Below are positions 1-64,000 of a DNA stretch of 64,000 nucleotides, piece by piece. Under the pieces are notes generated by a model. The model ran no database searches. It was given only the letters and a program-made list of their open reading frames with translations, and was not told the DNA's origin. Location: sequence record OQ427096.1, one strand, 5' to 3'. Both the position numbers and the translations under genes were made by a program. Every line of letters begins with the position of its first letter. Positions within the stretch are counted from its first letter, which is position 1.

Positions 1-13
1 CTAGGAGGTAACA

Positions 14-418
14 ATGGCATCTATGAGTCCATTTGATATCGCCTCGCACATCAACGAGAAGAAAGGTGTGCTGGATGTTGAAGAAATTGGCTATAGTTCG
101 TACGTAGTCAACAAGGTACTGTCGAATACAATTGATAGTGTCTTGTTCGCGAATGAGATGAATCGTTACTGGGGACTTCCAACCCAGGCGCAATTTGACT
201 TCTATTACCATGGTCTGCCGAAGAAGAAGCGTTTCGGCAAGTGGCACAAGAATCAGGACGACACCGCGTCGCTCGATCTAATTCAGGAATACTACGGATA
301 TAGTCGGAAACGAGCCAAAGATGTGCTCGGACTTCTTCGACCTTATCTTGATGACATTCGCAAAGAATTAGAAAAAGGTGGCAAAAATGTCGCAAAACAG
401 AAAGCAGGAACTTCTTGA
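14..418 (+). CDS. gp62: Sliding clamp loader small subunit (T4 gp62-like)
   Basis: SPFD..., VNKVLS..D.V.FANEMN, QFDFY...KKKRFGKW pattern; directly upstream of regA as in T4. Confidence 0.9.
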   Translation: MASMSPFDIASHINEKKGVLDVEEIGYSSYVVNKVLSNTIDSVLFANEMNRYWGLPTQAQFDFYYHGLPKKKRFGKWHKNQDDTASLDLIQEYYGYSRKRAKDVLGLLRPYLDDIRKELEKGGKNVAKQKAGTS

Positions 419-812
419 GTCCTTCTTTGAAATTGAACCTTTGAACAAGGATCAGTTTCTAAAGGTACGTGAAACTTTGACCCGTATTGGGTTGCCGAGC
501 AAGCGCAATGGTGATCAGACTCTTTGGCAGACATGCCACGTCTTCCATAAGCAAGGTCGTTACTACATCGTCCATTTCAAGCAGCTGTTCCTGCTCGATG
601 GTCGAACAGATGTAACCGACTTTACCGATGAAGATGAAGATCGTCTGGAGTTCATCGTAAACTTGCTTGAGCAGTGGGGTTTGGTCACATCACTGGTTGA
701 AGTTGACGCCAGAGTTGAATCAAACGTAATGATTATCCCTTATCGCGATAAGCATAAGTGGAGCCTTCGTGTGAAATACTCCTTGGGAAATACTGATAAT
801 GGCGAGAGCTAA
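378..812 (+). CDS. regA: Translational repressor RegA
   Basis: FLKVRETLTRIG...LWQTCHVFHKQGRYYIVHFKQLFLLDG signature. Confidence 0.97.
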   Translation: MAKMSQNRKQELLESFFEIEPLNKDQFLKVRETLTRIGLPSKRNGDQTLWQTCHVFHKQGRYYIVHFKQLFLLDGRTDVTDFTDEDEDRLEFIVNLLEQWGLVTSLVEVDARVESNVMIIPYRDKHKWSLRVKYSLGNTDNGES

Positions 813-1410
813 GAAAGAAGAGCAGGTCACTGACCTGGGCGCGCTGGATATGTCCAGCGTAGCTGTCATCGGACAGATTGCATCGTTCGAAGATGACAAC
901 GTTGGCTTCTATCAGAAGCGCAACAAGACCATTCCTGATTATGCGACAGAGTTCTCGGCAGGCTTTGACCTGAGCGTTGACATTGAAGCAGGTGACGTGA
1001 TCAACAAGTACGATCATCGTAATCAGAAGATCGAAATCACTGCTCGTGGACAAGACAACGCTCCGGCGCGTCTGTATCTGGAGCCAGGTGATCGTGCTCT
1101 GGTTCCGACTGGCTTGCACGCGGATATCCCGGAAGGCTACTACATCGCGATTCATGCGCGTAGTGGAACTTCCTGGAAACAGGGTCTGATTCTGACAAAT
1201 GGCGTCGCAGTGATTGACGCAGACTACGTGGGCGAGATCTTCATCTCGGTCACCAACAACAGTGGCACCAGGGTAGTCCTAGAAGACGGTGAGCGCATTG
1301 CTCAGGGGCTGCTGATGCCCGTTATCAAGGCGCCCTTCAAGAGGCTTGACACTAAGCCAGCACAAAAAACTAGCCGCGCAGGTGGCTTTGGATCAACAGG
1401 GAGCAAGTAA
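799..1410 (+). CDS. dut: Trimeric dUTPase
   Basis: Motifs SAGFDL, RSG, GVAVIDADYVGEI, GERIAQ, RAGGFGSTG. Confidence 0.96.
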   Translation: MARAKKEEQVTDLGALDMSSVAVIGQIASFEDDNVGFYQKRNKTIPDYATEFSAGFDLSVDIEAGDVINKYDHRNQKIEITARGQDNAPARLYLEPGDRALVPTGLHADIPEGYYIAIHARSGTSWKQGLILTNGVAVIDADYVGEIFISVTNNSGTRVVLEDGERIAQGLLMPVIKAPFKRLDTKPAQKTSRAGGFGSTGSK

Positions 1411-1682
1411 TGAGCGATATCAAGTTGGTATGGACCACTCACGGTCAGATCCTCGGTGAGGTCACCGCCAAGGGCGATGGTTACGAAGTAGAGAATCCGG
1501 TATTCATTTCGCCGGGCGGGCAGGGTGTCAGCATGCTGCCTGTGAACATGTTCTCCGATGAAACGAAGATCACTCTGACGAAAGAGGACCTTCGCTTCGG
1601 TGGTCACCTGTTCGAGCCGATCACTGAGCTGCGCAACGCGTATACTCAGCAGTTCGGGTCAGGGATTCAGCTTCTGAGCTGA
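1410..1682 (+). CDS. Hypothetical protein (small beta-rich)
   Basis: Coupled to the dut stop codon (TAATG); phage-typical codon usage. Confidence 0.7.
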   Translation: MSDIKLVWTTHGQILGEVTAKGDGYEVENPVFISPGGQGVSMLPVNMFSDETKITLTKEDLRFGGHLFEPITELRNAYTQQFGSGIQLLS

Positions 1683-2039
1683 GTCGGCTGAAACGCCATA
1701 TCTCGCCGAGATCAGCTTGCTAACACTTGCTGATCCGGCGATGACGCCTAGATAGGCAAGCCAGATAAACTCAAGTGATGCTGCCGCTGGCGCAGTGATA
1801 TTGATGAATAGGAACGCGATGGTCGCCACAAAACAGGCAACGACGTTCCAGAATTTTGTAGATGACACGGTCAGGGTGCCCGGCTCGTAGAACATAGAGC
1901 TGAGGTCAAGTTTCCTGATTGCCTTGAACAAGACATAAGCAATCATTAGCATGAAGACTAGTGCTGCACATGAGGCAGCAAACAGGAAGCCGTTGGTTCC
2001 AATGGCTAGCCATGCTAGAAATGAGGAGAGTAAAGACAT
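1659..2039 (-). CDS. Membrane protein with 3 predicted TM segments, putative holin
   Basis: Three hydrophobic stretches, SSTKFW loop, basic/polar C-terminus; fills an otherwise empty gap. Confidence 0.6.
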   Translation of the reverse strand: MSLLSSFLAWLAIGTNGFLFAASCAALVFMLMIAYVLFKAIRKLDLSSMFYEPGTLTVSSTKFWNVVACFVATIAFLFINITAPAAASLEFIWLAYLGVIAGSASVSKLISARYGVSADSAQKLNP

Positions 2040-2040
2040 A

Positions 2041-4719
2041 ATGGCGTTCTATACCTTTTGCGATTCGATTGGAAGTAAGATTTACCACAGGTATGTGGAC
2101 GATGCCGGAAAACGCCATCAAGAAATTGTTACAAGTTTTCCTATCGAGCTATTTATCAAAGGCAATGGAGAATACAAGTCGCTCTATGGTGACCGTCTCA
2201 GCCGAATGACCTTTGATACGATTTCGGATGCCAAAGACTTCATCAAGAAGTACGAAGGTACTGTGCCTGTCTTTGGACAGACTTCGATGCATCACCAGTT
2301 CATCTCTCATCGTTACCCTGAGAAGATTGAATTGCAGTTTGACAAGTATCGTGTTCTCAACTTCGATATCGAAACCCGATTCGACGGTAAGGATGATGAA
2401 GATGAGGTTTTGGTTCGTAAGGTGTTCAGTCTTGAAGAAGAGACCGTCACCGTTGGTTACATGAAGACTCTCCAGGACGTTTGGGAAGTCTATGATCCGA
2501 TCAACGAGCGTTGGTATCCTGCATCTAAGGCACCTCAGCGCAATCCAGGTGGCTTCCCTGACGCACAGAATGCAGCATACGAGATCACTTCGATCTCCTG
2601 CAAGGTGTTTGGTCGTCCTCAGAAGGTGACCTTCGGTACGAAGGAATATGAGGTCAAGGATAAGAATCAGATCTACAATCTGTGTGCAGACGAGCGCGAG
2701 CTTCTTCAGCGGTTCATTGACTTTGTTCGTTTGGTCGACCCAGATGCAATCACTGGTTGGAACATTGAGTCGTTCGACGTCCCCTACATCGTGAATCGCT
2801 GTCGTGCTCTGTTGGGTGAGAAGCTGACGAACAAGCTGAGTCCGTTCCATGCTCACACTGATCGTTGCATTCAGGACTACTGGATTGATGACGACAAGAC
2901 TGAGAAGGGATATCGCATCTTCGGCGTGACCACTCTTGATTACATGGACATGTATAAGGGTTACAACCCTGTCAAGCGAGACAGTTACGCACTGGACTTC
3001 ATCTCTGAGGTTGAGCTGAAAGAGAAGAAGCTGGATTACTCTGAGTACGGCGACCTGATGGGGCTGTATCGTCAGAACTACGAAAAGTTCATTGACTACA
3101 ACGAACGAGACGTTTACCTGGTTGAACGACTTGATCAGAAGAAGCAGTTCGTTCGACTTGTGATCACCACCGTTCTGATGACCAAGAGTCGATATCAGGA
3201 AAAGGACGGTAAGGTAAAGCTGTGGGACAATCTGATCTACAATCTGCTCAAGGCAGAGAACATCGTCATTCCGCCAGCAGTGCAGAAGCACGGTCGTAGC
3301 ATCATTGGCGCATATGTCAAGGAGCCTGTGCCTGGCAAGTACCGTTGGGTATCTTCGCTCGACTTGACCTCGCTGTATCCTTCGATCTGTATGATGTTCA
3401 ACATGAGCCCTGAAACTCTGGTTCGTGAAGAGCAAGGTCAGCTGGATTGGGTTGAGCGTCTGTTGAAGGGCGAAGACCTTGCTGCGGATTGCCGAGCTCA
3501 GGGTTGGGCGATGGCAGCAAACGGTTCGGCTTATCGACAGGACGTGATGGGCGTTATGCCGAAGGGTATGAAGTTCGTATTCGATACTCGTAAGGCTGAG
3601 AAGAATCGAATGCTCGACCTTAAGCGTGAGAAGGAAGCATATCTTGCGGCTGGTGGTACAGAAGGTTCGGAAGAGTATCTGCGTCTCGATAACCTGATTG
3701 CAGCGGCAGACGCAACTCAGGGTGCGATGAAGGTTCTGGCTAACTCGGGTTACGGTGCATCGGCGAACAAGGGCTTCCGTTACTTCAACGTGAGCATCGC
3801 GGAAGGCATCACATTGACCGGTCAGCTGGGCATCCAGTACATCGGCAACATGATGAACAAGTACCTCAACAAGAAGTTTGGTACGGAGAAGGATTATGTG
3901 ATCACGTCCGACACCGACTCGGCTTACATCCAGTTGGAGAACCTGCCTTCGGATCCGAAGAACATTCAGAAGTCGGTTGACGAGATTGATGACTTCCTCG
4001 AGAAGGAATTCACACCGTTCATCAACGCAGCATATCAGAAGCTGTCTGATCGACTTGGCGCAAAGAAGAACCTGCTTGATATGAAGCGAGAAGCAATCGC
4101 AGACGTCGGCATCTTCCGAGGCAAGAAGAACTATGTTCTGCGCGTATGGGACAACGAACACGTTCGTTACCATGAGCCAGTTCTGAAGATGACCGGTATC
4201 GAGACTGCTCGAAGCGACAAGCCGATGATGGTTCGTAAGAAGCTCGAGAGTGACCTAGAGATCCTCCTGACAGGAACTCAGGAACAGTTGCTTACTTCCA
4301 TTGATAGTTTCAAGAAGGAGTTTTATAATGCTCCTATTGAGAACATTGCTTCGCCGAAGGGTGTGAAAGATTTGACGAAGTGGATTGGTGACAGCGGTGA
4401 ACTTTTGCCGAAGGCTCCATATCACGTTCGTGCAGCATACGCGCACAACACCTTGATCATTGAGAAGGGTCTGCAAAAGACTGTCGAGAGAATCAAGAAC
4501 GGCAACAAGGTGAGGCTGATGGCGCTCAAGGCAATTAACCCTTGCCGATGCAGCAACATCGCATTCAATGGCACTCTACCTGAAGGTTTCGATCTTCACG
4601 AGTACCTCGACAAGGACAAGCAATGGAATGCTACGTACATCACTCCTTTGAAGTCATTCACTGAAATCCTCGGATGGAAGACTGAAAAGGTCAGCTCTCT
4701 TGAAAGCCTATTCGGCTGA
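2041..4719 (+). CDS. gp43: Family B DNA polymerase (T4 gp43-like)
   Basis: ExoI FDIET, GWNIESFD, DLTSLYPS, KVLANSGYG, SDTDS, KKNY; start moved to ATG 2041 behind GAGGAG. Confidence 0.98.
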   Translation: MAFYTFCDSIGSKIYHRYVDDAGKRHQEIVTSFPIELFIKGNGEYKSLYGDRLSRMTFDTISDAKDFIKKYEGTVPVFGQTSMHHQFISHRYPEKIELQFDKYRVLNFDIETRFDGKDDEDEVLVRKVFSLEEETVTVGYMKTLQDVWEVYDPINERWYPASKAPQRNPGGFPDAQNAAYEITSISCKVFGRPQKVTFGTKEYEVKDKNQIYNLCADERELLQRFIDFVRLVDPDAITGWNIESFDVPYIVNRCRALLGEKLTNKLSPFHAHTDRCIQDYWIDDDKTEKGYRIFGVTTLDYMDMYKGYNPVKRDSYALDFISEVELKEKKLDYSEYGDLMGLYRQNYEKFIDYNERDVYLVERLDQKKQFVRLVITTVLMTKSRYQEKDGKVKLWDNLIYNLLKAENIVIPPAVQKHGRSIIGAYVKEPVPGKYRWVSSLDLTSLYPSICMMFNMSPETLVREEQGQLDWVERLLKGEDLAADCRAQGWAMAANGSAYRQDVMGVMPKGMKFVFDTRKAEKNRMLDLKREKEAYLAAGGTEGSEEYLRLDNLIAAADATQGAMKVLANSGYGASANKGFRYFNVSIAEGITLTGQLGIQYIGNMMNKYLNKKFGTEKDYVITSDTDSAYIQLENLPSDPKNIQKSVDEIDDFLEKEFTPFINAAYQKLSDRLGAKKNLLDMKREAIADVGIFRGKKNYVLRVWDNEHVRYHEPVLKMTGIETARSDKPMMVRKKLESDLEILLTGTQEQLLTSIDSFKKEFYNAPIENIASPKGVKDLTKWIGDSGELLPKAPYHVRAAYAHNTLIIEKGLQKTVERIKNGNKVRLMALKAINPCRCSNIAFNGTLPEGFDLHEYLDKDKQWNATYITPLKSFTEILGWKTEKVSSLESLFG

Positions 4720-4730
4720 GGGGTTTAAGT

Positions 4731-5084
4731 ATGAGTGCATCTAGCCAGATGCTGAAACTGTTGGCCAGTTTGCAGAACGAACTGGCCATGGTTGATGTTG
4801 ATCCTGAAATGGCTGAGTTTGCGGAACACGAAAAGATCCTTGATGTGTTCCGACAGACTGTAGCATCAATTGAACACATCTATCCTATGGTGCAGGCGGT
4901 CGAAGAAGTCCTCGACTGGTCTATCACTCCAGCTCTCTTCTATCACAAATGGAAGAGAGCGGCTGCTCACATGGGTGTCGATGACGACATTGGTGAAGAA
5001 GATATCGGTCCAGACGTTCGAGGACTACTCGATCGGTTTAGCGACGATAATGACGATGAAGAAGACGAAGGAGAAGAAAGTTGA
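4731..5084 (+). CDS. Hypothetical protein with acidic C-terminal tail
   Basis: Fills the gap between pol and uvsX; D/E-rich end. Confidence 0.7.
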   Translation: MSASSQMLKLLASLQNELAMVDVDPEMAEFAEHEKILDVFRQTVASIEHIYPMVQAVEEVLDWSITPALFYHKWKRAAAHMGVDDDIGEEDIGPDVRGLLDRFSDDNDDEEDEGEES

Positions 5085-6130
5085 GTTTGGTTGATAAATT
5101 GATGAAGCAGTCTACGATTAAAGAGACTGCATCGCTGGAGAATAGCACCTTCTTCCAGAAAAAAGAACTGGTGCAGACAAAGATTCCCGTCCTCAACCTT
5201 CTTCAGTCGGGTGAGCTTGATGGTGGTTTCGGTCCTGGTCTGACCATCTGGGCAGGTCCATCCAAGCACTTCAAGACCAGCTTTGTGCTGACGAACATGA
5301 AGGCGTTCCTTGACAAGTACAAGGATGGTGTGGTTCTGTTCTACGATTCGGAGTTCGGTACTCCTCAGAGTTACTTCTCGTCCTTCGGTATTCCGCTGGA
5401 TCGCGTTGTTCATACTCCGATTACCAACATCGAGGTGCTCAAGTTCGACCTGATGCAGCAGTTGGATGGTCTGAACCGTGGCGATAAGGTGTTCATCGCA
5501 ATTGACTCGGTTGGTAACCTGGCTTCCAAGAAGGAAGTGGAAGACGCCCTGGAAGGCAAGTCGGTTGCAGACATGACCCGCGCAAAGGCATTCAAGTCTC
5601 TGTTCCGTATGGTCACTCCGGTGCTGTCCCTTAAGGGTCTCTGTATGCACGTCGTGGCTCACACCTACGATACGATGGAGATGTATGCGAAGAAGGTCGT
5701 GTCCGGTGGTACAGGTCTTATCTACTCGGCAGACAACATCTATATCGTTGGTCGTCAGCAGAACAAGGATGGTCAGGAAGTCGTTGGTTACAACTTCGTT
5801 CTGAACGTTGAGAAGTCTCGCTATGTCCGAGAGAAGAGCAAGATTCCGGTCGAGGTAACATTCGAGAACGGTATTTCGCCTTGGTCTGGTCTGCTCGACC
5901 TTGCACTTGAAACAGGTCACGTTGTGAAGCCGTCCAACGGCTGGTATCAGCAGGCTGGCACTGAAAAGAAGCTCCGCCTTGCAGATACGAACAATGCTGC
6001 ATTCTGGGTTCCGATCCTTACCAAGACAGACTTTGGTGCAAAGCTCAAGGAACACTTCCAGCTTGCTCAGACTGAAATGATCAAGGCTGGAACGATCGAT
6101 TACGAAACTGGCGAAGTGATTGAAGAATAA
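5081..6130 (+). CDS. uvsX: RecA-like recombinase UvsX
   Basis: Walker A AGPSKHFKT, LFYDSEFG, IDSVGNLASKKE, VVSGGTG. Confidence 0.97.
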   Translation: MSLVDKLMKQSTIKETASLENSTFFQKKELVQTKIPVLNLLQSGELDGGFGPGLTIWAGPSKHFKTSFVLTNMKAFLDKYKDGVVLFYDSEFGTPQSYFSSFGIPLDRVVHTPITNIEVLKFDLMQQLDGLNRGDKVFIAIDSVGNLASKKEVEDALEGKSVADMTRAKAFKSLFRMVTPVLSLKGLCMHVVAHTYDTMEMYAKKVVSGGTGLIYSADNIYIVGRQQNKDGQEVVGYNFVLNVEKSRYVREKSKIPVEVTFENGISPWSGLLDLALETGHVVKPSNGWYQQAGTEKKLRLADTNNAAFWVPILTKTDFGAKLKEHFQLAQTEMIKAGTIDYETGEVIEE

Positions 6131-7095
6131 TGGTTAAGAAGGTTCTACCAACAACGACGAACTGGCTCTATGCTAAGGAGCCTATGCTCGGAGCGCCAAC
6201 CATTGCGAACATTACGCAATGGTTGCGTAAGAACAAGCTGACGGTTGTCCAAAAAGGTCGTCGTTTGACAGTGAACCATCGAGCCAACGTAGAGCCTGTC
6301 CGTCTCGCTGACGAAATTCAGTTGAGGCTGGAAGGCTCTCGTCGAATCTCAAACCTTGCTGTGAACGTCAATGGTATTGCTATCGTCGTATCGGCTAGCC
6401 TGAAAGGTAACGCTGGTGAGGACAATGAAGAATACTTGATGCACCGTGTCAATCGACTCGTCGGTTGGCTCGGTGGACCTGTTGACGTGACCTTCAAATC
6501 AAAGAAGAAAGCGTTTGAGATCAAAGGCGTTGTCGAAGTCTATCTGTCAGGACGTGATACGTCTGGACATAAGAAAGCCGACGTTGAGTTTTGGACTAAG
6601 AGCGGGAAGATGATTCCTGTATCATTGAAGCAAGGCAACGCTTCATTCTTCTCTTCGGCTGACTCGGAGCTCAAAGAAATTGCTGAGGCATCGGTGCGAT
6701 ACGCATTTGAGAACGCCTTGACCAATTTTGAAATGGATCCTGCAACAAAGATCAGGAAGATCAACCCTGACCTTGTGATTGAACCTACAGATAAGGAAAA
6801 GGAATTCGCCCTTTTCGGAAATGACATCTTGAAAGGTAAAGGTGCTATCATTAGACAGTCATTCACCATGAATGATTTCTTCCAAGATGTGCCCAACAAG
6901 CTGTTCATTCACGTCGAAGACATCTGGCAAGAACTTCGTGATGTGCCAGAGATTGAACAGCCTGTAATTCAGATCAGAAACGACAAAGATAGAAACCGAA
7001 GCCACCCACTGCTCAAAGGTCTACGCGCGCTGACAATCAAACGTGCTGTAGTTCCTAAGAATGCTAGATGGATCGACCGTGAGAAACTAAAATAA
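6130..7095 (+). CDS. Putative restriction-endonuclease-fold (PD-(D/E)XK) nuclease
   Basis: GNAGEDNE helix, KADV (catalytic D), VSLKQ (S-x-K variant of D/E-x-K). Confidence 0.6.
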   Translation: MVKKVLPTTTNWLYAKEPMLGAPTIANITQWLRKNKLTVVQKGRRLTVNHRANVEPVRLADEIQLRLEGSRRISNLAVNVNGIAIVVSASLKGNAGEDNEEYLMHRVNRLVGWLGGPVDVTFKSKKKAFEIKGVVEVYLSGRDTSGHKKADVEFWTKSGKMIPVSLKQGNASFFSSADSELKEIAEASVRYAFENALTNFEMDPATKIRKINPDLVIEPTDKEKEFALFGNDILKGKGAIIRQSFTMNDFFQDVPNKLFIHVEDIWQELRDVPEIEQPVIQIRNDKDRNRSHPLLKGLRALTIKRAVVPKNARWIDREKLK

Positions 7096-7370
7096 TGGAA
7101 CTCTACGTAAAAGAAGCCCGCGAAGACTACCTTGAAGTCATCGACTTGAAACACCCGCAGTACCTTTTCATCTTCGATGGCATTCATGTTGGGACCAACA
7201 ATGGCAAGCTAGAGGTCCTTGTAAATAAAGCGTCGGTACAGAAATCCGACAAAGCGGAAGAGTCTAACCCCGATGCAATTGTCGCGGATGAAGATGAATT
7301 CCTTAGTACACATACCGAACTAATCATCAACGAACTGTTCCGTGGTCCAGTTGAAACGGCACTTGGTTGA
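7095..7370 (+). CDS. Hypothetical protein (position and size like T4 gp40 head vertex chaperone)
   Basis: Lies between uvsX and gp41 like T4 gene 40; sequence similarity not convincing. Confidence 0.4.
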   Translation: MELYVKEAREDYLEVIDLKHPQYLFIFDGIHVGTNNGKLEVLVNKASVQKSDKAEESNPDAIVADEDEFLSTHTELIINELFRGPVETALG

Positions 7371-7404
7371 TATTATCATATAGGAAATCGTAAAGGAAAG
7401 TAAC

Positions 7405-8088
7405 ATGCAGAAAGAAAAAACCAATCCAGAACTCGGTCAGCGCGTTCACAAGCACCTCGTCAGCCTCGGCATTGAAACGCCAATCACTGAGCTGGTGAAT
7501 GTCCCGAGCAAAGAGAAGATCGCGAAGATCGAAGAGTTCCAGCGCCAGTCGTTGCTCACTCTGGGTCTTGATCTGACCGACGACTCTCTGATCGAAACTC
7601 CGAAGCGCATCGCAAAGATGTACGTTGAGGAACTGTTCTACGGTCTGGATTACAACAACTTCCCGAAGTGCACAGAAGTTGATAACAAGATTGAATACGA
7701 TGAGATGGTGATTGAGCGTTGCTCGGTCAAGTCTGTCTGTGAACATCACCTCGTCTACTTTGGTACTGCTCACCGTCCCGATCTGTCTTGCTGGGTGTCT
7801 TACATGCCAGGTGAGAAGGTTCTGGGTCTGTCGAAGCTGTCACGCATCGTAGACTTCTTCAGCCGTCGTCCTCAGATTCAGGAACGCCTGACTGTGCAGA
7901 TTGCTGAGACCATCAAGTTCATCACTGGAACGGAAGATGTTGCCGTTGTGATGAAGGGTCAGCACTTCTGTGTTCTGACCCGTGGTGTTGAGGATTCCGA
8001 TGGCGTGACCATCACCTCTAGCCTGAGTGGTTCGTTCCGTACCGATCCTACGCTGCGATCGGAAATGATGTCTTTGATCAAGGGTTGA
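7405..8088 (+). CDS. folE: GTP cyclohydrolase I
   Basis: ETPKRIAKMY, SVCEHHL, GLSKLSRIV, RRPQIQERLT, HFCVLTRGV. Confidence 0.97.
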   Translation: MQKEKTNPELGQRVHKHLVSLGIETPITELVNVPSKEKIAKIEEFQRQSLLTLGLDLTDDSLIETPKRIAKMYVEELFYGLDYNNFPKCTEVDNKIEYDEMVIERCSVKSVCEHHLVYFGTAHRPDLSCWVSYMPGEKVLGLSKLSRIVDFFSRRPQIQERLTVQIAETIKFITGTEDVAVVMKGQHFCVLTRGVEDSDGVTITSSLSGSFRTDPTLRSEMMSLIKG

Positions 8089-8089
8089 T

Positions 8090-8623
8090 ATGAGCGAGCA
8101 CCTGAAAGAACTTGAAAGAGTAGCCATTGAAAGGCTGGTTGAGTACGGTGATCCTAAGGGTGTGTATGTTGCGACGAGCGGCGGAAAGGATTCTGTCGTC
8201 GTCCATCATCTAGCTCGAAAGGTGTTCGGTGATCAGGTTCATCTGATCCACACACCGAAGGTGACCGGCTTCAACAAGGTACATCCTGCGACTGTAGCAT
8301 TCCTCTATGAGCAGAGTGCGAAATATGGTCTCAACATCGTTCCATTTGAACGTATGCAGGAGTATCTGGATACCAACAAGCTTTGGATCCAAATTGACGG
8401 CACGCGCCGCTCCGAATTTGATCGGACTGACCGCAGTGCAGACGTCGTAGTGAATGGTAAGTTGATCAGCCGAGCGGACATGCCTGTTCATACGGTTGGC
8501 GGCTTGTTTGGCAATGAATCAATTTTCCCTATTGTGGATTGGAGTGATGATGATGTATGGGCATATATTGGACAGCAAGGTATTGAAGTCACCGAGGAAT
8601 ATCGTATTCTCGCCACACGTTGA
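8090..8623 (+). CDS. PAPS-reductase-like / adenine nucleotide alpha-hydrolase (PP-loop) protein
   Basis: SGGKDS PP-loop, DGTRRSE, PIVDWSDDDVWAYI. Confidence 0.85.
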   Translation: MSEHLKELERVAIERLVEYGDPKGVYVATSGGKDSVVVHHLARKVFGDQVHLIHTPKVTGFNKVHPATVAFLYEQSAKYGLNIVPFERMQEYLDTNKLWIQIDGTRRSEFDRTDRSADVVVNGKLISRADMPVHTVGGLFGNESIFPIVDWSDDDVWAYIGQQGIEVTEEYRILATR

Positions 8624-9278
8624 TGATGAAGTGATCGGGTGCTTTGAAGCACTTGATCGCGGTCTGATCACAGACGTTGTCTACTTCTACGATATCACCG
8701 AAGAGAGAAAGATCGAAGCTCTAAAAACTGCTGAGATGTTTGGCTTTACGCCGCATTTTGTCAGCCCTGATTGGTTTGGGCTTCCGAAAGAGATTGATAA
8801 CATCGCATCTGATGATACGATCTTCTGTCCGACCATTCGAGACTCACATTCTCAGCACGCTGAGATTAGCATCAGAGCCCGAATCATGCGCAGAAACACT
8901 GGCTGCAAGTTGGTGTTCTATACGGTAGACATGGATTCGTTCCAGGTACCGCTTCCTCCGAAGGTTCGAGCAAAGAAGAAGTCTGTCCTTCAGGAACTGT
9001 TCCCTTCGCAGAGTGTTTTGCTGACGAATGAGAAATATCATCTGTTCGAAGGCTATAGCGAGACTGATCACTATCAGGGAATCGAGTTCAGAATTGACGA
9101 TGAACGAAAGGTTGTGATGAAGGGTTATCACGTCCCTTCGGGCCTTGAAGCGCCTTGGGATGATTCAATTTCAGATTCTGAATACCTCAACATCCTGATC
9201 ACTCGATATTTCAACCGTAATTCGGTTAGTTACATCGCATTTCACAATGGCAATAGGTGGGTAGAATTTAATGGCTAA
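8553..9278 (+). CDS. PIG-L/MshB/LmbE-family deacetylase-like protein
   Basis: VFSPHVDDEVIG (HxDD) and DSHSQH metal motifs; GGAG RBS at 8541. Confidence 0.8.
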   Translation: MYGHILDSKVLKSPRNIVFSPHVDDEVIGCFEALDRGLITDVVYFYDITEERKIEALKTAEMFGFTPHFVSPDWFGLPKEIDNIASDDTIFCPTIRDSHSQHAEISIRARIMRRNTGCKLVFYTVDMDSFQVPLPPKVRAKKKSVLQELFPSQSVLLTNEKYHLFEGYSETDHYQGIEFRIDDERKVVMKGYHVPSGLEAPWDDSISDSEYLNILITRYFNRNSVSYIAFHNGNRWVEFNG

Positions 9279-9702
9279 GATTGGTATTGAAGTAGAAGGT
9301 ATGCTGCGAGGCGAGAACGTTCGCACTTATTTCTGTTCGGCTAGGGAATATGTTGATGCAGATCTTCTCAATCTCATCTACAATCTGTATGCGAACAACA
9401 TTGAGATGATCTACATTTCGGATCATCACAACGAGCTTGACCTGCATCACCTTGCAGGTGTGTTCGAAGACAGCGGTATCGGTGTTACTGTCGAATTGAC
9501 CGAGTTGACTTCTGTCCCGCCTGCAGGTGTTGAGATCTTCTGGAATGTTTCGCAGGCTTCTTATGCTCAGTCTCGTACTCTGCATTTCCTGCGTCCAACG
9601 GATCAGATCAAGATCGAGAATGAGAAACACGTTCTTGCATTCGTTGCAGGCAATGCGGTAATCACTTATCCTGAGGACTTTAATGGAGACATTGAAGTAT
9701 GA
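9271..9702 (+). CDS. Hypothetical protein in the DNA-modification cluster
   Basis: Overlap-coupled between the deacetylase and the glycosyltransferase. Confidence 0.7.
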   Translation: MAKIGIEVEGMLRGENVRTYFCSAREYVDADLLNLIYNLYANNIEMIYISDHHNELDLHHLAGVFEDSGIGVTVELTELTSVPPAGVEIFWNVSQASYAQSRTLHFLRPTDQIKIENEKHVLAFVAGNAVITYPEDFNGDIEV

Positions 9703-10859
9703 GTGAAGATTTCATGAGTGGTATGATCGACCAGATTCCGGAACAGGCAAAGCGAAATCTGTTCATCATTCCGATTGAGCCTCTGGAAGAACGATACACT
9801 GGCGAGTGGTACAAGTTCCTGCCGCCAGCATTTGCTAAGCACAATTTCAAGGTTACCCAGATTGATGGCGAGACTCTGACCGATTCGGTTGAGACTGGCG
9901 CATTCCTGGATATGAACTCGACTATCTTCTACAAGGCATCTCAGATGCAGAAGATTGCTCGTATGTTCCGTGAGAAGTCTGTGCCTCATGGTTCGGTCTT
10001 CTTTGTCAGTGACTTGGAATTCTGGGGCATTGAATCTCTGCGTCTGATGGCTCAGATCAATCAGGTCGAGATCAAGATCTATGGCTTCCTGCATGCGGCT
10101 TCGTACACCACTGAAGATGCTTTCGCAGTTGCGGCACCCTATCAGAAGTATACTGAGCTGGGCTGGCTGAAAGCTGTTGATGGCGTCTTTGTCGGTTCGC
10201 ACTATCACAAGAAGGCAGTGATGGAACGTCGTGTGAACGCGTTCGCGAATGAAGCTGACCGTCGTGAGATTGAGAAGAAGATCCACGTGAGTGGCAATCC
10301 ACTCTTCCCGAGCGCATATGACACGACTTCGGTTGGCCCGAAGAAGAACAAGATCGTGATCACCAATCGTTTCGATTCCGAGAAGCGCCCAGATCAGAGT
10401 TTGCTGGTTGCACTCCTTGTCAAGGAAGCACTGCCTGATACTGAGATTGTTCTGACGACCAGCCGCCCGACTTTCCGTTCAAATCAGAAGTGGTTGGTTG
10501 ACCTCGCTCGCATGTACGAGAAACAAGGTCTGATCACCATCAAGGAAGGACTGACCAAGAAAGAGTATCACGACGAGCTCAAGACTGCGAAGGTCATGAT
10601 CTCAAACTCTATCGAGGAAAACTTCGGTTACTGCATTGTAGAGGCTATCATGTATGACGTGGCGCCTGTACTGACTCGAGGTCTTTCGCACGTTGAAATT
10701 GTTCAGGGCTTTGACCAGTTCCTGTTCGACACCAACGACGAAGCAGTAAGTAAGGTTATCACATTCCTGCAACGCGATCAGCTTCTCAACGCGAAGCACT
10801 TCTTGGATTCTTACTTTATGGCTGCTGACTTCATGGGTCAGATCATGGCCCAAGGATGA
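9699..10859 (+). CDS. GT-B (GT4-like) glycosyltransferase
   Basis: IVITNRFDSEKRPD and EENFGYCIVEA donor-binding motifs. Confidence 0.88.
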   Translation: MSEDFMSGMIDQIPEQAKRNLFIIPIEPLEERYTGEWYKFLPPAFAKHNFKVTQIDGETLTDSVETGAFLDMNSTIFYKASQMQKIARMFREKSVPHGSVFFVSDLEFWGIESLRLMAQINQVEIKIYGFLHAASYTTEDAFAVAAPYQKYTELGWLKAVDGVFVGSHYHKKAVMERRVNAFANEADRREIEKKIHVSGNPLFPSAYDTTSVGPKKNKIVITNRFDSEKRPDQSLLVALLVKEALPDTEIVLTTSRPTFRSNQKWLVDLARMYEKQGLITIKEGLTKKEYHDELKTAKVMISNSIEENFGYCIVEAIMYDVAPVLTRGLSHVEIVQGFDQFLFDTNDEAVSKVITFLQRDQLLNAKHFLDSYFMAADFMGQIMAQG

Positions 10860-10860
10860 T

Positions 10861-12174
10861 ATGACAGATAACTACAACGGAAACGAACTCCACTACATCG
10901 CAAGCGGAACGTCTTTCATGTACATCAACTCACTCCGTCGAGATGGCGGAGTGAATGATGAAACGATTGATTGGGTACGCAACATGTTCGTAGGAGCAGA
11001 TCGTGGACCTAACAAATTCGGCATGCTGTTCAACGCGTTCACTGAATCGACCTTCGGTAAGGTGTTCAAGGAGAACTATGCTGACGTAATGTGCGACATT
11101 CACGCAGACTCAGGTGGTCTACAGATGGTGTCGCTTGGCAAGGTTGCTGATGATGCAGCTAAGCGCAAGATCTACAAGACTCAGGCTGATTACAGCACTG
11201 TGGCAATGTCGTTCGACGAAATCCCTGTCTCGCAGATCTTTGATCCGTATGCTGGACGTGGTGCAATGTCGGCGACGCGTAAGAAGGTCTTCGATCGCTC
11301 TCAGCTGAAAGCTAAGGCAATTGAATCAGGAAAGAATCTACGTGAACAGCTTGAATACTTTGCGGAAGTCGGGACGATCGCTAAGCCTATGCTTATTGCT
11401 CAAGGCAATTGTCCAGAGACCTATTATGACTGGGTTGAGTACGTCCAGGATCAGATCCCTCATGAGCTCATGGACAATATCGCAGGCGTTGCAGTCGCAA
11501 CCTCGACGCTTGGTCCTGGAGATCTAGAGAACTACGAATCGGCGTTTGTTGCTTCGCAGATGAATTTCCGTTTTGACTGCAAGCAAATCCACTTCCTGGG
11601 TGTTGGTTCGTTTGATCGTCTTGCTCCTGTTCTGGCACTAGCTAAGTCAGGCGTCTACAAGAACAAGATCATCAGCTACGACAGCACTACTCACACAGGT
11701 GGGCTTGCTCGTTCACGATTCTACACACGACGTCCTGACGGCACCTATGTTGGAACTCGTCTGTTGCAATCGGATGGATATCGCCCCCGTGATTATCAGT
11801 TCATGATGGATCACATTGGCAAGTTCAACATCGGCTTCGATGATCCGGAATCGCTCTACAAGTATTTCATCACTTGCCCGAGCTATTCTGCCGTTGAGGC
11901 AATTGGTGAGTCGCACAATCGACCATTCATTCCAAAGACAAAGATTGCTCTGTTCCGATATTCGTACGATAACTTCATCACACAGATTGAAGAGTACATG
12001 GATTCGGACGGATACATGAAGGGCATTCGTAAGGCGCACCAGCATCCTATCGCAGGTCTTGCTGAATGTCGCACTCGTTCCGACTTCAATGTCTGGCACT
12101 CGACGTTCAAGAACGTGTTGAAGTCGGACAGAGTTCGATCGAAGCAACAGAGCCTCGAAGAGCTTTTCGGTTAA
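10861..12174 (+). CDS. dpdA: TGT-fold DNA 7-deazaguanine transglycosylase (DpdA-like)
   Basis: HADSGGLQ, MSFDEIP, AQG, IHFLGVG, SYDST TGT motifs; located inside a folE/queD/queE cluster. Confidence 0.82.
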   Translation: MTDNYNGNELHYIASGTSFMYINSLRRDGGVNDETIDWVRNMFVGADRGPNKFGMLFNAFTESTFGKVFKENYADVMCDIHADSGGLQMVSLGKVADDAAKRKIYKTQADYSTVAMSFDEIPVSQIFDPYAGRGAMSATRKKVFDRSQLKAKAIESGKNLREQLEYFAEVGTIAKPMLIAQGNCPETYYDWVEYVQDQIPHELMDNIAGVAVATSTLGPGDLENYESAFVASQMNFRFDCKQIHFLGVGSFDRLAPVLALAKSGVYKNKIISYDSTTHTGGLARSRFYTRRPDGTYVGTRLLQSDGYRPRDYQFMMDHIGKFNIGFDDPESLYKYFITCPSYSAVEAIGESHNRPFIPKTKIALFRYSYDNFITQIEEYMDSDGYMKGIRKAHQHPIAGLAECRTRSDFNVWHSTFKNVLKSDRVRSKQQSLEELFG

Positions 12175-12178
12175 AGAC

Positions 12179-12217
12179 ATAGCATCCGTTGATTCACCGT
12201 CACGGATGCTATATCAT
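12179..12217 (+). promoter_or_regulatory. Sigma70-type promoter (TTGATT-N17-TATCAT) overlapped by an 11-bp inverted repeat
   Basis: ATAGCATCCGT (12179-89) / ACGGATGCTAT (12202-12); -35 at 12189-94, -10 at 12212-17; AGGAG RBS downstream. Confidence 0.55.
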
Positions 12218-12244
12218 AGTTGGACCATTTAGGAGAACCATTAG

Positions 12245-12616
12245 ATGAAAAAGATTTGGGTAACATTCCGGAAGGCAGGCTTTCACCGCTACCCAGCAGC
12301 CGGCACCCAAGGACTCGAAGACGTCGCGTACCTTGCACACCCTCACCGCCACCTGTTCCACTTCAAGGTAGCCATTGAGGTCTTCCATGACGATCGTGAG
12401 ATCGAGTTCCACCAGTTCCTCAACTTCTTGGAAGAGGCTGTTGCACTCAACGGTCTTGATTACAAGTCGTGTGAGATGATTGCAGATGATATTGCAAAGA
12501 TTGTTGCTTTGAAGTATCCTGCACTCTACCGAACCCTTGAGGTTGAAGTTTCGGAAGATGGCGAGTGCGGTGTTCATGCAATCTATGGCATCAGCAATGG
12601 CGAGGTATTCGGCTAA
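12245..12616 (+). CDS. queD: QueD-like 6-carboxytetrahydropterin synthase (T-fold)
   Basis: HPHRHLFHF, SCEMIA and VSEDGE T-fold motifs. Confidence 0.78.
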   Translation: MKKIWVTFRKAGFHRYPAAGTQGLEDVAYLAHPHRHLFHFKVAIEVFHDDREIEFHQFLNFLEEAVALNGLDYKSCEMIADDIAKIVALKYPALYRTLEVEVSEDGECGVHAIYGISNGEVFG

Positions 12617-13509
12617 TGGCACTGTTCGAAGTATCGGAAATCTTCAGCTCGTTGGAGGGTGAGGCACAATTCACCTTCCATCCGACCACCTACATTCGTT
12701 TTGCACGATGCAACTTCTCTTGTCCGTTGTTCAACAACCCTGAGAAGCTGATTGATGCAAAGGGCTACGCGCCTCTCGATTTCGATCCGAAGGACTATCA
12801 ACGTCTGGAAGATATTCCGCTGATTCACAAAGGCTGCGATAGTCAGTATGCAGTCAATCCGATCTTCGCGCACATGTGGAAGAAGTACGACACGGACGCA
12901 TTGATTGATGCTCTGTTCGAGGTTCTTCCTCAGGGTAAGCTCATCTACAGCACTGGTCTACCTCAGATCATCTCTTTGACTGGAGGTGAGCCTACTTTGA
13001 AGTGGAAGTTCATTCCGGAGATTCTGTTCCATCCTCGAATGAAAGATGCACGTCACTATCTTGTTGAGACGAACTGCTCTGTTCCGTTCAAGGACGAATT
13101 CATCAGCAACATCTACGAGTGGCTTGCACAAGACTCGCGCCGCATTTGGACATGGAGCAATTCTCCGAAGATCTCGTCCAGTGGTGAGGATCGTAAGCAA
13201 GCGATTCGCCCTGAGATTGCTCTTATGCAGCACGTTTTGACGCACAACTTCCCGGGGCGTGTCAATCAGTATTTCAAGTTCGTCGTTGATGGATCTGAGG
13301 CTGATTACGCTGAGGTGAAGGAAGTGATGGAAATCTACTACGCTGCTGGTCTGCCTCGAACTGTTCCGATCTGGATCATGCCTCAGGCTTGCACTGACGA
13401 ACAGCAGAAGGTCACCGCACGCGGAATTGCAAAGCGATGCATTGATGAAGGTTGGTTGTACTCGCACCGTGTGCAGAACGATCTCTGGGGCAATGGCGTT
13501 GGCACCTAA
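12616..13509 (+). CDS. queE: 7-carboxy-7-deazaguanine synthase (radical SAM)
   Basis: EIFSSLEGEA, RFARCNFSC...CD, SLTGGEP, VETN, SPK, KFVV, YSHRVQ; start at ATG 12616. Confidence 0.92.
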   Translation: MALFEVSEIFSSLEGEAQFTFHPTTYIRFARCNFSCPLFNNPEKLIDAKGYAPLDFDPKDYQRLEDIPLIHKGCDSQYAVNPIFAHMWKKYDTDALIDALFEVLPQGKLIYSTGLPQIISLTGGEPTLKWKFIPEILFHPRMKDARHYLVETNCSVPFKDEFISNIYEWLAQDSRRIWTWSNSPKISSSGEDRKQAIRPEIALMQHVLTHNFPGRVNQYFKFVVDGSEADYAEVKEVMEIYYAAGLPRTVPIWIMPQACTDEQQKVTARGIAKRCIDEGWLYSHRVQNDLWGNGVGT

Positions 13510-13510
13510 G

Positions 13511-14181
13511 ATGCTAACGTATCACGAATGGATGGTTGCCCACAAATACTGGGGCAACTATCACGCCGAGTATGGCAAATACTGTGCTAAGTGGAGAAGA
13601 GATAATGAAGATCAGAATCGAATGGACAAGCGATAGCAGTGATTGCGAAACCTGTGGTTGTAACTTTGCCGACGGTGCGAACGTCTACATTGATGAAGTC
13701 CTTGCACTAGAGTTCATTCCTATTGCTCACTGCTACGATGGAGACGATTTCACTCGTGATTACGTGTATGCGCAAATTCTTAAGCATCTTGGGCATGAGG
13801 TCATCGAGGGATGAACGAGATTCCGATCTCAGCTGCGCAACACGTAGCGAAGAAGTATGGTTTCGACCAGATCATAATTATTGGACGTAAGGTCGGCTCC
13901 CACGAGCACGTCACGACTTACGGCGTTGACAAAGAGAACTGCGACGCAGCAGCTCTTGCAGGTGATCATTTGAAATACAACGTGATGGGTTGGCCAAGAC
14001 CATGAACGATGAGAATCGTTGGACTGTGTCTGGCAACTGGTATCATTGGAAGTGGCGGCGCCTAGCGTTCGCCCCGACCTGTTGGGACAAAGGCATCGGA
14101 GATTCCGATGGCGAGTGGTTCTACATTGGTATGGGCTTCTACTTCCTCATCGTCGACCTAAGACAAGGAGGATTACTATGA
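13511..14181 (+). CDS. Run of four small hypothetical proteins (13511-13636, 13605-13814, 13811-14005, 14002-14181)
   Basis: Tightly overlapping ATGA-coupled ORFs. Confidence 0.6.
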
Positions 14182-14585
14182 AACTATTTCGTAAGAGCTA
14201 TGATGGCGGCGGAGATTCCGGCGTCACAGGCTATTGGTTGATTGAGTGCAAGTCTTTGTTCTCAATCGTATTGCTTCACTTTGAAGGCAAGAGTCGCGAG
14301 GCATTCCATTCTCACGCATTCAATGCTCTGACTTGGTGGCTCAAGGGAGCCGTAACCGAGGAGATGAAGGATGGTCGAATCAGAACTTGGTGGCCTTCTT
14401 GGAAACCAAAGTGGACGCCGAAGAACTGCTTCCACAAGATTCATGCTGATCCTAAAGGCGCCTGGGCACTAAGCATTCGTGGTCCATGGGATGCAACCTG
14501 GTTTGAATCTAAGAACGGTGAAACCTATGAATTAGGTCATGGTCGTGTCAGAATTAATGGTCTAGTTGAGCAGGATTCCGAATGA
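14178..14585 (+). CDS. Cupin-fold protein
   Basis: AFHSHAF...VTEE...FHKI cupin metal motif; GGAGG RBS. Confidence 0.65.
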   Translation: MKLFRKSYDGGGDSGVTGYWLIECKSLFSIVLLHFEGKSREAFHSHAFNALTWWLKGAVTEEMKDGRIRTWWPSWKPKWTPKNCFHKIHADPKGAWALSIRGPWDATWFESKNGETYELGHGRVRINGLVEQDSE

Positions 14586-15985
14586 GTGAAGTAACAAATG
14601 AGCGCCTTGTTCTCTCGGCGCTGGTAAAGAATGAAGAGTATATGCGCAAGATTCTTCCCTTCGTAAAGGAAGAATACTTTGAGGACGAGTCGGAGAAGCG
14701 CGTCTTCAAGATGATCAATGCCTACGCGGGCAAGTACAATGAGATGCCCGACAAATCGACTCTGATGGTTGAGGCAAAGAATGATCGCAGTCTTGATGAA
14801 GGTCGTAGTGCTCGAGTAATTGAAACAGTCGCAGACGTTTTCAGCATCATCCCTAGCCAGAACTTCGATTGGTTGAAGCAGATCACGGAAACCTGGTGTC
14901 AGGAACGAGCAGTCTACAATGCTCTGCAGGAAGGCATCGCAGTCTATCAGGGTGAGAACACAAAGCTCTCGATTGCAGCGATTCCAGACATCCTTGCAAA
15001 GGCGATCAGTGTCACGTTCAACACACAGGTTGGTCAAGACTACTTCGATGACGCTCAGCTGCGATGGGACTTCTACACCAATCCTGAGTCGAAGGTTCCG
15101 TTCCGAATTGATACGTTCAATGAGATCACTTCGGGTGGTCTGACTCGCAAGACGCTGAACCTGTTCGTTGCAGGTACCAACGTTGGTAAGTCTCTGGCAC
15201 TGGTCAGCCTGGCTGCGGATTACATTCGCGATGGCCTGAACGTGCTCTATGTGTCTTGCGAAATGCGAGAGGAAGTTGTGTTCCAGCGAGTGGACGCGAA
15301 CATCCTCGGCATGGATATGAACAAGATCACTGACATTGGTCAGGAGAAGTTCCTCAATCGCATCGAGTCTCTGAAATCGAAGTCGTACGGCAAGCTGAAG
15401 GTCAAGGAGTTCCCACCGACCTCAGCATCAACGTTGAACATTCGACAGACGCTCGACGAACTGAAGATGAAGCAAAACTTCATCCCAGACGTAATCATTG
15501 TTGACTACCTGCAGATTCTCGCATCGTATCGTTTGGCTTATTCGGTTGGCTCCTACTACTTCTTCAAGTCGGTGGCAGAAGAGCTTCGTGCTCTGGCTGT
15601 TGAGACCAACACCGTTGTGTGGTCGGCTGCGCAGTTTAACCGTGGACAGATGAACGCGACGGACGTTGACATGAGCGGTATCGCAGAGTCGGCTGGTATC
15701 GCTCACACGGCTGACGGTATGTGGGCAATGATCAGAACGGATGAACTGGATCAGGTGAATCAGCTTTTGATCAAGCAGCTGAAATCTCGATATGCGAACA
15801 AGTCGATCAAGACCACGTTCACAATCGGTGTCAAGATCGAGCATCAGACACTCTATGGTCTGGACGATGACAGGTCAGGTGAGTTCACTCAAATGGACTC
15901 GAAGATTGTCACAGACCAGAACTCGCTGAAGGACAAGTTCCAAAGCGCCAATGGCGGAAGCAAATTCCAAGGATTTGAAGTGTGA
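14582..15985 (+). CDS. gp41: Replicative DNA helicase (T4 gp41-like)
   Basis: AGTNVGKS, YVSCEM, IIVDYLQI, AAQFNR, IAESAG, KSRY. Confidence 0.97.
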   Translation: MSEVTNERLVLSALVKNEEYMRKILPFVKEEYFEDESEKRVFKMINAYAGKYNEMPDKSTLMVEAKNDRSLDEGRSARVIETVADVFSIIPSQNFDWLKQITETWCQERAVYNALQEGIAVYQGENTKLSIAAIPDILAKAISVTFNTQVGQDYFDDAQLRWDFYTNPESKVPFRIDTFNEITSGGLTRKTLNLFVAGTNVGKSLALVSLAADYIRDGLNVLYVSCEMREEVVFQRVDANILGMDMNKITDIGQEKFLNRIESLKSKSYGKLKVKEFPPTSASTLNIRQTLDELKMKQNFIPDVIIVDYLQILASYRLAYSVGSYYFFKSVAEELRALAVETNTVVWSAAQFNRGQMNATDVDMSGIAESAGIAHTADGMWAMIRTDELDQVNQLLIKQLKSRYANKSIKTTFTIGVKIEHQTLYGLDDDRSGEFTQMDSKIVTDQNSLKDKFQSANGGSKFQGFEV

Positions 15986-16233
15986 TGAAAGACATTTGGC
16001 CAGAACTAGTCAAGGAATACGAGCCTCTCATTGGGGCTCTGTATCGCTGTAATGAACACACCTACACCTTCTTCGGATTGGTGCACGGTGGTGACGACTA
16101 TTACTATGGCATGTGGCAACATGGAACAGGCAAGTGTGAGCTCTTGTCCTGTGTCGGTGCGCCCGAATCCTTCGGATACTTCCGAACACGAAACGCGACG
16201 AGACACAACCGAGTCGGCTACGCTGAAATCTGA
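15982..16233 (+). CDS. Hypothetical protein
   Basis: Coupled to the gp41 stop codon. Confidence 0.6.
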   Translation: MMKDIWPELVKEYEPLIGALYRCNEHTYTFFGLVHGGDDYYYGMWQHGTGKCELLSCVGAPESFGYFRTRNATRHNRVGYAEI

Positions 16234-16288
16234 GCCGACCGCAGTCCTATGTCCGCCAGACTGGCCCAGCTTTTAAAAGCGTATCCAG

Positions 16289-16359
16289 TAAGTTCCTGAT
16301 TCTGTTGATATTCTTGACGGGAAGCCCTGCTCAGAACCACCAATAGAATCAGACACTTA
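16289..16359. promoter_or_regulatory. Inverted pair of IHF-consensus sites
   Basis: TAAGTTCCTGATT (16289-301, minus) and AATCAGACACTTA (16347-59, plus) both fit WATCARNNNNTTR. Confidence 0.6.
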
Positions 16360-16404
16360 CAAGCCTAGTACTGCTAAGGGGTGTGCCAGGCTCGAGCCAG
16401 ATGA

Positions 16405-16445
16405 CCACTCAAGGTGACACCCCGGTTTCCCGGGGTGTCGAGTGG
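16405..16445 (-). terminator. Strong hairpin 3' of the AAA ATPase gene
   Basis: GACACCCCGG-GAAA-CCGGGGTGTC on the minus strand, extended by CCACTC/GAGTGG; poor U-tract. Confidence 0.55.
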
Positions 16446-16472
16446 CCTGCATTGTCAGATGTCAGTCCACTA

Positions 16473-17462
16473 TCAGAAGCCCTTGATCAGGGTCGTGTCC
16501 GCCATGTCCTTCCAGTCAGCGGCAGAGGTCTTCATGAAACCGGCGAGCTGGTTCACCGTACGGATCGAGACCGACCGCAGGCTCATCAAGTTGTCGTTCA
16601 TCCACTTGACGCACTGGTCAACCTGCTTCTGATCCAGACCGAGGTCTGCACCCAGGGTCGATTCCTTGAGGACCTGCTCGACACGAACCATGATGGCCTT
16701 CGGGTTATGGATGCACAGGTCCAGGAAGATCGACCGACTCATGAGAGCCAGAATGTGCGGAGCCAGTCGACCTTGCTTGGCGACGATGCGATCCAGGTCG
16801 AGGTTGGTGATGAAGACGATCTGGCCTTCGTACTGGAATCGGTTCGGGATATCGCTGTCTGCGAGGTACTTCGATGCCTTCGACCAGCTGATGGTCCGAA
16901 CCGCACTCGTATCCAGCGCCGCCTTCAGAATGTTCAATGCTTCTTCGTCGTAGAACACGCGATCCACGTCGTCGAGCAGCAGCACCTGGCCCTTACCTCG
17001 GTTCTTGTAGAGCGTCTCGTAGAGACCGACGGCGCTGATCGTGCCCTTGGTCGAGTCGTAGGACTTGATCTTCTTGGTGCGCTCTGCTTCTTCCAACTGG
17101 CGCTCCAAAGTGAAGGTCTTACCGACACCTGCCGAACCCGACACGATCAACGAACGAATGTTGCCGTTGACCATGCCCTGCCCGAGCTTCTCGAGCATGT
17201 TGAAGCGCTTGCGGATCATCGCAGCATCGACAGGCTTCTCAGGAACCTCGACGGCGCTGTCATCGTCATCGTCGTCATCCGAAGCAGTTGCCTGAGCCAA
17301 GCCGGCTGCCGTAATTGCCCAAAGGCCACGACCGATCTTTTCCAGCTCGCCCTCTTTAGCGCGCTTCAAATACTCTCGGTTGAACTGACCAAGTTGGCCC
17401 GTCGTGACGGTGTCGCCAAACTTCATTCTCAGTTCTTTCTTCATCGTAGCGGTGGTGCTCAT
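16473..17462 (-). CDS. AAA+ ATPase with N-terminal domain and acidic linker
   Basis: GSAGVGKT, LLLDDVD, FITN, SRS; true start ATG 17462 with AAGGA RBS. Confidence 0.88.
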   Translation of the reverse strand: MSTTATMKKELRMKFGDTVTTGQLGQFNREYLKRAKEGELEKIGRGLWAITAAGLAQATASDDDDDDDSAVEVPEKPVDAAMIRKRFNMLEKLGQGMVNGNIRSLIVSGSAGVGKTFTLERQLEEAERTKKIKSYDSTKGTISAVGLYETLYKNRGKGQVLLLDDVDRVFYDEEALNILKAALDTSAVRTISWSKASKYLADSDIPNRFQYEGQIVFITNLDLDRIVAKQGRLAPHILALMSRSIFLDLCIHNPKAIMVRVEQVLKESTLGADLGLDQKQVDQCVKWMNDNLMSLRSVSIRTVNQLAGFMKTSAADWKDMADTTLIKGF

Positions 17463-17507
17463 GATCCAGTTCCTTAAAGTGGTTTTGCCTGACATCTGAC
17501 AACCACA

Positions 17508-17554
17508 ATTATACGGATTTCTTCCCCAGGAACAACCTACGTAAGTGTCTGATT
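17508..17554 (-). promoter_or_regulatory. Promoter TTGTTC-N16-TATAAT with an IHF-like site 6 bp upstream
   Basis: Minus strand: AATCAGACACTTA (17542-54), -35 at 17530-35, -10 at 17508-13. Confidence 0.7.
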
Positions 17555-17609
17555 CTGTTGGAAAAGCCAAAGCTACCAAGGATTCTTCGGTACACAATCG
17601 AAGGATTCT

Positions 17610-18677
17610 GTGCCGTTCTGGCTCGATCCACTAGAATTGGACGACATAAAAGTGAGGCAATTCGTCATGGGTGGCAATGCAGTTTTCAATGATCTTTCGG
17701 CTCATCCGGTCTCTATCGTCTGTCAAGACAGCAGGGATTTCTGGAGAGCAAAAATTGAGCATCTCATGCTCACAATCAACCACGTCGCACGTCGAACCCT
17801 CTGGGATATGAGTGCAGGCGCTAAGCCTTATCTTGCAGGCTCAACCAAGTTCATCTTCGATGACTTCATCCCTACAGCTGAGCTTGTCAAGTACAAGAAT
17901 TCCTTCGGTGACATTGACATTCAAATTGATGTTGAGAAGGGAGCCGACTTGATGTCTGTCCTCAATCTTATTAGCGCAAATGAATGTGCAAATGAGTTCC
18001 AGATTGTTGGTTGGCAGCACACGGTAGACACAATCGTGACCATGTGGTACGATGAAGATGTGCAGCAGACGTTCCAAGTTGATTTTGAGCTCGTCGAATT
18101 TGCAAACGACCGCCCTACGAACTGGTCGAGGTTCAGTCGATCGAGCTCTTGGGAAGACACCTGCGCCGGAATCAAGGGTTTCGCTCACAAGTATATCTTC
18201 CGGGCGATCACTGCTATCTGGCTCAGAGAAGCACAGGTTCAACTCAAGACAAAGTTCGTCACAAAAAATATCAGCCCTATCGTGTTCAGTCCGAAGGGTG
18301 CTCGAGTGAAGTGGCGAGAGATTCGTCCGGACGTCTGGCAAGAGATTCCTATGGACGAGGAAGCTCTAATCAAGAACGTCGAAGACCTGTTCAAGCTATT
18401 CTTCAAGGTCAAGCCAGATGCCGAGTCAACCTGTGAGATGTATTCTTATCAGGGTGTCGTCAATCTGATCCTCACCTGGATTGACAAGGAAGATCATCTT
18501 AAGATCGCCGCAGGTATGCGCAATCTTCTTTGGGGTCCGTATGCTCAGAAGCTGTACCGAGACAATCCTGCACGAGACTTCTATGAAAAGGGTCAGGCTT
18601 ATTTGTATCTGACAGAGACTCTGGGAATCCCGGTCGAGCCCTTCTTCGGATCGGAGAAATACTATGAGACGTATTGA
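17610..18677 (+). CDS. DNA pol-beta-superfamily nucleotidyltransferase
   Basis: AGS...FGDIDIQI and FQVDF (GS, DxD, third Asp). Confidence 0.72.
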   Translation: MPFWLDPLELDDIKVRQFVMGGNAVFNDLSAHPVSIVCQDSRDFWRAKIEHLMLTINHVARRTLWDMSAGAKPYLAGSTKFIFDDFIPTAELVKYKNSFGDIDIQIDVEKGADLMSVLNLISANECANEFQIVGWQHTVDTIVTMWYDEDVQQTFQVDFELVEFANDRPTNWSRFSRSSSWEDTCAGIKGFAHKYIFRAITAIWLREAQVQLKTKFVTKNISPIVFSPKGARVKWREIRPDVWQEIPMDEEALIKNVEDLFKLFFKVKPDAESTCEMYSYQGVVNLILTWIDKEDHLKIAAGMRNLLWGPYAQKLYRDNPARDFYEKGQAYLYLTETLGIPVEPFFGSEKYYETY

Positions 18678-19681
18678 TGGCGTTCTTCAAGACGATTGAT
18701 TTCCTCAAAAGAAACAACGCGGCTATTCTTATCAACATCGTCTTGGCAAAGGACGTCATGACGATTGGTAAGAAGGTCGACGGTGAAAGAGTTGTGGTTG
18801 AGGCTTTGATGCTCGGTGACAAGCCATCCGAGAGTGAGGAAGAGCTGACCCAATATTGTCTTACAGTGAAAGGTTCACCTCCAGCACTCTGGGCACTCGA
18901 CAATTGGTTCCCTGTGACACGGTTCTTCAAGGATCCCAGGTTCGTTCCAAAGTCAACCATCAAGGGAACACCTGAGGTACGCGATAAGGAGTTCCAGCAG
19001 AGGCAAGAGAAGTCATTAGTTGACGTCATCAACAAATGGAGTCAACCGATCAAGCTGGAAAACTTCCACATCAAACGAGCCGAACAGGCTCCTGAGATTG
19101 GACCACACGGAAAAGAGAACCTAGTTGATGTCGTGGTATGGGACGAACACAATTTTTCGTATAATGTGAGCTGTAAGATGTCTAAGGCAGCTGACCTTGG
19201 CTCCGGTGGCATTGCTGGATTGCAGAAGTCGGTTCCTGAGTTGGTGACCAAACTCTACTATCAAGTCAAGATTGATCTGTATGAGTTAGGTTTCGAGGAA
19301 GGGAAGGTGTACGATATTCGTAACATCCCGACTGTGATGTACGGTATTCCGGACATCTACGCATACAAGATGTTCGCCGGATCAGATGAGGTTGGTGGCA
19401 AGATTGATTTCATCTACGTTGGACCCGATCAGGTTGATTACAATGGTGAGGAGTTCAACGGCAAGTTCTGGCCAGTGGAAGAGTATGCTAAGAAGAAGCC
19501 ATACTACCTGCGGCTGAGAAAGAGAGACGTTCATGCGAACATGGTTCGCATCAACTTCACTAAGCTCAACTCACACGGACTTCCTTGCATTTTCACAACA
19601 GGATTGGGCGACTTTGCAGCAGCCCGTTTCGTAATTGATGATAGAGTGCCACCTAAGGCAACTGTGAGGCAACTATGCTAG
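18674..19681 (+). CDS. Putative PD-(D/E)XK nuclease
   Basis: RQEKSL helix, LVDVV, NVSCKM. Confidence 0.55.
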   Translation: MMAFFKTIDFLKRNNAAILINIVLAKDVMTIGKKVDGERVVVEALMLGDKPSESEEELTQYCLTVKGSPPALWALDNWFPVTRFFKDPRFVPKSTIKGTPEVRDKEFQQRQEKSLVDVINKWSQPIKLENFHIKRAEQAPEIGPHGKENLVDVVVWDEHNFSYNVSCKMSKAADLGSGGIAGLQKSVPELVTKLYYQVKIDLYELGFEEGKVYDIRNIPTVMYGIPDIYAYKMFAGSDEVGGKIDFIYVGPDQVDYNGEEFNGKFWPVEEYAKKKPYYLRLRKRDVHANMVRINFTKLNSHGLPCIFTTGLGDFAAARFVIDDRVPPKATVRQLC

Positions 19682-20535
19682 TAGCAGAGAAGAAGCGGAA
19701 GAACATGAAGCACTTCCGAGAAATGAATGATAGAGTGTTCTGTGAATGGATCCTTGGCTATGAAGTCGATCAGCTTGATCTAAGTTGGAAGCTCGACGGA
19801 TTCTTCCTCAGGTTCGGAAAGGACAAAGAGAACAAACCTTGGTTCCAGACTGCGCGCTCTCCTGTACTCTATGATCCAATGGAGATTATCTGGCACTCGC
19901 TTGAGAAAGGTTATGATCACACAGGCATGAGTCGAGCTGAGGTCTATTTCCACCTTATCAAGACAATTTGGGATTCGAACATCATGAATCACTTGCCAGA
20001 AGACTCTGGGTTCGAGTGTGAAGTGTTCGACAAGTCGATGTCTGTCTTGAACAGGGAGAACAACACCAGAACGTTCGTGAACATTCCGTACGACGAAGAG
20101 TTCTTTAAGACAGATCTCACGTTGGCTATCTACAAGCTCATTGAGGCAGCAACAGCTGAGACATGGATTGATGGGTACTACTGTGACCTGAATCTAGACG
20201 ACAACATCCAGACATTTGGCACTCGTTTCAAGATTGACTTCACCGCGAAATACTACTTTGAGTGTGGTGTCAAAGGCATCACAGGCAACGGAAAGCTTCT
20301 TCCTATTCTGGAATCTCGCCGCCAGGCAGATAGAGAAACCAAACTTGGAATGAAGGCAGTGATCGCAACACTCAAAGATCAATTCTGTTACTATGTCTTG
20401 AAGCAGGCTCAAGATCATCACAAGATGGGAAAGAATTTCGAAGGGGTTGTCATCACCGTAAATAAGACAGAGTATAAAATTGTCACAGACTACTTCCGAG
20501 ACTTGATCTACTTCAAGGGAGTGATGGGTGGATAA
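19675..20535 (+). CDS. ATP-dependent ligase-fold (RNA ligase-like) nucleotidyltransferase
   Basis: Motif I SWKLDG, motif III FECEV, motif IV FEGVVI, motif V YKIV. Confidence 0.72.
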   Translation: MLVAEKKRKNMKHFREMNDRVFCEWILGYEVDQLDLSWKLDGFFLRFGKDKENKPWFQTARSPVLYDPMEIIWHSLEKGYDHTGMSRAEVYFHLIKTIWDSNIMNHLPEDSGFECEVFDKSMSVLNRENNTRTFVNIPYDEEFFKTDLTLAIYKLIEAATAETWIDGYYCDLNLDDNIQTFGTRFKIDFTAKYYFECGVKGITGNGKLLPILESRRQADRETKLGMKAVIATLKDQFCYYVLKQAQDHHKMGKNFEGVVITVNKTEYKIVTDYFRDLIYFKGVMGG

Positions 20536-21016
20536 TTTTGACTTGTTCTTCGGAAGGTTCCAGCCGGTTCACAGTGGACATCTTGCTGTTCTCGAGAGGA
20601 TGAACAACCCTGTTGTCGTCATCGTCAAAGGAAAGGTGTCATCGAAGGACACGGAGAAGAACCCTTTCGACTTCGCCTATCAGAAGATGCTTCTAGAGAA
20701 GGTGAAGCCTGATGTTAGGGTGTTCCAGTCAGAGACTGGATATCTCCCGGACATTATCAAGATGCTTGGTGATTGTCCTGATGCTGTCTACTGCGGTTCC
20801 GATCGCATTGGACAGTACAAGGCGCAGATGGAACGCGCCAACAAAGAGCTTGATGAGCTGTGTCTCGTCAGGTTCATTGAAACGGAGCGTGTGACATCTG
20901 CTTCCGTTGTTCGTGAGGCCATCCGGTCTGGCGATAGAAAAGCCTTTAAGGCCAATGTCCCTAGAGCAATCTGGGATCAGTACTCAACAATGAAAAAGAG
21001 GTTAGAAAATGGTTGA
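20528..21016 (+). CDS. Small HxGH cytidylyl/adenylyltransferase-like protein
   Basis: FGRFQPVHSGH, KNPF, GSDR, SASVVR. Confidence 0.85.
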   Translation: MDNFDLFFGRFQPVHSGHLAVLERMNNPVVVIVKGKVSSKDTEKNPFDFAYQKMLLEKVKPDVRVFQSETGYLPDIIKMLGDCPDAVYCGSDRIGQYKAQMERANKELDELCLVRFIETERVTSASVVREAIRSGDRKAFKANVPRAIWDQYSTMKKRLENG

Positions 21017-21239
21017 CTTGACAGTAACTATTCCGTCGTTCGAAGACTTCCTGGCAGAAGATGCAAAGGCAATCTCGGATGCAAATCATCACAGGAAGAA
21101 TGGCGACGGCGAAGGCTGCGACTTGAAGCCTGTTGTTTCGGACAAGGGCTCGACCACTCCAGAAGTGATTGAGAAGTCGGACAATGCTGCACCTGGCGAC
21201 GACAATGGCGAAACTCTGCCTAAGCCACCGGTGAGCTAA
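21009..21239 (+). CDS. Probable internal head protein
   Basis: SFEDFLAE capsid-targeting-like motif. Confidence 0.55.
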   Translation: MVDLTVTIPSFEDFLAEDAKAISDANHHRKNGDGEGCDLKPVVSDKGSTTPEVIEKSDNAAPGDDNGETLPKPPVS

Positions 21240-21240
21240 G

Positions 21241-22131
21241 ATGAGCGAAGGCGCCAACGTAACTGCAGGTGTGGCGAATCCAGACAACGTCATGCCGCCC
21301 GAGAAGCCACAGAAGCGGAAGGGAGAAGGAGAGTTCGCAAAGGAAATCAATGCGGCTGTCTCACAGGCTGGTAAGAAGCTGGTAGAGTCTCTGTTGGAAG
21401 CGAAGGCGCCTAAGCAATTTGGCTTGGGCGACAAAGTAAAACTCAACGGCAAGCCTGGGCGAATCACTTCGGTTGTCAGCACGACAGCTGAAGATGGTAA
21501 TCCAGGGACTCACTGGAAGGTATCTATCAGGTACGAAGATGGCAAGGAAAAGACTTACATGTCTAACCGTGCCAAGATCGTTGTGGTAGAGAAGCACCCT
21601 CAGTACAACAAGCAAGCAGAATGGCATCAAAAGGATGCTATGGCAGCTAAGCGTGGTGCAGACTACACTCGTCATCACTCTGAGATGGCCAAGTACCATG
21701 ATACCATGGTCAAGCATCACGACTACGAAGGCAACACTGAAGAAGCAGACAAGCACCGCGAAGCAGCTGTGACGCATCGTGCTGAATCTGAGAAGCGTGC
21801 TAAGGAAGCCGCAGCAGGTGGAGGCTTTGTAACCAAGCGTGAGATGCAGTCCAAGCAACAGCAAGCCTATCGCAACCATGTAGCTGACGAACGCGAAAAG
21901 AAGCGACAGTGGGAAGAAGCTCGTAAGACAGCGGCGGCTAATCGCAAGTCCTACAAGCACTACTACTCTGTTCCTTTCGCTGACAAGGATGAAGCTAAGT
22001 CGAAGGGATTCAAGTGGGATCCAAACGAGAAGAAGTGGTACGTTACTTCTCAATTCCCGAAGCCAGGCACAATGAAGTGGAAGGCTTCGCACTCCGTCGA
22101 TGAAAAGACAGGAAAGAAAGTCGATGATTGA
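21241..22131 (+). CDS. Probable internal head protein with SH3/KOW-like, His-rich and DUF5710-like segments
   Basis: SLLE cleavage-like site; FGLGDKVKLNGKPGRI; VPFADKDEAKSKGFKWDPNEKKWY. Confidence 0.6.
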   Translation: MSEGANVTAGVANPDNVMPPEKPQKRKGEGEFAKEINAAVSQAGKKLVESLLEAKAPKQFGLGDKVKLNGKPGRITSVVSTTAEDGNPGTHWKVSIRYEDGKEKTYMSNRAKIVVVEKHPQYNKQAEWHQKDAMAAKRGADYTRHHSEMAKYHDTMVKHHDYEGNTEEADKHREAAVTHRAESEKRAKEAAAGGGFVTKREMQSKQQQAYRNHVADEREKKRQWEEARKTAAANRKSYKHYYSVPFADKDEAKSKGFKWDPNEKKWYVTSQFPKPGTMKWKASHSVDEKTGKKVDD

Positions 22132-22540
22132 TTTCGATACATGGTTGTACGAAGATCTCAAAGTTCCCAACGCCAAGGATGGCAAAGGGAAAATGCGTCA
22201 TGGTATGCCACAGCTTACGCAGTTTGATGCGTTCATGGCAGACCTAAAAGACAACGACATTAGCACAGAGATCAAGTCGTTGAGTCCATGGAAGTTGAAG
22301 CCTACACAGAGCAACTTCAATGAGGATAAGGTCGACTTCCTGATCTCGAGTGCTAAGTGGGAAGCGAAGCCTATAATTACAAGTGCCGACAACTATGTCG
22401 TAGATGGGCATCATCGCTGGTTGGCGGCAGCAAAGTTCGGGAAGAAGATTCAATCAAGAGTCATTGGCATGGAGTGCGATGACCTGTTGAAGTTCCTCAA
22501 GGGCAAATCCTATGTTGAAACAAAGACAATTAACGAGTGA
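22124..22540 (+). CDS. ParB/Sulfiredoxin-like domain protein
   Basis: LKPTQ...PII.S.DNYVVDGHHRWLAA; N-terminal FDTWLYE. Confidence 0.8.
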   Translation: MIDFDTWLYEDLKVPNAKDGKGKMRHGMPQLTQFDAFMADLKDNDISTEIKSLSPWKLKPTQSNFNEDKVDFLISSAKWEAKPIITSADNYVVDGHHRWLAAAKFGKKIQSRVIGMECDDLLKFLKGKSYVETKTINE

Positions 22541-22545
22541 TGTGA

Positions 22546-23328
22546 ATGGCGCTTCGAACCCCTGCACCAATTAGATTTTCTCTGGAGATTCCAGAGCTAA
22601 ACAAGACGATCTCTTATCGCGCCCTTAAGGTCGGTGAGCAGAAGTCTCTGTTGACTGTTCTTGAGCTGAAGGATGCTTCAGCGATCATCAACACGATTGT
22701 AGACATCATTGATGGCATTACGTTTGGCGAGCTTGATCTTGCTAAGACGCCTATGCATCTCATTGACTTCATCTTCCTGCACGCATACATCAAGTCGTCA
22801 GGTGCTCGCTCAAAGGCTGAGTACACCTGTGGTGGCGAGATTGAAGTAGAAGAGGAAGTCGAGCTCGAGGAAGGCAAGAAGGAAATTGTCACCAAGACTG
22901 TTCCTTGTGGATCCAGGCACGAACTGCTCCTCAATCTCGAGAATGCCACGATTAAATATCCAGAAGGATATAAGGCTTCTAAGCTGGTACAGATCGATGA
23001 CTCGATGTCTATCAAACTGAAGATGCCTGACTTCGCCAGCTTCAAGAAGCTCGACCTAGACGCAGACGTCATTGGTATCTCAGACCAGTACATCTTCTCT
23101 GGCATTGAGTACATTCTTGATGGCGAGAACATGTCTGTCCCGGGTGCGGATTTCGACTTCGATGAAATGACGACTTGGCTCAACGAACTGCCTTCCACGG
23201 CGCTTGATCAGATCACGGAATTCTTCGAAGGCGTTCCTGTCCTGTCCCTTAATGTGGACGTGACTTGCCCTAAGTGCGGCAGGAAGGATGGTTTCGAGCT
23301 TCAAGGGCTCGACGATTTTTTCCTGTAA
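22546..23328 (+). CDS. gp26: Baseplate hub assembly protein (T4 gp26-like)
   Basis: YRALKVGEQK.LL, LHAYIKSSG, CxxC near the end, C-terminal GLDDFF. Confidence 0.82.
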   Translation: MALRTPAPIRFSLEIPELNKTISYRALKVGEQKSLLTVLELKDASAIINTIVDIIDGITFGELDLAKTPMHLIDFIFLHAYIKSSGARSKAEYTCGGEIEVEEEVELEEGKKEIVTKTVPCGSRHELLLNLENATIKYPEGYKASKLVQIDDSMSIKLKMPDFASFKKLDLDADVIGISDQYIFSGIEYILDGENMSVPGADFDFDEMTTWLNELPSTALDQITEFFEGVPVLSLNVDVTCPKCGRKDGFELQGLDDFFL

Positions 23329-23495
23329 TCTATCCAGCTAACAAGCTAGTAGACATGCTAGAACTGAGGCACCTACTAGTAACAGAACACGGATATCGTC
23401 TGGACGAACTGGATGATATGCCTTTGTTCGAGATTGAAATGACCTCTTTGATTGCAGTTGAAACCCAGAAAAGAAAGATGAATCAATTAGGTTAA
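23316..23495 (+). CDS. gp51: gp51-like hub chaperone segment, probably reached by -1 frameshift from gp26
   Basis: HGYRLDELDDMPLFE resembles gp51; open in the -1 frame across T TTT TTC; no RBS for its own ATG. Confidence 0.6.
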   Translation, partial: FFPVIYPANKLVDMLELRHLLVTEHGYRLDELDDMPLFEIEMTSLIAVETQKRKMNQLG

Positions 23496-23501
23496 GGTAA
23501 A

Positions 23502-25727
23502 ATGCTTCCAGCACTTCTAAGAACAGTTGGTTCTTCATTGTTGAGATCAGAGGCGGTTAGTGCAGGTGCTAACCGCCTTGTCGTCGCTTCGAGACTCAAC
23601 AAGGTCGCAGGTAACAAGCTAGTCCAAGGACTTGCGAAACACTCTGGAGCTTCCAAAGTTCCGGCGCTGGATAAGATTGGTAGTTATCTTAGCAAGGTTC
23701 CTTCAGGAAAAGAGAAGGAAAAGAAAGAACGTGGTACATCCACTTCTTCATCTTCTAAGAACCGTGATAAGGCCCGTGATGATGCTGCCAAGAATCAAGA
23801 GCGTCAAGACAAGGCTGAGAAGGAATCCCTAGGTGTACAGGAAGAGAATGCAAGCCTTCTAAAGGTCATTGCAAAGGACACTGTACGCGTCCGTGATGCG
23901 GTCGAGGCCCTGGCTAAGAACGGTGTCGGTGGAGGCGCGGGCGGTGATGGAATGATGGACAAGCTGCTCAAGACCATCACTTCTCTGCCAGCACTGCTCC
24001 CTTCTCTTCTCACTGGTCCTGCAGGCAAACTTGGCGGCTTTGTAACCAAGTTTGCATCTAAGATTCCTGGCGTTGGAAGACTCATGGGGTCAATCGGAGG
24101 CATGGGTAAGGCAGGCGAAGCTGCAACGACTGTAGCTCGTGCGGGTGTAGCTGCGGAAGCAACTGCGGCAAGAGCAGGAGCCGCTGCTGTTGGACGACAT
24201 GCTCTCCGCGATCCCAAGACGGGTCGATTCATTGCACGTAGCGCAGTACAAGCCGCCGAGGTTGCTCCAAAGGGCATTCTGGCTAAGGCTGGTGCAGCTG
24301 CTGCGGGTGTTGGTGGTGCAAAGATTGCAGGTAAGGCAACAGGCGCAATTGGTAAGGGCATCGCAAAGACGGCAGGTAAGTCTCTACTCAAGAAGATTCC
24401 TATCATTGGTGCAATCGCAGGTCTTGGTCTGGCAGCAAACCGAGCATACGCTGGTGACTGGACAGGTGCAGGACTCGAAGCAGCTTCTGGTCTTGCAGGA
24501 ACTATTCCTGGTATTGGTACAGCTGCAAGTCTTGGTCTTGACGCGGCTATCCTTGCGCGCGACCTTAAGAATGACGGAAGTTCGACACCTGCTGTAACCG
24601 CAGCAGCCAAGCCAGTTACTGCATCCAAGCCTCCGGTGCACACGGCTGCAATTGCAGCTGCTCCAGTGGTAGCGCAACGCAAAACCGCGGCAGCGACTGA
24701 CTCCATGCAGGTCACTATGGCGAAGATGCTTGATGTGATGACTGACCGCTCCAAGGGCATCTACATCGTTCCTGCTGAGGTTGGAGCATCCACTCTTCAG
24801 ACTCGCTCGCCTTATAACCCTCAGGGTGTTCCAACAGGAAACAAATACGAGCCAATCGTCAGTGCAAGTCCATATGATTCAGCACCAAGCAGCATCGGTC
24901 CCGCTACGGCAGGTCGTACAATGGGTGAGGGAACATCCGTAACCTCCGGTCAGACAATGCGAGGCGGTCGTGTTGAGATTGGTCCAACGGGAAACTTTGA
25001 ACGAGATCTTCTCAATCAGATTGCAGCAGGTGAGGCAGGTAAGGAAGGCTACGACTCGGTATGGAGTGGTTCTCGTGTCAAGCCAACCAAGCCTGTGTCT
25101 CAGATGACATTCGGCGAAGTGATGCAGTGGCAGCGTGATACGCTCAACGAACAAAAGAGCCGAGGCATCCCAGCAAATCGTCGTAGTTCCGCAGTAGGAC
25201 GTTACCAGTTCATCAGTAGTACACTCAAGGCGCAGATGGCTGCGGCAGGATTTAAGGAAGATGATCTGTTCAATACTGAGAATCAGGATAAGCTCGCTCT
25301 TACTCTGATGAACCAGGGTGGCAACCTTGACAAGTTCAAGTCGGGTAGAATCTCAGCGGAGAAGTTCCAAGATTACATTGCATCACAGTGGGCATCACAA
25401 AAGACAGCAAGCGGAGCAGGCATGTATAATGCTGCAGGCTTCAACCATGCAGGTCACAGCTCACTTGGATTCTTGAAGGCAGCTCAAGCGTCAGGTTCTC
25501 TGACGGCATCCTCAGGTTCTCCAACTGCAATGGTAAGAGATGCTGCACAGCAGAAGCAAGCCGCACGTATGGCGCCGATCGTTGTCAGCGCTCCTACACA
25601 GGTCGTTCAAAACGGGCAAAAGGAAGCCGCTGCTCCAAGAACAACGGCTTCGGCAACACCTGTGATTGTGCGTAATCCGGACTCGCCGGTTCGCTCCTAC
25701 GTACTATCGCAAATCAGGACTTCTTGA
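23502..25727 (+). CDS. Tail hub / tape-measure-like protein with lysozyme-like domain
   Basis: Long A/G-rich region; QIAAGE...AVGRYQF...QDKLA muramidase-like motifs; follows gp26/gp51. Confidence 0.7.
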   Translation: MLPALLRTVGSSLLRSEAVSAGANRLVVASRLNKVAGNKLVQGLAKHSGASKVPALDKIGSYLSKVPSGKEKEKKERGTSTSSSSKNRDKARDDAAKNQERQDKAEKESLGVQEENASLLKVIAKDTVRVRDAVEALAKNGVGGGAGGDGMMDKLLKTITSLPALLPSLLTGPAGKLGGFVTKFASKIPGVGRLMGSIGGMGKAGEAATTVARAGVAAEATAARAGAAAVGRHALRDPKTGRFIARSAVQAAEVAPKGILAKAGAAAAGVGGAKIAGKATGAIGKGIAKTAGKSLLKKIPIIGAIAGLGLAANRAYAGDWTGAGLEAASGLAGTIPGIGTAASLGLDAAILARDLKNDGSSTPAVTAAAKPVTASKPPVHTAAIAAAPVVAQRKTAAATDSMQVTMAKMLDVMTDRSKGIYIVPAEVGASTLQTRSPYNPQGVPTGNKYEPIVSASPYDSAPSSIGPATAGRTMGEGTSVTSGQTMRGGRVEIGPTGNFERDLLNQIAAGEAGKEGYDSVWSGSRVKPTKPVSQMTFGEVMQWQRDTLNEQKSRGIPANRRSSAVGRYQFISSTLKAQMAAAGFKEDDLFNTENQDKLALTLMNQGGNLDKFKSGRISAEKFQDYIASQWASQKTASGAGMYNAAGFNHAGHSSLGFLKAAQASGSLTASSGSPTAMVRDAAQQKQAARMAPIVVSAPTQVVQNGQKEAAAPRTTASATPVIVRNPDSPVRSYVLSQIRTS

Positions 25728-26286
25728 GCTTCTTCTTGAGCTCTTGAATCTCATCGTAGTACTTCTGAGACTGGGACGTCAATTCGGCGTTCCAGACTTT
25801 GCATTGGTTGAGTCGGTCAAGATAGAGTTGAGACTCTCCTGCGAAACTCCAAAGAAATTGGCTAGTTTGTGGAGAAAGTAGTTCTCCTGTGTTGGTGTTG
25901 GATCCGTTACTGCCGCTGGTGCTTCCTTGACCACCGGTGGATCCGGAATTACCACTTGCTGATGGGTCGCGCAGGCGGATACCAGCAAGCTTAGACACAG
26001 CAGCATCGAGAGAAGCAGTGCGCGCCACATAGGCTTTGTCGAGTTCATTCTTTTTGTCCTTGAGACTGGTTTCAAATGTCAATTTGAGATTAGCAGATGC
26101 GCCTTCAGCCGTAGCCACCTTGGTCGCCATTTCGGCAACCTCGGCTTTGTGCGTAGCTTGAATGGCATCAATTTGTAGACCCTTGACATACCAGATTGAG
26201 CCTGCGCCACCACCTACACCCAGTACGAGTGCGATGCCGATGCCCCAAAGGAATGTCTGGGTATTCAATGCAAGTTTGCTTAGCAT
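25714..26286 (-). CDS. Inner-membrane spanin (Rz-like)
   Basis: N-terminal TM, coiled-coil periplasmic domain, Cys near the C-terminus; contains a nested lipoprotein gene. Confidence 0.75.
   Translation of the reverse strand: MLSKLALNTQTFLWGIGIALVLGVGGGAGSIWYVKGLQIDAIQATHKAEVAEMATKVATAEGASANLKLTFETSLKDKKNELDKAYVARTASLDAAVSKLAGIRLRDPSASGNSGSTGGQGSTSGSNGSNTNTGELLSPQTSQFLWSFAGESQLYLDRLNQCKVWNAELTSQSQKYYDEIQELKKKLKKS
25779..26048 (-). CDS. Outer-membrane lipoprotein spanin (Rz1-like), nested in the i-spanin gene
   Basis: AGGA RBS, signal peptide ending LVSA-C, Pro-rich mature region. Confidence 0.75.
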   Translation of the reverse strand: MNSTKPMWRALLLSMLLCLSLLVSACATHQQVVIPDPPVVKEAPAAVTDPTPTQENYFLHKLANFFGVSQESLNSILTDSTNAKSGTPN

Positions 26287-26666
26287 TATAGGTGCCCCAG
26301 ATTGTAACGATTAGTGACGTCCTTTAGGATATCGACAACAATTCGATTTGGCCAGACGTCGGCGCCAATCGACCAATCATATTGATGCAAGAACATGAGA
26401 ATAGCTTTTGCGACACTGAATTGAACATCATTCAGGAGCACTCGACAGATAGCTGTTACCTTCTTTGGTCCAAAGACATTTAAAGTGACAACCATATTAT
26501 TGATCAGCAACTTCTCATTGATTTGACCGGTCTTTAGAAACCGGTCAATCATCTTCCTTGTAGTCATGAAGACAGCAAAGTCTTTGTCAAAAGTCTTGGC
26601 ATGGAAGACGCCTTTACCATAACCACCAAGGGCGATCTCTTTCGCCAAGTCTTTCACATCACTCAT
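26286..26666 (-). CDS. Conserved T4-like hypothetical protein
   Basis: LLINNMVVTLNVFG pattern; coupled to neighbours. Confidence 0.65.
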   Translation of the reverse strand: MSDVKDLAKEIALGGYGKGVFHAKTFDKDFAVFMTTRKMIDRFLKTGQINEKLLINNMVVTLNVFGPKKVTAICRVLLNDVQFSVAKAILMFLHQYDWSIGADVWPNRIVVDILKDVTNRYNLGHL

Positions 26667-26675
26667 CTGGGGACC

Positions 26676-27170
26676 TTACTCGGCAGCCTTCTTGTTGTTC
26701 TTCTTGCTGGTCTTTGATGTTGTCTTAGCAGCCTTAGGCTTGGTCTCTTCGACTTCCTTGGCAACTTCCTCGACCGACTTGGTCTCTTCCTTGATTGCCT
26801 TACCCTGCTCTTCGCTGATAATAGCAATGGCTTCAACTTCACCAGCATCATCTAGCTTTGCGATAGCACCAATCGGAGCATCTTCAAGGACAGCTTCGAT
26901 TACATCAACAGCTTCTTCCTTGGCAAAATCGCCAGTCTCTACAGAAAATGCATCTGCCTTGATAGCAGCAATCTCATCTTCGCTCAGTTCACGGCTTCCA
27001 GCCGGCACGATCATATCCTGCAAATCTTCAAGAGAATGCGTTCGCTTTGACCAAACCACTGCGTCGGGCAATCCACGAATCGACACGACGAGCTCGCCGG
27101 TGCTTGGGTTGACCCATCCGAGGTGAGTAGCAACTGCACCCTTCACGACTTCTTTAGTTCTATCTACCAT
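26676..27170 (-). CDS. Hypothetical protein with acidic middle and basic tail
   Basis: AAAGGTG RBS; first gene of a minus-strand operon. Confidence 0.65.
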   Translation of the reverse strand: MVDRTKEVVKGAVATHLGWVNPSTGELVVSIRGLPDAVVWSKRTHSLEDLQDMIVPAGSRELSEDEIAAIKADAFSVETGDFAKEEAVDVIEAVLEDAPIGAIAKLDDAGEVEAIAIISEEQGKAIKEETKSVEEVAKEVEETKPKAAKTTSKTSKKNNKKAAE

Positions 27171-27223
27171 CTTGTTTCACCTTTAATTGGACGAATGCAC
27201 GACATCGCATTAAAATAGATCAC

Positions 27224-28252
27224 ATGAACTATCTAGATTTGAAATACACGAGGCTCGTGTCAAGTTATTTACCTGGGTGGAAGGAGGTAAGTGCAACCTT
27301 GTCTCGCTTTCGTTGCCCGTTCTGTGGTGACTCGCAGAAGTCGGAATCGAAGACTCGTGGATACTTCTATCAGATTGAAGGCAATGCGAATTTCAAGTGT
27401 CACAACTGCGGCGCTTCGATGGGCTTGTATTCTTTCCTGAAAGAGGTAGCACCGGTACTGGCGAAAGAGTACACCTTTGAGAAATTCAAGGGAGTCAAGG
27501 CGTTCGAGACTGATCCTTTTGAGAAGTTCATCTCGAAGCCAAAGTTTGCAGACAAGACTCTCTTGGATGATTGTCAGGCTATCTCAACTCTGGAGGACGA
27601 CCATAAGGCAAAAGACTACATCAAGGGTAGATTGATTCCGGAAAAGTTCTTCGGTGATCTCTACTACTGCAAAGATATTCGTTTGATTGCAGACAGGCTT
27701 GATGACTATCGAGACCGAGAACTGCCTCGTAGTGATTGCATCATCATTCCGTTCTACAATGAAGCGAAGGAACTGGTCTACATGCAGGCTCGTTTCTTTG
27801 GTGACGTTTCGATCAGGTACATCACACTCCAGATTGATCCGAACGCAAAGAAGCTGTGGGGCCTTGACAGGGTAGACTGGAGCAAGAAGGTCTACGTCTG
27901 TGAAGGACCGTTCGACGCGATGTTTGTTGAGAACTGTATCGCAGTCGCAGGCGCAAGTATCATGTCTGAAATTAAATACCTGCGAGAACATGCTAAAAAA
28001 GACCTTGTCTTGATCTTCGACAAAGACTATCAGACAAATCCAGAGGTGTATGGGCAATTCCTCAAAGCGGTCAATCAAGGCATCAAGGTCATCATGTTCG
28101 ATCCGCAGTTCGCTGCTAAAGACATCAACGCCCAGGTACAACATGGAACAAGTATTCCAGACCTACAGAAATATCTTGAGAAACGGACTTTCTCTGGGCT
28201 CGGTGCCAAGCTCGAGCTTACGAAAGTTAGACGTCCACTCAAGAGAAAATAA
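27224..28252 (+). CDS. gp61: DNA primase (T4 gp61-like)
   Basis: CPFCGD...CHNC zinc finger, VCEGPFDAMF, IFD. Confidence 0.96.
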   Translation: MNYLDLKYTRLVSSYLPGWKEVSATLSRFRCPFCGDSQKSESKTRGYFYQIEGNANFKCHNCGASMGLYSFLKEVAPVLAKEYTFEKFKGVKAFETDPFEKFISKPKFADKTLLDDCQAISTLEDDHKAKDYIKGRLIPEKFFGDLYYCKDIRLIADRLDDYRDRELPRSDCIIIPFYNEAKELVYMQARFFGDVSIRYITLQIDPNAKKLWGLDRVDWSKKVYVCEGPFDAMFVENCIAVAGASIMSEIKYLREHAKKDLVLIFDKDYQTNPEVYGQFLKAVNQGIKVIMFDPQFAAKDINAQVQHGTSIPDLQKYLEKRTFSGLGAKLELTKVRRPLKRK

Positions 28253-28962
28253 TGGCACGTAAACCTCACAAGTCGCCAAAGACATCGCAGCATGATCCAC
28301 TCTTCGACAACTTCAACCTCGAAGCAAAGGGATCAGGTACTCAAGCCGAAGCACGCCTTGACTGGGAGGCAGGAAAGAATCTTGTCCTGACCGGTTATGC
28401 AGGCACAGGTAAGACGTATCTTGCGCTCGCCCTAGCACTCCAGGCCATGATGGCAGGAGAGGTCCGACACATTCACATCGTCCGCTCCGCAGTTTCTTCG
28501 CGAGACATTGGTCACCTACCTGGTACCGAAGCACAGAAACTCGAAGTCTACGAAAGAGCTATCAAGTCAAACTTCAACAAGATCTTGAAGCGTGCTGATG
28601 CCTACGAATGTCTCAAGCTGAAGGGCGCCGTTAGTTTTGGATCTACTTCCTTTGAAAGGGGTGTGACATATGATAAAACCTGTATCATTGTAGATGAGTT
28701 TCAGAACGCCTCATTCGCAGAACTTGATACGGTAGTAACGCGTCTAGGTAATGACTCCAGAATCATCTTCTGTGGTGACACTCGACAGACAGATTTGTCT
28801 CCTGGTAAGAGTGGATTCCATAGGTTTGTTCGAATCGCAGATGCTTGCGGAAAGTTCTTCATTCGCCATGAGTTTGGCATCGAAGACATCGTAAGAAGCG
28901 GTTTGGTCAAGGCATGGATCATCGCAGCCGAAGATGATGCAATCAAGAACAACCCAACCTGA
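28252..28962 (+). CDS. phoH: PhoH-like ATPase
   Basis: GYAGTGKT, IIVDEFQN, TRLG, GDTRQTDL, IVRSGLV. Confidence 0.95.
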   Translation: MARKPHKSPKTSQHDPLFDNFNLEAKGSGTQAEARLDWEAGKNLVLTGYAGTGKTYLALALALQAMMAGEVRHIHIVRSAVSSRDIGHLPGTEAQKLEVYERAIKSNFNKILKRADAYECLKLKGAVSFGSTSFERGVTYDKTCIIVDEFQNASFAELDTVVTRLGNDSRIIFCGDTRQTDLSPGKSGFHRFVRIADACGKFFIRHEFGIEDIVRSGLVKAWIIAAEDDAIKNNPT

Positions 28963-28970
28963 GAAATGAA

Positions 28971-29360
28971 ATGATTATCACTGATGATGTAATGACCTCG
29001 CTGTCCGATACCGATCTGTCTGAAGGCACTACGAGCGCAGCGAACCTGTATGCTCAGGCGCTGTATCGTGATCTGGTTCGTCAGGCACTCGCTCGTAAGA
29101 GTAAGCACAATACTGCTCGCGCCCTCCGTGGTCGTGCTCGTATTGCCAAGCGCAAGGCTAAGCGGAAGTCGTAACATATGAGCAGCAAGAACCGTCGTGA
29201 CGAAACCAACGTCGACCACTTCGCTTCTAGTAAAGACCGCCGTGCCGAGAGGAGGTCGAAAGATCTCCTCCGGCGGGCGCATGATGTGGATGAAGATTGG
29301 GACGAGTATGAACTAGACTCTCGCGAGATTCACCGCAAACGAAATCAACGAATGGATTAA
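28971..29360 (+). CDS. Two small hypothetical proteins (28971-29174 with very basic tail; 29178-29360)
   Basis: Compact ORFs between phoH and rnh. Confidence 0.6.
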
Positions 29361-29362
29361 TC

Positions 29363-30226
29363 ATGATTGTAATTGACATGAGCAATCTGGTCTTTAGCCA
29401 GGTTCTCGACTTCCATCTTAAGACCAAAGAACAGGTTGACATGCCCGTCGTGCGCAATCTGTGTATCGACAAGATGAAGTCGCACAAAGCAAAACTCGGT
29501 AAGGAGTTCGGACCGGAGATTGTTCTGGCATTCGACTCTAAGCATTATTGGCGTAAAGACATCTTCCCTTACTACAAGGGTAAGCGAAAGAAGGGTCGTG
29601 ACGAATCCACATTTGATTGGAAATCGTTCTTCCCAATGTATGATCAGTTCAAGCAAGAGCTTCGTGATTACTTCCCTGTGAAGTGTCTGGAAGTTGAAGG
29701 CGCTGAGGCTGACGACTTGATGGGTGTCCTTGGTCCTCGTTATGCGCCTCACACTCCGGTATGTCTGGTAACATCCGACGGCGATATGATCCAGTTGCAG
29801 CATCAGAACTCGAACATCAAGCAGTGGTCGCCTTGGCACAAGAAGTTCCTCACTCCGAAGAATGCTGAGTATGATCTGTTTGAGCATATCTGTCAGGGCG
29901 ATGCAGGCGACGGTGTGCCGAACATTCTGAGCGATGACGACACCTTCATGGCTGATCCGAAGAAGCGCCAGAAGCCTCTTCGCAAAGATCGACTGGCTGA
30001 GTGGAAGAAGCACGGCATCACCAATCCAGAATACTTCTGTCCAGATTCGGCAGCTCTTGATCGCTTCCACCGAAATAGGAAGTTGATCGACCTTCGGTGT
30101 ATTCCTGCTGACCTAACCACTAAAATTGTTGAATCCTATGAGGCGGCTGTGCCTGCAACAGGCAAGATGTTCGGTTACCTCACTACGATGAAACTCACAA
30201 AGATCCTTAAGGAAGGCGGCTTCTAA
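29363..30226 (+). CDS. rnh: T4-type RNase H / 5'-3' flap exonuclease
   Basis: WRKDIFPYYKGKR, EADD, SDGD..QL, GDAGDGVPNILSDD. Confidence 0.96.
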   Translation: MIVIDMSNLVFSQVLDFHLKTKEQVDMPVVRNLCIDKMKSHKAKLGKEFGPEIVLAFDSKHYWRKDIFPYYKGKRKKGRDESTFDWKSFFPMYDQFKQELRDYFPVKCLEVEGAEADDLMGVLGPRYAPHTPVCLVTSDGDMIQLQHQNSNIKQWSPWHKKFLTPKNAEYDLFEHICQGDAGDGVPNILSDDDTFMADPKKRQKPLRKDRLAEWKKHGITNPEYFCPDSAALDRFHRNRKLIDLRCIPADLTTKIVESYEAAVPATGKMFGYLTTMKLTKILKEGGF

Positions 30227-30227
30227 G

Positions 30228-30482
30228 ATGCCAATGTACGACTTCAAATGTAAGACGTGTGATCATGTTCAAACTGAGATCATGTCTATTGCCCGGATGG
30301 AATCAGGCGAAGAAGCCGTATGCAAAGAGTGCGGTGGGGTGTCTGCAAAGACCTTCACCGCAACCAATTGGGAAGCTGCATCGGCTGAGTCACTTGGTCG
30401 GAAGAAGGCTCCTGAGGACTTCCGAAACTTCTTGACACAGATTAAGAAGGCACATCCAGGTAGTACTATCAAAGATCATTAA
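30228..30482 (+). CDS. FmdB-family zinc-ribbon protein
   Basis: MPMYDFKCKTC...CKECG. Confidence 0.85.
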   Translation: MPMYDFKCKTCDHVQTEIMSIARMESGEEAVCKECGGVSAKTFTATNWEAASAESLGRKKAPEDFRNFLTQIKKAHPGSTIKDH

Positions 30483-30484
30483 TC

Positions 30485-30766
30485 ATGGCTAAGTCTGTGG
30501 CAAGTTTGATGGGTGGCGGTCCTTCACCCCAAGTAAGACAACACCTTGAAAAGTTCATGTCTAAGAACAGATATGATCCCATTAACGATGCAGATATGTT
30601 AATTGAGCAGTATATTTGTCTCGTTGATGAGCTCTATTCGGATGGGAAAGATACGTCGTATGAAGAGCCCAAGGAAGTGAAGTTCATCACAGGTAAAGTC
30701 AAGCAACTCCCTGACCCCGATGTGAACTGGGGCTTCTCAACTATTGGTGATTCACTTTATGACTGA
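30485..30766 (+). CDS. Hypothetical protein
   Basis: Coupled ORF within the operon. Confidence 0.6.
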   Translation: MAKSVASLMGGGPSPQVRQHLEKFMSKNRYDPINDADMLIEQYICLVDELYSDGKDTSYEEPKEVKFITGKVKQLPDPDVNWGFSTIGDSLYD

Positions 30767-31415
30767 TCTCATTCAACTGCGAAAGCTCGTCGCAGAATAC
30801 AAGGCTGATCACAAGCCTCTCGAACGATACCCTGGTGTAACTCGTGTCCTCAGTGGCACCAAAGACATGACGGGGCTTGATGCATGGCGTGATCGAATTG
30901 GTCATGAAGAGGCTGATCGAATCGTTGCCGAGTCCAAGATGATTGGTTCCTCACTCGATAAGATCTTCAACGACTCGCTTGAGTCGGTCATCAATCAGGT
31001 ACCATTTGAAGAATCCCTTTATGAGAACGAGGCAGGCTATAAACTGTTTGGACAGTTGAAGCCCTACTTGAAGAGAACCGAGCCGGTAGCTGTCCAGCTT
31101 AAGGTCTGGTCTGATCACATGAAGATGATGGGTTACCTGGATTGCCTGGGTCTTTATGATGGTGTCCTTACTCTGATTGATTGTAAGAACTCCAAGAAGG
31201 AAAAGCGAGAGGAATACCTCGAGGACTACTACCTCCAGTGTACTGCCTATTCGATGATGCTGTATGATATGCTTGGCCTAAAGATCAAGCAGATGGCACT
31301 TTTCATTGCTCGACGCGATTCACCATTCCCGCAGATCGTCATCAGAGACATCAAGCCGTTTGTACCGATGGTGTTGGGTCGAGTAAGAAATTACTATGGG
31401 AACCTTGCACAATGA
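30759..31415 (+). CDS. Cas4/RecB-like PD-(D/E)XK exonuclease
   Basis: YPGVTRVL, GYLDC, LIDCKN, YYLQCTAY. Confidence 0.85.
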   Translation: MTDLIQLRKLVAEYKADHKPLERYPGVTRVLSGTKDMTGLDAWRDRIGHEEADRIVAESKMIGSSLDKIFNDSLESVINQVPFEESLYENEAGYKLFGQLKPYLKRTEPVAVQLKVWSDHMKMMGYLDCLGLYDGVLTLIDCKNSKKEKREEYLEDYYLQCTAYSMMLYDMLGLKIKQMALFIARRDSPFPQIVIRDIKPFVPMVLGRVRNYYGNLAQ

Positions 31416-31657
31416 AAATCAAAGGCACTAAGATCGAAACAGTCGATGTTGATATCGATCCTTTGGAAGTGATCAGGACTTGCTACAAACGGTGGAAGAG
31501 TACTACTCCTGGCGAGTTCATCAGGAATGGTAATTGGTATGTCGAGGTGCACACCTCACATTCGTATGATGAATTGGTTGGTCCAGTGTCTGATCAAGAC
31601 ATGGAAATCTACAAGGCATTCCAGATCGTCTCAGAATTAATCTCAGGAATGAAATGA
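31412..31657 (+). CDS. Hypothetical protein
   Basis: ATGA-coupled. Confidence 0.6.
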   Translation: MKIKGTKIETVDVDIDPLEVIRTCYKRWKSTTPGEFIRNGNWYVEVHTSHSYDELVGPVSDQDMEIYKAFQIVSELISGMK

Positions 31658-31878
31658 ATTACAGTGAAAAGATCCTCGAGGAACTGACGCTAAGAGCAAG
31701 GCGAGACAACATCGGCTTGTTCGAGGCAGCATCAGACTACTGCGAGGAACATGATTTGGAACAAGCCGAGTTCGTTGAAACACTCGACCCTATCATCATC
31801 CAACGTCTCAAAGAAGACGCAGCCCGTGAACGTAAAGTCAGAAGATGCGTGCAGAAACCGTCCAAAACTCTTTTCTGA
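31654..31878 (+). CDS. gp33: Late transcription coactivator (gp33-like)
   Basis: LFEAASDYCEEHDLE...IIQRLKEDA; gp33-gp59-gp32 synteny. Confidence 0.85.
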   Translation: MNYSEKILEELTLRARRDNIGLFEAASDYCEEHDLEQAEFVETLDPIIIQRLKEDAARERKVRRCVQKPSKTLF

Positions 31879-32471
31879 GTGCACCACTCAGAACATTCCA
31901 AGATTATGTCGGGCTCAAGCTACACTTCAACGGTGACCTAGTATGGAAGCGCCACATGGTGCTTTCACTTCGTGAGGAGCAGCTGCTCAAACGAAAGGAC
32001 GCATACTATTTCATCCAGTTGGCTGAGCAGCATGATCGCGAAAAGATCATCCAAATGATGATCTCGATGTTCAAGCGAAAGCGTGACTCTTGGATTGGTG
32101 AGATTCTCGAGGAAGAGAACGTCGAGTATCACAAGAAGCGGATGGCTGTAATCAACTCGTTGAAGTACGTTATTCGTACCGACATTGAACGCATCGTGTT
32201 GTTCATGGAGGACAATAAGATAGATGTTCGTAAACTCCTTTTGTCGGACGGTCAAAGTCCGTATATTGTATCACACCAGTCGGACATTATTGGTGGTGTG
32301 ACCGACGAGACACTCGCCCTGTTAGAGAGGGCGTTCAAGTTTTGCTCACAGGACACGTTGGACCCGCTTTGGGAAGAGCGCAAGTTCATGCTGGGTAAAT
32401 ACAGTAGCTGGATTGAGGTGGATGGAGACTTCCTGAAACAACAACTCAACCGGCTAGTAGAGGCGAAGTAA
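31845..32471 (+). CDS. gp59: Helicase loader (gp59-like)
   Basis: YVGLKLHF...KRKDAYYF; directly upstream of gp32. Confidence 0.85.
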   Translation: MRAETVQNSFLSAPLRTFQDYVGLKLHFNGDLVWKRHMVLSLREEQLLKRKDAYYFIQLAEQHDREKIIQMMISMFKRKRDSWIGEILEEENVEYHKKRMAVINSLKYVIRTDIERIVLFMEDNKIDVRKLLLSDGQSPYIVSHQSDIIGGVTDETLALLERAFKFCSQDTLDPLWEERKFMLGKYSSWIEVDGDFLKQQLNRLVEAK

Positions 32472-32524
32472 GTCCATAAGAGACAGTAAGACCTCAATTC
32501 AAATAGAGAAAACGGAGACTAAAG

Positions 32525-33436
32525 ATGTCATTTGCAGCACTTAAGAAGCAGCGTGGTAATTTCGCCGACCTCAGCAAGAAGCTTGCTGATGAAAAGAAGG
32601 GCGGTGGTGGTAACGGTCCAGATGAGCGCTATTGGAAGCTCACGACCGACGAAGCTGGTAATGGTTACGCCGTGATCCGATTCCTCACTGCACCAGTGAA
32701 CGAGGAATACCCATTCGTCAAGATGTACTCTCACGCGTTCAAGAACGATCGTACCGGTAAGTGGTACATCGAGAACTGCCGCTCGACCATCAATGAAGCC
32801 GACCCGGTTATGGAAGTCAATTCCGAACTGTGGAACTCGGGCATTGAGGCGAACAAGGATCTCGCTCGTAAGCAGAAGCGCAATCTGAAGTACATCTCGA
32901 ACATTCTGGTCATCAAGGACTCGAAGAACCCGCAGAACGAAGGCAAGGTCTTCCTGTTCGCATACGGTTCGAAGATCTTCGAAATGATCGAAGCTGCTCT
33001 GCAGCCGAAGTTCGAGGACGAGAAGCCGTTCAATCCGTTCGACTTCTGGGATGGTGCAGACTTCAACCTGAAGGCATACAACGGTTCCAACAAGCAGCGT
33101 TCGTACGATAAGTCGGGCTTCTCGGCACCGGCACCTCTGTTCGGAGGCGACGACGCAGCACTGGAAACCCTGTGGAACAAGCAGTACAGCCTGCAGGCAG
33201 AAGTTGCTCCGGAGAAGTTCAAGTCGTACGATCAGCTCAAGACCCGTCTACAGGCGGTTCTGGGCAACGCTCCAGGTGGACGTCCTGCATCGCAGGCAAC
33301 GAGCCAGGCACAGGCTGTGGAACGTGAGTTCGCAGAACCGGCACGTCCGGCAACTCGTCAGGAGCCAGCAGCATCGGCAAGTGACAACGAGGACCTGTCG
33401 CAGTATGCAGCGCTCCTGGAAGGCTTCGACAGTTAA
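32525..33436 (+). CDS. gp32: Single-stranded DNA-binding protein
   Basis: DERYWKL..D.AGNGYAVIRFL, WYIENC, NPFDFWDGADF, acidic tail. Confidence 0.97.
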   Translation: MSFAALKKQRGNFADLSKKLADEKKGGGGNGPDERYWKLTTDEAGNGYAVIRFLTAPVNEEYPFVKMYSHAFKNDRTGKWYIENCRSTINEADPVMEVNSELWNSGIEANKDLARKQKRNLKYISNILVIKDSKNPQNEGKVFLFAYGSKIFEMIEAALQPKFEDEKPFNPFDFWDGADFNLKAYNGSNKQRSYDKSGFSAPAPLFGGDDAALETLWNKQYSLQAEVAPEKFKSYDQLKTRLQAVLGNAPGGRPASQATSQAQAVEREFAEPARPATRQEPAASASDNEDLSQYAALLEGFDS

Positions 33437-33453
33437 GGTCGAAACCATAGTTT

Positions 33454-33493
33454 GATTAAATAAAGGAACGGCGCAGGTCGTTCCTTTATTTTT
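33454..33493 (+). terminator. Intrinsic terminator after gp32, with an overlapping GATTAAATA late-promoter-like box
   Basis: AAATAAAGGAACG-N8-CGTTCCTTTATTT plus T-run; TAAATA at 33457-62, upstream of the Alt-like gene. Confidence 0.7.
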
Positions 33494-33506
33494 AGCTGAC
33501 AAGAAT

Positions 33507-36500
33507 ATGATCCTACAAGAGAACAGCTTTTATTCAGACCAATCTGGTCTCGCTACGTTGCTCACAAACAAGCAACTCGTAGCCGATATTTTCTATATCA
33601 ATTTCCTCGGGTTTGCTGGACTCCTTAAGATCAAGGACGCTCCTGCGCTGATGACCTATGTCAAGGGTTTGGGCAAGCTCCAGCTTTCCAACATGACAGA
33701 CACCAATGCTGATTGGAGCCTGGCTATCAAGCTGGCACATGATGCAGGTATCATCAATATGGTCGCTGCCAACATGGCAACGAAGTTCCTTGCACTGGTC
33801 AAGAGCGGAAAGATTCGCTCAGCTGACCTTAAGGACGATCCAATCCGAGATATCATCAAGGCTTGCCGTGTAATCAGCAACAAGCCTTCACCCCGTATCT
33901 ATCAGGCTGTTCAAGACTTTGTTGATGCAAAGGACCAGCTAGAGACGACAACCGTCAAGCTCTGGAAGCTGTCTGCACGTCCAGAGCTAATGACCGCGGC
34001 TAAGGAATTCCGTGAACAGATCACCCTGGGTGGTTATTCGTCCGCATTCCTGAAACACCAGTGGGCAAATGGAACTGCAACGACGCCTGCTCCAGCTGTA
34101 GCTGTTCAGCAGCCACCAGCAAAGGGCCAGCGTGGTTCGTTGCCACCTCAGGGTGCTGCACATGGTTCCGACTCGGATTACATGGCTGCTCTGCTTCATG
34201 TGTTCAAGCTCAAGGGTGGTATTCATAGCTACCTCGAACGTTTCGGCTTCAAGGGACACTTTGACGTTGATCGCTTCAAGAAGGCTGTCGCATCTCCTGA
34301 GTTCGTTCTGTCTCATGGCTATCACGTGCCTTGGGAGCAGCATCCGTTTGTCCAATGGATTCGTAAAAAGGATCCGTCGGCTTCGGCAGCTGTGCTCAAG
34401 ATCCTCAATGATAAGGATCGTCAGACAGGTGCAATCGCTGTAGCAACTCAGGTATCGAATACTGCACCTCAGGCACCTAAGCCAGCTGCTGTAATCCAGA
34501 CTGTCGTTGCAAATCGCCAAGAGCCGATTGTGACTAATGAGTCTATCTCTGAGATGTACCTCAACGGTTTTGATCCTAAGCTTCATGCGTTGATGATGAA
34601 GTATCATTGGCCTAAGGGCGAAGAAGCGAACATCATCAAGTCGAATCTTCCTAAGGTTCTGAGCGCCCTCAAGACATTCGAGGTTGATGAGCTTAAGAAG
34701 CCTCATGGTCGAATTGAACAGAGCGAATATACGCAGAGCACCTTTGCGCGTATGCTTCTTGGTAACGGCGTGATGCCATCCCAGATCAACGGACCTATCT
34801 ACAACACTCTGTTGAAGTCGGGCGAGAGAAAGGACGCTGATGCTGTATTCAATCTTCTGATCGATTACAACAACGCATCCACTTTGAAGCAGAACGCGTT
34901 TGGTGGCGACTTCGGTAATGACCCAGTTACGACTGCGGTGTCCCGCCTGTTTGATGGTGATGGTGTTGATTTCATTCTTGATCACCTGACACAGATCAAC
35001 AGCGTAGGATTCCAGCCAATCGTCTATGATGCAGGTAAGCATCTTTGGATCGGAAACGATGCCGAAACAGAGATGAACCGTAACCTGATCCAATGCTTGA
35101 TGTTGCCTACGTCAACCCTGGACGGAATTGTTCGCAACATCGAGGCAACGTTTGCTCGTCTTGATATCAGAACTGGTCGAACCATCGGAAAGAACCTTGC
35201 AGTTGACAAGGAATCCTTCGATAACAAGGCGTCTGCAAAGGTCAAGAAGCTCGTCGATGCAGTGAATAAGGAAGGTTACGTTGATATTTCCCTGAAGAAA
35301 TTCGAAGGTGATACGATGGAGATCCTCGACCTCCTGACAGTAGCTAAGAAGGTCACGCAGGGTGCTTCCTATGCAATGTCTGATCACTTTGTTTCTCTGT
35401 TGGGCGATGCAATGGCTGGCAAGTTTGATATCACGCCAGTGATCAAGGACGAGGAAGACCTGTTCCTTATCTTCAAGGCATTGCAGCAAGCAGCATTCTA
35501 CATGAATGCAACATCCCGTGCTACGGCTGGAACTATCATGCCTTGGCTGTATGAGAAGATGGCAGCTGTTGGATCTTTGAACTGGAAGATGAACAGAGCG
35601 CCTAACCCATATGGTGAGTATCCTTTCCCACAGGCTACTAACTATTTCAAGTATCTGCTCGAAAAGGGACACACCACAGCGGCACGCCATGTTGCTCCAT
35701 GGATGATCTACTACGGAACAGGTAGCGATATCTTCAAGATGATCATTGCGCAGTTCCCTGAGCTGAAGGAAGAAGTCTTCAAGCGTTCTGGACAGATCGG
35801 TCATGGCGGTACGACATTTGCTGCGATTCTTGATCAAAAGTTTGATCCTGTTGCTATGCCTTATATCAGCCTCGACGCGCTGACCTCATTTGTTCGTTCG
35901 ATTGCAATGCACGGATCAATTGAAGATGCTGTCAAGGCTGCACGCTGGGCAAGAGCAAAGATCATGAAGGAACAACCTGATCGTAGGCCTTGGGAACAAG
36001 CTGGTCCTTCTATGGTAGGTCTTCTGGGAACTGCATGGTTCGTTGAGCCAAGCGATCCTCACTATGATGAAGCGCTCAAGGTGGCTTCAAAGTGGCTGAT
36101 CTCTACTCTCAAGCAACAATATAGCGAAAGTGACATCAAACTGTTCCAAGCCTACAACCCAGAGTTCTGGAAGGTATGGATTTCAGAAAAGAAGAAGGGC
36201 GCTGAGAATAGTCCTCACGCTACAACCTCACTCCGTGGTATGATGGACACTTCTGAGTATTCGGAACTCTACATCAACTGCCTGAAAGGCCAGGGTCTAA
36301 ATGCAATCAAGGCAAACCTGATTGATTCGACCACAGGTTGGGCTGCTCAGTTGATGCAGGTTGCGGATTCGGATGACATTACGATTGACGCCAAGAAGGA
36401 GCTTGTTCGTAGATTCGCTCCTGCGATGGAAGTCAACGGCGTTCACACCATCCGAGATAAGTCGCACCGTGACTCGCTCAACAAGAACTTTGCTGATGTT

Positions 36501-37694
36501 CTGCTCGACGTCTATGACTCGGATAAGGACCTTGCAGACAAAATCTTTGCTGACCTGCCTCGAACCACTCGTACTCTGATCGTAAAGATGCAGGGTGAGA
36601 TGGCTTACATCGAAGCAATCAAGGACGACCTCTACAAGCATCCTATCAAGCCTGACTTCCCGCTTGACCATGCCCGTATTCGTACGATCTTGAAGTACAA
36701 CAACCTGGCTATCCGAGTCACGTCTAATCGAAACATCGTTCAGACCATCGGTGATATTGATTCGGCAGCTAAGTCTTCGATCAGCAAGGCTCTTGTGGAC
36801 CTCAAGGTCTCCGAAGTGAAACAGGATGAGACGGCGCTTGAACTCGAGACAATTCGTCTCAATAAGTTCCGAAACAACAAGCACGGCGAAGTTGCATTCA
36901 AGGTTCTCAAATCGTTTGACGTTGCATTCCCAGGCGCAAGCAAGAGAATTGCTGAATTCCGAAAGAACAATCCTCAGGATGGTACGCTTGATCCTGTGTT
37001 CCACGGAACAGGTACAATTGCCGCTTCGATGGTTCTGCGTAACGGATTCCAGATCATTCCTGCAAACGACTCCTCAGCTGTTGGTCGTATGCTTGGTAAC
37101 GGTATCTACTTCTCCAATGTCATCGACAAGGCACAGCAGTACGTCGGCGACAAGGGTGGTGGCATCACGCGTAGCTATGGTACACGTGGTTACATCTTCG
37201 AGATGGAAGCCGAACTAGGAAAGAACCCTAAGGACTATCGTTCCGCTGGTCTCGGTCGCGACTCTATCCGTTCTCCGGAATGGGCAGTGTTTGATCCGGA
37301 CAATCAGCTTCGCATCTACAAGGCATACTACATTGAGCTTGTAAGCCTCAATGCGGTTAAGGCGATGGCTGCAAAGCACAACACCAAGTTGAACGAAGCG
37401 GTAGGTAGCTCATTTGAAGATTACATGATGGAGAAAACTGTGGATACAAAGGCAACATCGAAGTTCTGGTTCATGGGCGATTCGTTGCCCAAGTCGATGA
37501 CGGAAACTTGCGAAGTCAGCGAGTTCAAGTCGAAGCGAAACGTCTACACAGAACCATCGTGGGACGGCGGTACGATCGTTTCTATCGAACATTCGCTAGA
37601 CATTGAGCCGGTAACGATTTCGATTGATGACACGGCGAAGTGGTTGTTCAACAAGCCAGATGAAGCAAAGTTGTTCTTCGATCTGATGAACTGA
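33507..37694 (+). CDS. Large Alt-like protein with a C-terminal PARP-type (H-Y-E) ADP-ribosyltransferase domain
   Basis: VFHGTG, GRMLGNGIYFS, AQQY, SPEWAVF. Confidence 0.82.
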   Translation: MILQENSFYSDQSGLATLLTNKQLVADIFYINFLGFAGLLKIKDAPALMTYVKGLGKLQLSNMTDTNADWSLAIKLAHDAGIINMVAANMATKFLALVKSGKIRSADLKDDPIRDIIKACRVISNKPSPRIYQAVQDFVDAKDQLETTTVKLWKLSARPELMTAAKEFREQITLGGYSSAFLKHQWANGTATTPAPAVAVQQPPAKGQRGSLPPQGAAHGSDSDYMAALLHVFKLKGGIHSYLERFGFKGHFDVDRFKKAVASPEFVLSHGYHVPWEQHPFVQWIRKKDPSASAAVLKILNDKDRQTGAIAVATQVSNTAPQAPKPAAVIQTVVANRQEPIVTNESISEMYLNGFDPKLHALMMKYHWPKGEEANIIKSNLPKVLSALKTFEVDELKKPHGRIEQSEYTQSTFARMLLGNGVMPSQINGPIYNTLLKSGERKDADAVFNLLIDYNNASTLKQNAFGGDFGNDPVTTAVSRLFDGDGVDFILDHLTQINSVGFQPIVYDAGKHLWIGNDAETEMNRNLIQCLMLPTSTLDGIVRNIEATFARLDIRTGRTIGKNLAVDKESFDNKASAKVKKLVDAVNKEGYVDISLKKFEGDTMEILDLLTVAKKVTQGASYAMSDHFVSLLGDAMAGKFDITPVIKDEEDLFLIFKALQQAAFYMNATSRATAGTIMPWLYEKMAAVGSLNWKMNRAPNPYGEYPFPQATNYFKYLLEKGHTTAARHVAPWMIYYGTGSDIFKMIIAQFPELKEEVFKRSGQIGHGGTTFAAILDQKFDPVAMPYISLDALTSFVRSIAMHGSIEDAVKAARWARAKIMKEQPDRRPWEQAGPSMVGLLGTAWFVEPSDPHYDEALKVASKWLISTLKQQYSESDIKLFQAYNPEFWKVWISEKKKGAENSPHATTSLRGMMDTSEYSELYINCLKGQGLNAIKANLIDSTTGWAAQLMQVADSDDITIDAKKELVRRFAPAMEVNGVHTIRDKSHRDSLNKNFADVLLDVYDSDKDLADKIFADLPRTTRTLIVKMQGEMAYIEAIKDDLYKHPIKPDFPLDHARIRTILKYNNLAIRVTSNRNIVQTIGDIDSAAKSSISKALVDLKVSEVKQDETALELETIRLNKFRNNKHGEVAFKVLKSFDVAFPGASKRIAEFRKNNPQDGTLDPVFHGTGTIAASMVLRNGFQIIPANDSSAVGRMLGNGIYFSNVIDKAQQYVGDKGGGITRSYGTRGYIFEMEAELGKNPKDYRSAGLGRDSIRSPEWAVFDPDNQLRIYKAYYIELVSLNAVKAMAAKHNTKLNEAVGSSFEDYMMEKTVDTKATSKFWFMGDSLPKSMTETCEVSEFKSKRNVYTEPSWDGGTIVSIEHSLDIEPVTISIDDTAKWLFNKPDEAKLFFDLMN

Positions 37695-37767
37695 TCTACT
37701 ACCAATAATAGCTGGGCTCGGAAGGGTCCAGCTATTATACTATACGCACATCCTATGAGAGACCCGC

Positions 37768-38403
37768 ATGAGCGACGCACCATTTCATCTATCCATTGAT
37801 ACCGAAACCCTCGGTATGCGTGAAAACACGGTTGTTCTGTCCATCGGTGTAGCAGCATTCCAGCTGGTGCCAGGTGCGAAGAACGACTACGACAAGATCA
37901 TCCGTGATGGCTTCCATGTGAAGTTCAATGTCAAGGAACAGATTGTCAATTACAAGCGCACCACTGACCAGAGCACCATTGATTGGTGGAAGACTCAGGA
38001 ACCTGCAGCGCAGAAGATTCTCAAGCCGTCAGAAGAAGATGTTGACATGGCCTCTGGTCTGACGATGCTCAATGACTGGATCAAGCGTTCGGGGTATCGC
38101 TGGAAAGATTCATTTGTCTGGTCGAGAGGTACATACTTTGACTTCCCGAAGCTCGAACACATGTATCTGCAAGCGGGCGTGAAGTGCGGATTCAACACCT
38201 GGAAGATTCGTGACACGCGCACGATGATTGACGTTCTGACTGGCTCAGAAAACGGACAGTACGAACCAGCAGGTGGCTTCCCGAGAAACTTCTTGAAGCA
38301 CGACGCACTGCATGACGCTGCAATGGACGCCTACCGCATGGTTGAGATCTTCAATCTTGCTGCAGGCGGCGAACCGGACGATGGTCCGCCCTGGAAGGAA
38401 TAA
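37768..38403 (+). CDS. dexA: DEDDh 3'-5' exonuclease (DexA-like)
   Basis: SIDTETLG, WSRGTYFDFP, IRDTRT, HDALHDA. Confidence 0.85.
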   Translation: MSDAPFHLSIDTETLGMRENTVVLSIGVAAFQLVPGAKNDYDKIIRDGFHVKFNVKEQIVNYKRTTDQSTIDWWKTQEPAAQKILKPSEEDVDMASGLTMLNDWIKRSGYRWKDSFVWSRGTYFDFPKLEHMYLQAGVKCGFNTWKIRDTRTMIDVLTGSENGQYEPAGGFPRNFLKHDALHDAAMDAYRMVEIFNLAAGGEPDDGPPWKE

Positions 38404-38404
38404 A

Positions 38405-38806
38405 ATGAGACTGTATCTGATTGTAAACCGCTATAGCATGAGTGTCCAGGCAGGCATTCAGGGGATGCACGTCATCCCCGAGCTGTACGAAAAGTTCTTG
38501 ACCCCTAAGTGGAATCGCGCCTACCTGTCTAATCTTTCTGACTGGGCTCGCAACCACAAGACCATCATGCTGCTGCGCACTTTCGGCGGTGACGAAAGTA
38601 TCGAAGAGCTTTACGAAAAGATTGCACCGCCTGCGAAAGGTTTGCAAATGCCGTTCGCTCTGTTCCGTGAAGGCGCGCTGCGAAACTGTGCAACTGCTGT
38701 GGGCGTTGTAGTTCCGTCGGCTTACTACAGCACTCCGATCGAAGAACTTTCTGGCGACCTGTTGGCTCTCCGCGAAACTTTGAGTCCTTTCCCGTTCGCC
38801 ATCTAA
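38405..38806 (+). CDS. Peptidyl-tRNA hydrolase 2 (Pth2)-like protein
   Basis: LYLIVN, QAGIQGMH, W...HKTIMLL, FRE..L...TAV. Confidence 0.7.
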   Translation: MRLYLIVNRYSMSVQAGIQGMHVIPELYEKFLTPKWNRAYLSNLSDWARNHKTIMLLRTFGGDESIEELYEKIAPPAKGLQMPFALFREGALRNCATAVGVVVPSAYYSTPIEELSGDLLALRETLSPFPFAI

Positions 38807-38808
38807 GA

Positions 38809-38836
38809 TTGTTCTTTCTTTGTCATCGTTTAAACT
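38809..38836 (+). promoter_or_regulatory. Recurrent early-type promoter TTGTTCTTTC-N12-TA(A/G)ACT
   Basis: Same motif at 42709-36 and 58648-75; variants at 54041-69 and 49132-60. Confidence 0.7.
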
Positions 38837-38865
38837 GTGAACACATCAACTAAAGGAACACCGAA

Positions 38866-39290
38866 GTGAGCTTGTCCTACACCCACAGCGAACGCACTGT
38901 CAAGAAGTACACCGTCAATCAGGCATGCACCTCGGCGCGTTATCGCCTCGAGAAGAGTGGCCTGACCAGCCTGTGCACCAATTCGATCAGCGGTCGTTCG
39001 GGCAGTGAGCTGATCACTCTCGAAGAGCTGAACAAGATCGCTGACGCCATCGTCGACGACACCTTCATGTACGATGGCCACAAGGCCCGCCGCCGGTGAT
39101 AGGAATGGGTATGGAAGTCTACTTCCGTAGCTTTGTCTTCGAAACCCTCGCTCCTTACTTCGACAAGTACAAGGGAATCAAGTTCAAGGTTGTGCGAATC
39201 GTTGAAGGTTCGCACATCCAGCTTGAAGCCATTGACAGCGATGTCAAGGTTGACGGTCTCGTCCATGCAGACTATCTGAAAAGAGCATGA
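38866..39290 (+). CDS. Two small early hypothetical proteins (38866-39099, 39096-39290)
   Basis: Directly downstream of the promoter, with RBSs. Confidence 0.6.
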
Positions 39291-39526
39291 CCCAGGATAT
39301 CTACAAGCAACTTCGTGACCTCGCCGGAAAGATGGATGTAACCATCATCACTGCCAAGGCTCCGCCCCGTTGGGAACCGGACCTTCAGGGCGGTGTTCGT
39401 ATCGTCGATTACCTCGACATCTTGACGCCTTCGGCTGGTCTTCGACGTGGCCAGCTGACTGTGATCAGCGCAAGGACGTCTTCCGGCAAGTCTCTTTTGT
39501 CGGAGGCTTCCTGTGGCGCTCTCTGA
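39287..39526 (+). CDS. 79-aa protein built from DnaB-like motifs in reversed order
   Basis: LRDLAGKMDVTIITA (H3-like), IVDYLDIL (Walker B-like), GLRRGQLTVISARTSSGKS (Walker A-like). Confidence 0.6.
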   Translation: MTQDIYKQLRDLAGKMDVTIITAKAPPRWEPDLQGGVRIVDYLDILTPSAGLRRGQLTVISARTSSGKSLLSEASCGAL

Positions 39527-39839
39527 TTACGTTCTGTTCCTCGATGACGAGCGTGAACCAGCTGAGTCTCTGGAACATGCTGAGGTGGCTCGCAACTACT
39601 GGGAGTTCGTAGAGATAATCGAAGAGCTGGGCATTCCGAGGCACGTTGCCTTTGATCATGATATCGGCGATGATTACTACAATGGCAAGAAATGCGCTGA
39701 ATATCTGGCAGAACGATTCTACGATCAACCGTGGGACGCAAAGCACTTCACCTATAGCATCCATTCACAGAATCCTGTAGGTGCAGAGAACATCCGCGCC
39801 TTCCTCGAAAACATGAAAAGGCATTTCGCAAATGAGTAG
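39513..39839 (+). CDS. Cyclic-phosphate-processing receiver (cREC)-like protein
   Basis: LFLDDEREP, FDHDIG, IHSQNPVG. Confidence 0.75.
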   Translation: MALSDYVLFLDDEREPAESLEHAEVARNYWEFVEIIEELGIPRHVAFDHDIGDDYYNGKKCAEYLAERFYDQPWDAKHFTYSIHSQNPVGAENIRAFLENMKRHFANE

Positions 39840-40788
39840 CATCGAACAGCTCAATACTGTCTTGGACAAGATCTCTGTCAAAGCTCAGTATGAAAAAATC
39901 GGACAGGACGAAGGAGTTCGTGTCACGATCATGAACAGCGACATTTCGATTGTGCTCACCTGGGATGCGATTGAAGCGCTGAGTCGTTATGCTGACAATC
40001 ACTGGATGGACAAGGTGAAGTCCAAGAAGCGTTTCCGTAACTCCGTAGCATACGAGTTGACCCGCGCGGGTGGCAATGTCACCTACTGCTATCACTACTC
40101 GAAACATCACATCTACCGAATGGCAGAAGCCGACTGGGAAACACTACCAGGAATCATCTGATGAACCCAACCAAACAAATCGCGCTAGAGTTGGAATATG
40201 CTCGTCGGGATTATCTTGACGAGCCGTTTGCTGCCAAGTGGCCAGATGGGCTTGAGCAGGAACAAATCTATCAACTCGACTGTGACGACAAAGGTCGCAG
40301 TGGCGCGAATTGGTTGAAGGTTTACACCGCCGGTGATGGCGATGTTCATCTTATCATGCAAGACTGGGAAGAGTATCCCGAGTTTCAACCTGAGTTCATG
40401 CCTTCGCTGCGTTGTCGAACCTATATCGGTGGAGGTCGGAATTGGCGTACCCACCAGGCATTGCTCTGGCTTGCCCAGGCAATTAGACTAGACAACATAG
40501 AGAATAGGCGCAACCATGTTTAAGATTTTCAATGGTACGGTAAACCGTACACACTTCGGTGCCTTCTACGGGATCATGGTGACCCATGCTTCGCAGTGGA
40601 ACATCGACGAAGGAACTGACCTCATTCGTTTTGAGGTTTCGGTACTAGATGACAAGGCTGACAGTTTCCGAGATCAGCTGTGTAGACTAGTCCCATGCGT
40701 AGAGTTCGATAAGGAGCCTACGGCTTGGGAAATGCTAATCAATTTTTTCACCAAAAAGAAAGGTAACGCCTGTGACCAATGCTGCTGA
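39832..40788 (+). CDS. Three hypothetical proteins (39832-40161, 40161-40523, 40516-40788)
   Basis: Overlap-coupled ORFs. Confidence 0.6.
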
Positions 40789-41065
40789 TAATGCTGTCGA
40801 GTACCCCGTTCTGAACGATCCGAAGATCCTGGCCAAGGTGAAGGGTGTCTGTCAGGACATTAGCAATGTGATGACCATGATCGAAGCTTCGCGCTCGACC
40901 ATCAAGGCTCACATCGACAACCTGGCGGAAGAGATCGACATTCCGAAGAAGCTGATCCGACAGATGAGCCGTACCTATCATCGTCAGACCTTTGAAACTG
41001 AAGTTCAAGAAAAGGACGCTTTCGAGCAGACCTATGGAAAAGTCTTCGGCTTCGACAACGACTGA
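40772..41065 (+). CDS. dsbA: Double-stranded DNA-binding protein (T4 DsbA-like)
   Basis: IDIPKKLIRQMSRTYHRQTFE...F...Y..VF pattern. Confidence 0.7.
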   Translation: MTNAADNAVEYPVLNDPKILAKVKGVCQDISNVMTMIEASRSTIKAHIDNLAEEIDIPKKLIRQMSRTYHRQTFETEVQEKDAFEQTYGKVFGFDND

Positions 41066-41072
41066 GAACGAA

Positions 41073-41362
41073 ATGTTGCGCCTCATCAACGAGCTTTATG
41101 AGGCGCTCGATTTCGATGCTGAGCACTGTGACTTTGGTCCTGCCTACGGCATGTGGGAAACACGTCGCCGAAAGGCTATGCAGGAAGCACGTCGCCTGTT
41201 AAAATCAAAAAACTTCAAGCGGAGTTGATTATGGCTATTCTCGCAGTGCTCCTCGGTACTGTCATTGTCGGTGGCACGTTCATCCTGCTCGCCGATATCT
41301 TCATCATTCGTCCTCTCGAGGGATACAGAAAGGATCGGTGGTACGACCGGTTCTTCATGTAA
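41073..41362 (+). CDS. Two small proteins (41073-41228; 41231-41362 single-TM)
   Basis: RBS GGAG before 41231; hydrophobic N-terminus. Confidence 0.55.
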
Positions 41363-41386
41363 AGAACTCCTGTGGTGGTTGGGCAC

Positions 41387-41411
41387 GAGACCCCTAGAAA
41401 TAGGGGTTCTT
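41387..41411 (+). terminator. Intrinsic terminator
   Basis: CCCCTA-GAAA-TAGGGG followed by TTCTT. Confidence 0.65.
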
Positions 41412-41424
41412 GTGTGATAGGCTA

Positions 41425-41507
41425 GTAAGTGTCTGATTCTTGGTGCCAAACAGATACGTAAGTGTCTGATTCCTAAGGTTGTCCTGCACATAGAAAGAAA
41501 CTAATAT
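41425..41507 (+). promoter_or_regulatory. Two direct-repeat IHF-like sites (33-bp period) followed by promoter TTGTCC-N17-TAATAT
   Basis: GTAAGTGTCTGATTC at 41425 and 41458; -35 at 41479-84, -10 at 41502-07. Confidence 0.65.
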
Positions 41508-41542
41508 GTGGCTGTAGGCAATACCAACCAAGGAATGCAGAA

Positions 41543-41941
41543 ATGACGGAAGAAAAGACGTATCGGGTTCGCAGTCGTGTCCTGGCTCTTCCTAAAGGAG
41601 CCGACAAGGCGAAACAGCTGGAGTATGCGCTCAAGCGACGTCGTCGGCAGAAAAAGTCTTGGCCTCAGCCTGAAGATGCAATGCTGATTCTCCCTCTGCA
41701 CTTCAACGTCTATTCGTTCAGTCGTCAGAGCTTCCACGCCGAAGCCTGCATGGAAATTCCGACCAAGAAAGGTTTCGAGTATTTCACTGTCAGCGGTGGC
41801 GGCAGGACACAGTTTGCTGCACTGAGGCAGGTCATTGAAAAGATCGAGGCGTCAGACTGGTTCCATCAGATGAAGGAACAGAAAGTCTACTTCAAGATCA
41901 CTGGCGGCGGTATGGAGGAAATCTACCGAGGTTACCTCTGA
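41543..41941 (+). CDS. Hypothetical early protein
   Basis: AAGGA RBS after the promoter. Confidence 0.65.
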   Translation: MTEEKTYRVRSRVLALPKGADKAKQLEYALKRRRRQKKSWPQPEDAMLILPLHFNVYSFSRQSFHAEACMEIPTKKGFEYFTVSGGGRTQFAALRQVIEKIEASDWFHQMKEQKVYFKITGGGMEEIYRGYL

Positions 41942-42024
41942 TCTAGTATCGTAGTTCATTTGTAGATGCCAACCAAGTCTTTAAAATAACGGATGTAGTA
42001 AACACATTCCTGTGGACATTCGTT

Positions 42025-42198
42025 ATGACAGAACAGACAAAGACAAAGCGCAAATACACCAAGACCTTGAAGTGGGAAGTGAACAACGAGCAATTCTCTG
42101 GGTTGACCCAGGCACTCAATCGAGTGAATGAACTGCTCAAGACTGGTGCTTCGGAAGACGTCCGAATCAAACGCATCAAGCCAGCAATCACGTTCTAA
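42025..42198 (+). CDS. 57-aa hypothetical protein (absent from the ORF track)
   Basis: MTEQTKTKRKYTKTLKWEV...PAITF*, followed by a terminator. Confidence 0.55.
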   Translation: MTEQTKTKRKYTKTLKWEVNNEQFSGLTQALNRVNELLKTGASEDVRIKRIKPAITF

Positions 42199-42205
42199 AG
42201 GACAC

Positions 42206-42230
42206 GGGCGAGAGATCGCCCCTTCCTTTT
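42206..42230 (+). terminator. Intrinsic terminator
   Basis: GGGCGA-GAGA-TCGCCC followed by CTTCCTTTT. Confidence 0.7.
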
Positions 42231-42257
42231 GTCAGAAATTCAAGCTAGGAGCTAATC

Positions 42258-42698
42258 ATGGCAACTCACGTTCGTATTGATTACGACGAACATCGTTACG
42301 TCACGCGTGCCGGTTCCCCAGATGACCGTTGGGACCGTGACGACACTGCTGCAGACATTTCCATCAACGGCATTGAGATCGTTTCTGAGGCCGGGTATCG
42401 TGACCTCTCCGTTCCATTCGATGTAGACATCAACAAGTCCTACATTCTGCTGTGGGCGGATTACAACACTGGCGATAGCTTTGGACACGACAGAAACTAC
42501 GTCGAGTTCATCGACCTCTTCGAAACTATCGAGCGAGCTCAGGCTGCACGAAAGGCTCTCGAGGAAGGTACAAGCTATACCCGTTCCTATGTTCGTGAAG
42601 ATGGAACGGGAGTTTCTACGAGCATTCCGTGGGCAGGTTATTTCGAGAGCTTGAACGAGCTCCGACTCGACGTAGTTTCTGTCTCGAGATTCCGCTGA
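42258..42698 (+). CDS. Conserved phage hypothetical protein
   Basis: AGGAG RBS; good codon usage. Confidence 0.65.
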   Translation: MATHVRIDYDEHRYVTRAGSPDDRWDRDDTAADISINGIEIVSEAGYRDLSVPFDVDINKSYILLWADYNTGDSFGHDRNYVEFIDLFETIERAQAARKALEEGTSYTRSYVREDGTGVSTSIPWAGYFESLNELRLDVVSVSRFR

Positions 42699-42742
42699 GA
42701 TAGAAAGATTGTTCTTTCGTACCACATCTGTAGACTAGTGGT

Positions 42743-43021
42743 ATGAAGATCAAGACCCTCCTCGCAGCCGTACTGATGACCGTCGCACTTTCTGGGTGCG
42801 GCGAGATCATAGAAGAATCAGAAATCATTCCTGGCGCAGAAGCTGAGATGGTAGCGATGTGCAATGTGAATGGAGGCTTTGTTCGCGGATGGGTTACACC
42901 GATGAACAAATACTCAGCAGGCAAGGTTTCGATCCTCGAACAGTACAGGACAGCCTACCACGTTGAATGTGTCAATGGTGCGAAGATTGACAAGCTATTC
43001 GAAGGCAAGACAATCAGATAA
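42743..43021 (+). CDS. Lipoprotein
   Basis: Signal peptide with lipobox LSG-C; behind promoter 42709-36. Confidence 0.75.
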   Translation: MKIKTLLAAVLMTVALSGCGEIIEESEIIPGAEAEMVAMCNVNGGFVRGWVTPMNKYSAGKVSILEQYRTAYHVECVNGAKIDKLFEGKTIR

Positions 43022-43047
43022 TATCAACCCAAGACTAGGAGTTAGTC

Positions 43048-44163
43048 ATGGAGTCAGCAATTTACAGGGACCTCGACCCTGAGGTGGCAGCAGAGTGCGG
43101 CTACTTCGAACCGAAGGAACCCTTCAATCAGATCTTCTCGCAGCCTTGGGCGCGCGCTGCGATCAGCGCATACGACCAGATCATCTACTACCCGGGCAGT
43201 TTCGGCACGTTCCATGATGGTCACATCTCAGTGATCAAGCGTGCTCTGCGAAAGTACCCCGGCGCCTGGCTCGTGATCGCACCGAGCAATTCAGACTACG
43301 CTTCCCAGAAGTACGGCGCATGGTCGGAGCTCGCATCGAATAAGCATCGCTACGACACCATCAAGAAGGTGTTGGATAAGCATGGCATCACTGCCTCGAT
43401 CGACATTGATCCGATGCTCAACAACCGCTGTGATCAGAACTTCACTGACCAGCTGGATGCCTTCCTGGCTGCGGGTAAGCGCGCCGGCATCTACGACATG
43501 GCCAAGCCTCCGGTCATCCTGTGTGGCAAGGATCGTGCTGACTTCCAGAACCTCAACAACTACACCGACAAGGTTATCGTCGAGTGGTTTGAGGATACCA
43601 CTGGGCTGAGCACTTCCAAGCTCGAGAACAAGAAGCGGATGAAGAAGCATCTCATCCTGCGCTGCGTGAACGAGGAAGAGTTCAATCTGTTCTGCGAGTA
43701 TTTCGAGGACCAGTACCTCACCATCCAGCCGTATTACCTGCACGATGAAATCGAGTCTGCCAAGAAGGCAGCTGTGATGATTGGGGCGACCCACACCAAC
43801 TGCAAGGAATACGCTGGCTTCTTGCCTTACATCAAGATCAGCAGGCATTTCAAGAACCCGCTCGAGAACGGAACCGTGAACAATTGGTTCCTTCCGAATG
43901 ACGCGGTTCTGCTTGACTCGGACATCTTTACCGGAACCACGCAGGCTTGGGTTGAGTCTATGGGCGGAAAGCTCCATGGACTGATCAATCTCAAGGACTG
44001 GCACGGTGTCTGGGAGCTCCTGGATATCAGCGACTTCCGAAAGAAAGAATGGGCGTATCCCTTTACGGATATCTCCAGCCGCTGTAGCATGCAGGCATTC
44101 GATACCGCCTTCCACGACCACTTCAACGAATTCAAGGAAAAGCTCAGCCATGTCCATCAGTGA
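43048..44163 (+). CDS. HxGH nucleotidyltransferase (NadD/NadM-like) fused to a type I PRTase-like domain
   Basis: YYPGSFGTFHDGH, GLSTSK, C-terminal VLLDSDIFTGTT PRPP-loop-like motif. Confidence 0.7.
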   Translation: MESAIYRDLDPEVAAECGYFEPKEPFNQIFSQPWARAAISAYDQIIYYPGSFGTFHDGHISVIKRALRKYPGAWLVIAPSNSDYASQKYGAWSELASNKHRYDTIKKVLDKHGITASIDIDPMLNNRCDQNFTDQLDAFLAAGKRAGIYDMAKPPVILCGKDRADFQNLNNYTDKVIVEWFEDTTGLSTSKLENKKRMKKHLILRCVNEEEFNLFCEYFEDQYLTIQPYYLHDEIESAKKAAVMIGATHTNCKEYAGFLPYIKISRHFKNPLENGTVNNWFLPNDAVLLDSDIFTGTTQAWVESMGGKLHGLINLKDWHGVWELLDISDFRKKEWAYPFTDISSRCSMQAFDTAFHDHFNEFKEKLSHVHQ

Positions 44164-44875
44164 AATCATCTCGCCGAACGTTAAGGCCATCCTTGCTCTT
44201 GGCATCGAACGCGATACGCCTTTTGAGCTTGATGCTCTCCTGCACAAGAATGGTGTCATCGAAATCAACACGTCGCTCGACCTTCTCCCCGAAGTGGATC
44301 GCGCGTTCGAGATTTTCGACCAGCTTGGTGCTGTGTATCCGGTCTCGGTGACCGGTCTGGAAAACGTGGACAGCGGCATTGGTTCGCATCGTTTCTGCGC
44401 GTGGGATGGCGAATTCGCGGCGCTCCTGACCGAGGTGGTCAAGCTGATGGAGACTCCTGAACTGATCCAGATTGGTGATCATCTCTGGGAGTTTGAGAGC
44501 GTCTCGAAGTATTTCCGTTTCATGCGGTACGATCAGGGCGGTGAGCATTTCCCGCACTACGACAGCGATTTCGTTGTCTACGATCATCTGAAAACCTTCG
44601 GACAGTCGGTTCGCTACGCCACGAAGTATTCGCTGGTGATGTACTTCAACGACTGCGAGTCGGGTGAAATCGCTTTCATCGACAATGATCCGAACCCGAC
44701 AAAGGGTGATTGGAATCGTCAGGCGACTGATGCTGAGATCTCCTTGCGCATCAAGCCGGCAAAGGGAAAGATCGTTCTCTTCCCGCACACTCTCTGCCAC
44801 ACTGTGCTCCCCTTCACCGATAAGGACAGCCAGCGCTTCATCGTGCGCGGCGACCTGATCTTCACCCAGGCATAA
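44150..44875 (+). CDS. 2-oxoglutarate/Fe(II) oxygenase (P4H-like)
   Basis: RYDQGGEHFPHYD (HxD), LVMYFND, KPAKGKIVLFPH.LCH.V, RFIVR. Confidence 0.88.
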   Translation: MSISEIISPNVKAILALGIERDTPFELDALLHKNGVIEINTSLDLLPEVDRAFEIFDQLGAVYPVSVTGLENVDSGIGSHRFCAWDGEFAALLTEVVKLMETPELIQIGDHLWEFESVSKYFRFMRYDQGGEHFPHYDSDFVVYDHLKTFGQSVRYATKYSLVMYFNDCESGEIAFIDNDPNPTKGDWNRQATDAEISLRIKPAKGKIVLFPHTLCHTVLPFTDKDSQRFIVRGDLIFTQA

Positions 44876-44878
44876 GAC

Positions 44879-45709
44879 ATGACTCTCGTCCCTGTAAACC
44901 CGAACGAACTGGAAATGTCGGTTCGGATGTTCAAGCACATGTTCCGAAGGAAGGATCCGTATCAGAAGATTCTTACCCTGAAGAACTACTTCTTGAACTG
45001 GAACATCAAGAAGGTTGTAATGGGCGTCTCGGGCGGCGTTGATTCGGCACTGGTTCTCTTCCTCCTGGCTCATATCCCGGAAGTTGAAGTCCATGCAGTG
45101 ACGATCGATTTCGACACCTACAGCGATGTCTTTGACCAGGGCTATATCGAGCTCTTGCAGCTGGCTACAACTCGTTTCCGAAACGTGAAGTGGCACAAGA
45201 AAGATCTGACTCTGGCTTTCAGCGAGATGATGGTCGCCCTGGACCTCGAGAAAAGTTCTGATGAAGTCTTCGCCAACACCAGCTATGCGATGCGTTACCT
45301 GGGCTTCTTCGCCTACGCTCAAGCACTCGGCGGCGTGACCATCGGCACCACCAACCTGGATGAAATGGGCTACGTGGGCTGGTTCGGGAAGAACTCGGAT
45401 ATGATGGTCGACATCCAGCCGATTTCGACCCTGCACAAGTTCGAAGTAATCGAGTGGGCAAGGCTGTTGGGCGTACCTGAGCGTGTTGCTGCCCGCGTTC
45501 CGACAGGTGACTTGGTCAACGGTACCAGTGATGAAGAAAACTTCGGCTGCACCTATGACGAACTTTCTTTCTACACGCACCACCGTCTCAAAGACCCGGA
45601 CATGGAAATTTCGCCCTTCATGGAAGCGCATTTCGAAGGTGTAGAAAGGTTGCGAAAGAAAAATCTGCACAAATACCAGGGCCAGAAGTTCAACCCAGTC
45701 TTCCTGTAA
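44879..45709 (+). CDS. nadE: NH3-dependent NAD synthetase-like protein
   Basis: MGVSGGVDSA, GTTNLDE...GWFGK, PISTLHKFEV, PTGDL...TSDE...G.TYDEL, NLHK. Confidence 0.9.
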   Translation: MTLVPVNPNELEMSVRMFKHMFRRKDPYQKILTLKNYFLNWNIKKVVMGVSGGVDSALVLFLLAHIPEVEVHAVTIDFDTYSDVFDQGYIELLQLATTRFRNVKWHKKDLTLAFSEMMVALDLEKSSDEVFANTSYAMRYLGFFAYAQALGGVTIGTTNLDEMGYVGWFGKNSDMMVDIQPISTLHKFEVIEWARLLGVPERVAARVPTGDLVNGTSDEENFGCTYDELSFYTHHRLKDPDMEISPFMEAHFEGVERLRKKNLHKYQGQKFNPVFL

Positions 45710-45761
45710 AGAAAGATTTCTCCTGTATTATTTGTAGAACATAAACCGAACTGAGGTTCAG

Positions 45762-46904
45762 ATGGAAATCGCGCTCTGGCTCTGCTTGATCCCGATCACG
45801 TGGGCGGCAATAGCACATTTCGCATTCAAAAGGACGATCACCTGGAAAGAAGGTCTGCTCCAGGGCGGCGGCATCGCACTCGTGGTTCTTCTGATCTACG
45901 GCTGCATGGCATACAGCAATACCGCCGATCACGAAATCCTCAACGGACAGGTGACGGGAAAGAAGCAGACCTGGACCAGCTGTTCGCACTCGTATTCGTG
46001 TAACTGCTACACGACTTGCAGTGGCACAGGTTCAAGTCGATCCTGCACCCGACATTGCAGCACATGCTACGAGCACTCCAACGACTGGGATTGGGACGTC
46101 TTCACGACGGTAGGTAACATCGAGATCGATCGCGTTGACCGTCGTGGTAGCCGTGAACCACCTCGTTGGACTGCGGTACAGATCGGTGAACATGCTGCGG
46201 TGACGCACACCTACACCAACTATGTCAAGGCAGCTCCGAGCAGCTTGTTCAACGTCAAGCTGGCGGAAACCGAGGCAAAGTCCAAGGCTGCGATAATCCC
46301 TCAGTACCCACGCATCTACGACTACTATCGCGTTGACCACACCATTGATATCCAGGCAGGTGTCGCGAACAGAAAAGCCTGGGATGCAGAGCTGGACGAA
46401 GTCCTGAAAACTATGGGTTCGGCGCGACAAGTGAACGTCGTGTTGGTCTTCGTAGGCAAGCAAGGTCGGGAGTACAAAGACACGTTGGAGCGTGCTTGGC
46501 TCGGCGGCAAGAAGAATGATGTGGTGATTGTGGCAGGCGTCACAGGCACCAAGATCGACTGGGTTGAAGCCTTCACGTTTGGCAAGTCCTCCGGTAACGG
46601 AATGCTCGCCGTCAAGATGCGCGACGAGTTGCAGAAGTACGGTACCACTGAAAATGCGAAGGAAGGCGTGGCTGTAATCACAAAGGTGATCGCATCCGAC
46701 TTCCATCGTAAGAACATGAAAGACTACGAATACCTGAAGGCTGAGGGTGGACCTTCGGCAAAGCAAGTTTCCTGGCTGGTTGGTATTGTCCTGGTCCTCT
46801 TGATGGTGACAACTTTCCTTCTTCACAAGTACGACGTGTTCAACGAGGAGTTCTACGACAGGCACCCGAACATTCGCTACATCCGAAATAGTTTTCGTCG
46901 TTAA
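45762..46904 (+). CDS. Membrane protein with a Cys-rich loop and TPM-like periplasmic domain
   Basis: Two N-terminal TMs, CSHSYSCNCYTTC...CTRHCSTC, GGKKNDVVIV, C-terminal TM. Confidence 0.7.
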   Translation: MEIALWLCLIPITWAAIAHFAFKRTITWKEGLLQGGGIALVVLLIYGCMAYSNTADHEILNGQVTGKKQTWTSCSHSYSCNCYTTCSGTGSSRSCTRHCSTCYEHSNDWDWDVFTTVGNIEIDRVDRRGSREPPRWTAVQIGEHAAVTHTYTNYVKAAPSSLFNVKLAETEAKSKAAIIPQYPRIYDYYRVDHTIDIQAGVANRKAWDAELDEVLKTMGSARQVNVVLVFVGKQGREYKDTLERAWLGGKKNDVVIVAGVTGTKIDWVEAFTFGKSSGNGMLAVKMRDELQKYGTTENAKEGVAVITKVIASDFHRKNMKDYEYLKAEGGPSAKQVSWLVGIVLVLLMVTTFLLHKYDVFNEEFYDRHPNIRYIRNSFRR

Positions 46905-46934
46905 TCCAAAATCACATAAACCCAACAAAGGTAA

Positions 46935-47534
46935 TTGATAATGAACATTCGTGGCAACAAGGGCTCGGCGTGGATTGCAGTGCTGGTCTTCCTGGGTATC
47001 CTGGCACTAGGCGCAGTCTTCGCTGTAGGCAGCTATGTCAGCGCAGCCAACTACGGCAACGAAGCCGAGCAGCGCCTGGAAGCGAAGTGGCAGGACAATC
47101 AGAACGTGCTGGGCCAGTACACCATCAAGATCGGTGAAATGGCACAGGTGCCGGAAATCGCGCGTGATGACCTGAAGGAAGTTCTGAAGGCAACTTTCGA
47201 AGGTCGCTATGGAAGTGAAGGCGTGAGCCGTGGTGCAGGTGAACAGAAGACCTTCCAGTGGTTGCAGGAACAGAATCCGAATCTGAACCCGGAACTCTAC
47301 AACCGACTCCAGCAGACGATGGAAGCTGGTCGTAACGAGTTCAAGGTCTCTCAGACGGAACTGTTGGATGAGAAGCGCGCCTATCAGACGAACCTGGGCT
47401 ATGTCTGGAAGGGCTTCTGGATGAAGCTGGCAGGCTACCCGAAGGTCGATCTGTCGAAGTACAAGGTTGTGGTCGGGGCTGACACGGCACAGAAGTTCGA
47501 GACCGGCGTTGACACTGGCGTCAAGCTGCGGTAA
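46935..47534 (+). CDS. LemA-like membrane-anchored coiled-coil protein
   Basis: N-terminal TM, helical body, KLAGYP near the C-terminus. Confidence 0.6.
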   Translation: MIMNIRGNKGSAWIAVLVFLGILALGAVFAVGSYVSAANYGNEAEQRLEAKWQDNQNVLGQYTIKIGEMAQVPEIARDDLKEVLKATFEGRYGSEGVSRGAGEQKTFQWLQEQNPNLNPELYNRLQQTMEAGRNEFKVSQTELLDEKRAYQTNLGYVWKGFWMKLAGYPKVDLSKYKVVVGADTAQKFETGVDTGVKLR

Positions 47535-47553
47535 TAAGTAGAAGTATCCGACG

Positions 47554-47572
47554 AGGCGCTCCAGCGCCTTTT
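47554..47572 (+). terminator. Intrinsic terminator followed by promoter TTGATA-N16-TATAAT (47576-47603)
   Basis: AGGCGCT-CC-AGCGCCT-TTT. Confidence 0.55.
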
Positions 47573-47626
47573 CGGTTGATACGAAACCATACATCGTTAT
47601 AATCAGCAAAAGAAAGGAGTTTTCTT

Positions 47627-48676
47627 ATGCAGCATGATCTCGCAGTTTTCATCGGGCGTTTCCAGCCTTTCCATCTGGGCCACCTCCACGCTATTGAGGA
47701 AGGCCTCAAGCTCGCCAAGAAGGTTCTCATCCTGATCGGTGACACCGGTGGTCCTCGTGGCCTCAAGAATCCCTGGACCGCAGAAGAGCGGAAGCAGATG
47801 ATTCTGGATTCGCTAGGCACCTACCAGCGCGAACTCGTAATGTTTGACATTGCATACGACATGCCGTCCAACACGGAATGGGCTGGTCAGATTCAGAGCA
47901 TTGTCAGCAACGCCTCGAACTGGCATAAGCTGCCCAGCGTAATTCTGATCGGTCACGAGAAGGACGCGTCGAGCTTCTATCTCAAGATGTTCCCGCAGTG
48001 GAAGCACATCGACACCGGCTTCGAAGAACTGGAAAGCGGACTTCTCCGCAAGTACAACGCCACCGACATTCGCAAGATGGTCTGGACGAACACGCTGCAT
48101 TACGCAACGGGTCTCCTGCATCCGACCACGCTGACCTACCTGGTCAATCACATCAAGCACAACCCAGCTATCTATGAAGAGTTTCTCGAGGAATACGGCG
48201 CCATACAGGCTTATCGCAAGGCGTGGGCAGGTTCGCCGTTCCCGCCGATGTTCGTCACCACTGACTGCGTGGTTATCCAGAGTGGCCATATTCTTCTGAT
48301 CAAGCGAGGCGACCGACCTGGAAAGGGTCTTTGGGCGTTGCCCGGTGGCTTCCTGGATCAGACCGAGTCCATCCAGGATGGTGCTCTGCGTGAACTGAAG
48401 GAAGAGACGAACATTCACCTGCAGGATGATGTGCTTCGCCGTTGCATTGTTCGCACTTTCGTCCATGATCGTGCAGGCGGTGTCAGTGAAGAAGACCGTG
48501 GCAGAATCATTACGCATGTGCATGTCGTCAAGCTTGCCGACGGGAAGCCACTGGCCAAGGTCAAGGGCGGCGATGACGCAGCCGAAGCACGCTGGGTTCC
48601 GTTGGGCGAAATCAACTACCGTGAGATCTTCTCCGACCACGGAAAGATCATTGACCGCGCCCTGAGTGGCGTCTGA
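47627..48676 (+). CDS. nadM: Bifunctional NMN adenylyltransferase / Nudix ADP-ribose pyrophosphatase
   Basis: FIGRFQPFHLGH; Nudix box WALPGGF.DQTE....ALRELKEET; GGDDA. Confidence 0.96.
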   Translation: MQHDLAVFIGRFQPFHLGHLHAIEEGLKLAKKVLILIGDTGGPRGLKNPWTAEERKQMILDSLGTYQRELVMFDIAYDMPSNTEWAGQIQSIVSNASNWHKLPSVILIGHEKDASSFYLKMFPQWKHIDTGFEELESGLLRKYNATDIRKMVWTNTLHYATGLLHPTTLTYLVNHIKHNPAIYEEFLEEYGAIQAYRKAWAGSPFPPMFVTTDCVVIQSGHILLIKRGDRPGKGLWALPGGFLDQTESIQDGALRELKEETNIHLQDDVLRRCIVRTFVHDRAGGVSEEDRGRIITHVHVVKLADGKPLAKVKGGDDAAEARWVPLGEINYREIFSDHGKIIDRALSGV

Positions 48677-48685
48677 GGAATTATC

Positions 48686-49144
48686 ATGAAGGACGTTATC
48701 AACGGCTTTTTCGAAGAAGCAGAACGTTTGCAGGCTCTGGCAGAAGAACAGCGCAGCAAGGCTGCTGCAATCCTGACACCGCTGTTTGATCTCCAGCATC
48801 GGCTTGCATGGTTTGTTCACTGCGAGCCTGAGTTCAAAGAACTGGAAAAGTGGTATCGCAAGCCGCGTGATAGGTTCGCAACCAATGCGAACCGTCAGCA
48901 TTCTTACTACACTTTCGACGGAAGTTTCTACGATCTCTGTGAATGGAGTGACGGTGACTCGGCTGACTCCATTGAGCTGCATCCTATCTTCCTGACAGAT
49001 GCTTCTGAGGAAGAGAAGAAGGAAGTAATTCGACAGGCATATCGTGCTGATATCGCAGCTGTAGAAAATCAGAAGCAACGCGCGAAAGAAGCTGAGCTGG
49101 AAAAGGCTCGCAAGCTTCTCGCTGAAAACGGTGTGTCTTTCTAA
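48686..49144 (+). CDS. Hypothetical protein
   Basis: GAGG RBS. Confidence 0.65.
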   Translation: MKDVINGFFEEAERLQALAEEQRSKAAAILTPLFDLQHRLAWFVHCEPEFKELEKWYRKPRDRFATNANRQHSYYTFDGSFYDLCEWSDGDSADSIELHPIFLTDASEEEKKEVIRQAYRADIAAVENQKQRAKEAELEKARKLLAENGVSF

Positions 49145-49192
49145 GGCACACTGTTAGACTATAATCACACCAAACGTAGAAAGGAGTTTTCT

Positions 49193-50638
49193 ATGATTTT
49201 CAATCCGATCCTTGCAACAGACAGCTACAAGTTCTCGCACTTCATGCAGTACCCGAAGGGTACCACTATCGTCAAGAGTTATGTCACGGCGCGTGGCAGC
49301 AAGATTCCTGGCGTTACCGCAGTGGTTTGTGCTGGTCTGCAAATCTTCATTCACGAATATCTCAGCAAGCGCGTGACCAAGAATCACGTCGATCAGGCTG
49401 AGGCATTCTGTGCCAAGCACGGCGTTCCTTTCAACCGCGAAGGTTGGGACCTGATCGTCAACGATCACAACGGCTACCTGCCTGTCGAGATTCGCTCGGT
49501 TGAGGAAGGTACGCCGGTGCCGCTCAATGAGCTTATGATCTCCGTAATCAACACTGACGAGCGTCTGCCGTGGGTGACCTCGTATATCGAGACGCTCCTG
49601 CTGAGCTATGTCTGGTATGCCTCGACTGTGGCAACCAAGAGCCGCGAAATCAAGAAGGTCATCAAGCAGTACCTGGACATCACGTCGGACAATGCTGATG
49701 TGGAACTTCCGTTCAAGCTGCACGACTTCGGTTACCGTGGTGCAACTCCTGGCGCAGCTCATGTTGGTGCCTTCGCGCACCTGATCAACTTCATGGGTAC
49801 TGATACCGTCGCCGGCATCGAAGCTGCAATGGAGTACTACGGTTCGGATGTCTGTGGTTACAGCATCTCGGCTTCGGAGCATTCGACGATGACCAGTTGG
49901 GGTCGCGATGGTGAGTTCGATGCCTACCGCAACATGGTTGACTCCTACGCCAAGCCCGGTGCGATCTTCGCCTGCGTGATCGACAGCTACGACACCTTCG
50001 CAGCAATCGATATGTTCTGTGAAGACCGTTGTGCAGGTGGCTCGCTCCTGGACATCGTCAAGAACCGCGGTGCAACCATCGTGCTCCGCCCTGATAGCGG
50101 TGACCCGATCCAGATGCCAATTGACGTCATCAAGTACCTGATGGAAAAGGTCGGCTACGAGATCAACAACAAGGGTTACAAGGTCCTGCCGAGCCATGTT
50201 CGAGTGATTCAGGGCGATGGCATCGATATTGAAGACGTTGAGCACATCCTGGAGACCCTGGTCGAGGATGAAAAGATCAGCGCCTCGAACATCGCATTTG
50301 GCATGGGTGGCGGACTCCTTCAGAAGGTGAACCGTGATACGTTCAAGTTTGCTATGAAGGCGTGCCTGGCATACATCAACGGCGAAAAGGTAGACATCAT
50401 CAAGGATCCGGTCACTGACCCTGGCAAGAAGTCGAAGGCAGGCGACCTGAGCGTCTATCACAATCCGGAAACTGGAGAGTGGAAGACCATCACTGAAGGT
50501 TCGCTGGATTCGTTCGCTTTCAACAAGCCTTCGAGCAATTGGTATCGCAAGGACTATGTTGTCTATAGCCACTACGGTCGCGATACTTTCTTCGACTATG
50601 TGGACATGGATACTGTTCGTAGGAATGCTGCTCTTTAA
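49193..50638 (+). CDS. nadV: Nicotinamide phosphoribosyltransferase
   Basis: TDSYKFSH, LHDFGYRG, SISASEHS, VIDSYD, RPDSGDP, IQGDG, FGMGGGLLQ, RDT, KKSKAG. Confidence 0.97.
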   Translation: MIFNPILATDSYKFSHFMQYPKGTTIVKSYVTARGSKIPGVTAVVCAGLQIFIHEYLSKRVTKNHVDQAEAFCAKHGVPFNREGWDLIVNDHNGYLPVEIRSVEEGTPVPLNELMISVINTDERLPWVTSYIETLLLSYVWYASTVATKSREIKKVIKQYLDITSDNADVELPFKLHDFGYRGATPGAAHVGAFAHLINFMGTDTVAGIEAAMEYYGSDVCGYSISASEHSTMTSWGRDGEFDAYRNMVDSYAKPGAIFACVIDSYDTFAAIDMFCEDRCAGGSLLDIVKNRGATIVLRPDSGDPIQMPIDVIKYLMEKVGYEINNKGYKVLPSHVRVIQGDGIDIEDVEHILETLVEDEKISASNIAFGMGGGLLQKVNRDTFKFAMKACLAYINGEKVDIIKDPVTDPGKKSKAGDLSVYHNPETGEWKTITEGSLDSFAFNKPSSNWYRKDYVVYSHYGRDTFFDYVDMDTVRRNAAL

Positions 50639-50673
50639 GGGCAGCTTCCTTCATAATTACTATGGTGAGATGA

Positions 50674-51058
50674 ATGATTCTCAAGAGCGAAATCAGAATG
50701 TCCAAGGCTGAAATTGAAAGCCTCATCCTTGATCACCTGAAAAATAACAACAAGCACAATCTCAAGCTTGGTCGGGTAAGCTTCTCTGTTCGTGAGTCTG
50801 ACGACCACTATGGTGGCTACACTCCAGCTGATCTTGAAGGTGCAACTATTTCTGTGGAACTGGAGCTTGACGATGGAAGAGAGGATCGAAGATAAGATTT
50901 TGGCTTATCTGCGCGGTGAGGCGGACTACGATGTTACCCAACTGCTGCGTGATGCAAGAAACGAGATCGAAAAACTGAGAGCACGTGCGGTTGATCTTAG
51001 CTGGGCAGCGGACGTTGCCAATGATCGTGCAGATGCGTTCGATCCGAGGTACAACTAA
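50674..51058 (+). CDS. Two small hypothetical proteins (50674-50895, 50873-51058)
   Basis: Coupled ORFs. Confidence 0.55.
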
Positions 51059-52374
51059 TGTCACTGACCAACCTGTTTTCTTCAGGGATTGAATACCGGA
51101 AGCGCGTCATGGTGCTGGTCACCAAGCGCATGCTGAATCCGAAACGGGGTGGTGGAGTCTCTACGTTTGTGCGAGGCATTGCTAAGTCTATGCCTGACGA
51201 CACACTCGTAGAGATTCATTGCGTTGGACCAGATAATCTTGATGTCTATGAGATTGATCATCCGAATGTCGTAACCTATGGTTATCCTCAGATGGTGAAG
51301 ATCAAGGCAGAGGAGCCAGGCATCTTCCAGCGCATCATGATCAACTTCGATCAGATCGAAGAATTCCGCCACGCCTTGAACAAGTCGGTGTTCACGGAAG
51401 AGAAGCTCTATGATGCGATTGTGACTACCTGCCCCGAGTCGGCGCTGGCTTGCATTTCCTTTGGTGCGATGATCGAGCCATTCAATGTCATCTACACCAC
51501 GCACCACGGCTTGATGTCTGACAGCCTGAGCAAGGTTCCTTTCGATGACGCTGTTATCTACTTCGCCAACGAAGTGATTCCGAAGTCTGGCTTTGTCACC
51601 ACTGTGACTCAGACACCTCTGAATGCTGAGTGGCTGCAGGAAAAGCATGGCGTCGTAGTTGATCACGTGATTCCTCTGCTACCTGACGAGCTTCCTCCTT
51701 TTGTTGATATGGCAGGTAAGGAAGGCGCACTGTTCATCGGCAAGTACGAGACTGGCAAACGACCTGAGCTCTTTGTCGAGATGTGCAAGCAGACTGGCAT
51801 CAAGGGTAAGGTCATGTGCGGTGGTATCAAAGCTCCCGACGCATGGCACAAGGCTTTCAAGGAAGCTGGAGTTACCAACTACGAGATCCGTCAGAACCTG
51901 CAAGGCAAGGAAAAGGAAGACTTCATCGCATCTGCAAAGTTCACTTTCGTTTCCTCGCAGAACGAGTCGTACGGTTACCTGGCACTGGAAGGTCTGTTCA
52001 ACGGTCCTACCATGATTGCAGACAGCCGATGGGCGAAGTTCTGGGAAGGCTATGGCGCAACTCTGTTTACCAAAAAGAACATGGCTGAGGTGGCTAACCG
52101 TCTCAATGAGATGACTCTTTGGGACAACACCAAGCTGGTAAAGATGCTGGATGATGCTGAGAACAAGTGGGTTGACGTGATCTGTAATCGAAAGAATTAC
52201 AACACCAAGCCTAACTCTTCGATGCTCAAATATGTGACGCCGGAATGGCAGACTCTTGCTGACCTGGCAAAGGCGCGCGATGTTCGTAGCCTGTCAAGCG
52301 GAGACTACAAGCCTCTGTTTGATCACTGCGAGATCGTCCACAATGACATTGAATCAAAGGTGCGACGTGTCTGA
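51058..52374 (+). CDS. Second GT-B (GT4-like) glycosyltransferase
   Basis: GGGVSTFV, LFIGKYETGKRPELF, SQNESYGYLALEG. Confidence 0.82.
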   Translation: MSLTNLFSSGIEYRKRVMVLVTKRMLNPKRGGGVSTFVRGIAKSMPDDTLVEIHCVGPDNLDVYEIDHPNVVTYGYPQMVKIKAEEPGIFQRIMINFDQIEEFRHALNKSVFTEEKLYDAIVTTCPESALACISFGAMIEPFNVIYTTHHGLMSDSLSKVPFDDAVIYFANEVIPKSGFVTTVTQTPLNAEWLQEKHGVVVDHVIPLLPDELPPFVDMAGKEGALFIGKYETGKRPELFVEMCKQTGIKGKVMCGGIKAPDAWHKAFKEAGVTNYEIRQNLQGKEKEDFIASAKFTFVSSQNESYGYLALEGLFNGPTMIADSRWAKFWEGYGATLFTKKNMAEVANRLNEMTLWDNTKLVKMLDDAENKWVDVICNRKNYNTKPNSSMLKYVTPEWQTLADLAKARDVRSLSSGDYKPLFDHCEIVHNDIESKVRRV

Positions 52375-52639
52375 TATCACTGTAGGTGAAATGAAGAAGT
52401 GGCTTGAGCAATTTGCTGATGACACTACGCTGACGTTCGAAGGAAACTTCGGACCAGGCTTGCCTCAAATTGATCTGACCAACGATCAATTCCAGTATAA
52501 CTCATGGGAGGCCTGGTCTTACTCACCAGCCAGGCAGCCCTGGACTTATACGCCTACCGAGGAAGCTAAGTCGAGAGGTAATACGACTAAGACCTACCCG
52601 TATCATCCTGCGAACATCACGCTCGGTGAACAATCGTGA
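52367..52639 (+). CDS. Hypothetical protein
   Basis: GTG start with AAAGG RBS. Confidence 0.55.
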   Translation: MSDITVGEMKKWLEQFADDTTLTFEGNFGPGLPQIDLTNDQFQYNSWEAWSYSPARQPWTYTPTEEAKSRGNTTKTYPYHPANITLGEQS

Positions 52640-52800
52640 ATGACGGTAAAGCAGTTACGCCTCAAGAATTGAAAGCGTGGATGTTCAAGTTCTTCGGTGA
52701 TCACTACGGCCTTCTTGAGTGTAAGAAGGCCCTTGCCATGAATGAAAGAACGAGTGACGCTGTAAAGTGGCTAATCAAATCAGACCTGTTTCGGATCTGA
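52636..52800 (+). CDS. 54-aa protein resembling the EF-Ts N-terminal (UBA-like) domain (absent from the ORF track)
   Basis: VTPQELK...GLLECKKAL......AVKWLIKS. Confidence 0.6.
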   Translation: MNDGKAVTPQELKAWMFKFFGDHYGLLECKKALAMNERTSDAVKWLIKSDLFRI

Positions 52801-52815
52801 TTCCTAGCATCCCTG

Positions 52816-53100
52816 TTGACGAATGAATTAATCAATTACAATCCTTGCATGAAAATTGTCCAATTTAAGAACGGTAGGTTTGGTGTTCGCCGAGGATCCT
52901 TCTGGGATTACGGTTGGTGGACACATCAATTCCTAGATTATGAAGGTACCTGGGTAAAGAAGCAGGGATACAATATCGGTTCAGTGGAATGCTATTCCAA
53001 GGAAGAAGCTGAAAGGCGACTCAAGGATTACATTGAATCGGAAGCTTCATATCAGGCCTTTAAGGCATCTGCAAATGATATGGGTAAGCCTGTCAAGTGA
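52816..53100 (+). CDS. Hypothetical protein
   Basis: Open frame with typical phage composition; start uncertain. Confidence 0.55.
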   Translation: MTNELINYNPCMKIVQFKNGRFGVRRGSFWDYGWWTHQFLDYEGTWVKKQGYNIGSVECYSKEEAERRLKDYIESEASYQAFKASANDMGKPVK

Positions 53101-53104
53101 GCTA

Positions 53105-53500
53105 CACCGTCGGGACTAATCCACCGACGCTAATTTATATCATGAACAATAGGTTGTCCAACTAGCCGTCGGCTAAGCGTAGTCGCGACGTGAGATAGAG
53201 TGGGCAAGGCGAGCAATCGTCGGAAGTGCGTAATGTGAGAATAAGGAACCGAGAGGTTCTAAAGTATGACCTGCTCTGCCACACGGCAACAGGTGTTAGG
53301 CAAGTTGATTACTAACTGAATTCTTGTCTATGGCGTGAATCCCGCAAAGGGACCAAAGTGCAATTATAGGGCGATACCGTTCACCTCGTCCTGCTGGGAA
53401 GCAGATTGCAAGTTTGAGTGGTGATGGTATGGACGCAGTTCCCTTTTCTCATCGTCGCACTTTTGGTGGTAATAGCCAAAGTGTGGCTCCAATAAACCGC
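53105..53500 (+). ncRNA. Candidate large structured non-coding RNA, family unknown
   Basis: ~400 nt with no ORF in an otherwise gene-dense genome; many helices, several with GNRA loops. Confidence 0.65.
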
Positions 53501-53522
53501 AATTCTTTTAAAAACATATTTT

Positions 53523-54044
53523 ATGAATCAATTTCGATATGCAGGTATAGGATCTCGTGATACTCCTGTCTCCTTAAAACAAACGATGATGGACATAGCT
53601 TACTTCTTAGCGTATGAAGCTAATGCTATTCTCGTATCCGGTGGAGCTCGAGGTGCTGATTCGTTCTTTGAGGAAGGATGCGATCGTGCAGGTGGTAACA
53701 AAGAGATCTGGTTGCCAGAAGCAGGCTTCAATGGAAGCAAGTCTAAGTTGATTGGTGCATCGAAGGATGCCTATATCGTAGCTGAGCGATATGTAGGTCA
53801 TTGGAAGAACTGTAAGGCATGGGCACGAGCAGCACACGCACGAAACTGTCATCAGGTTCTCGGTGCCGATCTCCTCACTCCCGTTTCTTTCGTAGTGTGC
53901 TGGACACCTGGAGGTGAGAGAGTTGGTGGCACTGCTACAGCGATTTCTATTGCAGAAGATAAGGGCATTCCTATTCTCAACCTTGGATCGAAAGACTGGT
54001 CTGAGACAGAAATTTCTGATTGGCTAGAAATCCGGCTAAATTGA
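53523..54044 (+). CDS. SLOG-superfamily (DprA/YspA-like) nucleotide-binding protein
   Basis: YAGIGSR.TP, LVSGGARGADS.FE, RN..QVLG, GGTATA. Confidence 0.8.
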   Translation: MNQFRYAGIGSRDTPVSLKQTMMDIAYFLAYEANAILVSGGARGADSFFEEGCDRAGGNKEIWLPEAGFNGSKSKLIGASKDAYIVAERYVGHWKNCKAWARAAHARNCHQVLGADLLTPVSFVVCWTPGGERVGGTATAISIAEDKGIPILNLGSKDWSETEISDWLEIRLN

Positions 54045-54098
54045 CCTTTCTAGGTACTGTCTGTAGACTGTATGGACTAAGGTGATTGGGAGTTAGTC

Positions 54099-54670
54099 AT
54101 GGGTTACGGAACACGTCCGAACAATTTCGGTGGAAACATCAGAACTTTCCAGCCTGACAATACGAAAGATGTGCTGTACATCGACACGACTTTTTCGTCG
54201 GTCACGCTGAAGGAACTCATGGAGAAGATCCGTGAACACTTCGGCAGTGATGATATCGAGAAATTCGATATCGAGGCTCAGTACATCCACACGGATTGCC
54301 TGGGCTACGACTGTTATGACCCCGGTGACTACTCCAGCTTCATCGTCATCACTCGCACAGGAATCCTGTAATGGCTGCTCGATTCAGTCGTCACGCGAAG
54401 CCTCTCTACCGTATCAACCAGCACGGTGAGCTCTACAAGGCGAGTGAAGAATTCAAGACCACCATCCGTCGAGCTGGAGTCTGGAACCGCCCTGCATGTT
54501 TCCGTTGGTGGGCTGAAGGATGCCGAGAGATCAACACCTGGGTATTCGATTCCCAGGGTCAGCATCGTCTCATTGTTGGATACGATCCTGAGACTGACCT
54601 TCTGTATCTCGGGCGCACCTTGACCGAAGAACGCCACCTCCCCAACCGTTTTAAGAATCGAGACATCTGA
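54099..54670 (+). CDS. Two hypothetical proteins (54099-54371, 54371-54670)
   Basis: Behind promoter TTGACC-N17-TAGACT (54041-69). Confidence 0.6.
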
Positions 54671-55617
54671 TGACTGCTCTGCTGATTGGCTCCAACGCAC
54701 TTCGCGCACACGGCATCGCTGTTGAGCGCAGGAACCTGGACATGGACTTCATTGCTACGATGGATTCCATCAAGGCGATGATCGATCGGAACAAGACGCG
54801 CTTCGTCAAGATTCAGCACAGCGAAGATGCGAACCATCTGTTCATGTTCCCTCGTAATGGGAACGACGCCATCTTCGATATCGAAATCGCATGGCTCGAT
54901 TCTGTCAGTGATACCCTCATTGACATCGTCCTGAACAACGGCCTCTACAAGATGACCGAGGAGGGCTACTACGCCGTTTCTCCGTCGGTTGTGCTGGCAC
55001 TCAAGCTGTCGCACAAGTACAAGAAAAACTCGCGTCACTTCCTGAAAACGATGCGCGACATTCAGATGCTCAAGGGACTTGGCTACAAGGTTCCGAAGTG
55101 TCTGAGTGAGTGGCTCAAGGATCGCAAGAAGTGGACCTACGACTATAAGCATCCCAAGTTGGAAGGTGGTGTGACCAAGGCTGACTTCTTCAAGGACGAT
55201 GGCATTCGCTATGTCTACGATCACGACAGCATCCACGTCGCAGTGAAACATCTGCACCAGCCCGCCTATCGCTACTTCCAGCCTGACGGTGAGGAAGTGG
55301 GCACGTCGAAGGAAGACTTCTTCGCTCAGCCGCGTGAGGTACAGCTTCTGGCAGTCCTCGAGGAAAGCTATGTGCTGAGTCTCGAGCGCGCCATTGTTCC
55401 GTTCAACTTGAAGACTATCGAGCAGCGGAAGAAGGCTTTTGACACTGCTCTGGAAAAGGTCTGCACGAGCATCACGTCTGGTTGGTTCCGGAAGTTTGCC
55501 TGGGATAACTTTGACGAAGTGAATGACCTGTATAATCAGGAATATGTGGACCGCTTCTGGCTCGAAGTCGAAAGCGGCAATGTGAAGCCCTACGTGAAGG
55601 AAGAAAATGCTTACTGA
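54670..55617 (+). CDS. Minimal pol-beta-type nucleotidyltransferase with helical C-terminal domain
   Basis: LLIGSNAL...NLDMDFI (GS, DxD), FDIEI. Confidence 0.75.
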   Translation: MTALLIGSNALRAHGIAVERRNLDMDFIATMDSIKAMIDRNKTRFVKIQHSEDANHLFMFPRNGNDAIFDIEIAWLDSVSDTLIDIVLNNGLYKMTEEGYYAVSPSVVLALKLSHKYKKNSRHFLKTMRDIQMLKGLGYKVPKCLSEWLKDRKKWTYDYKHPKLEGGVTKADFFKDDGIRYVYDHDSIHVAVKHLHQPAYRYFQPDGEEVGTSKEDFFAQPREVQLLAVLEESYVLSLERAIVPFNLKTIEQRKKAFDTALEKVCTSITSGWFRKFAWDNFDEVNDLYNQEYVDRFWLEVESGNVKPYVKEENAY

Positions 55618-55852
55618 AACTGCAAAGGCGTCTATTATCCAAAAGGTCGAAGAGATCAAGGCGCTGATGGATGAAGCAAAGCTGATCGGGCGCATTGACG
55701 TCTCAGGTCGCGATGCATACCCAGGCGATTTCGTGATCGACGAGATCCGCACCATTGCTCCGGCGGGCTCTGAGCATTGGTCGCACAGTTCGTGCTGGGA
55801 TGATGAACCTGTCCCTTATGACCCGCCCTCCTGGAATGCGAGTAACTGCTAA
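55607..55852 (+). CDS. Small protein with two W-x-x-S-x-C motifs
   Basis: ...WSHSSC...WNASNC*. Confidence 0.7.
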   Translation: MLTETAKASIIQKVEEIKALMDEAKLIGRIDVSGRDAYPGDFVIDEIRTIAPAGSEHWSHSSCWDDEPVPYDPPSWNASNC

Positions 55853-56043
55853 TGGCTAAAGATGATTTCGATCAGCGAGTTGAAGTAATCAAGCTCCTTG
55901 TCAATGAACTGGATAAGGAGTTGTCTGAACTCAATGTCAGGCACAATGTCGATTACAAGATTGACATGCAAGTCCAAGACAAGCATGGTTCTTACATCGT
56001 AGGCACATCGGAGTCCAGCGACTGGTCTGCGAGTTGGTGCTGA
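55852..56043 (+). CDS. Small protein ending WSASWC
   Basis: Helical N-terminus, motif at the C-terminus. Confidence 0.7.
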   Translation: MAKDDFDQRVEVIKLLVNELDKELSELNVRHNVDYKIDMQVQDKHGSYIVGTSESSDWSASWC

Positions 56044-56061
56044 TAACTGTCCTATAAAGGA

Positions 56062-56322
56062 ATGATAATGAAGAAGATTCTGTTGGTTGCTGTTCTGGCT
56101 GCCGTTGTTGGACTGTCGGGTTGTACCGATGCAGAACGCGCAAGCTGGGGCTCGCTGGGTGAGCAGGCAAAGGTCACCTGTTACAGCGGTGGTCAGGTCA
56201 TCAAGGAATACGAGTCCACCGGTAAGGTGATGAAGCTCGATGGTGACGGCTTCGCCTTCAAGAACAAGGAAACTGGCAAGTTCGTTCGCGCCTTCGCCGA
56301 CTGTCTGGTGGAAGAGAAATGA
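56062..56322 (+). CDS. Lipoprotein
   Basis: MKKILLVAVLAAVVGLSG-C lipobox. Confidence 0.78.
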   Translation: MIMKKILLVAVLAAVVGLSGCTDAERASWGSLGEQAKVTCYSGGQVIKEYESTGKVMKLDGDGFAFKNKETGKFVRAFADCLVEEK

Positions 56323-56549
56323 TCAGTCCTTGTGATGGCGGCGGAAGTGTCGACCCGGGTCGCGCCAAGTTTGAGGAAGCTGTCTTCCGGCAGTATTTCA
56401 TCAAGCATGTTGGAAGTGATCTGAGGATGAAGCCAGGTATCGTCAACAAGGCTGAGTTCTGCAAGCGGGACGAAAATGGTAACTACGTGCGCGAAGAAGT
56501 AAGCGCAATGTGGTTTGGTTGGAAACTTTATCAGAAGGAAAACGTGTAA
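56319..56549 (+). CDS. Hypothetical protein
   Basis: ATGA-coupled. Confidence 0.6.
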   Translation: MISPCDGGGSVDPGRAKFEEAVFRQYFIKHVGSDLRMKPGIVNKAEFCKRDENGNYVREEVSAMWFGWKLYQKENV

Positions 56550-56728
56550 TGACCGTCGAGAAAGAACGTCATCAGAAGATCGCCGCACTCCTGGACAGTG
56601 CTTCCAAGCAGCTGGAAGAGGCACGCCAGTTGGCAGGCAACGACACCTATCACTGGTCTGGTCCTACCTATGGTATGGGTGGCTGGATCGAGTCTGGCGA
56701 ATGGCAGGCATCTAGCCATTCTTGCTGA
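56549..56728 (+). CDS. Small protein ending GPTYGMGG...WQASSHSC
   Basis: Paralogue of 56739-56963. Confidence 0.72.
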   Translation: MTVEKERHQKIAALLDSASKQLEEARQLAGNDTYHWSGPTYGMGGWIESGEWQASSHSC

Positions 56729-56738
56729 GGAATGAGAA

Positions 56739-56963
56739 ATGGAATACGCTGATTTTGAAAGCCGTAAGAAGCGCATCGAGCAGTTGATTGGTGAGGCTGA
56801 GGGCCTGCTCGAGGAAGCTCGCGAAATGTCCGATGGTCTCTTTGATGAAGGAGCAACGCGCTCCTGGCAGGCAAAGCCGTCATTCAGGTTTGAAGGCCCT
56901 ACGTATGGTATGGGCGGGTCGCTGCAGGATGGCGAATGGTTTGCATCGAGTCAGTCGTGCTAA
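56739..56963 (+). CDS. Small protein ending GPTYGMGG...WFASSQSC
   Basis: Paralogue of 56549-56728; GAGG RBS. Confidence 0.72.
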   Translation: MEYADFESRKKRIEQLIGEAEGLLEEAREMSDGLFDEGATRSWQAKPSFRFEGPTYGMGGSLQDGEWFASSQSC

Positions 56964-56978
56964 AAGAGTGAAAGGGTA

Positions 56979-57011
56979 GGGACATTGGCACTTCGGTGCC
57001 TTTGTCCTTTT
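56979..57011 (+). terminator. Intrinsic terminator
   Basis: GGACA-TT-GGCAC-TTCG-GTGCC-TT-TGTCC-TTTT. Confidence 0.8.
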
Positions 57012-57033
57012 AGGTAAACCAAAGGAATATCAT

Positions 57034-57561
57034 ATGCAACGTGACTTCATCGAAACCTGGTCTGGCGTCAACCTATACATGCCTGACCCAGATCCGGAAT
57101 CCATCCTCATCGAAGACATTGCGCACGCTCTGTCGAAGGTGTGTCGTTTTGCCGGTCATGTGGATCGCTTCTACTCTGTAGCTGAGCACTCCATCCACGT
57201 CTCCTACGCTGTACCTCCGGAACATTCTCTGCAAGCACTTCTGCATGATGCGACTGAGGCTTACCTGTGTGACATTCCTACTCCGTTCAAGCGGATGATT
57301 CCTGCCTATGCGGAACTGGAAGACAATCTATGGGCAGTGATTGCTGAAAAGTTTGGCGTGCCGTTCAAACTGCACGAGACTGTCAAGCTGGCGGATCGAA
57401 TGCTGCTCCTGTCGGAACGTGATGCACTCAAGGAACACTCCAAGCGCCAATGGCCTGCGGAATACGAGAACCATCGTCGTTGGGAAGGCTTCTATGAAAT
57501 GAACCTGACCCAGGAACAAACTGCTCGTGTCTTCCTCAAGCGATTTTCAGCTCTTCGGTAG
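57034..57561 (+). CDS. HD-domain phosphohydrolase (YfbR/YfdR-like)
   Basis: IEDIAHALS..CRFAGH...YSVAEHS, LLHDATEAY..DIPTPFK. Confidence 0.88.
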   Translation: MQRDFIETWSGVNLYMPDPDPESILIEDIAHALSKVCRFAGHVDRFYSVAEHSIHVSYAVPPEHSLQALLHDATEAYLCDIPTPFKRMIPAYAELEDNLWAVIAEKFGVPFKLHETVKLADRMLLLSERDALKEHSKRQWPAEYENHRRWEGFYEMNLTQEQTARVFLKRFSALR

Positions 57562-57599
57562 AGTAAATACTGGGAAGTAAACCCCAACATGGAATTGAA

Positions 57600-58644
57600 A
57601 TGAGTACCGAAGAAAAAGTGAGTGTGCTGCCTCTGCCGGAAGATCCTGCTTACCTCCAGTGGCTGCGAAAGGAAGGCTTTGAACTCGAAAGCACTGTCCC
57701 GATGGAATCAGACAGCATTGTCTGGGTTCGTAAGACAAAGTATGGCGTGCCACGTTGTCTGATGAATGGTGTTGTCCTTGTCGAGATCGTGAAGACCGGC
57801 GACCAGTTTAGCATGGGCGTTCGTGCCTCGGCTAAGAATTACTGGGGTGCGGCTTCCATCTATGGCATTGATGAAGAGAACCTTGTCAGGCTGGGTCGCC
57901 AGTACGAACAGCGAGTGGTGGACGCATGGCGGGAATTGAGCGCCTAAGAGAGCAGATTGTCGATTACCTTATCGCGAATAAGGAGGCAATCTTGATGACG
58001 CAGCAGTCTCAGTTCTGTGGACCTTGTGGTGGCATGAAAGTCACCACAGTCTACCGTAACCCAGATTGTGGTCAAATCGGAGTCTGGCTAGATGATTACA
58101 GACGAGAAACGGGCACTTGAGCCCCGAGATCGAGAGTACATCATTTTCGTTCTAGATGGAGCATACGCTCATGGTGAAAGTCTATCTGAGCACCTGCATC
58201 TGTTCGACGAATTTGAGATTACTCGTGCACAACGAAACGAAGTTATCTTAGCATCCGACTTTGGTCAAGATGAGGATCTTGTTTCAGCAATCACTTTATT
58301 TGGGTGACCTATGTCTTATACTTTTACGGACGGCTTGAAAGACGTCATCAACGGTAATTTTTCAAACGGTGGTGAGTCCAATCGCAGGTACGAAATGTGC
58401 AAGGCTTGCCCATTGTTCAATTCTGTCGTGCTCACATGTGGTTCTTGCGGATGCTTCATGCCCGCGAAAACCAAACTCGTTAACGCAACATGCCCTGAGG
58501 GCAAATGGTAAAATGACCTACCGAGACACGTATTTCTTCGACTTGTGCCGTGAGGCTGGGTTCGACGTAACCGATCCACACGATTGGGTCGAAATGAGTA
58601 TTTTCGCTAAGGAAGTGCTGATCGAAGAATCGGAAGAAGACTGA
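57600..58644 (+). CDS. Five small hypothetical proteins (57600-57947, 57926-58120, 58092-58307, 58311-58511 Cys-rich CPEGKW zinc finger, 58513-58644)
   Basis: Coupled ORFs; CKAC...CGSCGC...CPEGKW. Confidence 0.6.
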
Positions 58645-58710
58645 GGCTTGTTCTTTCACAGTGAATCTATAAACTATGATTTGTGGGCAGTGTGCCCCGA
58701 GGTGAAATGA

Positions 58711-58992
58711 ATGTTCAAGTGTCCTGTTTGTGGTGATTACTCCAATTCGGCTGCTTCATTGGAGTCGCACGCTGCTTGGAAGCACGGTCGACGCATTCGA
58801 GCTGAAAACTATCGTGCGCCATCGCATGATATGACACCGTCAAGTACTGGTGACGCACTTGTTGGTTTGGCTGTAGGATATGCTTTGTCATCGATGTTTG
58901 ATTCATCGAGTAGCGATTACAGTTCGTCATCGTCGGATTGGTCCGGTGGTGGCGGAGACTCTGGAGGCGGTGGCGCTTCTGGGGACTGGTAA
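58711..58992 (+). CDS. C2H2 zinc-finger protein with a Gly/Ser-rich tail
   Basis: CPVC...HAAWKH; GGGGDSGGGGASGDW. Confidence 0.7.
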   Translation: MFKCPVCGDYSNSAASLESHAAWKHGRRIRAENYRAPSHDMTPSSTGDALVGLAVGYALSSMFDSSSSDYSSSSSDWSGGGGDSGGGGASGDW

Positions 58993-59014
58993 AAAGTTGT
59001 AAAGATATAGTGGT

Positions 59015-59380
59015 ATGAAGCCAATCGAAAGGTTGCTTGGACGCGGGTTCGATTCCCGCCAGGTCCACCAAGAACACATTTGATCGCCTTAGCGGGCTTT
59101 CTCTAGTCAGAGCGGATCGTCCTTCGGTGTCTGACAAGATGGGAAGCGTGGGCAAGAGTAAGATGACGTGAGCACCACGGCAAGTGTGTTGTTGATGGGC
59201 CTGCCCAGGTTTCGACAGGCAGGTAATTAGAAACGAGCAGACCACTGTTGAGAGTATCCACTCAACTGAATAAAGATGCAAACTAGCTAAATGTCGCTGC
59301 TAACGACGCCGATTACTCCGTAGCTCGCTACGCCTAATCGCTCAGTCCTCGCCCCTACTGAGTTCCTCATTGGGGCCCCT
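59015..59380 (+). ncRNA. ssrA: Circularly permuted (two-piece) tmRNA
   Basis: Acceptor piece ending GGACGCGGGTTCGATTCCCGCCAGGTCCACCA (CCA at 59070) precedes coding piece GGGCCTG...TTCGAC (59197); G3:U70 pair; ANDA-type tag frame; downstream pseudoknot. Confidence 0.9.
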
Positions 59381-59427
59381 AATTTCATTCTTCGAGAGAT
59401 TAAATACGAAGAAAAGGCACACGAACA

Positions 59428-59823
59428 ATGACTGATAACGAACAACCAAAGCAGAGAATCAATCCTCGCATCTACGGATGGTTGTCCGATATCATGACCT
59501 GGGTCGGAGTGCTGTTCCTTGGTGTCATCCTCGGCAGCGCAATCACGCAGTCGATTGCCATCAAGGACCGTGATCTGTTGGTTTCATCCTACACCCAGAC
59601 GATCGCAACAAAAGATCAGTTGATTGAATCTTTGTCGGTGACAACGGTGAAGGCTGCTGACGTTGCACTCAATCAGAGTACGACTGAGGTAACCAAGGCA
59701 CTTGATACAATGTCTGAGCGCGATAAGACGCTGCGTGACATTGAGAAGCGAATTGAAACAAAGCAGCGCCAAGACGCAGCAAAGAAGGCTGCTGAGGAGC
59801 GTAAACTGCGAGGTCTCAAATGA
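59428..59823 (+). CDS. Inner-membrane spanin-like protein (second pair)
   Basis: Single TM plus coiled coil; GATTAAATA box at 59398-406. Confidence 0.7.
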   Translation: MTDNEQPKQRINPRIYGWLSDIMTWVGVLFLGVILGSAITQSIAIKDRDLLVSSYTQTIATKDQLIESLSVTTVKAADVALNQSTTEVTKALDTMSERDKTLRDIEKRIETKQRQDAAKKAAEERKLRGLK

Positions 59824-60032
59824 GAATTCTCGTCCTGTTGTTAGCACTTGTTCTCGCTGGATGTAAGCACGTTCCTTTGGATTTGACGGAACCGTGTTAT
59901 GTGCCACAAAAGACCACCGAGTCGGTTGATGAAGCTGTAAGGCTTGCCAATGACCGTCACGATGCTCTTGTGGAGTGTAATGCGAAACTAGAAAAGATCA
60001 GAACGATCTTAGACCCAAAGGCCAGTCAATGA
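59820..60032 (+). CDS. Outer-membrane lipoprotein spanin-like protein (second pair)
   Basis: LAG-C lipobox, two further Cys, ATGA overlap with the upstream TM gene. Confidence 0.75.
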   Translation: MRILVLLLALVLAGCKHVPLDLTEPCYVPQKTTESVDEAVRLANDRHDALVECNAKLEKIRTILDPKASQ

Positions 60033-60556
60033 GTTTTGAAACGTACCTGAAAGAATCAGCAGCAGCTGAGGAAGCACACAAACTGGGATTGTCCGCAGCC
60101 GGTTATGGCCTTTGGCGCGACAAGACCGGTAAGGTGGTGAAGAAGACCGTAGATGATAAACTTGTGGACGTTCGTGGCTCTGAGGCGAACCTGAAGCATC
60201 ATCACACCAACATTCCTCAGAACCGCGAAGGCAACCATGCAGAGCACGATCAGTCTTCGGACATTGTCTCTGCACATGAGACACCTGGAACATTCCGCGA
60301 AAGCGAAGTGACCAAGTATCACATCAACGAACACTCTGCGGTACATCCTGACAAGGCTGGAGAGCTGCACAACGCATTGGTTGGCGCAGGCTATAAGCAT
60401 TCTCCTTCGGCGTTTGGTCAGATGTATCAAAAAGGTAAGACCTCGGTGATGATCTCCAACCGTCCAGAGATTAGCGCAAAGCGCGGCGGAAAGAACGATC
60501 ATCACAGTGTTCTAATTCGTACCGATCATGTGGCAAAGAAGAAGCCTAAGAAGTAA
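60029..60556 (+). CDS. Probable internal head protein, His-rich
   Basis: N-terminal MSFETYLKE capsid-targeting-like motif. Confidence 0.6.
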   Translation: MSFETYLKESAAAEEAHKLGLSAAGYGLWRDKTGKVVKKTVDDKLVDVRGSEANLKHHHTNIPQNREGNHAEHDQSSDIVSAHETPGTFRESEVTKYHINEHSAVHPDKAGELHNALVGAGYKHSPSAFGQMYQKGKTSVMISNRPEISAKRGGKNDHHSVLIRTDHVAKKKPKK

Positions 60557-60568
60557 ACCTTTGAGGAT

Positions 60569-61433
60569 TTGATTATGAGCAGGCTGGAAGATTTTGTTAT
60601 GCCGGTAGGGACCGAAGAGATTCTCTTCATTGATGGCGAGCATCGTGTGGTAAAGATGACCGTCATTGATCGCCGTGAAGCAGGTATTAATCTGTTCCAC
60701 AATTTTCATATCCGTATGTTGCAGGATGCACATTTCATCTATGGTTTGAAAAAGAAAGAGGTTCTAAAGTCTCGTTGGGGTCACATGACACCTGATGAAT
60801 CTTTTGACCTTGCTCAGTCACTTAGCAGGATCGCGCTGGACCTCGGTCTGGTAGTTGGCAATGGAGTGAGGATTTAATTATGTGCGTTGTTTCGATGATT
60901 GGTGACTCGTTCCAGGATCGTTGGAAGGATCGTCTTCCGAATGATTGGACCATTCCGGCAATGCCGATGCCTTCGCAGCCTATGGCACCTCCGTTCAAGG
61001 AGCGCCGCATTGATGTATCGCATCCGTTCCAGGCGATCAGTCGCGTTGAGTTTGACCTCCTGAAAAAGGAAGTCGAAATCATGAAGGACCTTCTGGAGCG
61101 TGCTATCAAGTACGACAAGGACAACAATGAGCCTCATTGCGAGACGGAGAGCAAGATCGCATTCCTCAAGCAAGTGGCAAAGGCTGTTGGCGTTGACCTT
61201 GAAGAAGTCTTCGGTAAATAACAATGAAGAGCTTTTTTGACGAACAGGGTAGCTTCAATGAGGACGCCCGACAGTTCACAAAAGACGCGCAAGAGATCCT
61301 AAGGCCATTAATGCAGAAATATGCCGGTGCCGGATTTAGCTCGCGTGAAATAGTTTACCTCATTTCAGATGTGGCTTCGATTGAAGAGATCTACATCCGC
61401 CAGGTAAAGAGAATCAGAGATAAGCGTCCTTAG
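60569..61433 (+). CDS. Three hypothetical proteins (60569-60877, 60880-61221, 61224-61433)
   Basis: Closely spaced ORFs; the last stop codon lies inside tRNA-Val. Confidence 0.6.
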
Positions 61434-61499
61434 ATCAGTTGGTAGATCATCTGCTCGACACGCAGAAGGCCACAGGTTCAAGTCCTGTAGGACGCACCA
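61424..61499 (+). tRNA. tRNA-Val(GAC) with C33
   Basis: GCGTCCT/AGGACGC stem, loop TCGACAC, TTCAAGT T-loop, encoded CCA. Confidence 0.9.
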
Positions 61500-61505
61500 A
61501 GTTTT

Positions 61506-61583
61506 GCCTTAGTAGAGAATTGGTAGATCGGCTCCGCTCAAAACGGAGTGTCATTGTCGGTTCGAGTCCGACCTGAGGCACCA
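61506..61583 (+). tRNA. tRNA-Leu(CAA) with an unusually short variable region
   Basis: GCCTTAG/CTGAGGC, loop CTCAAAA, TTCGAGT, CCA. Confidence 0.88.
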
Positions 61584-61585
61584 AG

Positions 61586-61765
61586 ATGACAAACGAAGAA
61601 AAGATCGCTGCAAAGGCAGCAGAAGTAGTACACTACGAAGGAGTCCTTGAACGTTACGGTTCGGGTCGCTGGCTTGACATGGGTCGCCGTCACCTGGCTG
61701 AATTGAACAGGGAACTTCAAGAGTTACGCTCTCAAAGTATTGATGGTGATACGCCGCCCTCGTAA
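61586..61765 (+). CDS. Possible 59-aa ORF between tRNAs, ending inside tRNA-Thr
   Basis: MTNEEKIAAK...; GAGG of the tRNA-Leu 3' stem lies 7 nt upstream. Confidence 0.45.
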   Translation: MTNEEKIAAKAAEVVHYEGVLERYGSGRWLDMGRRHLAELNRELQELRSQSIDGDTPPS

Positions 61766-61802
61766 CGCGGATAAGACAGTTCAAGTCTGTCTGAGAGCAC
61801 CA
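61728..61802 (+). tRNA. tRNA-Thr(CGT)
   Basis: GCTCTCA/TGAGAGC, loop CTCGTAA, C31:C39 mismatch, CCA. Confidence 0.88.
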
Positions 61803-61808
61803 AAACCT

Positions 61809-61884
61809 GGCTATGTGGGTGAGCGGTTTAGCCGACGTCCTCATAAGGCGTTTCACACTGGTTCGAATCCAGTCATAGCCACCA
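61809..61884 (+). tRNA. tRNA-Met(CAT), elongator type (Ile2 not excluded)
   Basis: GGCTATG/CATAGCC, loop CTCATAA, CCA. Confidence 0.88.
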
Positions 61885-61893
61885 ATTGAAACG

Positions 61894-61920
61894 AGCCCTG
61901 TTCATTCAGGGCTTTTCCTT
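61894..61920 (+). terminator. Terminator after the tRNA cluster
   Basis: AGCCCTG-TTCATT-CAGGGCT-TTTCCTT. Confidence 0.7.
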
Positions 61921-61933
61921 GGCTGGTCAGGTA

Positions 61934-61996
61934 TAAGTCCTTGATACTCTATTGTTCATAGTGGGTGTCCTGTATTATAACCACTATAGCTTGTGG
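61934..61996 (+). promoter_or_regulatory. nrdA upstream region: IHF-like site, TTGTTC -35 and tandem NrdR-box-like sites
   Basis: TAAGTCCTTGATA (61934-46); CCACTATAGCTTGTGG (61981-96) plus a half-matching box 32 bp upstream (61949-64). Confidence 0.55.
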
Positions 61997-62039
61997 GTAA
62001 ATAAAAACCCCGTCATATTGAGGAAGTCAGGTGTAAGGC

Positions 62040-64000
62040 ATGGGCAGAAAAGAAATCAACGTAACAAAGAGAAACGGCAAGCGTGAGCCGTATGATGTGG
62101 CAAAGATTCAACGCCAGATCGAATACGCATGTGATGGGATTGCTAATGTATCGCAGTCCATGATTGAACTCTCGATGAACCTCGAGTTGTTTGACGGGAT
62201 CAAGACATCTGACATTGATGAGCTGGCTATCCGAGCAGCCGTGAACCTGATCCTCAGCGAAGAGGGTCACACCAACTACCAATACGTTGCAGGTCGTCTG
62301 GCATCATACGCTCTCCGCAAGGAAGTCTATGGTCAGTATGAAGTGCCTTCGCTGTTCTCGATTGTGAAGAAGAACGTAGCCAAGGGCCTCTACTCGGATG
62401 AACTGCTGACCTGGTACTCGGAAGATGAGTGGAACCTCATTGAGACCTTTGTTGACCACACCAAGGATGAACGCTTGTCTCATGCTGCAATTCAGCAGTT
62501 GGTAGACAAGTATCTGGTTCGCAATCGCTCCACAAAGGAATACGTTGAGACCCCTCAGATTCGCTACATCGTAGCTGCGGCAACGGCAATGCACGCTGAG
62601 CCTGCAAAGCAGCGCATGAAGCGAATCAACGAATACTACAAGCAGGCTTCCAATGGCGAATTCACCCTCCCAACTCCTGTCCTTGCCGGTCTTGGCACAC
62701 CAACTAAGCAGTTCTCAAGCTGTGTCCTACTTCGTTCTGACGACACTCTCGACTCTATCTTCGCTACTGGCGAGATGGTGGCAAAGTATTCGGCAAAGCG
62801 AGCTGGTATTGGGCTTGAAATCGGTCGTCTTCGCCCCGCCGGTGCACCTATCCGCGGAGGCGAGATTGCTCATACAGGCTTGACCCTCTTCATCAAGAAG
62901 TGGTTCAGTGATATGCGTAGCTGCTCGCAGGGTGGCATCCGCAATTCGTCTGCGACACTCACCTACCCGATTTGGCACTACGAGTTTGAGGAACTGATCG
63001 TTCTGAAGAACAACCAGGGTACAGAAGAGAATCGTGTTCGTCACTTTGACTACTCAGTTGTCACCTGCAAGTATCTATGGAATCGTTTCCGTAATCAGGA
63101 GATGATGACCTTCTTCGATCCGAATGAAGTTCCTGACCTGTACGAAGCATACTACCGTGATCAGGCTGAGTTTGTTCGTCTCTACGAGAAGTATGAGAAG
63201 CAGGATGGACTGCGCAAGCGCCAGCTCAATGCAGCAGATGCCTTCGGTGCATTCCTCACTGAACGCTCAGACACCGGTCGCATCTTCGAGGTCTACATCG
63301 ACAACGTGATTGATCAGGGTCCGGTAGATTCCCAGACATGGCCTATCTATCAGTCAAACCTGTGTCAGGAAATCTTGCTACCTACGCGTCCGTTCCAGCG
63401 TTTGGAAGATGAAGAAGGTCGTATCGCACTCTGCACTCTGGGTTCGATCGTGCTGGGCAAGTTCAAGAAGCCTCAGGATATGCGAGGCGCATGCCGTACT
63501 CTGGTTCGCAGCCTCGACAACTTGCTGTCCTATCAGATCTTCCTGTCACCACAGGCTGCGAATGCAAATGAAGACTTCCGTCCTCTGGGCATTGGCATCA
63601 CTGACCTTGCACACTGGCACGCTCAACGTGGCTACACCTACGGTCAGCCTGAAGCACTTGCTGAGTTTGCAAAGTGGATGGAGCACATTCACTACTATTG
63701 CATCGAGGCTTCGATTGAACTAGCCGAAGAGCGTGGACCGTGTAAGGAATGGAAGAACACTTCGTATGCAGAAGGCATTCTGCCTATCGACAAGCGTTCA
63801 CCAAACCTGGATGAAGTCCACAAGATTGAGTTGACTCTGGACTTCGATGCTCTACGTGAGCGTGTTAAAGTTTCGGGCATCCGTAATGGCCTCCTGCAGG
63901 CAACGGCGCCAGTTGAAAGCTCGTCGGTTGTGGTTGATTCGTCGAATGGTATGGCTCTGCCTAAGGCACTGATCTCTACCAAGGAATCCAAGGGTAGCTC
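62040..64000 (+). CDS. nrdA: Class Ia ribonucleotide reductase large subunit with ATP cone (truncated at the window end)
   Basis: VTKRNG ATP cone, TLPTPVLAG, FSSCVL, GIRN, KNNQG, QSNLCQE, LCTL, RPLGIG. Confidence 0.97.
   Translation, partial: MGRKEINVTKRNGKREPYDVAKIQRQIEYACDGIANVSQSMIELSMNLELFDGIKTSDIDELAIRAAVNLILSEEGHTNYQYVAGRLASYALRKEVYGQYEVPSLFSIVKKNVAKGLYSDELLTWYSEDEWNLIETFVDHTKDERLSHAAIQQLVDKYLVRNRSTKEYVETPQIRYIVAAATAMHAEPAKQRMKRINEYYKQASNGEFTLPTPVLAGLGTPTKQFSSCVLLRSDDTLDSIFATGEMVAKYSAKRAGIGLEIGRLRPAGAPIRGGEIAHTGLTLFIKKWFSDMRSCSQGGIRNSSATLTYPIWHYEFEELIVLKNNQGTEENRVRHFDYSVVTCKYLWNRFRNQEMMTFFDPNEVPDLYEAYYRDQAEFVRLYEKYEKQDGLRKRQLNAADAFGAFLTERSDTGRIFEVYIDNVIDQGPVDSQTWPIYQSNLCQEILLPTRPFQRLEDEEGRIALCTLGSIVLGKFKKPQDMRGACRTLVRSLDNLLSYQIFLSPQAANANEDFRPLGIGITDLAHWHAQRGYTYGQPEALAEFAKWMEHIHYYCIEASIELAEERGPCKEWKNTSYAEGILPIDKRSPNLDEVHKIELTLDFDALRERVKVSGIRNGLLQATAPVESSSVVVDSSNGMALPKALISTKESKGS

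Follow-up and report, generated by a model that had tools for sequence, protein, structure and literature searches.

A compact gene block in Xanthomonas phage X1, a T4-like phage with a 200-kb genome, raises the question of which modified base the phage makes, and of what a glycosyltransferase and a hydrolase are doing among genes for 7-deazaguanine synthesis. In the window analyzed here, a stretch of 64,000 nucleotides from record OQ427096.1, the block spans positions 7405-13509 (69405-75509 of the record). All eight genes of the original prediction are present there on the + strand, in the order FolE, PP-loop enzyme, PIG-L/LmbE-fold hydrolase, orphan 143-amino-acid protein, GT4-like glycosyltransferase, TGT-fold DpdA, DpdL and QueE, and they are tightly packed, with overlaps between most. 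The block does lie between uvsX and the gp41 helicase gene, in replication-gene surroundings. The suggested proximity to the T4 beta-glucosyltransferase is roughly right, but in T4 (43-imm-42-bgt-segA-uvsX-40-41) bgt is found on the opposite side of uvsX.

The first enzymes of the pathway can be assigned by homology. FolE (7405..8088), a GTP cyclohydrolase I that would catalyze the first step from GTP to 7-deazaguanines, matches Pfam PF01227 (1.1e-51), PHROG 2197 (2e-60) and the NCBIfam equivalog NF006824 (248 bits for a cut-off of 202), and shares 67% identity with its counterpart in Stenotrophomonas phage Moby. QueE (12616..13509), the predicted radical-SAM CDG synthase, matches PHROG 2076 (2e-48) and is 72% identical to Moby QueE; the NCBIfam QueE models are matched only below their cut-offs. 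Its cysteines C32, C36 and C74, kept across seven homologs, form a CxxxCxxC motif interrupted by some 35 inserted residues, a correspondence revealed by the uninterrupted sequence of Acidovorax phage ACP17. The canonical QueD of X1 lies outside the window, about 98 kb from the block (172197-172703 of the record). As homologs of families with established activities, FolE, QueD and QueE would convert GTP into CDG (7-carboxy-7-deazaguanine). The absence of queC, queF and gat-queC noted for the window extends to the whole genome: no queC, queF or gat homolog was found anywhere in its 200 kb, which leaves the phage without a pathway to preQ0, preQ1 or archaeosine.

The fate of CDG depends on the gene initially described as queD-like (12245..12616; PHROG 17812, 4e-32). 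This gene does encode a QueD paralog with the QueD/PTPS fold, but one of the DpdL type, not a QueD: it lacks the catalytic cysteine and carries the LxxxHRHxF motif that defines DpdL (L30-AHP-H34-R-H36-L-F38), while a true QueD is encoded elsewhere. Canonical QueD is present besides DpdL in each of X1, ACP17, BUCT-ZZ01 and metagenomic locus L015. The X1 protein shares 60% identity with the ACP17 protein that PMC10516641 calls dpdL; DpdL was proposed there, without validation, to decarboxylate CDG to 7-deazaguanine. CDG was taken as the end base when the paralog was read as QueD; if the proposed role of DpdL holds, the product is plain 7-deazaguanine and the obvious attachment point for a sugar is gone. 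Escherichia coli expressing only dpdL and dpdA of ACP17 contained no dDG, and the authors suggested that further enzymes are needed (PMC10516641).

DpdA (10861..12174), a 437-amino-acid DNA-guanine transglycosylase of the TGT superfamily, is nearest to the DpdA2 type (PHROG 10773, 1.7e-87). A Pfam scan of the protein returned no match, the TGT model included. Alignment to E. coli Tgt with hhalign nevertheless gives a probability of 83.7% (E 8e-6) and places D83 (DSGGLQ), D119 (FDEIP) and D274 (YDS) opposite Tgt D89, D143 and D264, both catalytic aspartates among them. Homologs were detected by tblastn in KVP40-like vibriophages, Moby, pf16 and ACP17; the literature uses the name DpdA for the Schizotequatrovirus and ACP17 proteins. 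KVP40-like vibriophages resemble X1 in having a T4-like genome in which FolE neighbors a homologous DpdA (27% identity to the KVP40 protein, E 7e-38). DNA is the demonstrated target of that family: the DpdA2 vibriophages nt-1, VH7D and 6E35.1a yield dPreQ0, dPreQ1, mdPreQ1 and dG+. These phages, however, rely on QueC, QueF, Gat or ArcS, and both DpdL and a glycosyltransferase are missing from them. The precursor genes of X1 (FolE, QueD and QueE) are all present in Cellulophaga phage phiST (Cui et al. 2023, PMC10516641), which likewise lacks QueC and has a DpdL bearing LxxxHRHxF; its transglycosylase also has the TGT fold, although it is of the short DpdA3 type (259 amino acids). What phiST lacks in comparison with X1 is the glycosyltransferase, the PP-loop enzyme, the PIG-L-like hydrolase and the orphan protein. 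Its DNA contains plain dDG (PMC10516641), so that DpdL does not require a glycosyltransferase.

The glycosyltransferase, the proposed sugar-adding enzyme (9699..10859), is GT4-like with a GT-B fold. It matches Pfam Glycos_transf_1 (8e-12; 45.5 bits, cut-off 26.4), and has an EX7E motif that lines up with the one in trehalose synthase TreT. To evaluate its association with deazaguanine genes, we used two samples of 80 loci each. Among 80 IMG/VR viral loci seeded with X1-like DpdA, 66 contain both DpdL and a glycosyltransferase, two DpdL alone, none a glycosyltransferase alone and 12 neither (Fisher p = 1.5e-12, a value that overstates independence since the loci are best database matches and phylogenetically related). 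QueC occurs in four of the 80, never with DpdL or a glycosyltransferase. Of the 28 loci whose two flanks each reach 6 kb or more, 27 have DpdL together with the glycosyltransferase, and the other one has QueC. The typical operon reads QueE-FolE-DpdA-DpdL-GT-QueD, which places the glycosyltransferase between two deazaguanine genes. In a DpdA tree, the DpdL-glycosyltransferase pairing extends across deep branches and the QueC state arose at least four separate times. The second sample was seeded with DpdL, and its transglycosylase is a different, DpdA3-like one; a glycosyltransferase is present in 69 of these 80 loci (33 of 36 with full flanks), at a median distance of about 200 bp from DpdL. 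The X1 enzyme aligns with the glycosyltransferase of DpdL loci with an hhalign E-value of 1e-43. DpdL is thus accompanied by the glycosyltransferase in well over a hundred of the phage contigs sampled, and in one class of phage deazaguanine operons the enzyme belongs to the operon itself, in conserved gene order.

Three further genes accompany the glycosyltransferase in X1. The PP-loop ATP-pyrophosphatase-type enzyme (8090..8623) has a PAPS-reductase family fold (Pfam PAPS_reduct, 1e-13). Across 11 homologs, its SGGKDS motif is invariant and no cysteine is conserved; the reductase C-terminus is also absent. The enzyme is not a reductase; judging from its fold and motifs, it probably adenylates a carboxylate or carbonyl. 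It is followed by a metal-dependent hydrolase with the PIG-L/LmbE fold (the "PHVDDE" protein), which may be a de-N-acetylase or an amidase and for which we revised the coordinates to 8583..9278. The GenBank start, GTG 8631, excludes the catalytic PHVDDE motif. The reading frame is open upstream, X1 and BUDD have the same translation from a three-Met run to beyond the motif, and homologs start with MKSPRNIVFSPHVDDE. The start is most likely TTG 8583, giving a 41-nt overlap with the PP-loop gene that is identical in locus L014; ATG 8547-8553 is an alternative. No Pfam model matched the X1 hydrolase itself, but 25 of 28 aligned family members match PF02585 (PIG-L; best 3e-5). The best PDB match of the family profile is the LmbE protein TT1542, with both Zn motifs covered at a non-significant E-value of 0.33. 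An AlphaFold2 model (pLDDT 92) retrieves viral LmbE/GlcNAc-PI deacetylase models from BFVD (E 2e-7 to 2e-4); no PIG-L proteins came up in a Foldseek search of solved structures. Nine metagenomic proteins are fusions of this hydrolase to DpdL.

The third gene (9271..9702) encodes hyp143, a 143-amino-acid protein of a true orphan family, without Pfam, PHROG or PDB match, whose AlphaFold2 model is of low confidence (pLDDT 67). Its invariant residues are for the most part acidic. The family comprises 410 clusters at 50% identity, and the best 150 of the 410 are stand-alone proteins of 120-234 amino acids. Hyp143 is a conserved cassette member, always located between hydrolase and glycosyltransferase, and shows a weak relationship (hhalign E 8e-4) to a 174-amino-acid protein of ACP17 and of 62 of the 80 DpdL loci.

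The ordered cassette of PP-loop enzyme, hydrolase, orphan and glycosyltransferase is found again in about 17 other loci, several of them with the hydrolase fused to DpdL. The order is kept in L012-L015, L017, L019, L021, L022, L024-L029 and phage BCSR5, while in L020 all genes are there with the PP-loop gene displaced but nearby; the glycosyltransferases of L012-L017 are 42-55% identical to that of X1. DpdL lies within 10 kb of the cassette in 14 of these 16 metagenomic loci. L017, L024 and L025, which form one lineage, have the cassette with no DpdA, DpdL or FolE within 10 kb, and the cassette may not be strictly tied to deazaguanines. In the DpdL-seeded sample, loci that lack the hydrolase often have other sugar-related genes: 35 of 80 carry an NDP-sugar epimerase/dehydratase and 20 of 80 a sugar aminotransferase of the DegT type, together a predicted second route to an amino sugar. 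In one of the cassette loci, a gene for a rhamnosyl-type sugar O-methyltransferase follows immediately downstream.

Similar gene associations are found in other phages and pathways. In ACP17, BUCT-ZZ01 (Synechococcus), PA5oct (Pseudomonas) and Phosso (Sinorhizobium), DpdL adjoins a homologous GT4-like glycosyltransferase in a deazaguanine cluster, although PP-loop and PIG-L-like genes are missing; a hyp143-like gene also adjoins dpdL in ACP17, and PA5oct, whose DNA withstands restriction enzymes with G in their sites, instead has an epimerase-like gene, a PRTase-like gene and a DpdA3-like transglycosylase. T4 glucosyl-hydroxymethylcytosine offers a parallel in which a phage glycosyltransferase, encoded in the replication neighborhood beside uvsX, decorates a non-canonical base against nucleases. 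The base, however, is C rather than G, the hydroxymethyl acceptor is made at the nucleotide level and the glycosyltransferase families are unrelated: the T4 alpha- and beta-glucosyltransferase models had no match in the Pfam scan. The analogy drawn earlier with MshA/MshB and BshA/BshB holds only at the fold level, and no MshA, MshB, BshA or BshB model was matched. Mycothiol and bacillithiol synthesis likewise bring together a GT4 enzyme (MshA/BshA), a PIG-L zinc hydrolase (MshB/BshB) and an adenylating ATP enzyme (MshC), which suggests, by analogy, a sequence of adding HexNAc, removing the acetyl and acylating the amine. The two differ in that the thiol pathway uses a Cys-tRNA-synthetase-like ligase in place of the X1 PP-loop enzyme, and builds a thiol rather than a nucleobase.

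Could the sugar genes be unrelated to the base? X1 might contain plain dDG, as do phiST and Vibrio phage VP1, the DNA of the latter being fully dDG-substituted, with glycosyltransferase, hydrolase, PP-loop enzyme and orphan as passengers acting on envelope sugars or sulfur metabolism. GT4 enzymes often act on envelope glycans, and the X1 genome paper points the same way with its AMG labels cysD/cysH, gumH, tagE and tarM. The set of FolE, QueD, QueE, DpdL and DpdA without QueC is moreover the published dDG-type set, and phiST makes dDG with no glycosyltransferase (PMC10516641). We nonetheless judge this unlikely: the glycosyltransferase gene is embedded in the operon, in many cases with DpdL on one side and QueD on the other, and its gains and losses coincide with those of DpdL; hydrolase::DpdL fusions exist, neighboring X1 genes are translationally coupled through overlaps, and the PP-loop protein has no conserved Cys and is missing the C-terminus of a reductase. 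Rather than occurring apart from dpdA in related phages, a possibility raised with the original prediction, glycosyltransferase and putative deacetylase co-occur with it in synteny, a result clearly in favor of that prediction.

The sugar might also be a transient handle, on a glycosyl(-ester) CDG intermediate that DpdL or the hydrolase resolves, leaving an unglycosylated final base such as dDG or an amide. The PP-loop enzyme could activate the CDG carboxylate like QueC. Several phages have DpdL and a hydrolase domain in a single protein, dpdL and dpdA alone made no dDG in E. coli (PMC10516641), and PA5oct DNA is modified at G. In such a scheme, the orphan may assist the glycosyltransferase, and the sugar may, for example, drive decarboxylation or present the base to DpdA. 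Yet tailoring a discarded sugar with dehydratase, aminotransferase and O-methyltransferase makes little sense and dDG in phiST needs no glycosyltransferase, and we hold this scheme to be about as improbable as passenger genes. Much less probable still is an RNA target, with the TGT-related enzyme modifying phage or host tRNAs and the glycosyltransferase producing a glycosylated queuosine-like nucleoside. Eukaryotic tRNA has mannosyl- and galactosyl-queuosine, and the many tRNA genes of X1 include the queuosine-accepting set (Asn, Asp, His and Tyr). However, the closest characterized relatives, the vibriophage DpdA2 enzymes, insert deazaguanines into DNA, DNA is modified in all DpdA-carrying phages tested so far, the Pfam TGT model is unmatched by the X1 enzyme and the operon lies among replication genes, from uvsX to the gp41 helicase gene.

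A sugar-decorated, probably amino-sugar-decorated, deazaguanine is the best reading, given a glycosyltransferase integral to the operons, the ordered cassette and the PIG-L::DpdL fusions. The NDP-sugar genes of other DpdL loci, the restriction resistance of PA5oct DNA and the lack of dDG after expression of ACP17 dpdL and dpdA alone, in ACP17 itself neighbors of the glycosyltransferase gene in the case of dpdL, speak for it as well. No description of such a hypermodification was found in the literature searched, in line with the original prediction. Starting from CDG, DpdL, a zinc-site T-fold protein, would process the base, possibly by decarboxylation, and DpdA, like its characterized DpdA2 relatives, would exchange DNA guanine for the deazaguanine. 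With an NDP-sugar as donor, the glycosyltransferase would add a hexose or N-acetylhexosamine to the deazaguanine, as the free base or once it is in DNA. Fold and motifs suggest that, in the X1 subtype, the hydrolase would then strip the N-acetyl group, exposing an amine, and the PP-loop enzyme would spend ATP on adenylating a carboxylate or carbonyl group, in preparation for one more ligation or amidation, with hyp143 as a presumed obligatory partner. If DpdL yields plain 7-deazaguanine, C7 would offer no hydroxyl, amine or carboxyl for glycosylation, and the sugar would have to be linked in an unusual way, as a C-glycoside, through an acyl glycoside of CDG or at another position of the base. 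Taken from the gene content, we see about an even chance that the X1 block replaces DNA guanine with a sugar-bearing, most likely amino-sugar, 7-deazaguanine, which would protect the phage against host nucleases.

The eight-gene block (window 7405-13509) belongs to Xanthomonas phage X1, to which the 6.1-kb region is 100% identical (OQ427096.1, record positions 69405-75509; window positions are record positions minus 62000), and shows 89.5% identity to Xanthomonas phage BUDD. X1 is a T4-like myovirus of 200 kb whose host is X. campestris pv. campestris 8004. All eight genes of the original description are present, on the + strand, between uvsX (5081-6130) and the gp41-type helicase gene (14582-15985). 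Neighboring genes overlap by 4-41 nt or are separated by 1-2 nt, the one exception being a 70-nt interval upstream of the seventh gene; a scan for promoters and terminators gave no signal better than chance. The claimed absence of QueC, QueF and Gat homologs also held when the search was extended to the entire X1 genome. The overall observation is thus confirmed with two corrections: the seventh gene encodes DpdL instead of QueD, and the hydrolase gene starts upstream of its annotated position. Elsewhere in X1, two regions (window ~33507-37694 and ~44879-52374; record 95507-99694 and 106879-114374) hold genes annotated for ADP-ribosyltransferase (one gene of 4.2 kb) and NAD+ salvage (NAD synthase, NMN adenylyltransferase and nicotinamide phosphoribosyltransferase). 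A second glycosyltransferase gene, unrelated to that of the block, follows the salvage set (window 51058-52374).

The first gene is unambiguously identified by its sequence as encoding FolE, a predicted GTP cyclohydrolase I: it is matched over its full length, with 175 bits against PF01227 (cut-off 27) and 248 bits against the NF006824 equivalog (cut-off 202). The last gene (12616-13509) is assigned to the QueE family by its match to PHROG 2076 (2e-48) and its 72% identity to the annotated QueE of Stenotrophomonas phage Moby; NCBIfam equivalog cut-offs for QueE were not reached, the best score being 30 bits against TIGR03963 (cut-off 260). Its radical-SAM motif is split, with C32-x3-C36 followed by about 37 residues and then C74, which amounts to an insertion of about 35 residues, and these three cysteines are conserved in seven homologs. 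The motif is an unbroken CxxxCxxC in ACP17; the insertion is common to X1, Moby, BUCT-ZZ01 and pf16.

The seventh gene (12245-12616) was originally described as queD-like. It is indeed a QueD paralog, but QueD itself can be ruled out: the catalytic cysteine is missing, and a separate canonical QueD is encoded at record 172197-172703, outside the window. The motif found here, L30-AHP-H34-R-H36-L-F38, follows the pattern LxxxHRHxF, which marks DpdL as opposed to the CxxxHGH of QueD (Cui et al., PMC10516641). The protein is 60% identical to the ACP17 protein named dpdL in the same study, and both DpdL and QueD are encoded in ACP17, BUCT-ZZ01 and one metagenomic locus, L015. Genome-wide, X1 has the gene set expected to accompany DpdL, with FolE, QueD, QueE and DpdA present and QueC absent. 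The Pfam PTPS model does not match the X1 protein and matches two of eight relatives weakly.

Recognition of DpdA called for sensitive comparison. Single-sequence phmmer searches of the PDB gave no matches for DpdA, DpdL or the hydrolase, and none of nine DpdA family members matches PF01702 (TGT) even at E <= 10; phage DpdAs are detectable only by profile-profile methods (PMC10516641). A nine-member DpdA profile aligned to E. coli Tgt with 83.7% probability (hhalign E 8e-6), placing the DSGGLQ, FDEIP and YDS motifs of DpdA, all invariant in nine homologs, over DSGGFQ, FDEC and FDC of Tgt, which contain the catalytic and substrate-binding Asp residues. Other members of the family are encoded by KVP40-like vibriophages, Moby, pf16 and ACP17. 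DpdA2 relatives have been demonstrated to modify DNA, from which we infer that the target of X1 DpdA is probably DNA, not tRNA.

At the uvsX-gp41 slot where X1 has DpdL and the glycosyltransferase (GT), Moby has QueC. X1 and Moby are 67% identical in FolE and 72% in QueE and only 33% in DpdA; these values indicate that, between two phages that differ in their finishing modules, the transglycosylase has diverged far more than FolE and QueE. The Moby block (locus L002, 3660-9074) comprises FolE, inositol-3-phosphate synthase, a protein of 123 aa bearing the DIDGV motif of HAD phosphatases, a QueC-like protein, DpdA and QueE; it may represent a different finishing module, related to inositol, for a deazaguanine. 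The 15 kb of Moby examined showed no canonical QueD.

Between FolE and DpdA, X1 carries a four-gene cassette encoding a PP-loop enzyme, the hydrolase, a 143-aa orphan protein and the GT. The GenBank start of the hydrolase, GTG 8631 (WEM34304.1, and likewise in the BUDD ortholog), removes the residues IVFSPHVDDE and with them the metal-binding motif PHVDDE, which is conserved. The reading frame stays open back to 8496, and over this stretch the translation is conserved in BUDD. Metagenomic homologs begin MKSPRNIVFSPHVDDE, equivalent to TTG 8583 in X1. The true start is therefore likely TTG 8583, judging from these alignments, so that the gene would overlap the preceding one by 41 nt; in loci L014, L015 and L017 the two genes overlap by 29-41 nt. 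A frameshift joining the PP-loop and hydrolase genes is unneeded, since overlapping starts are usual in homologous loci.

Across 28 hydrolase sequences, PHVDDE is almost invariant and D97, H99 and H102 never vary. PF02585 (PIG-L) matches 25 of these 28 family members (best 3e-5); the X1 hydrolase itself matches neither this nor any other Pfam model. The best PDB match of the family profile is the LmbE protein TT1542, with both metal-binding motifs co-linear but at a non-significant E of 0.33. An AlphaFold2 model (pLDDT 92) retrieved viral LmbE/GlcNAc-PI deacetylase models from BFVD with Foldseek (E 2e-7 to 2e-4), among them a Campylobacter virus IBB35 LmbE-like protein (2e-7) and a mimivirus GlcNAc-PI deacetylase (2e-5, TM 0.64); in the PDB, Foldseek returned generic Rossmann-like methyltransferases and dehydrogenases alone, at TM of about 0.3. 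In structural similarity to the X1 hydrolase, the IBB35 protein, H6SUJ6, ranks second. We take IBB35 to be a CP220-like phage, a group reported to contain dADG and to lack QueC. We accept the protein as a divergent, predicted zinc hydrolase of the PIG-L/LmbE fold with intact catalytic residues, based on the model and the motifs. Of the PIG-L/MshB-type deacetylase originally proposed, the fold and motifs thus stand, the match to the MshB family does not, and the annotated start is corrected: neither the GT nor the hydrolase matches the NCBIfam models for MshA/B or BshA/B.

The PP-loop protein (8090-8623) has the fold of the PAPS-reductase family. All 11 homologs compared retain its SGGKDS motif unchanged and have no conserved cysteine; the chain stops soon after DW-D-VW. 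An identity as the sulfur gene cysH or cysD is excluded by this lack of conserved cysteines, which extends to the redox-active C-terminal cysteine of CysH, and by NCBIfam equivalog scores of at most 40 bits, far under the cut-offs of 154-413. Given the invariant SGGKDS and the absence of conserved cysteines, the protein looks like an ATP pyrophosphatase that would adenylate a substrate; it does not resemble a reductase or a sulfurtransferase. The GT (9699-10859) falls among the GT4-like retaining glycosyltransferases (GT-B): it scores 45.5 bits against Glycos_transf_1 (cut-off 26.4), and its EX7E motif, E-NFGYCIV-E, aligns over E-GFGLTVT-E of TreT. The X1 genome paper (PMC13384950) does not mention deazaguanines; its list of auxiliary metabolic genes includes cysD/cysH (sulfur metabolism) and gumH, wcaC, tagE and tarM (envelope), names that are not assigned to ORFs. 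If these names mean the genes at 8090-8623 and 9699-10859, we argue that their context and sequence motifs place both in a putative DNA-modification pathway, and the published sulfur and exopolysaccharide reading needs correcting.

The orphan family comprises 410 clusters at 50% identity; the best 150 of the 410 are stand-alone proteins of 120-234 aa, all lacking known domains. No functional clue came from profiles of 7 and 39 sequences compared with the PDB, from Pfam scans of 39 family members, from an AlphaFold2 model (pLDDT 67) submitted to Foldseek, or from an HMM search of 1.84 billion proteins for informative fusions. ACP17 and 62 of 80 DpdL loci encode a 174-aa protein to which the orphan shows a weak relationship (hhalign E 8e-4).

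None of the 38 database relatives of the hydrolase is annotated, and in nine of them the hydrolase domain is fused to a C-terminal DpdL domain. The cassette order, with PP-loop gene, hydrolase (alone or fused), 130-145-aa orphan and GT, is observed in metagenomic loci L012-L015, L017, L019, L021, L022 and L024-L029 and in BCSR5, a Burkholderia phage; in L020 the set is complete, with the PP-loop gene displaced downstream on the opposite strand. DpdL lies within 10 kb in 14 of 16 metagenomic cassette loci, and in several cassette loci FolE, QueD, QueE and DpdA belong to the same run. A single lineage contributes three loci (L017, L024 and L025) with no deazaguanine gene (DpdA, DpdL or FolE) within 10 kb; the cassette may act on a different base there, or the contig may carry the deazaguanine genes at another place. 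In L017, genes for a SLOG-like protein and a rhamnosyl-type O-methyltransferase come after the GT of the cassette (9505-13294), and the phage has a PolA-UDG fusion as its polymerase.

The association of the GT with DpdL reaches well beyond the X1-type cassette. Using tblastn and HMM searches, we found the GT adjoining DpdL in ACP17, BUCT-ZZ01, Phosso, the PA5oct group and BCSR5, and absent from phiST and its relatives. IMG/VR contains at least 596 contigs encoding DpdL and 397 encoding an X1-like DpdA, from each of which we took the 80 best-matching loci. Co-occurrence of the GT with dpdA in related phages, a check named with the original prediction, was borne out: 66 of the 80 DpdA-seeded loci have both DpdL and GT, two have DpdL only, none has GT only and 12 have neither. 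QueC occurs in four of the 80, never together with DpdL or GT. Among the 28 loci with at least 6 kb on each flank, 27 have both genes, none has a single one, and the remaining locus has neither and is also the only one with QueC. For the 80 loci, the DpdL/GT co-occurrence gives a Fisher p of 1.5e-12, which is merely indicative since the samples are phylogenetically non-independent. The commonest order is QueE-FolE-DpdA-DpdL-GT-QueD. When 74 DpdA sequences were arranged in a tree, DpdL+GT extended over deep branches, and QueC arose on at least four occasions, with both DpdL and GT absent every time. The DpdL-seeded loci represent another T4-like group, located beside a family B polymerase and encoding a different TGT relative of 512 aa (hhalign E 2.7e-5 against the DpdA profile); the GT is present in 69 of the 80, and in 33 of 36 with full flanks. 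The pattern is consistent over two transglycosylase types and several phage families.

DpdL loci in which the hydrolase is missing frequently carry sugar-nucleotide genes: an NAD-dependent NDP-sugar epimerase/dehydratase (35 of 80) and a DegT-type aminotransferase (20 of 80). Two separate routes thus point to an amino sugar: the X1 type would de-N-acetylate, and the other type would transaminate. A phosphoribosyltransferase (27 of 80) and a GMP-reductase/IMPDH-like gene (12 of 80) adjoin FolE, QueE and a DpdA3-like gene in many of these loci, which hints at a possible nucleotide-level deazapurine metabolism, by analogy with toyocamycin and tubercidin, with incorporation before replication. PA5oct has epimerase-like and phosphoribosyltransferase-like genes between DpdL and QueE. 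Its DNA withstands restriction enzymes whose recognition sites contain G, and nucleases that sense modified G attack it. A 243-aa protein is encoded beside DpdA3-like genes in 67 of 80 DpdL loci; the PA5oct counterpart (locus L112, 4290-5036; EST35_0314) is, according to its annotation, a structural protein of the virion with detection by ESI-MS/MS, and may be a packaged protein tied to the modification module or merely syntenic.

From the fold and motif identities of the genes, operon structure, co-occurrence and fusions, we propose the following pathway. FolE, QueD and QueE would produce 7-carboxy-7-deazaguanine (CDG), which DpdL would process; DpdA would swap the resulting base into DNA; the GT would transfer a sugar, either to the free base or to DNA; the hydrolase would remove an N-acetyl group; and the PP-loop enzyme would perform an ATP-dependent adenylation or ligation. 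The sugar-decorated 7-deazaguanine originally predicted is partly supported, with strong coupling of the genes and a chemistry that is putative.

How the sugar would be attached depends on what DpdL makes. DpdL has been proposed to be a CDG decarboxylase yielding 7-deazaguanine. Every G of phiST DNA is replaced by 2'-deoxy-7-deazaguanosine (dDG), but heterologous tests failed: dpdL and dpdA of phiST or ACP17 produced no dDG in E. coli, leading the authors to suggest that other enzymes may be required (PMC10516641). If the product were plain 7-deazaguanine, there would be no heteroatom at C7 to which a sugar could be attached. Conceivable linkages are a C-glycoside (possibly with loss of CO2), an acyl glycoside and a CDG-glucosamine amide; the amide would follow a mycothiol-like logic, the PP-loop enzyme conceivably taking the role of QueC on CDG. 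A more specific scheme, which we regard as a long shot, is that DpdL and GT together form a C7-linked 7-deazaguanine glycoside, for example by decarboxylative attack of the electron-rich pyrrole carbon of CDG on the sugar donor, and that the X1 subtype trims this to a cationic aminosugar and extends it by an ATP-dependent amide bond. If true, this would be the first C-glycosylated nucleobase in any DNA. It would also be widespread, as about 135 of the 160 viral contigs sampled have the DpdL-GT pair, the total encoding DpdL being at least 596; pair-bearing contigs include marine and freshwater T4-like phages and PA5oct jumbo phages.

A search of the full-text literature retrieved no report of a glycosylated deazaguanine in DNA, although the GT may have been noticed earlier; two recent papers on phage DNA glycosyltransferases do not mention deazaguanine, PAPS, PIG-L or LmbE. 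To our knowledge, eight 7-deazaguanine derivatives occur in viral DNA and none bears a sugar. DpdL is, as far as we know, the least understood enzyme of deazaguanine pathways, its proposed activity never having been reconstituted. The DpdL-GT pair marks a new and widespread candidate variant among deazaguanine DNA-modification systems, with the GT emerging as the regular partner of DpdL. Missing partner genes offer a concrete explanation for the failed DpdL and DpdA reconstitutions, and the defined four-gene add-on and its fused variant provide material for enzymology. Culturable phages in which a new base can be sought are X1, BUDD, BCSR5, ACP17, BUCT-ZZ01, Phosso and those resembling PA5oct. 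If G carried a bulky or cationic sugar, this would matter for evasion of restriction and CRISPR, for glycosylases and type IV nucleases able to sense modified G, for the sequencing of such phages, and for therapy and biocontrol with PA5oct-like and Xanthomonas phages.

What the first reader, a model, noticed from the sequence alone, without database searches (positions are those of the whole stretch)
17610..21016. Four-gene nucleotide-transfer block: pol-beta NTase + PD-(D/E)XK nuclease + ligase-fold NTase + HxGH transferase
Seen: four overlap-coupled ORFs carrying three unrelated nucleotidyltransferase folds (GS/DxD; KxDG-E-EG-K; HxGH) and one nuclease fold, followed directly by probable internal head proteins. 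I know of no described pathway that combines them. Inference: a nucleic-acid end-healing/sealing or tailing system (tRNA or DNA repair against anticodon nucleases), a signalling-nucleotide synthesis or decoy system, or an injected anti-defence module.
Basis: partly seen in the sequence, partly recalled or inferred. Interest (0 to 1): 0.74.

Follow-up and report, generated by a model that had tools for sequence, protein, structure and literature searches.

The report
Conserved three-nucleotidyltransferase phage module
A Xanthomonas phage carries a chain of coupled genes for three different nucleotide-transferring enzymes plus a nuclease-like protein; in dozens of other large phages the three enzymes are fused into one protein, so they form a real, widespread, uncharacterised machine that most likely mends or marks nucleic-acid ends.

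Summary
The window is Xanthomonas phage X1, a 200-kb T4-like myovirus. The four ORFs exist and are translationally coupled, but the chain runs on through three more genes to the baseplate hub.

- g3 has a ligase-type nucleotidyltransferase fold without an OB domain. This is supported by a confident model, Foldseek probability 1.0 to T4 Rnl2 and Naegleria RNA ligase, and conserved motifs I, III, IIIa, IV and V.
- g4 is an HxGH transferase, closest to archaeal and NadM-type NMN adenylyltransferases.
- g1 has invariant GS, DxD and D/E motifs and a matching predicted topology. No profile or structure search linked it to a known Pol-beta enzyme.
- g2 is weakly restriction-endonuclease-like.

The decisive result is linkage. 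Of 156 cluster representatives that contain g3, 41 are single proteins ordered g1-g3-g4 with all three motif sets intact. Eight are g3-g4, six are g1-g3, and one is g3-g4-ParB.

g2 never occurs in a fusion, and unrelated proteins take its place in related phages. It does sit beside a g3 homologue again in phage PA5oct.

The best reading is a nucleic-acid, probably RNA, end-repair or end-modification module. Its function is untested and the role of the HxGH enzyme is unexplained.

The parts
17667..18677 (+). g1, 336 aa: probable Pol-beta-superfamily nucleotidyltransferase (phrog_19290, function unknown). It is the N-terminal domain of the fused g1-g3-g4 proteins.
   Evidence: G58-S59, D82-x-D84, Q137-x-D139-x-E141, K170 and Q294 are invariant in 20 diverse homologues. 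The AF2 helix/strand order of the homologous domain in P0050 fits the minimal NTase core. It is fused N-terminal to g3 in 47 proteins. No Pfam or PDB match was found.
18677..19681 (+). g2, 334 aa: restriction-endonuclease-like (PD-(D/E)XK variant D...S-x-K) protein. It is a variable accessory of the module.
   Evidence: The AF2 model has pLDDT 87. The Foldseek top hits are MspI, HinP1I, HhaI and MGME1, with E 0.014-0.13. E111, D151, S165 and K167 are invariant in 28 sequences. It never occurs in a fusion. It is duplicated in L006 and lies next to a g3 homologue in PA5oct.
19675..20535 (+). g3, 286 aa: ligase/capping-superfamily covalent nucleotidyltransferase domain without an OB domain. It is RNA-ligase-like.
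   Evidence: Motifs I (K39xDG), III (E116), IIIa (F134 V135..Y139), IV (E256 G257) and V (K268) are conserved. Foldseek gives probability 1.0 to T4 Rnl2, NgrRnl, Rnl1, Rnl3 and the Trl1 adenylyltransferase domain. The family comprises 236 clusters among 1.84 billion representatives. No Pfam family matches.
20528..21016 (+). g4, 162 aa: HxGH (cytidylyltransferase-like) nucleotidyltransferase, closest to archaeal/NadM-type NMN adenylyltransferases and to PPAT.
   Evidence: Pfam PF01467 matches at E 1e-6, above the cut-off. The NCBIfam NMNAT models match only the N-terminal ~55 aa and score far below their cut-offs. The family profile against PDB gives MJ0541/NMNAT at E 7.5e-9 and PPAT at 8e-6. 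g4 is fused after g3 in 50 proteins.
21009..21239 (+). g5, 76 aa: small acidic ORF coupled to g4. Its role is unknown.
   Evidence: It overlaps g4 by 8 nt. No family matches. A small ORF occupies the same position in Moby (gp052).
21241..22131 (+). g6, 296 aa: lysine/glutamate-rich protein with a C-terminal DUF5710 domain. Its role is unknown, and it is absent from Moby at this position.
   Evidence: Pfam PF18974 matches at E 3e-10, residues 239-271. The translation is, and the synteny comparison is.
22124..22540 (+). g7, 138 aa: solo DdrB-like ParB/sulfiredoxin-fold protein (DGHHR motif). It is the fourth conserved partner of the module.
   Evidence: It is 50% identical to Moby gp053. It is fused C-terminal to g3-g4 in P0046 and in phrog_3041. 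tblastn hits the ParB part of DarB-like polyvalent proteins and proteins annotated as virion-associated or structural.

Best explanation
Shown: g1, g3 and g4 form one conserved functional unit. Here it is split into translationally coupled genes; elsewhere it is a single polypeptide in the fixed order Pol-beta-like NTase, ligase-type NTase, HxGH NTase. A ParB-like protein (g7) is a frequent fourth partner and a restriction-endonuclease-like protein (g2) is a lineage-specific accessory.

Inferred: the unit works on the ends of a nucleic acid, most likely broken RNA such as tRNA, in the manner of RlaP-plus-RNA-ligase repair systems.
- g2 would trim or clean the break.
- g1 would add one or a few nucleotides to the 3'-OH end.
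- g3 would self-adenylylate on Lys39, activate the 5'-phosphate end and seal it.
- g4, the least explained part, would make or regenerate an adenylyl-containing dinucleotide (an NAD-like donor or cofactor) used by its fused neighbour, or adenylylate a phosphorylated end directly.
- g7 may bind the nucleic acid or act as an NTP-dependent end-processing enzyme.

The module is expressed together with the baseplate-hub genes. It may act early in infection against host RNA-cleaving defences. Whether it travels in the virion is open.
For: Fusion and synteny:
- 41 proteins have the architecture g1-g3-g4, 8 are g3-g4, 6 are g1-g3 and 1 is g3-g4-g7. The linker between g1 and g3 has a median of 34 aa. 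KxDG, EG and HxGH are present in 41/41 triple fusions and GS..DxD in 39/41.
- The same gene order is found in Moby, L006 and L009, between the gp41 helicase and the gp26 hub.
- g1 and g4 show the same pattern of phage groups in 50,697 records: Stenotrophomonas 16, Campylobacter 15 and Xanthomonas 2 for both, with Vibrio 6 versus 3.

Ligase character of g3:
- g3 has a ligase fold. By target-normalised TM-score its best fits are RNA-ligase NTase domains (T4 Rnl2 0.46, NgrRnl 0.39).
- There is no OB domain after motif V, as in RNA ligases and unlike DNA ligases or capping enzymes.

Precedent:
- Pol-beta NTases of the RlaP family associate with RNA ligases in phages. They add 1-2 NMP to RNA 3'-OH ends before ligation (PMC7824862; bioRxiv 10.64898/2025.12.29.696909).

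Context:
- A nuclease-like g2 is adjacent to a g3 homologue in two distant lineages.
- X1 carries 34 tRNA genes and separate DNA and RNA ligases, so g3 is not the replicative ligase (PMC13384950).
Against: - No activity, substrate or expression datum exists for any member.
- g1 has no detectable similarity to RlaP (PF10127) or to any solved NTase.
- No kinase, phosphatase or 2H phosphoesterase is part of the conserved unit. These are the usual healing enzymes of RNA repair.
- An HxGH transferase has no known role in RNA repair, so the model does not explain one third of the fusion.
- X1 already has an RNA ligase.
- The module lies among replication and baseplate genes and next to a DNA-binding-type ParB domain, which fits a DNA substrate equally well.
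Confidence: 0.4

Rival explanations
1. DNA-end or nick processing of the phage genome. The ligase-type g3 would seal or 5'-adenylylate DNA ends. g1 would act as a terminal transferase. g2 would be a DNA endonuclease and g7 a DNA-binding ParB. The module would protect or repair incoming or replicating DNA, for example after restriction cuts.
For: g2's nearest structures are type II restriction endonucleases and MGME1. g7 belongs to the DdrB-like ParB group, which is predicted to act on DNA or NTPs (PMC5512222). The module sits between the helicase, primase and baseplate genes. DNA ligases also appear among the g3 fold hits, e.g. LigIV at E 9e-4.
Against: g3 lacks the OB domain that DNA ligases use to encircle duplex DNA. 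X1 has its own DNA ligase. g2 and g7 are the least constant members. The HxGH enzyme is no better explained.
Confidence: 0.2
2. Nucleotide-metabolite module. g4 would make NAD+ or another adenylylated dinucleotide. g3 and g1 would make or consume nucleotide signals such as dinucleoside polyphosphates or oligonucleotides. The purpose would be to restore a depleted cofactor or to jam host nucleotide-based immunity.
For: The g4 family is closest to NMN adenylyltransferases. Phage NAD+ salvage by HIGH-superfamily NTases is known (PMC9503650). Giant fused versions carry further effector-type domains: Amidoligase_2, a T7-like kinase and a second NTase.
Against: The match to NMNAT covers only the ATP-binding N-terminal ~60 residues and scores far below the equivalog cut-offs (33.9 versus 127 bits). 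No NadV-type partner was seen in the stretches examined around the block. The first His of HxGH is replaced in the Campylobacter, Vibrio and cyanophage versions. All known ligase-fold enzymes act on polynucleotide ends.
Confidence: 0.15
3. RNA 5'-end marking. g3 would act like a capping enzyme, g4 would supply or attach an NAD-like dinucleotide cap, g2 would be a DXO-like cap-editing nuclease and g1 a 3'-tailing polymerase. Together they would form a phage-encoded RNA cap and tail system.
For: g3 belongs to the ligase/capping superfamily, and capping enzymes appear among the hits (rank 34, rank 37). g4 is NMNAT-like. DXO1 appears among the weak g2 hits (ranks 17 and 27).
Against: Capping enzymes carry an OB domain that g3 lacks. 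The DXO1 hits have probability at most 0.06. g2 is dispensable to the module. No methyltransferase or triphosphatase is associated.
Confidence: 0.08
4. Accessory enzymes of the neighbouring 7-deazaguanine DNA-modification pathway, or of another DNA-hypermodification pathway.
For: FolE, a PAPS-reductase-like protein, DpdA and QueE lie 4-10 kb upstream in X1. QueC, DpdA and QueE lie upstream in Moby. In L009, Tet/JBP and a P-loop nucleotide kinase lie downstream of the module. Firehammervirus phages, which carry g1 and g4, encode radical-SAM and amidinotransferase genes near g1.
Against: KVP40-like Vibrio phages have DpdA but gave no g1 or g4 hits. The T4-like cyanophage locus examined, PA5oct, and the jumbo-phage contigs L007/L008 carry g3-g4 or the triad with no DpdA in the stretches examined. 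The co-location is explained by shared T4-like synteny between helicase and hub.
Confidence: 0.04

Closest known systems
RlaP (PF10127) Pol-beta nucleotidyltransferase paired with RNA ligase (phage and bacterial RNA-repair operons; T4 NrdC.11 is an RlaP)
   Same: A Pol-beta-type NTase is tightly associated with an OB-less ligase-type enzyme. It occurs in large phages with many tRNA genes. The predicted logic is to add nucleotides to a damaged 3' end and then seal.
   Different: g1 shows no sequence match to PF10127. The association here is a covalent fusion. A third, HxGH, transferase is an obligatory partner. No RtcB, RtcA, PNK or 2H healing enzyme is part of the unit.
T4 Rnl2, Naegleria NgrRnl (Rnl5), T4 Rnl1 and archaeal Rnl3 RNA ligases
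   Same: They share the nucleotidyltransferase fold with motifs I, III, IIIa, IV and V and lack an OB domain.
   Different: Identity is only 11-14%. No Pfam RNA-ligase family matches. g3 ends one helix after motif V, so it has none of the C- or N-terminal substrate-binding domains that define Rnl1-Rnl5. It carries a helical insert between motifs IIIa and IV.
Trifunctional healing-and-sealing enzymes (bacterial Pnkp of the Pnkp-Hen1 system; fungal/plant tRNA ligase Trl1)
   Same: Three catalytic domains, including a ligase-type adenylyltransferase, are fused in one polypeptide that acts on nucleic-acid ends. The Trl1 adenylyltransferase domain is among the fold hits (rank 46).
   Different: The partner domains there are a kinase and a phosphoesterase. 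Here both partners are nucleotidyltransferases.
Phage NAD+ salvage adenylyltransferases NadM and NadR (HIGH superfamily)
   Same: g4 shares the GRFQP-x-H-x-GH type N-terminal motif and its best PDB and NCBIfam matches with archaeal/NadM NMNAT.
   Different: g4 has no Nudix or kinase fusion. No NadV partner was seen in the stretches examined. Scores are far below the equivalog cut-offs. g4 is fused instead to a ligase-type domain.
DdrB-like ParB domains and polyvalent virion-delivered effector proteins of phages (Iyer et al. 2017, PMC5512222)
   Same: g7 matches the ParB part of DarB-like polyvalent proteins. Like the solo forms described, it lies beside virion structural genes. Giant g1-g3-g4 proteins carry further effector-like domains.
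   Different: The ligase-type and HxGH domains are not among the domains found in the passages of that paper read here. Packaging of g1, g3 or g4 has not been shown. The PA5oct g3 and g2 homologues lack the virion mass-spectrometry note that their neighbours carry.

Membership tests
Pol-beta superfamily nucleotidyltransferases (g1) | hG[GS] motif followed by a [DE]x[DE] strand and a third acidic residue on a later strand | tested here: met
   G58-S59, D82-x-D84 and D139/E141 are invariant in 20 diverse homologues. A GS..DxD pattern is present in 39 of 41 triple fusions.
Pol-beta superfamily nucleotidyltransferases (g1) | Significant profile or structure match to an established member | tested here: not met
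   There is no Pfam hit at E up to 10 for 20 members. PDB sequence searches gave no hit. The Foldseek top 50 for the fused model were all ligases apart from two low-probability SpoT hits. The g1 domain could not be searched on its own.
Pol-beta superfamily nucleotidyltransferases (g1) | alpha-beta-alpha-beta-alpha-beta-beta core topology | tested here: inconclusive
   The secondary-structure order of the AF2 model of P0050, residues 43-169, is compatible. No superposition was possible.
RlaP, PF10127 (g1) | Match to the PF10127 model | tested here: not met
   Searches gave no match.
RlaP, PF10127 (g1) | Genomic association with an RNA-ligase-type gene | tested here: met
   g1 is fused to g3 in 47 proteins and adjacent or near-adjacent to it in X1, BUDD, Moby, L006 and L009.
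RlaP, PF10127 (g1) | Adds 1-2 NMP to RNA 3'-OH ends | not testable with these tools
   This is a biochemical property, known for PfRlaP and PaRlaP only (bioRxiv 10.64898/2025.12.29.696909).
Covalent nucleotidyltransferases: polynucleotide ligases and capping enzymes (g3) | Motif I KxDG lysine plus motifs III, IIIa, IV and V in order | tested here: met
   K39, D41, G42, E116, F134, V135, Y139, E256, G257 and K268 are each conserved in 82-89% of 176 sequences.
Covalent nucleotidyltransferases: polynucleotide ligases and capping enzymes (g3) | Nucleotidyltransferase-domain fold | tested here: met
   The AF2 model has pLDDT 91. Foldseek gives probability 0.99-1.0 to T4 Rnl2, NgrRnl, Rnl1, Rnl3 and ASFV ligase, with E about 1e-3. 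Phage RNA ligases appear in BFVD.
DNA ligases / mRNA capping enzymes (g3) | C-terminal OB-fold domain after motif V | tested here: not met
   X1 g3 ends 18 residues after K268. The model shows a single helix after the motif IV/V strands.
Named RNA ligase families Rnl1-Rnl5 (g3) | Family-specific flanking domain and a match to the family model | tested here: not met
   There is no Pfam, NCBIfam or PHROG ligase match and no PDB sequence match.
HxGH / cytidylyltransferase-like superfamily, PF01467 (g4) | Pfam match above the gathering score, the (H/T)xGH motif and the C-terminal S-x-[ST]-x-x-R motif | tested here: met
   The score is 29.5 bits against a cut-off of 21. H15, G17, H18, S124, S126 and R129 are conserved in 90-100% of 52 sequences.
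NMN adenylyltransferase equivalogs (g4) | Full-length match above the curated cut-off | tested here: not met
   The best score is 33.9 bits against a cut-off of 127, covering residues 6-60 only. The PDB profile match is also limited to about 60 N-terminal positions.
PD-(D/E)XK nucleases (g2) | Core fold with D...(D/E/S/N/Q)xK catalytic residues on adjacent strands | tested here: inconclusive
   D151 and S165-x-K167 are invariant in 28 sequences. The top 11 Foldseek hits are all PD-(D/E)XK enzymes, but with E 0.014-0.13 and probability at most 0.66. No Pfam match was found.
DdrB-like ParB/Srx domains (g7) | ParB/Srx motif with a conserved arginine, and similarity to the ParB domain of polyvalent DarB/DdrB-type proteins | tested here: met
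   The DGHHR motif is conserved with Moby gp053. tblastn gives E 1e-7 to DarB-like proteins of Burkholderia and Ralstonia phages. The Pfam ParBc_2 match is only sub-threshold.
T4-type internal head proteins (g5, g6) | Homology to IPI-III or Alt-type proteins, an N-terminal capsid-targeting sequence and a prohead-protease site | tested here: not met
   No family match other than DUF5710 was found. Targeting and cleavage signals were not tested.

The most novel reading that the evidence does not exclude
The g1-g3-g4 triad may be a previously undescribed, widely distributed phage machine in which three mechanistically different nucleotidyltransferases act in sequence on one polynucleotide. For example, it could install a non-canonical adenylylated or NAD-like 5' end and a 3' tail on phage or host RNA or DNA. 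It may be carried into the cell with the virion. The ligase-like and NMNAT-like pair would then be a near-core, so far unrecognised, function of marine T4-like cyanophages.
Probability: 0.12. Interest if true: 0.85.

Novelty: new variant of a known kind. Interest (0 to 1): 0.62.

Why it matters
The work turns four "hypothetical" or loosely named phage genes into a defined, testable unit. That unit is an obligate trio of nucleotidyltransferases with three different folds, found as one protein in at least 41 sequence clusters and as an operon in T4-like phages of Xanthomonas and Stenotrophomonas. In Vibrio and Campylobacter phages g1 is a separate gene and g3 and g4 are fused.

A probable distant relative of the ligase-like gene, always annotated as hypothetical, sits next to the "cytidyltransferase" gene in the cyanophage examined (S-RIM50). 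It gave matches in 468 phage records, nearly all T4-like cyanophages.

If the module repairs or marks RNA ends, it would add a new branch to phage counter-defence against RNA-cleaving immunity. It would also give the HxGH superfamily a first role linked to a polynucleotide ligase. Finally, it corrects the annotation of these "cytidyltransferases" as simple metabolic enzymes.

Tried and rejected
1. Pfam, NCBIfam, PADLOC and PHROGs scans of g1, g2 and g3 gave no named family. The only hit was phrog_19290, of unknown function, for g1.
2. PDB sequence searches with single proteins and with family profiles for g1, g2 and g3 returned chance-level hits only.
3. hhalign of the g1 family against the second NTase-like domain of P0089/P0090 and against the DUF6267 part of P0054 showed no relation.
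4. g2 was compared with the proteins in the same slot in Moby and L009, and those two with each other. None are related, so the slot is variable.
5. A link to the 7-deazaguanine cluster was rejected. DpdA relatives occur in KVP40-like phages that gave no triad hits, and triad or g3-g4 carriers examined show no DpdA in the stretches read.
6. T4-type late promoter TATAAATA: no copies in the window. The sigma-70 scan scored below the shuffled expectation. No timing inference is possible.
7. The fused model was used to cover g1 and g3 in one structure job. The cost was that ligase hits filled the Foldseek PDB list, so g1 could not be placed structurally.
8. Burroughs & Aravind 2016 (PMC5062991), the primary RlaP paper, is not held in the library. 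Whether it already lists this triad could not be checked.
9. I considered g3 as the phage's main DNA ligase and rejected it, because X1 has annotated DNA and RNA ligases elsewhere.

Full report
IDENTITY AND ANATOMY. The window is 100% identical to Xanthomonas phage X1 (OQ427096.1, 200,058 bp; record coordinate = window + 62,000). X1 is a T4-like myovirus of X. campestris. Phage BUDD is 85% identical over this stretch. The four ORFs of the finding are annotated CDSs there. Homologue lengths and a GAGG upstream place the g1 start at ATG 17667 rather than GTG 17610, and the g2 start at ATG 18677. The genes are g1 17667-18677, g2 18677-19681, g3 19675-20535 and g4 20528-21016. The coupled chain does not stop there. 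It continues with g5 21009-21239, g6 21241-22131 (DUF5710) and g7 22124-22540, then the gp26-like baseplate hub at 22546-23328. Junctions are -1, -7, -8, -8, +1, -8 and +5 nt. None of the genes is interrupted. Upstream lie a DnaB/gp41-type helicase and a 7-deazaguanine gene set. One minus-strand gene separates them from g1.

FOLD ASSIGNMENTS.
- g4 is a bona fide HxGH transferase. It matches Pfam PF01467 above the cut-off, and H15-x-G17-H18, G90-x-D92 and S124-x-S126-x-x-R129 are conserved in its family. A profile of ten diverse family members is closest to archaeal and NadM-type NMN adenylyltransferases (E 7.5e-9) and next to PPAT. The match covers only the ATP-binding N-terminal ~60 positions, and the NCBIfam equivalog cut-offs are missed by a wide margin. 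The acceptor substrate is therefore unknown.
- g3 has no Pfam, NCBIfam or PDB sequence match. Its family nevertheless conserves motif I (K39-x-D41-G42), III (E116), IIIa, IV (E256-G257) and V (K268). An AlphaFold model of a natural g1-g3 fusion (P0050, 43-sequence alignment, mean pLDDT 91) hits polynucleotide ligases almost exclusively. Probability is 1.0 for T4 Rnl2, Naegleria NgrRnl, T4 Rnl1, an archaeal Rnl3 and ASFV ligase. The target-normalised TM-score is highest for the T4 Rnl2 adenylyltransferase domain. The protein ends one helix after motif V, so it has no OB domain. It therefore resembles RNA ligases rather than DNA ligases or capping enzymes.
- g1 (phrog_19290, unknown function) has invariant G58-S59, D82-x-D84 and D139/E141. 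Its predicted helix/strand order fits the minimal Pol-beta nucleotidyltransferase core. No profile, PDB or hhalign search tied it to any known member, RlaP/PF10127 included. I rate the Pol-beta assignment probable, not shown.
- g2 was modelled at pLDDT 87. Its eleven best structural matches are all PD-(D/E)XK enzymes (MspI, HinP1I, HhaI, MGME1), at weak scores of E 0.014-0.13. D151 and S165-x-K167 are invariant, a variant of the motif consistent with those restriction enzymes.

LINKAGE, THE MAIN RESULT. A profile of the g3 family searched against 1.84 billion representative proteins found 236 clusters, and the best 150 were returned. Local HMMs of g1, g2, g3, g4 and g7 were mapped onto all proteins fetched.
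- Of 156 g3-containing representatives, 100 have g3 alone, 41 are g1-g3-g4, 8 are g3-g4, 6 are g1-g3 and one is g3-g4-g7.
- The order never varies.
- The g1-g3 linker has a median of 34 residues.
- KxDG, motif IV and HxGH are present in 41/41 triple fusions, and GS..DxD in 39/41.
- The fused proteins range from 724 to 2,078 residues.
- Their tails sometimes carry further effector-type domains (Amidoligase_2 and a second NTase-like domain). The adjacent 1,616-residue protein in L008 has Amidoligase_2 and a T7-like protein kinase domain.
- They lie on phage-like contigs of up to 179 kb.

Split versions keep the same order and position, between the gp41 helicase and the gp26 hub. This holds in Stenotrophomonas Menderavirus phages (Moby gp048, gp050, gp051, gp053), in metagenomic contig L006 and in L009. 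Campylobacter Firehammervirus (CP220 gp100 plus gp026) and Vibrio phiKT1024-type phages have g1 as a separate gene and g3-g4 fused. In the 50,697-record phage collection, g1 and g4 hit the same groups: Stenotrophomonas 16, Campylobacter 15 and Xanthomonas 2 for both, and Vibrio 6 versus 3.

STATUS OF g2. g2 is absent from every fusion. Proteins with no detectable similarity fill its slot in Moby and L009, and two paralogues fill it in L006. In the unrelated jumbo phage PA5oct, however, the g2 homologue EST35_0229 directly follows EST35_0228. That protein is a clear g3 homologue (E 5e-14 in a ten-sequence search) and also a structural match of the fused model. g2 is thus a recurrent but dispensable partner of the ligase-like enzyme, not part of the core.

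DOWNSTREAM GENES AND THE VIRION QUESTION. g7 is a solo ParB/sulfiredoxin-fold protein with a DGHHR motif.
- It is 50% identical to Moby gp053.
- It is fused behind g3-g4 in P0046 and in phrog_3041.
- It is similar to the ParB part of DarB-like polyvalent proteins.
- Its homologues are annotated as virion-associated or structural in several phages.

This matches the DdrB-like ParB domains described as solo proteins beside virion genes (PMC5512222). g5 and g6 are charged proteins with no family link other than DUF5710, and nothing supports calling them internal head proteins.

Evidence for packaging of the enzymes themselves is mixed. A cyanophage "cytidylyltransferase" has been reported in virion proteomes, with the authors' own caveat (PMC10665884); I did not verify that this ORF belongs to the g4 family. 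The PA5oct g3 and g2 homologues lack the ESI-MS/MS note that nearly all their neighbours carry.

WIDER REACH. In cyanophage S-RIM50 a 299-aa hypothetical protein (gp063) matches the g3 HMM weakly (E 2.4e-5 in a ten-sequence search). It has a K-x-D-G motif in register, although hhalign with the narrow eight-sequence profile was not significant. It is followed by a "cytidyltransferase" with a clear g4 domain (E 7e-19), again downstream of the gp41 helicase. That gp063 family occurs in 468 phage records, nearly all T4-like cyanophages, and is annotated as hypothetical in every listed record. Cyanophage "cytidyltransferase-like" proteins are also structural matches of the fused model. I treat the cyanophage link as probable.

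MECHANISM.
Shown:
- g1, g3 and g4 form one selected unit with all three active sites intact.
- g3 is an OB-less ligase-type enzyme.
- g4 is an HxGH transferase.

Inferred:
- All known enzymes of the g3 fold act on polynucleotide 5' ends through a lysyl-NMP intermediate.
- The best-documented partner of OB-less ligases in large phages is a Pol-beta NTase (RlaP) that restores 3' nucleotides before sealing (PMC7824862; bioRxiv 10.64898/2025.12.29.696909).
- The most economical model is therefore an end-repair or end-modification machine for RNA, with g2 as a trimming nuclease.

The model does not explain why an NMNAT-like enzyme is an obligatory third domain, and it lacks the usual kinase and phosphoesterase healing enzymes. 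I put it at 0.4. The rivals are DNA-end processing (0.2), nucleotide cofactor or signal metabolism (0.15), RNA 5'-end marking (0.08) and a role in DNA hypermodification (0.04).

The last rival was tested by distribution and weakened. DpdA relatives occur in KVP40-like phages that gave no g1 or g4 hits, and triad or g3-g4 carriers examined show no DpdA in the stretches read.

COMPARISON AND NOVELTY. The module works most like RlaP-plus-RNA-ligase repair pairs and, in architecture, like trifunctional healing/sealing enzymes (Pnkp, Trl1). It is not a member of RlaP or of Rnl1-Rnl5, and it is not a DNA ligase, a capping enzyme or an NMNAT equivalog: each failed a defining feature tested here. The X1 genome paper lists only an "adenylyltransferase family protein" among host-metabolism genes (PMC13384950). 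I found no description of the triad in the papers I could read. The primary RlaP survey (PMC5062991) was not available, so prior mention there cannot be excluded. I class the module as a new variant of a known kind.

LIMITS. There are no functional or expression data. The g1 fold was not placed structurally, because ligase hits filled the hit list for the two-domain model. E-values from my local HMM searches refer to very small target sets.

Noticed in passing
window 7405-13509 (+): This is a 7-deazaguanine DNA-modification gene set: GTP cyclohydrolase I (7405-8088), a PAPS-reductase-family protein (8090-8623), a DpdA-type transglycosylase (10861-12174) and QueE (12616-13509). X1 DNA probably carries a 7-deazaguanine base. 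The published X1 description files these under host metabolism.
   Followed up: partly
window 16473-17462 (-): This is the only minus-strand gene in a long plus-strand array, in a stretch with higher GC (0.528) and reversed GC skew. It has weak AAA/STAND-type P-loop hits and a possible N-terminal winged-helix domain. The 364-aa plus-strand ORF 16383-17477 is a shadow of it.
   Followed up: partly
window 33507-37694 (+): The record annotates this as a 1,395-aa ADP-ribosyltransferase. It may be an Alt-like or polyvalent virion effector. It was not examined.
   Followed up: no
window 23502-25727 (+): This 741-aa protein follows the hub gene. It has peptidase and lysozyme-type PHROG hits. Its counterpart in L006 carries a VgrG3-like C-terminal domain, so it is likely the cell-puncturing or lysozyme hub protein.
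   Followed up: no
L010:3984-5495 (CP220 gp026), L003:10477-11931 (phiKT1024), L012:4752-5909 (S-RIM50 gp062): In these g4 domains the first histidine of HxGH is replaced (T-x-G-H or a more degenerate form), while the second His, the G-x-D-R motif and the C-terminal motif region persist. This could mean a changed nucleotide specificity or partial loss of activity.
   Followed up: partly
L011:4660-7020 (PA5oct EST35_0228 and EST35_0229): A g3-like protein (446 aa, with an unexplained ~150-aa C-terminal part of g4 size) and a g2 homologue sit together inside a block of mass-spectrometry-confirmed structural genes. They are not themselves flagged as detected.
   Followed up: partly
L007:10001-16237 and L008:10001-17517: The giant g1-g3-g4 protein of L007 continues into an Amidoligase_2 domain, a second NTase-like domain and DUF6934. 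In L008 the g1-g3-g4 protein is followed by a 1,616-aa protein with Amidoligase_2 and T7-like protein-kinase domains. The contigs also encode ClpB, DnaJ, peptide deformylase and PhoH.
   Followed up: partly
L009:13017-18582: In this T4-like contig the module is followed by ADDT, inositol-1-phosphate synthase, a P-loop nucleotide kinase and a Tet/JBP dioxygenase. This is a thymidine or cytosine hypermodification set, in place of the 7-deazaguanine set of X1.
   Followed up: no
P0054 (650 aa): A g3 domain is fused to Pfam DUF6267 (E 5e-35). DUF6267 showed no relation to g1 by hhalign, and no paper in the library mentions it.
   Followed up: partly

Follow-up and report, generated by a model that had tools for sequence, protein, structure and literature searches.

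One phage-encoded route of NAD synthesis is NARP2, in which NadV (a type II phosphoribosyltransferase, PRTase) and NadM-Nudix work from a pyridine base, nicotinamide, and PRPP, and which needs no amidation step or oxygenase. Two further NAD-rebuilding modules have been reported in phages: NARP1, in which Adps and Namat start from ADP-ribose (10.1101/2024.02.11.579819), and NARP3, in which PnuC and a NadR-like protein start from imported nicotinamide riboside (published August 2026; PMC13464706). The initial annotation of the locus described here had named NARP1 and NARP2 as the known routes and had remarked that neither uses NadE or an oxygenase; the latter part stands, neither being mentioned in the NARP paper (10.1101/2024.02.11.579819), but with the publication of NARP3 these two are no longer the only routes known. 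Other points of comparison are the Preiss–Handler pathway (PncB, then NadD, then NadE), the Francisella tularensis route (NaMN to NMN by NadE*, with NadM) and the two-subunit NAD synthetases (for example, of Thermus), in which a NadE S-subunit is paired with a separate glutaminase G-subunit (PMC3376133). Here, we describe a trio of genes from Xanthomonas phage X1 that appears, by sequence comparison, to be one module that many other large phages also conserve, and that has no description in the NARP1–3 papers or in a 2022 survey of viral NAD metabolism.

In the window (the whole 64,000-nucleotide stretch of OQ427096.1 that was analysed), the three coupled genes reported in the initial annotation were recovered as three plus-strand open reading frames with overlapping or abutting frames (Table 1), g1 and g2 overlapping by 14 nt and g2 and g3 lying 3 nt apart. 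The start of g2 was placed at the ATG at 44150 because the N-terminal 'SPNV' motif of its homologues aligns directly after it; a longer GTG open reading frame from 44006 did not fit this alignment and was rejected.

Table 1 Features of the trio (43048-45709 of the OQ427096.1 stretch, Xanthomonas phage X1) and of two neighbours outside it.
Feature	Position	Strand	Basis or remarks
g1 (371 aa)	43048-44163	+	ORF and annotation; WEM34357.1, 'hypothetical protein' in GenBank
g1 N-domain (aa 44-196), HIGH-motif nucleotidyltransferase, NadD/NMNAT-like	43177-43635	+	PF01467, NF005519, Foldseek
HxGH motif H56-D-G-H59	43213-43224	+	Alignment A1
g1 C-domain (aa 197-371), divergent type I PRTase-like	43636-44160	+	hhalign to relatives, weak fold matches
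PRPP-loop-like motif VLLDSDIFTGTT (g1 aa 287-298)	43906-43941	+	Alignment, predicted secondary structure
g2 (241 aa), 2OG-Fe(II) oxygenase, P4H/PHD-like	44150-44875	+	WEM34358.1
Fe(II)-binding H136-Y-D138 of g2	44555-44563	+	Invariant in alignment A3
Distal His H217 and 2OG-binding Arg region R229, R233 of g2	44798-44848	+	Invariant in alignment A3
g3 (276 aa), NadE-family NH3-dependent amidating PP-loop ATPase	44879-45709	+	WEM34359.1
PP-loop SGGVDS (g3 aa 51-56)	45029-45046	+	Aligned with SGGIDS of 3FIU
NadM-Nudix, neighbour outside module	47627-48676	+	NCBIfam, Pfam, annotation; NARP2-type
NadV, neighbour outside module	49193-50638	+	NCBIfam, Pfam, annotation; NARP2-type

A neighbourhood survey showed conserved synteny of the trio at each of the 12 core-family loci whose flanks were long enough (X1, BUDD, V45v66, L005, L007, L010, L012, L013, L015, L026, L029 and L030), at 34-54% identity and with a single change of gene order (L005); because the same layout recurs in every such locus, the arrangement is far beyond chance. 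The conserved linkage that had been anticipated for the three genes is thus borne out, and gene fusions add to it: two independent fusion architectures were found among relatives of the trio, one joining NadE to g1 (P0167) and the other uniting NadE, oxygenase, nucleotidyltransferase (NTase) and PRTase in a single 1208-aa protein (P0273). The trio also occurs in a distant group (L022 and L036), with its order permuted and its genes unseparated; flanking genes differ wholly between loci while the trio is kept together; and L008 and L033, both decayed loci, have lost it as a unit. Two exceptions were observed, a g1-like gene standing alone (L021) and a NadE–oxygenase pair within 7 kb of which no g1-like gene was found (L035), and the tightest association is that of NadE with the oxygenase (L035, L036 and P0273). 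Purifying selection acts on each of the three genes (dN/dS 0.15-0.19; X1 versus phage BUDD: g1, 0.18; g2, 0.15; g3, 0.19); this, with the family-level domain identities, intact catalytic motifs, synteny and fusions, is established.

For g1, a search of 5.8e9 proteins yielded 21 full-length homologues, an exhaustive HMM search gave 46 clusters with E < 1e-30, and the AF2 model of the protein has a pLDDT of 88.6. Its N-domain scored 30.1 bits against Pfam CTP_transf_like (PF01467; cut-off 21), had Foldseek matches to CCT, NadD and PPAT, and carries both signature motifs of the HIGH-motif nucleotidyltransferase superfamily: FHDGH at aa 55-59 (H56, G58 and H59 invariant across the 21 homologues in alignment A1) and TTGLSTS at aa 184-190 (S188 and S190 invariant), the latter taking an ISSTQIR-type (ISSTxxR) form in distant relatives, with further motifs at APSNSDY..KYG, NFTD, GKDR and GLSTS. 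The NadD model NF005519 (E 4.9e-5) ranked after a generic cytidylyl/adenylyltransferase model, and its score fell below the equivalog cut-off (22.4 versus 315), as did that of the distant relative P0273 against TIGR00482 (64 versus 112); NadD/NMNAT is among the families closest to g1, which is not a member by cut-off.

The C-domain of g1 (pLDDT 89.8) had no sequence match in Pfam or the PDB, and PF00156 matched none of 20 g1-family members in Pfam searches. The PRTase fold, whose absence from structure predictions would have counted against the initial annotation, recurs consistently, although weakly, among its best PDB fold matches (XGPRT, PRPS1 and OPRT; E 0.056-0.9, TM 0.32-0.40), and in BFVD the best match was gp162 of Acinetobacter phage vB_AbaM_ME3 (E 1e-5, TM 0.62), followed by weak ones to Hpt, Apt and Prs. 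Taking the type I PRPP loop as four hydrophobic residues, two acidic residues, xx, (T/S)G, x and T on a strand-loop-helix, VLLDSDIFTGTT is loop-like and non-canonical, with DSD in place of DD/ED, that is, with a Ser splitting the acidic pair; D290, S291, D292, G296 and T298 vary little or not at all among g1 homologues, and the motif lies on a predicted strand (287-293) followed by a helix (297-304). Profile comparison aligned g1 to a distant phage family of 400-520 aa over 331 columns covering both domains (hhalign 99.8%, E 5e-29), placing VLLDSDIFTGTT against DDDIxTGxT. In that family, the best model for the N-domain is TIGR00482 (NadD/NMNAT; E 1e-8 to 1.8e-17), the C-domain matches APRT/HPT NCBIfam models across the loop region (E 1.5e-5 to 1e-3), and the loops are canonical for type I PRTases (DDDxxTGxT; for example, YILIDDDIHTGGT). 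The profile link of g1 to PRTases is transitive, running from the core family through the distant group to the APRT/HPT models, and the homology to these canonical-loop relatives, together with the weak but recurrent fold matches, supports the original reading of g1 as an HxGH adenylyltransferase with a PRPP-loop-like C-domain.

The intact HxD...H...R dioxygenase attributed to g2 was likewise recovered, with the facial triad and Arg (H136, D138, H217 and R229/R233) invariant among nine homologues and a score above cut-off against PF13640 (37.2 bits; cut-off 27). A profile of these nine homologues matched a prolyl 4-hydroxylase in the PDB (6T8M, E 1.1e-6), and more than 160 clusters of g2 homologues were found, none with a name; the conserved GSxR and DW motifs of the family could suit a small molecule as well as a protein as the substrate. 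For g3, the claim of a complete NH3-dependent NAD synthetase holds for the NadE domain (TIGR00552, 113.6 bits, cut-off 63.65; PF02540, E 5e-30), the P-loop and the catalytic residues (D55, T157, E162, K187, T209 and D218 are retained, aligned with the FtNadE catalytic site as listed in PMC12143786), but not at the level of full-length equivalogs, where cut-offs were missed (NF010587, 104.7 versus 255; NF001979, 66.5 versus 250). The protein is single-domain, without a glutaminase domain, and its family matches are of the PP-loop type only. In a tree of 28 sequences, all trio-linked NadEs fell into a clade of their own, separate from the three solved NadEs (Ft, Ph and Pa), with which the NadE-like proteins of P-TIM68 and HTVC008M clustered; the genes for the latter two lie beside those for UDP-glucose dehydrogenase, an epimerase, glycosyltransferases and a carbamoyltransferase. 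Because of this separate clade and these sugar-cluster genes, NadE-family membership alone leaves the substrate unfixed, and the family may use other carboxylates.

The domains and their linkage fit best the logic that had been put forward at the outset, from deamidated base to mononucleotide to dinucleotide to amide, and we put at about even chances the proposal that the trio makes a dinucleotide carrying an amide, most probably NAD+, out of a free carboxylated base and host PRPP, ATP and ammonia; the substrate, product, step order and biological role are what we infer here. The type-I-PRTase-like C-domain of g1 would join the base, most simply nicotinate, to PRPP to give a mononucleotide (NaMN); its NadD/NMNAT-like N-domain would adenylylate NaMN to NaAD; and g3 would adenylate the carboxylate and amidate it with NH3 to yield NAD+, the last two steps possibly being reversed, as in Francisella (NaMN to NMN to NAD). 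The oxygenase would act in the same pathway or complex, where it might make or unmask the base, modify an intermediate or hydroxylate a partner protein; the repair or conversion of a damaged pyridine intermediate, suggested in the initial annotation, is a conjectural role. If correct, this would be a phage Preiss–Handler-like route with a non-canonical PRTase that needs neither NadV nor NadM, and by which a phage could draw on the pool of deamidated pyridines to restore NAD, either in the course of infection or once a NADase-based defence has acted. That the module is aimed at defences that deamidate nicotinamide or NMN is speculation, no such defence having been met with in the literature consulted. 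Several observations run counter to an NAD route. Full-length equivalog cut-offs for NadD, NMNAT, NadE and PRTase were all missed. The PRPP loop of X1 is non-canonical, its PRTase fold match is statistically weak, and the trio NadEs stand in a separate clade. To our knowledge, the nicotinate, nicotinamide and quinolinate PRTases are all type II, so a type I PRTase for a pyridine base would be unprecedented. The oxygenase is no less conserved than the other two genes, and pairs with NadE on its own in L035, although in a plain nicotinate-to-NAD route it is superfluous.

Relative to the Preiss–Handler pathway, the trio would share all three steps, with a NadD/NMNAT-like adenylyltransferase and a NadE-family amidating enzyme, but its PRTase is type-I-like, whereas PncB has the type II fold (PF04095, carried here by the neighbouring NadV); in addition, the trio is phage-encoded, its PRTase and NTase are fused, the oxygenase is an obligate companion and the product is predicted. 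With NARP2 it would share phage-encoded synthesis of NAD from a pyridine base and PRPP, but it pairs a type-I-like PRTase with a NadD/NMNAT-like NTase and contains neither NadV nor NadM-Nudix, which sets it outside NARP2 as defined. Genes for NadM and NadV do lie 2-3.5 kb downstream of the trio in X1, BUDD and L012; in many trio loci, however, NadM is missing from the vicinity, and the trio is not NARP2-dependent, because the complete genome of Variovorax phage V45v66 carries it with no NadV or NadM found. As proposed for the trio, NARP1 and NARP3 rebuild NAD in phages, but their components are non-homologous to it and neither includes NadE or an oxygenase: against Pfam and NCBIfam profiles, the trio had no PRPS, NAMPT, PnuC or P-loop kinase match and so lies outside both definitions. 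Adps folds like PRPS, as a type I PRTase (PMC13586617), which puts it distantly in one fold class with the g1 C-domain, whose own match to that fold is weak. Two-subunit NAD synthetases resemble the trio in encoding a single-domain NadE adjacent to a dedicated partner, the partner being a nitrilase-type glutaminase in those synthetases and a 2OG-Fe(II) oxygenase in the trio. Phage ME3 (gp156/gp162/gp163) has a g2-like oxygenase (29% identity) and, directly upstream of NadE, the stand-alone PRT-like protein matched in BFVD (hhalign 98%), but its architecture is split and its PRPP loop degenerate (LYDHDIVNGIG); no NTase partner was found near the split module, gp164 being unrelated.

Other genes near the trio and its relatives also touch on NAD or ADP-ribose. 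A NAPRTase-family gene lies 5 kb upstream of the trio in L015, a giant ADP-ribosyltransferase is encoded upstream of it in X1 and L012, an ADP-ribosylglycohydrolase gene adjoins the solitary g1-like gene of L021, and a macro domain is encoded close to the split module of ME3.

The same chemistry might instead lead to another carboxamide nucleotide or dinucleotide, with a base made or altered by the oxygenase; one possibility is an analogue of NAD that resists cleavage by immune NADases or inhibits them. This would account for the strict conservation of the oxygenase and its place in the larger fusion, canonical NAD synthesis needing none, for the separate clade of the trio NadEs, for a type I PRTase domain whose nearest relatives are purine/pyrimidine PRTases as opposed to the type II fold used for pyridines, and for the presence in X1 of NadV and NadM, by which it is already equipped for ordinary NAD. 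However, no candidate base or product presents itself, the NadD/NMNAT and NadE likenesses and the NAD/ADP-ribose neighbours are most simply read as NAD, and the occurrence of the trio alone in V45v66 fits a route to an essential cofactor; we regard a product other than NAD as unlikely. In a Francisella-like order, g3 would first turn NaMN into NMN, as an NMN synthetase, after which the g1 NTase, or NadM where it is present, would adenylylate NMN. W41 and Q148 of X1 g3 align with Y27 and Q133 of FtNadE, which we take to be specificity determinants. Among solved structures, g3 comes closest to 3FIU (72.0 bits, E 6.2e-19), the Francisella NMN synthetase (PMC10607449), and X1 also has NadM, with which Francisella pairs its NMN-synthetase NadE (PMC3376133). 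The margin over ordinary NadEs is nonetheless trivial (69.9 bits for 2E18 and 65.4 for 4XFD), the Ft, Ph and Pa NadEs group together in the tree away from the trio clade, and an archaeal NadE found alongside NadM is a normal NAD synthetase (PMC3376133); we hold this order to be unlikely. Unlike in the Francisella route, NadM is absent from V45v66 and from the vicinity of many trio loci.

A sugar-nucleotide or other non-nucleobase route, in which the NTase would work on a sugar or alcohol phosphate, activating it, and a uronate or comparable carboxylate would receive an amide from the NadE-like enzyme, for surface or DNA modification, is suggested by the sugar-type clusters that hold the P-TIM68 and HTVC008M genes and by the resemblance of TTGLSTS in core-family g1 to the cytidylyltransferase motif RTEGISTS, CCT being among the best PDB sequence and fold matches of g1. 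We consider it very improbable: no sugar-pathway genes stand beside the trio in the loci examined, distant relatives have ISSTxxR-type motifs and match NadD/NMNAT best, and the PRPP-loop domain has no obvious use in sugar activation. The initial annotation had offered a different substrate for g3, namely 7-carboxy-7-deazaguanine, amidated to 7-amido-7-deazaguanine (CDG to ADG) for phage DNA modification, and X1 does have FolE, TGT/DpdA-like and QueE-like genes with no Pfam QueC. The faint QueC match of g3 (PF06508, 16.9 bits) is, however, below the cut-off of 22, and g3 has a single Cys (C224), whereas QueC (7-cyano-7-deazaguanine synthase) has a four-Cys zinc site. The deazaguanine cluster lies 30 kb from the trio with a PP-loop ATPase of its own next to FolE (PAPS_reduct, 8090-8623), and the fusion partners of the family are NMNAT/PRTase-like and include no deazaguanine enzymes. 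Because V45v66 carries the trio with no FolE, QueE or DpdA match in its complete genome, this alternative is disfavoured and seems to us extremely unlikely. We attach equally little credence to the absence of any common pathway, that is, to three independent auxiliary genes co-travelling in a variable region of T4-like genomes: gene order is broadly kept in such genomes and there are the two exceptions (L021 and L035), but the flanks change wholly around an intact trio, its order is permuted without separation (L005, L022 and L036), and fusions arose in two architectures among genes whose frames overlap or abut.

The GC-richness ascribed to the trio proved real but not specific to it: its GC content of 0.533 exceeds the mean of 0.497 for the window and stands at the 97.7th percentile among equal-sized windows, with GC3 of 0.69-0.75 in the three genes, but the trio is not the sole GC-rich stretch, because four longer downstream genes (45762-46904, 46935-47534, NadM and NadV, up to 50638) match its composition, from which the short open reading frame at 48686-49144 (152 aa) departs in lacking the GC3-rich signature.

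The strongest result of our analysis is the linkage of three genes encoding a nucleotidyltransferase (NTase) fused to a phosphoribosyltransferase (PRTase)-like domain (g1), a 2OG-Fe(II) oxygenase (g2) and a NadE-family enzyme (g3). In Xanthomonas phage X1, the region 43048–45709, described in the initial annotation as holding three coupled, GC-richer genes, proved to be filled exactly by three plus-strand open reading frames (ORFs; 14-nt overlap between g1 and g2, 3-nt gap between g2 and g3), all with significant family matches. The window spans bases 62001–126000 of the X1 record (OQ427096.1), from a T4-like myovirus of 200 kb. The region was 100% identical to this record and 86% identical to phage BUDD; between these phages, dN/dS was 0.15–0.19 for the trio genes and similar for NadM and NadV. 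The GC enrichment was likewise real (0.533 in the trio versus 0.497 in the window; trio GC3 0.69–0.75), with a composition common to the longer downstream genes (45762–46904, 46935–47534, NadM–Nudix at 47627–48676 and NadV at 49193–50638) and not found in the short ORF at 48686–49144.

Coordinates of the trio genes in the window, of decayed cassettes and of NadE-like genes in sugar clusters
Feature	Position	Strand	Description
g1	43048-44163	+	ORF; GenBank 'hypothetical protein'
g2	44150-44875	+	ORF; GenBank '2OG-Fe(II) oxygenase'
g3	44879-45709	+	ORF; GenBank 'NAD(+) synthase'
Cassette remnant	L008 2524-3607		g1 N-part fused to oxygenase C-half, frameshift; NadE intact
Cassette remnant	L033 6001-6338		g1 fragment (aa 12-79) abutting NadE fragment (aa 243-276)
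'NAD synthetase' in sugar cluster	L023 5013-5753		P-TIM68
'NAD synthetase' in sugar cluster	L024 4968-5726		HTVC008M

A neighbourhood survey bore out the conservation of this linkage: the trio genes were adjacent in every core-family locus (close full-length g1 homologues) with enough flanking sequence (X1, BUDD, Variovorax phage V45v66, L005, L007, L010, L012, L013, L015, L026, L029 and L030), at 34–54% identity, amid unrelated flanking genes and, in L005, with NadE first. The order also varied among more distant g1-like loci (oxygenase–g1-like–NadE in L022; NadE–oxygenase–g1-like in L036), and divergent large-phage lineages carrying the module number well over a hundred, with GC contents of 25% to 56%. 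Two fusions were recovered as well: NadE with g1 (P0167, 688 aa) and NadE with oxygenase, NTase and PRT-like domains (P0273, 1208 aa), the latter near an inorganic pyrophosphatase gene. Exceptions were a g1-like gene (507 aa) with NadE and oxygenase absent within 8 kb (L021), a NadE–oxygenase pair with a g1-like gene absent within 7 kb (L035) and Acinetobacter phage ME3, where the module is split. Two further loci (L008 and L033) are decayed remnants, with the cassette deleted across gene boundaries; P0020, considered as a functional NTase–oxygenase fusion, was rejected as a deletion and frameshift remnant. IMG/VR yielded one locus only, and no relative was found in 185,579 GTDB genomes by a pattern-based scan, which leaves their absence there unproven.

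After the P0273 gene come two PhyH-family oxygenase genes, with the pyrophosphatase at the contig end (L020, 11404–13142 and 19141–19414). In L021 (8001–11370 and 15848–16951), the g1-like gene adjoins an ADP-ribosylglycohydrolase and a SET-domain gene, and 6 kb away lies the gene for a second NadD-like protein, extended by 210 aa at its N terminus. The L036 trio (7001–10268 of a 128-kb contig, GCA_054403855.1; 522-aa g1-like protein) neighbours RCC1/WD40, DUF4116, molybdopterin oxidoreductase and HTH genes, a context that is not obviously phage, and may be non-phage.

Pfam matched the first third of g1 only (CTP_transf_like, residues 47–111), and the family is rare (21 clusters in a word-based search of 5.8 billion proteins; 46 clusters at E < 1 × 10−30 in an exhaustive HMM search), with full-length members of 363–430 aa conserved across both halves. 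An AF2 model of g1 was confident (pLDDT 88.6), and its N-terminal domain resembled CCT, NadD and PPAT structures. Because whole-protein Foldseek matches were to the NTase domain alone, the C-terminal domain was modelled separately (pLDDT 89.8); its best folds were all of the type I PRTase kind (E. coli XGPRT, human PRPS1 and OPRT), in keeping with the PRTase proposed for this domain, but the matches were weak (E at least 0.056, TM at most 0.40). Pfam searches with all 20 members and a PDB profile search returned chance matches only for this domain; in BFVD, one strong match, to a 212-aa ME3 protein encoded directly upstream of the ME3 NadE, was followed by weak Hpt, Apt and Prs matches. ME3 gp164, considered as the missing NTase, was rejected (hhalign probability 0.2%).

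A further set of approximately 100 distant g1-like proteins (400–520 aa) came from the same HMM search, and a profile built from 19 of them aligned to the core family along 331 columns spanning both domains (hhalign 99.8%, E = 5 × 10−29). In this distant group, the N-terminal domain best matched TIGR00482 (nicotinate/nicotinamide-nucleotide adenylyltransferase; E from 1 × 10−8 to 2 × 10−17) and has ISSTxxR-type motifs, the C-terminal domain matched adenine/hypoxanthine PRTase models (E from 1.5 × 10−5 to 1 × 10−3), and the PRPP loops are textbook-like (YILIDDDIHTGGT, YVLFDDDQMTGRT and YTLLDDDSLTGLT), with the X1 loop VLLDSDIFTGTT aligned to them by hhalign. Given this alignment and the domain matches and loops of the distant group, g1 belongs, by profile homology and as a divergent member, to a family of phage fusions of NadD/NMNAT-like and type-I-PRTase-like domains. 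The structural reading in the initial annotation was largely right. None of g1 or the distant-group proteins reached a curated equivalog cut-off; g1 is predicted to work like NadD or APRT, not to be a member of either family. A third HIGH-motif nucleotidyltransferase in the window (20528–21016, 162 aa) had weak matches to NadM and archaeal NMNAT models.

The oxygenase is intact, as first read: g2 is of the P4H/PHD type (PF13640 above cut-off), with H136-x-D138, H217 and R229/R233 invariant in 9 homologues. Its homologue clusters number more than 160, all of them unnamed metagenomic proteins, and among solved structures it is closest to 6T8M, a small prolyl hydroxylase of the PHD type (E = 1 × 10−6). 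Conservation of g2 matches that of the other trio genes, and its tightest pairing is with NadE. First read as a complete NAD synthetase, g3 belongs to the NadE family as a PP-loop enzyme of one domain; it has SGGVDS and scores above the TIGR00552 cut-off but below those of full-length equivalogs. It retains the residues aligned to those that a review gives for the FtNadE catalytic site. Its top solved relative is a Francisella NMN synthetase (3FIU), which leads an ordinary archaeal NadE by only 2 bits. W41 and Q148 of g3 align with Y27 and Q133 of FtNadE, presumed specificity residues together with R236; we give this correspondence little weight.

All trio-linked NadEs, core and distant, formed one well-supported clade separate from three solved NadEs, which are the only true references in the tree because P0126–P0141, entered as 'cell-like NadE' outgroups, grouped with the distant trio-linked NadEs (contigs were looked up for two of these, P0128 and P0129, and each adjoins a g2-like oxygenase). 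Clustering with the solved NadEs were NadE-like proteins of cyanophage P-TIM68 and pelagiphage HTVC008M, whose genes adjoin UDP-glucose dehydrogenase, epimerase, glycosyltransferase and carbamoyltransferase genes and whose substrate is probably a sugar acid (uronate), not NaAD. A phage 'NAD synthase' annotation is thus not proof of NAD synthesis.

Together, the three genes plausibly constitute a phage NAD-building module. The PRT-like domain of g1 would join a base to PRPP, its NTase domain would convert the mononucleotide, with ATP, to a dinucleotide, and g3 would convert a carboxylate, with ATP and NH3, to a carboxamide, either before or after adenylylation; PPi would be released by all three non-oxygenase activities, and a linear route fits. 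The constant presence of NadE, which a nicotinamide-using PRTase would make superfluous, suggests that the base is carboxylated (deamidated). With nicotinate as base, the route would be Preiss–Handler-like with a different PRTase fold, a plausible pathway assignment to which we give an even chance. The strict conservation of the oxygenase argues that the module is not a simple copy of that pathway. As the oxygenase is unneeded in the canonical route yet equally conserved and NadE-paired, we keep a lower but still substantial probability for a base or product other than the canonical one. On this less probable view, the module would either make a non-canonical NAD-like dinucleotide with a hydroxylated or otherwise altered carboxamide base or use a pyridine (or ammonia) precursor made by the oxygenase in a near-complete de novo route. 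The phage could use an altered dinucleotide as an NADase-resistant cofactor; alternatively, the molecule could decoy or inhibit immune NADases of the TIR/SIR2 type. Under either reading of the oxygenase, the pathway would contain a type I PRTase for a class of base on which no enzyme of this type is known to act.

It had also been proposed that g3 amidates CDG to ADG for 7-deazaguanine DNA modification. This is disfavoured: the deazaguanine cluster of X1 lies 30 kb from the trio and encodes a PP-loop ATPase of its own adjacent to FolE, and V45v66 (complete, 159.6 kb) has the trio with no tblastn match (E ≤ 1 × 10−3) to X1 FolE, QueE, DpdA-like, NadV or NadM, so the module is neither tied to 7-deazaguanine modification nor dependent on NARP2-type genes. 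The X1 cluster (7405–13509) comprises FolE, GT1 glycosyltransferase (9699–10859), TGT/DpdA-like and QueE-like genes, with a PAPS-reductase-type PP-loop ATPase (8090–8623) where QueC might be expected; 4 of its 8 proteins had no Pfam match.

Depletion of NAD is one of the major defences of bacteria against phages. Three phage NAD-rebuilding routes have been described since 2024, all on the amidated branch (from nicotinamide, ADP-ribose or nicotinamide riboside): NARP1 and NARP2, which the initial annotation had listed and whose preprint mentions no NadE, oxygenase or nicotinic acid, and NARP3 (PnuC and a NadR-like enzyme), absent from that annotation. NadV, NadM and NadR are the sole phage NAD-synthesis enzymes given in a 2022 survey that covered NAD/ADP-ribose systems across 21,191 viral proteomes, and a 2026 X1 genome paper reports DRAM-v KO calls for pncB, nadM, nadD, nadE and NAMPT, suggesting that they may counter NAD depletion, without analysing these genes or their linkage. 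We found no description of an NMNAT–PRTase fusion or of the trio in the literature searched. Unlike NARP1–3, the proposed module would run through the deamidated branch; its predicted PRTase fold differs from that of the Preiss–Handler pathway, and its oxygenase would be an addition to that pathway without counterpart in textbook NAD synthesis. If the module functions in this way, it would add a fourth route to phage NAD building, with an unprecedented NMNAT–type I PRTase fusion and possibly a new enzyme activity, that of a type I PRTase for a pyridine base, and would explain how phages lacking NadV and NadM, such as V45v66, could maintain their NAD supply. The oxygenase poses a concrete biochemical question and could make the module more than a NAD-building one; were the product not NAD, a phage-specific nucleotide would be more interesting still.

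In several lineages, NAD and ADP-ribose genes recur near the trio or g1-like genes (NadM with NadV, NAPRTase-family, ADP-ribosylglycohydrolase, macro domain and large ADP-ribosyltransferases). A 1395-aa ADP-ribosyltransferase (33507–37694) lies ~5 kb upstream of the X1 trio, and a PARP-domain homologue is also upstream in L012. A sigma-70-like promoter just upstream of g1 (42987–43014) was rejected as evidence for an operon start because BUDD does not conserve its hexamers and the scan total was not above shuffles. A 92-aa ORF there (42743–43021) has a lipoprotein-like signal peptide (…TVALSGC), with similar, unannotated DNA in BUDD. Between the trio and NadM (45762–47534) lie phrog_2087 (380 aa), with hydrophobic ends and a Cys-rich stretch apparent from its sequence, and phrog_1383 (199 aa; 'virion structural protein'); only in the lineage of X1, BUDD, L012 and L027 does this pair follow the trio.
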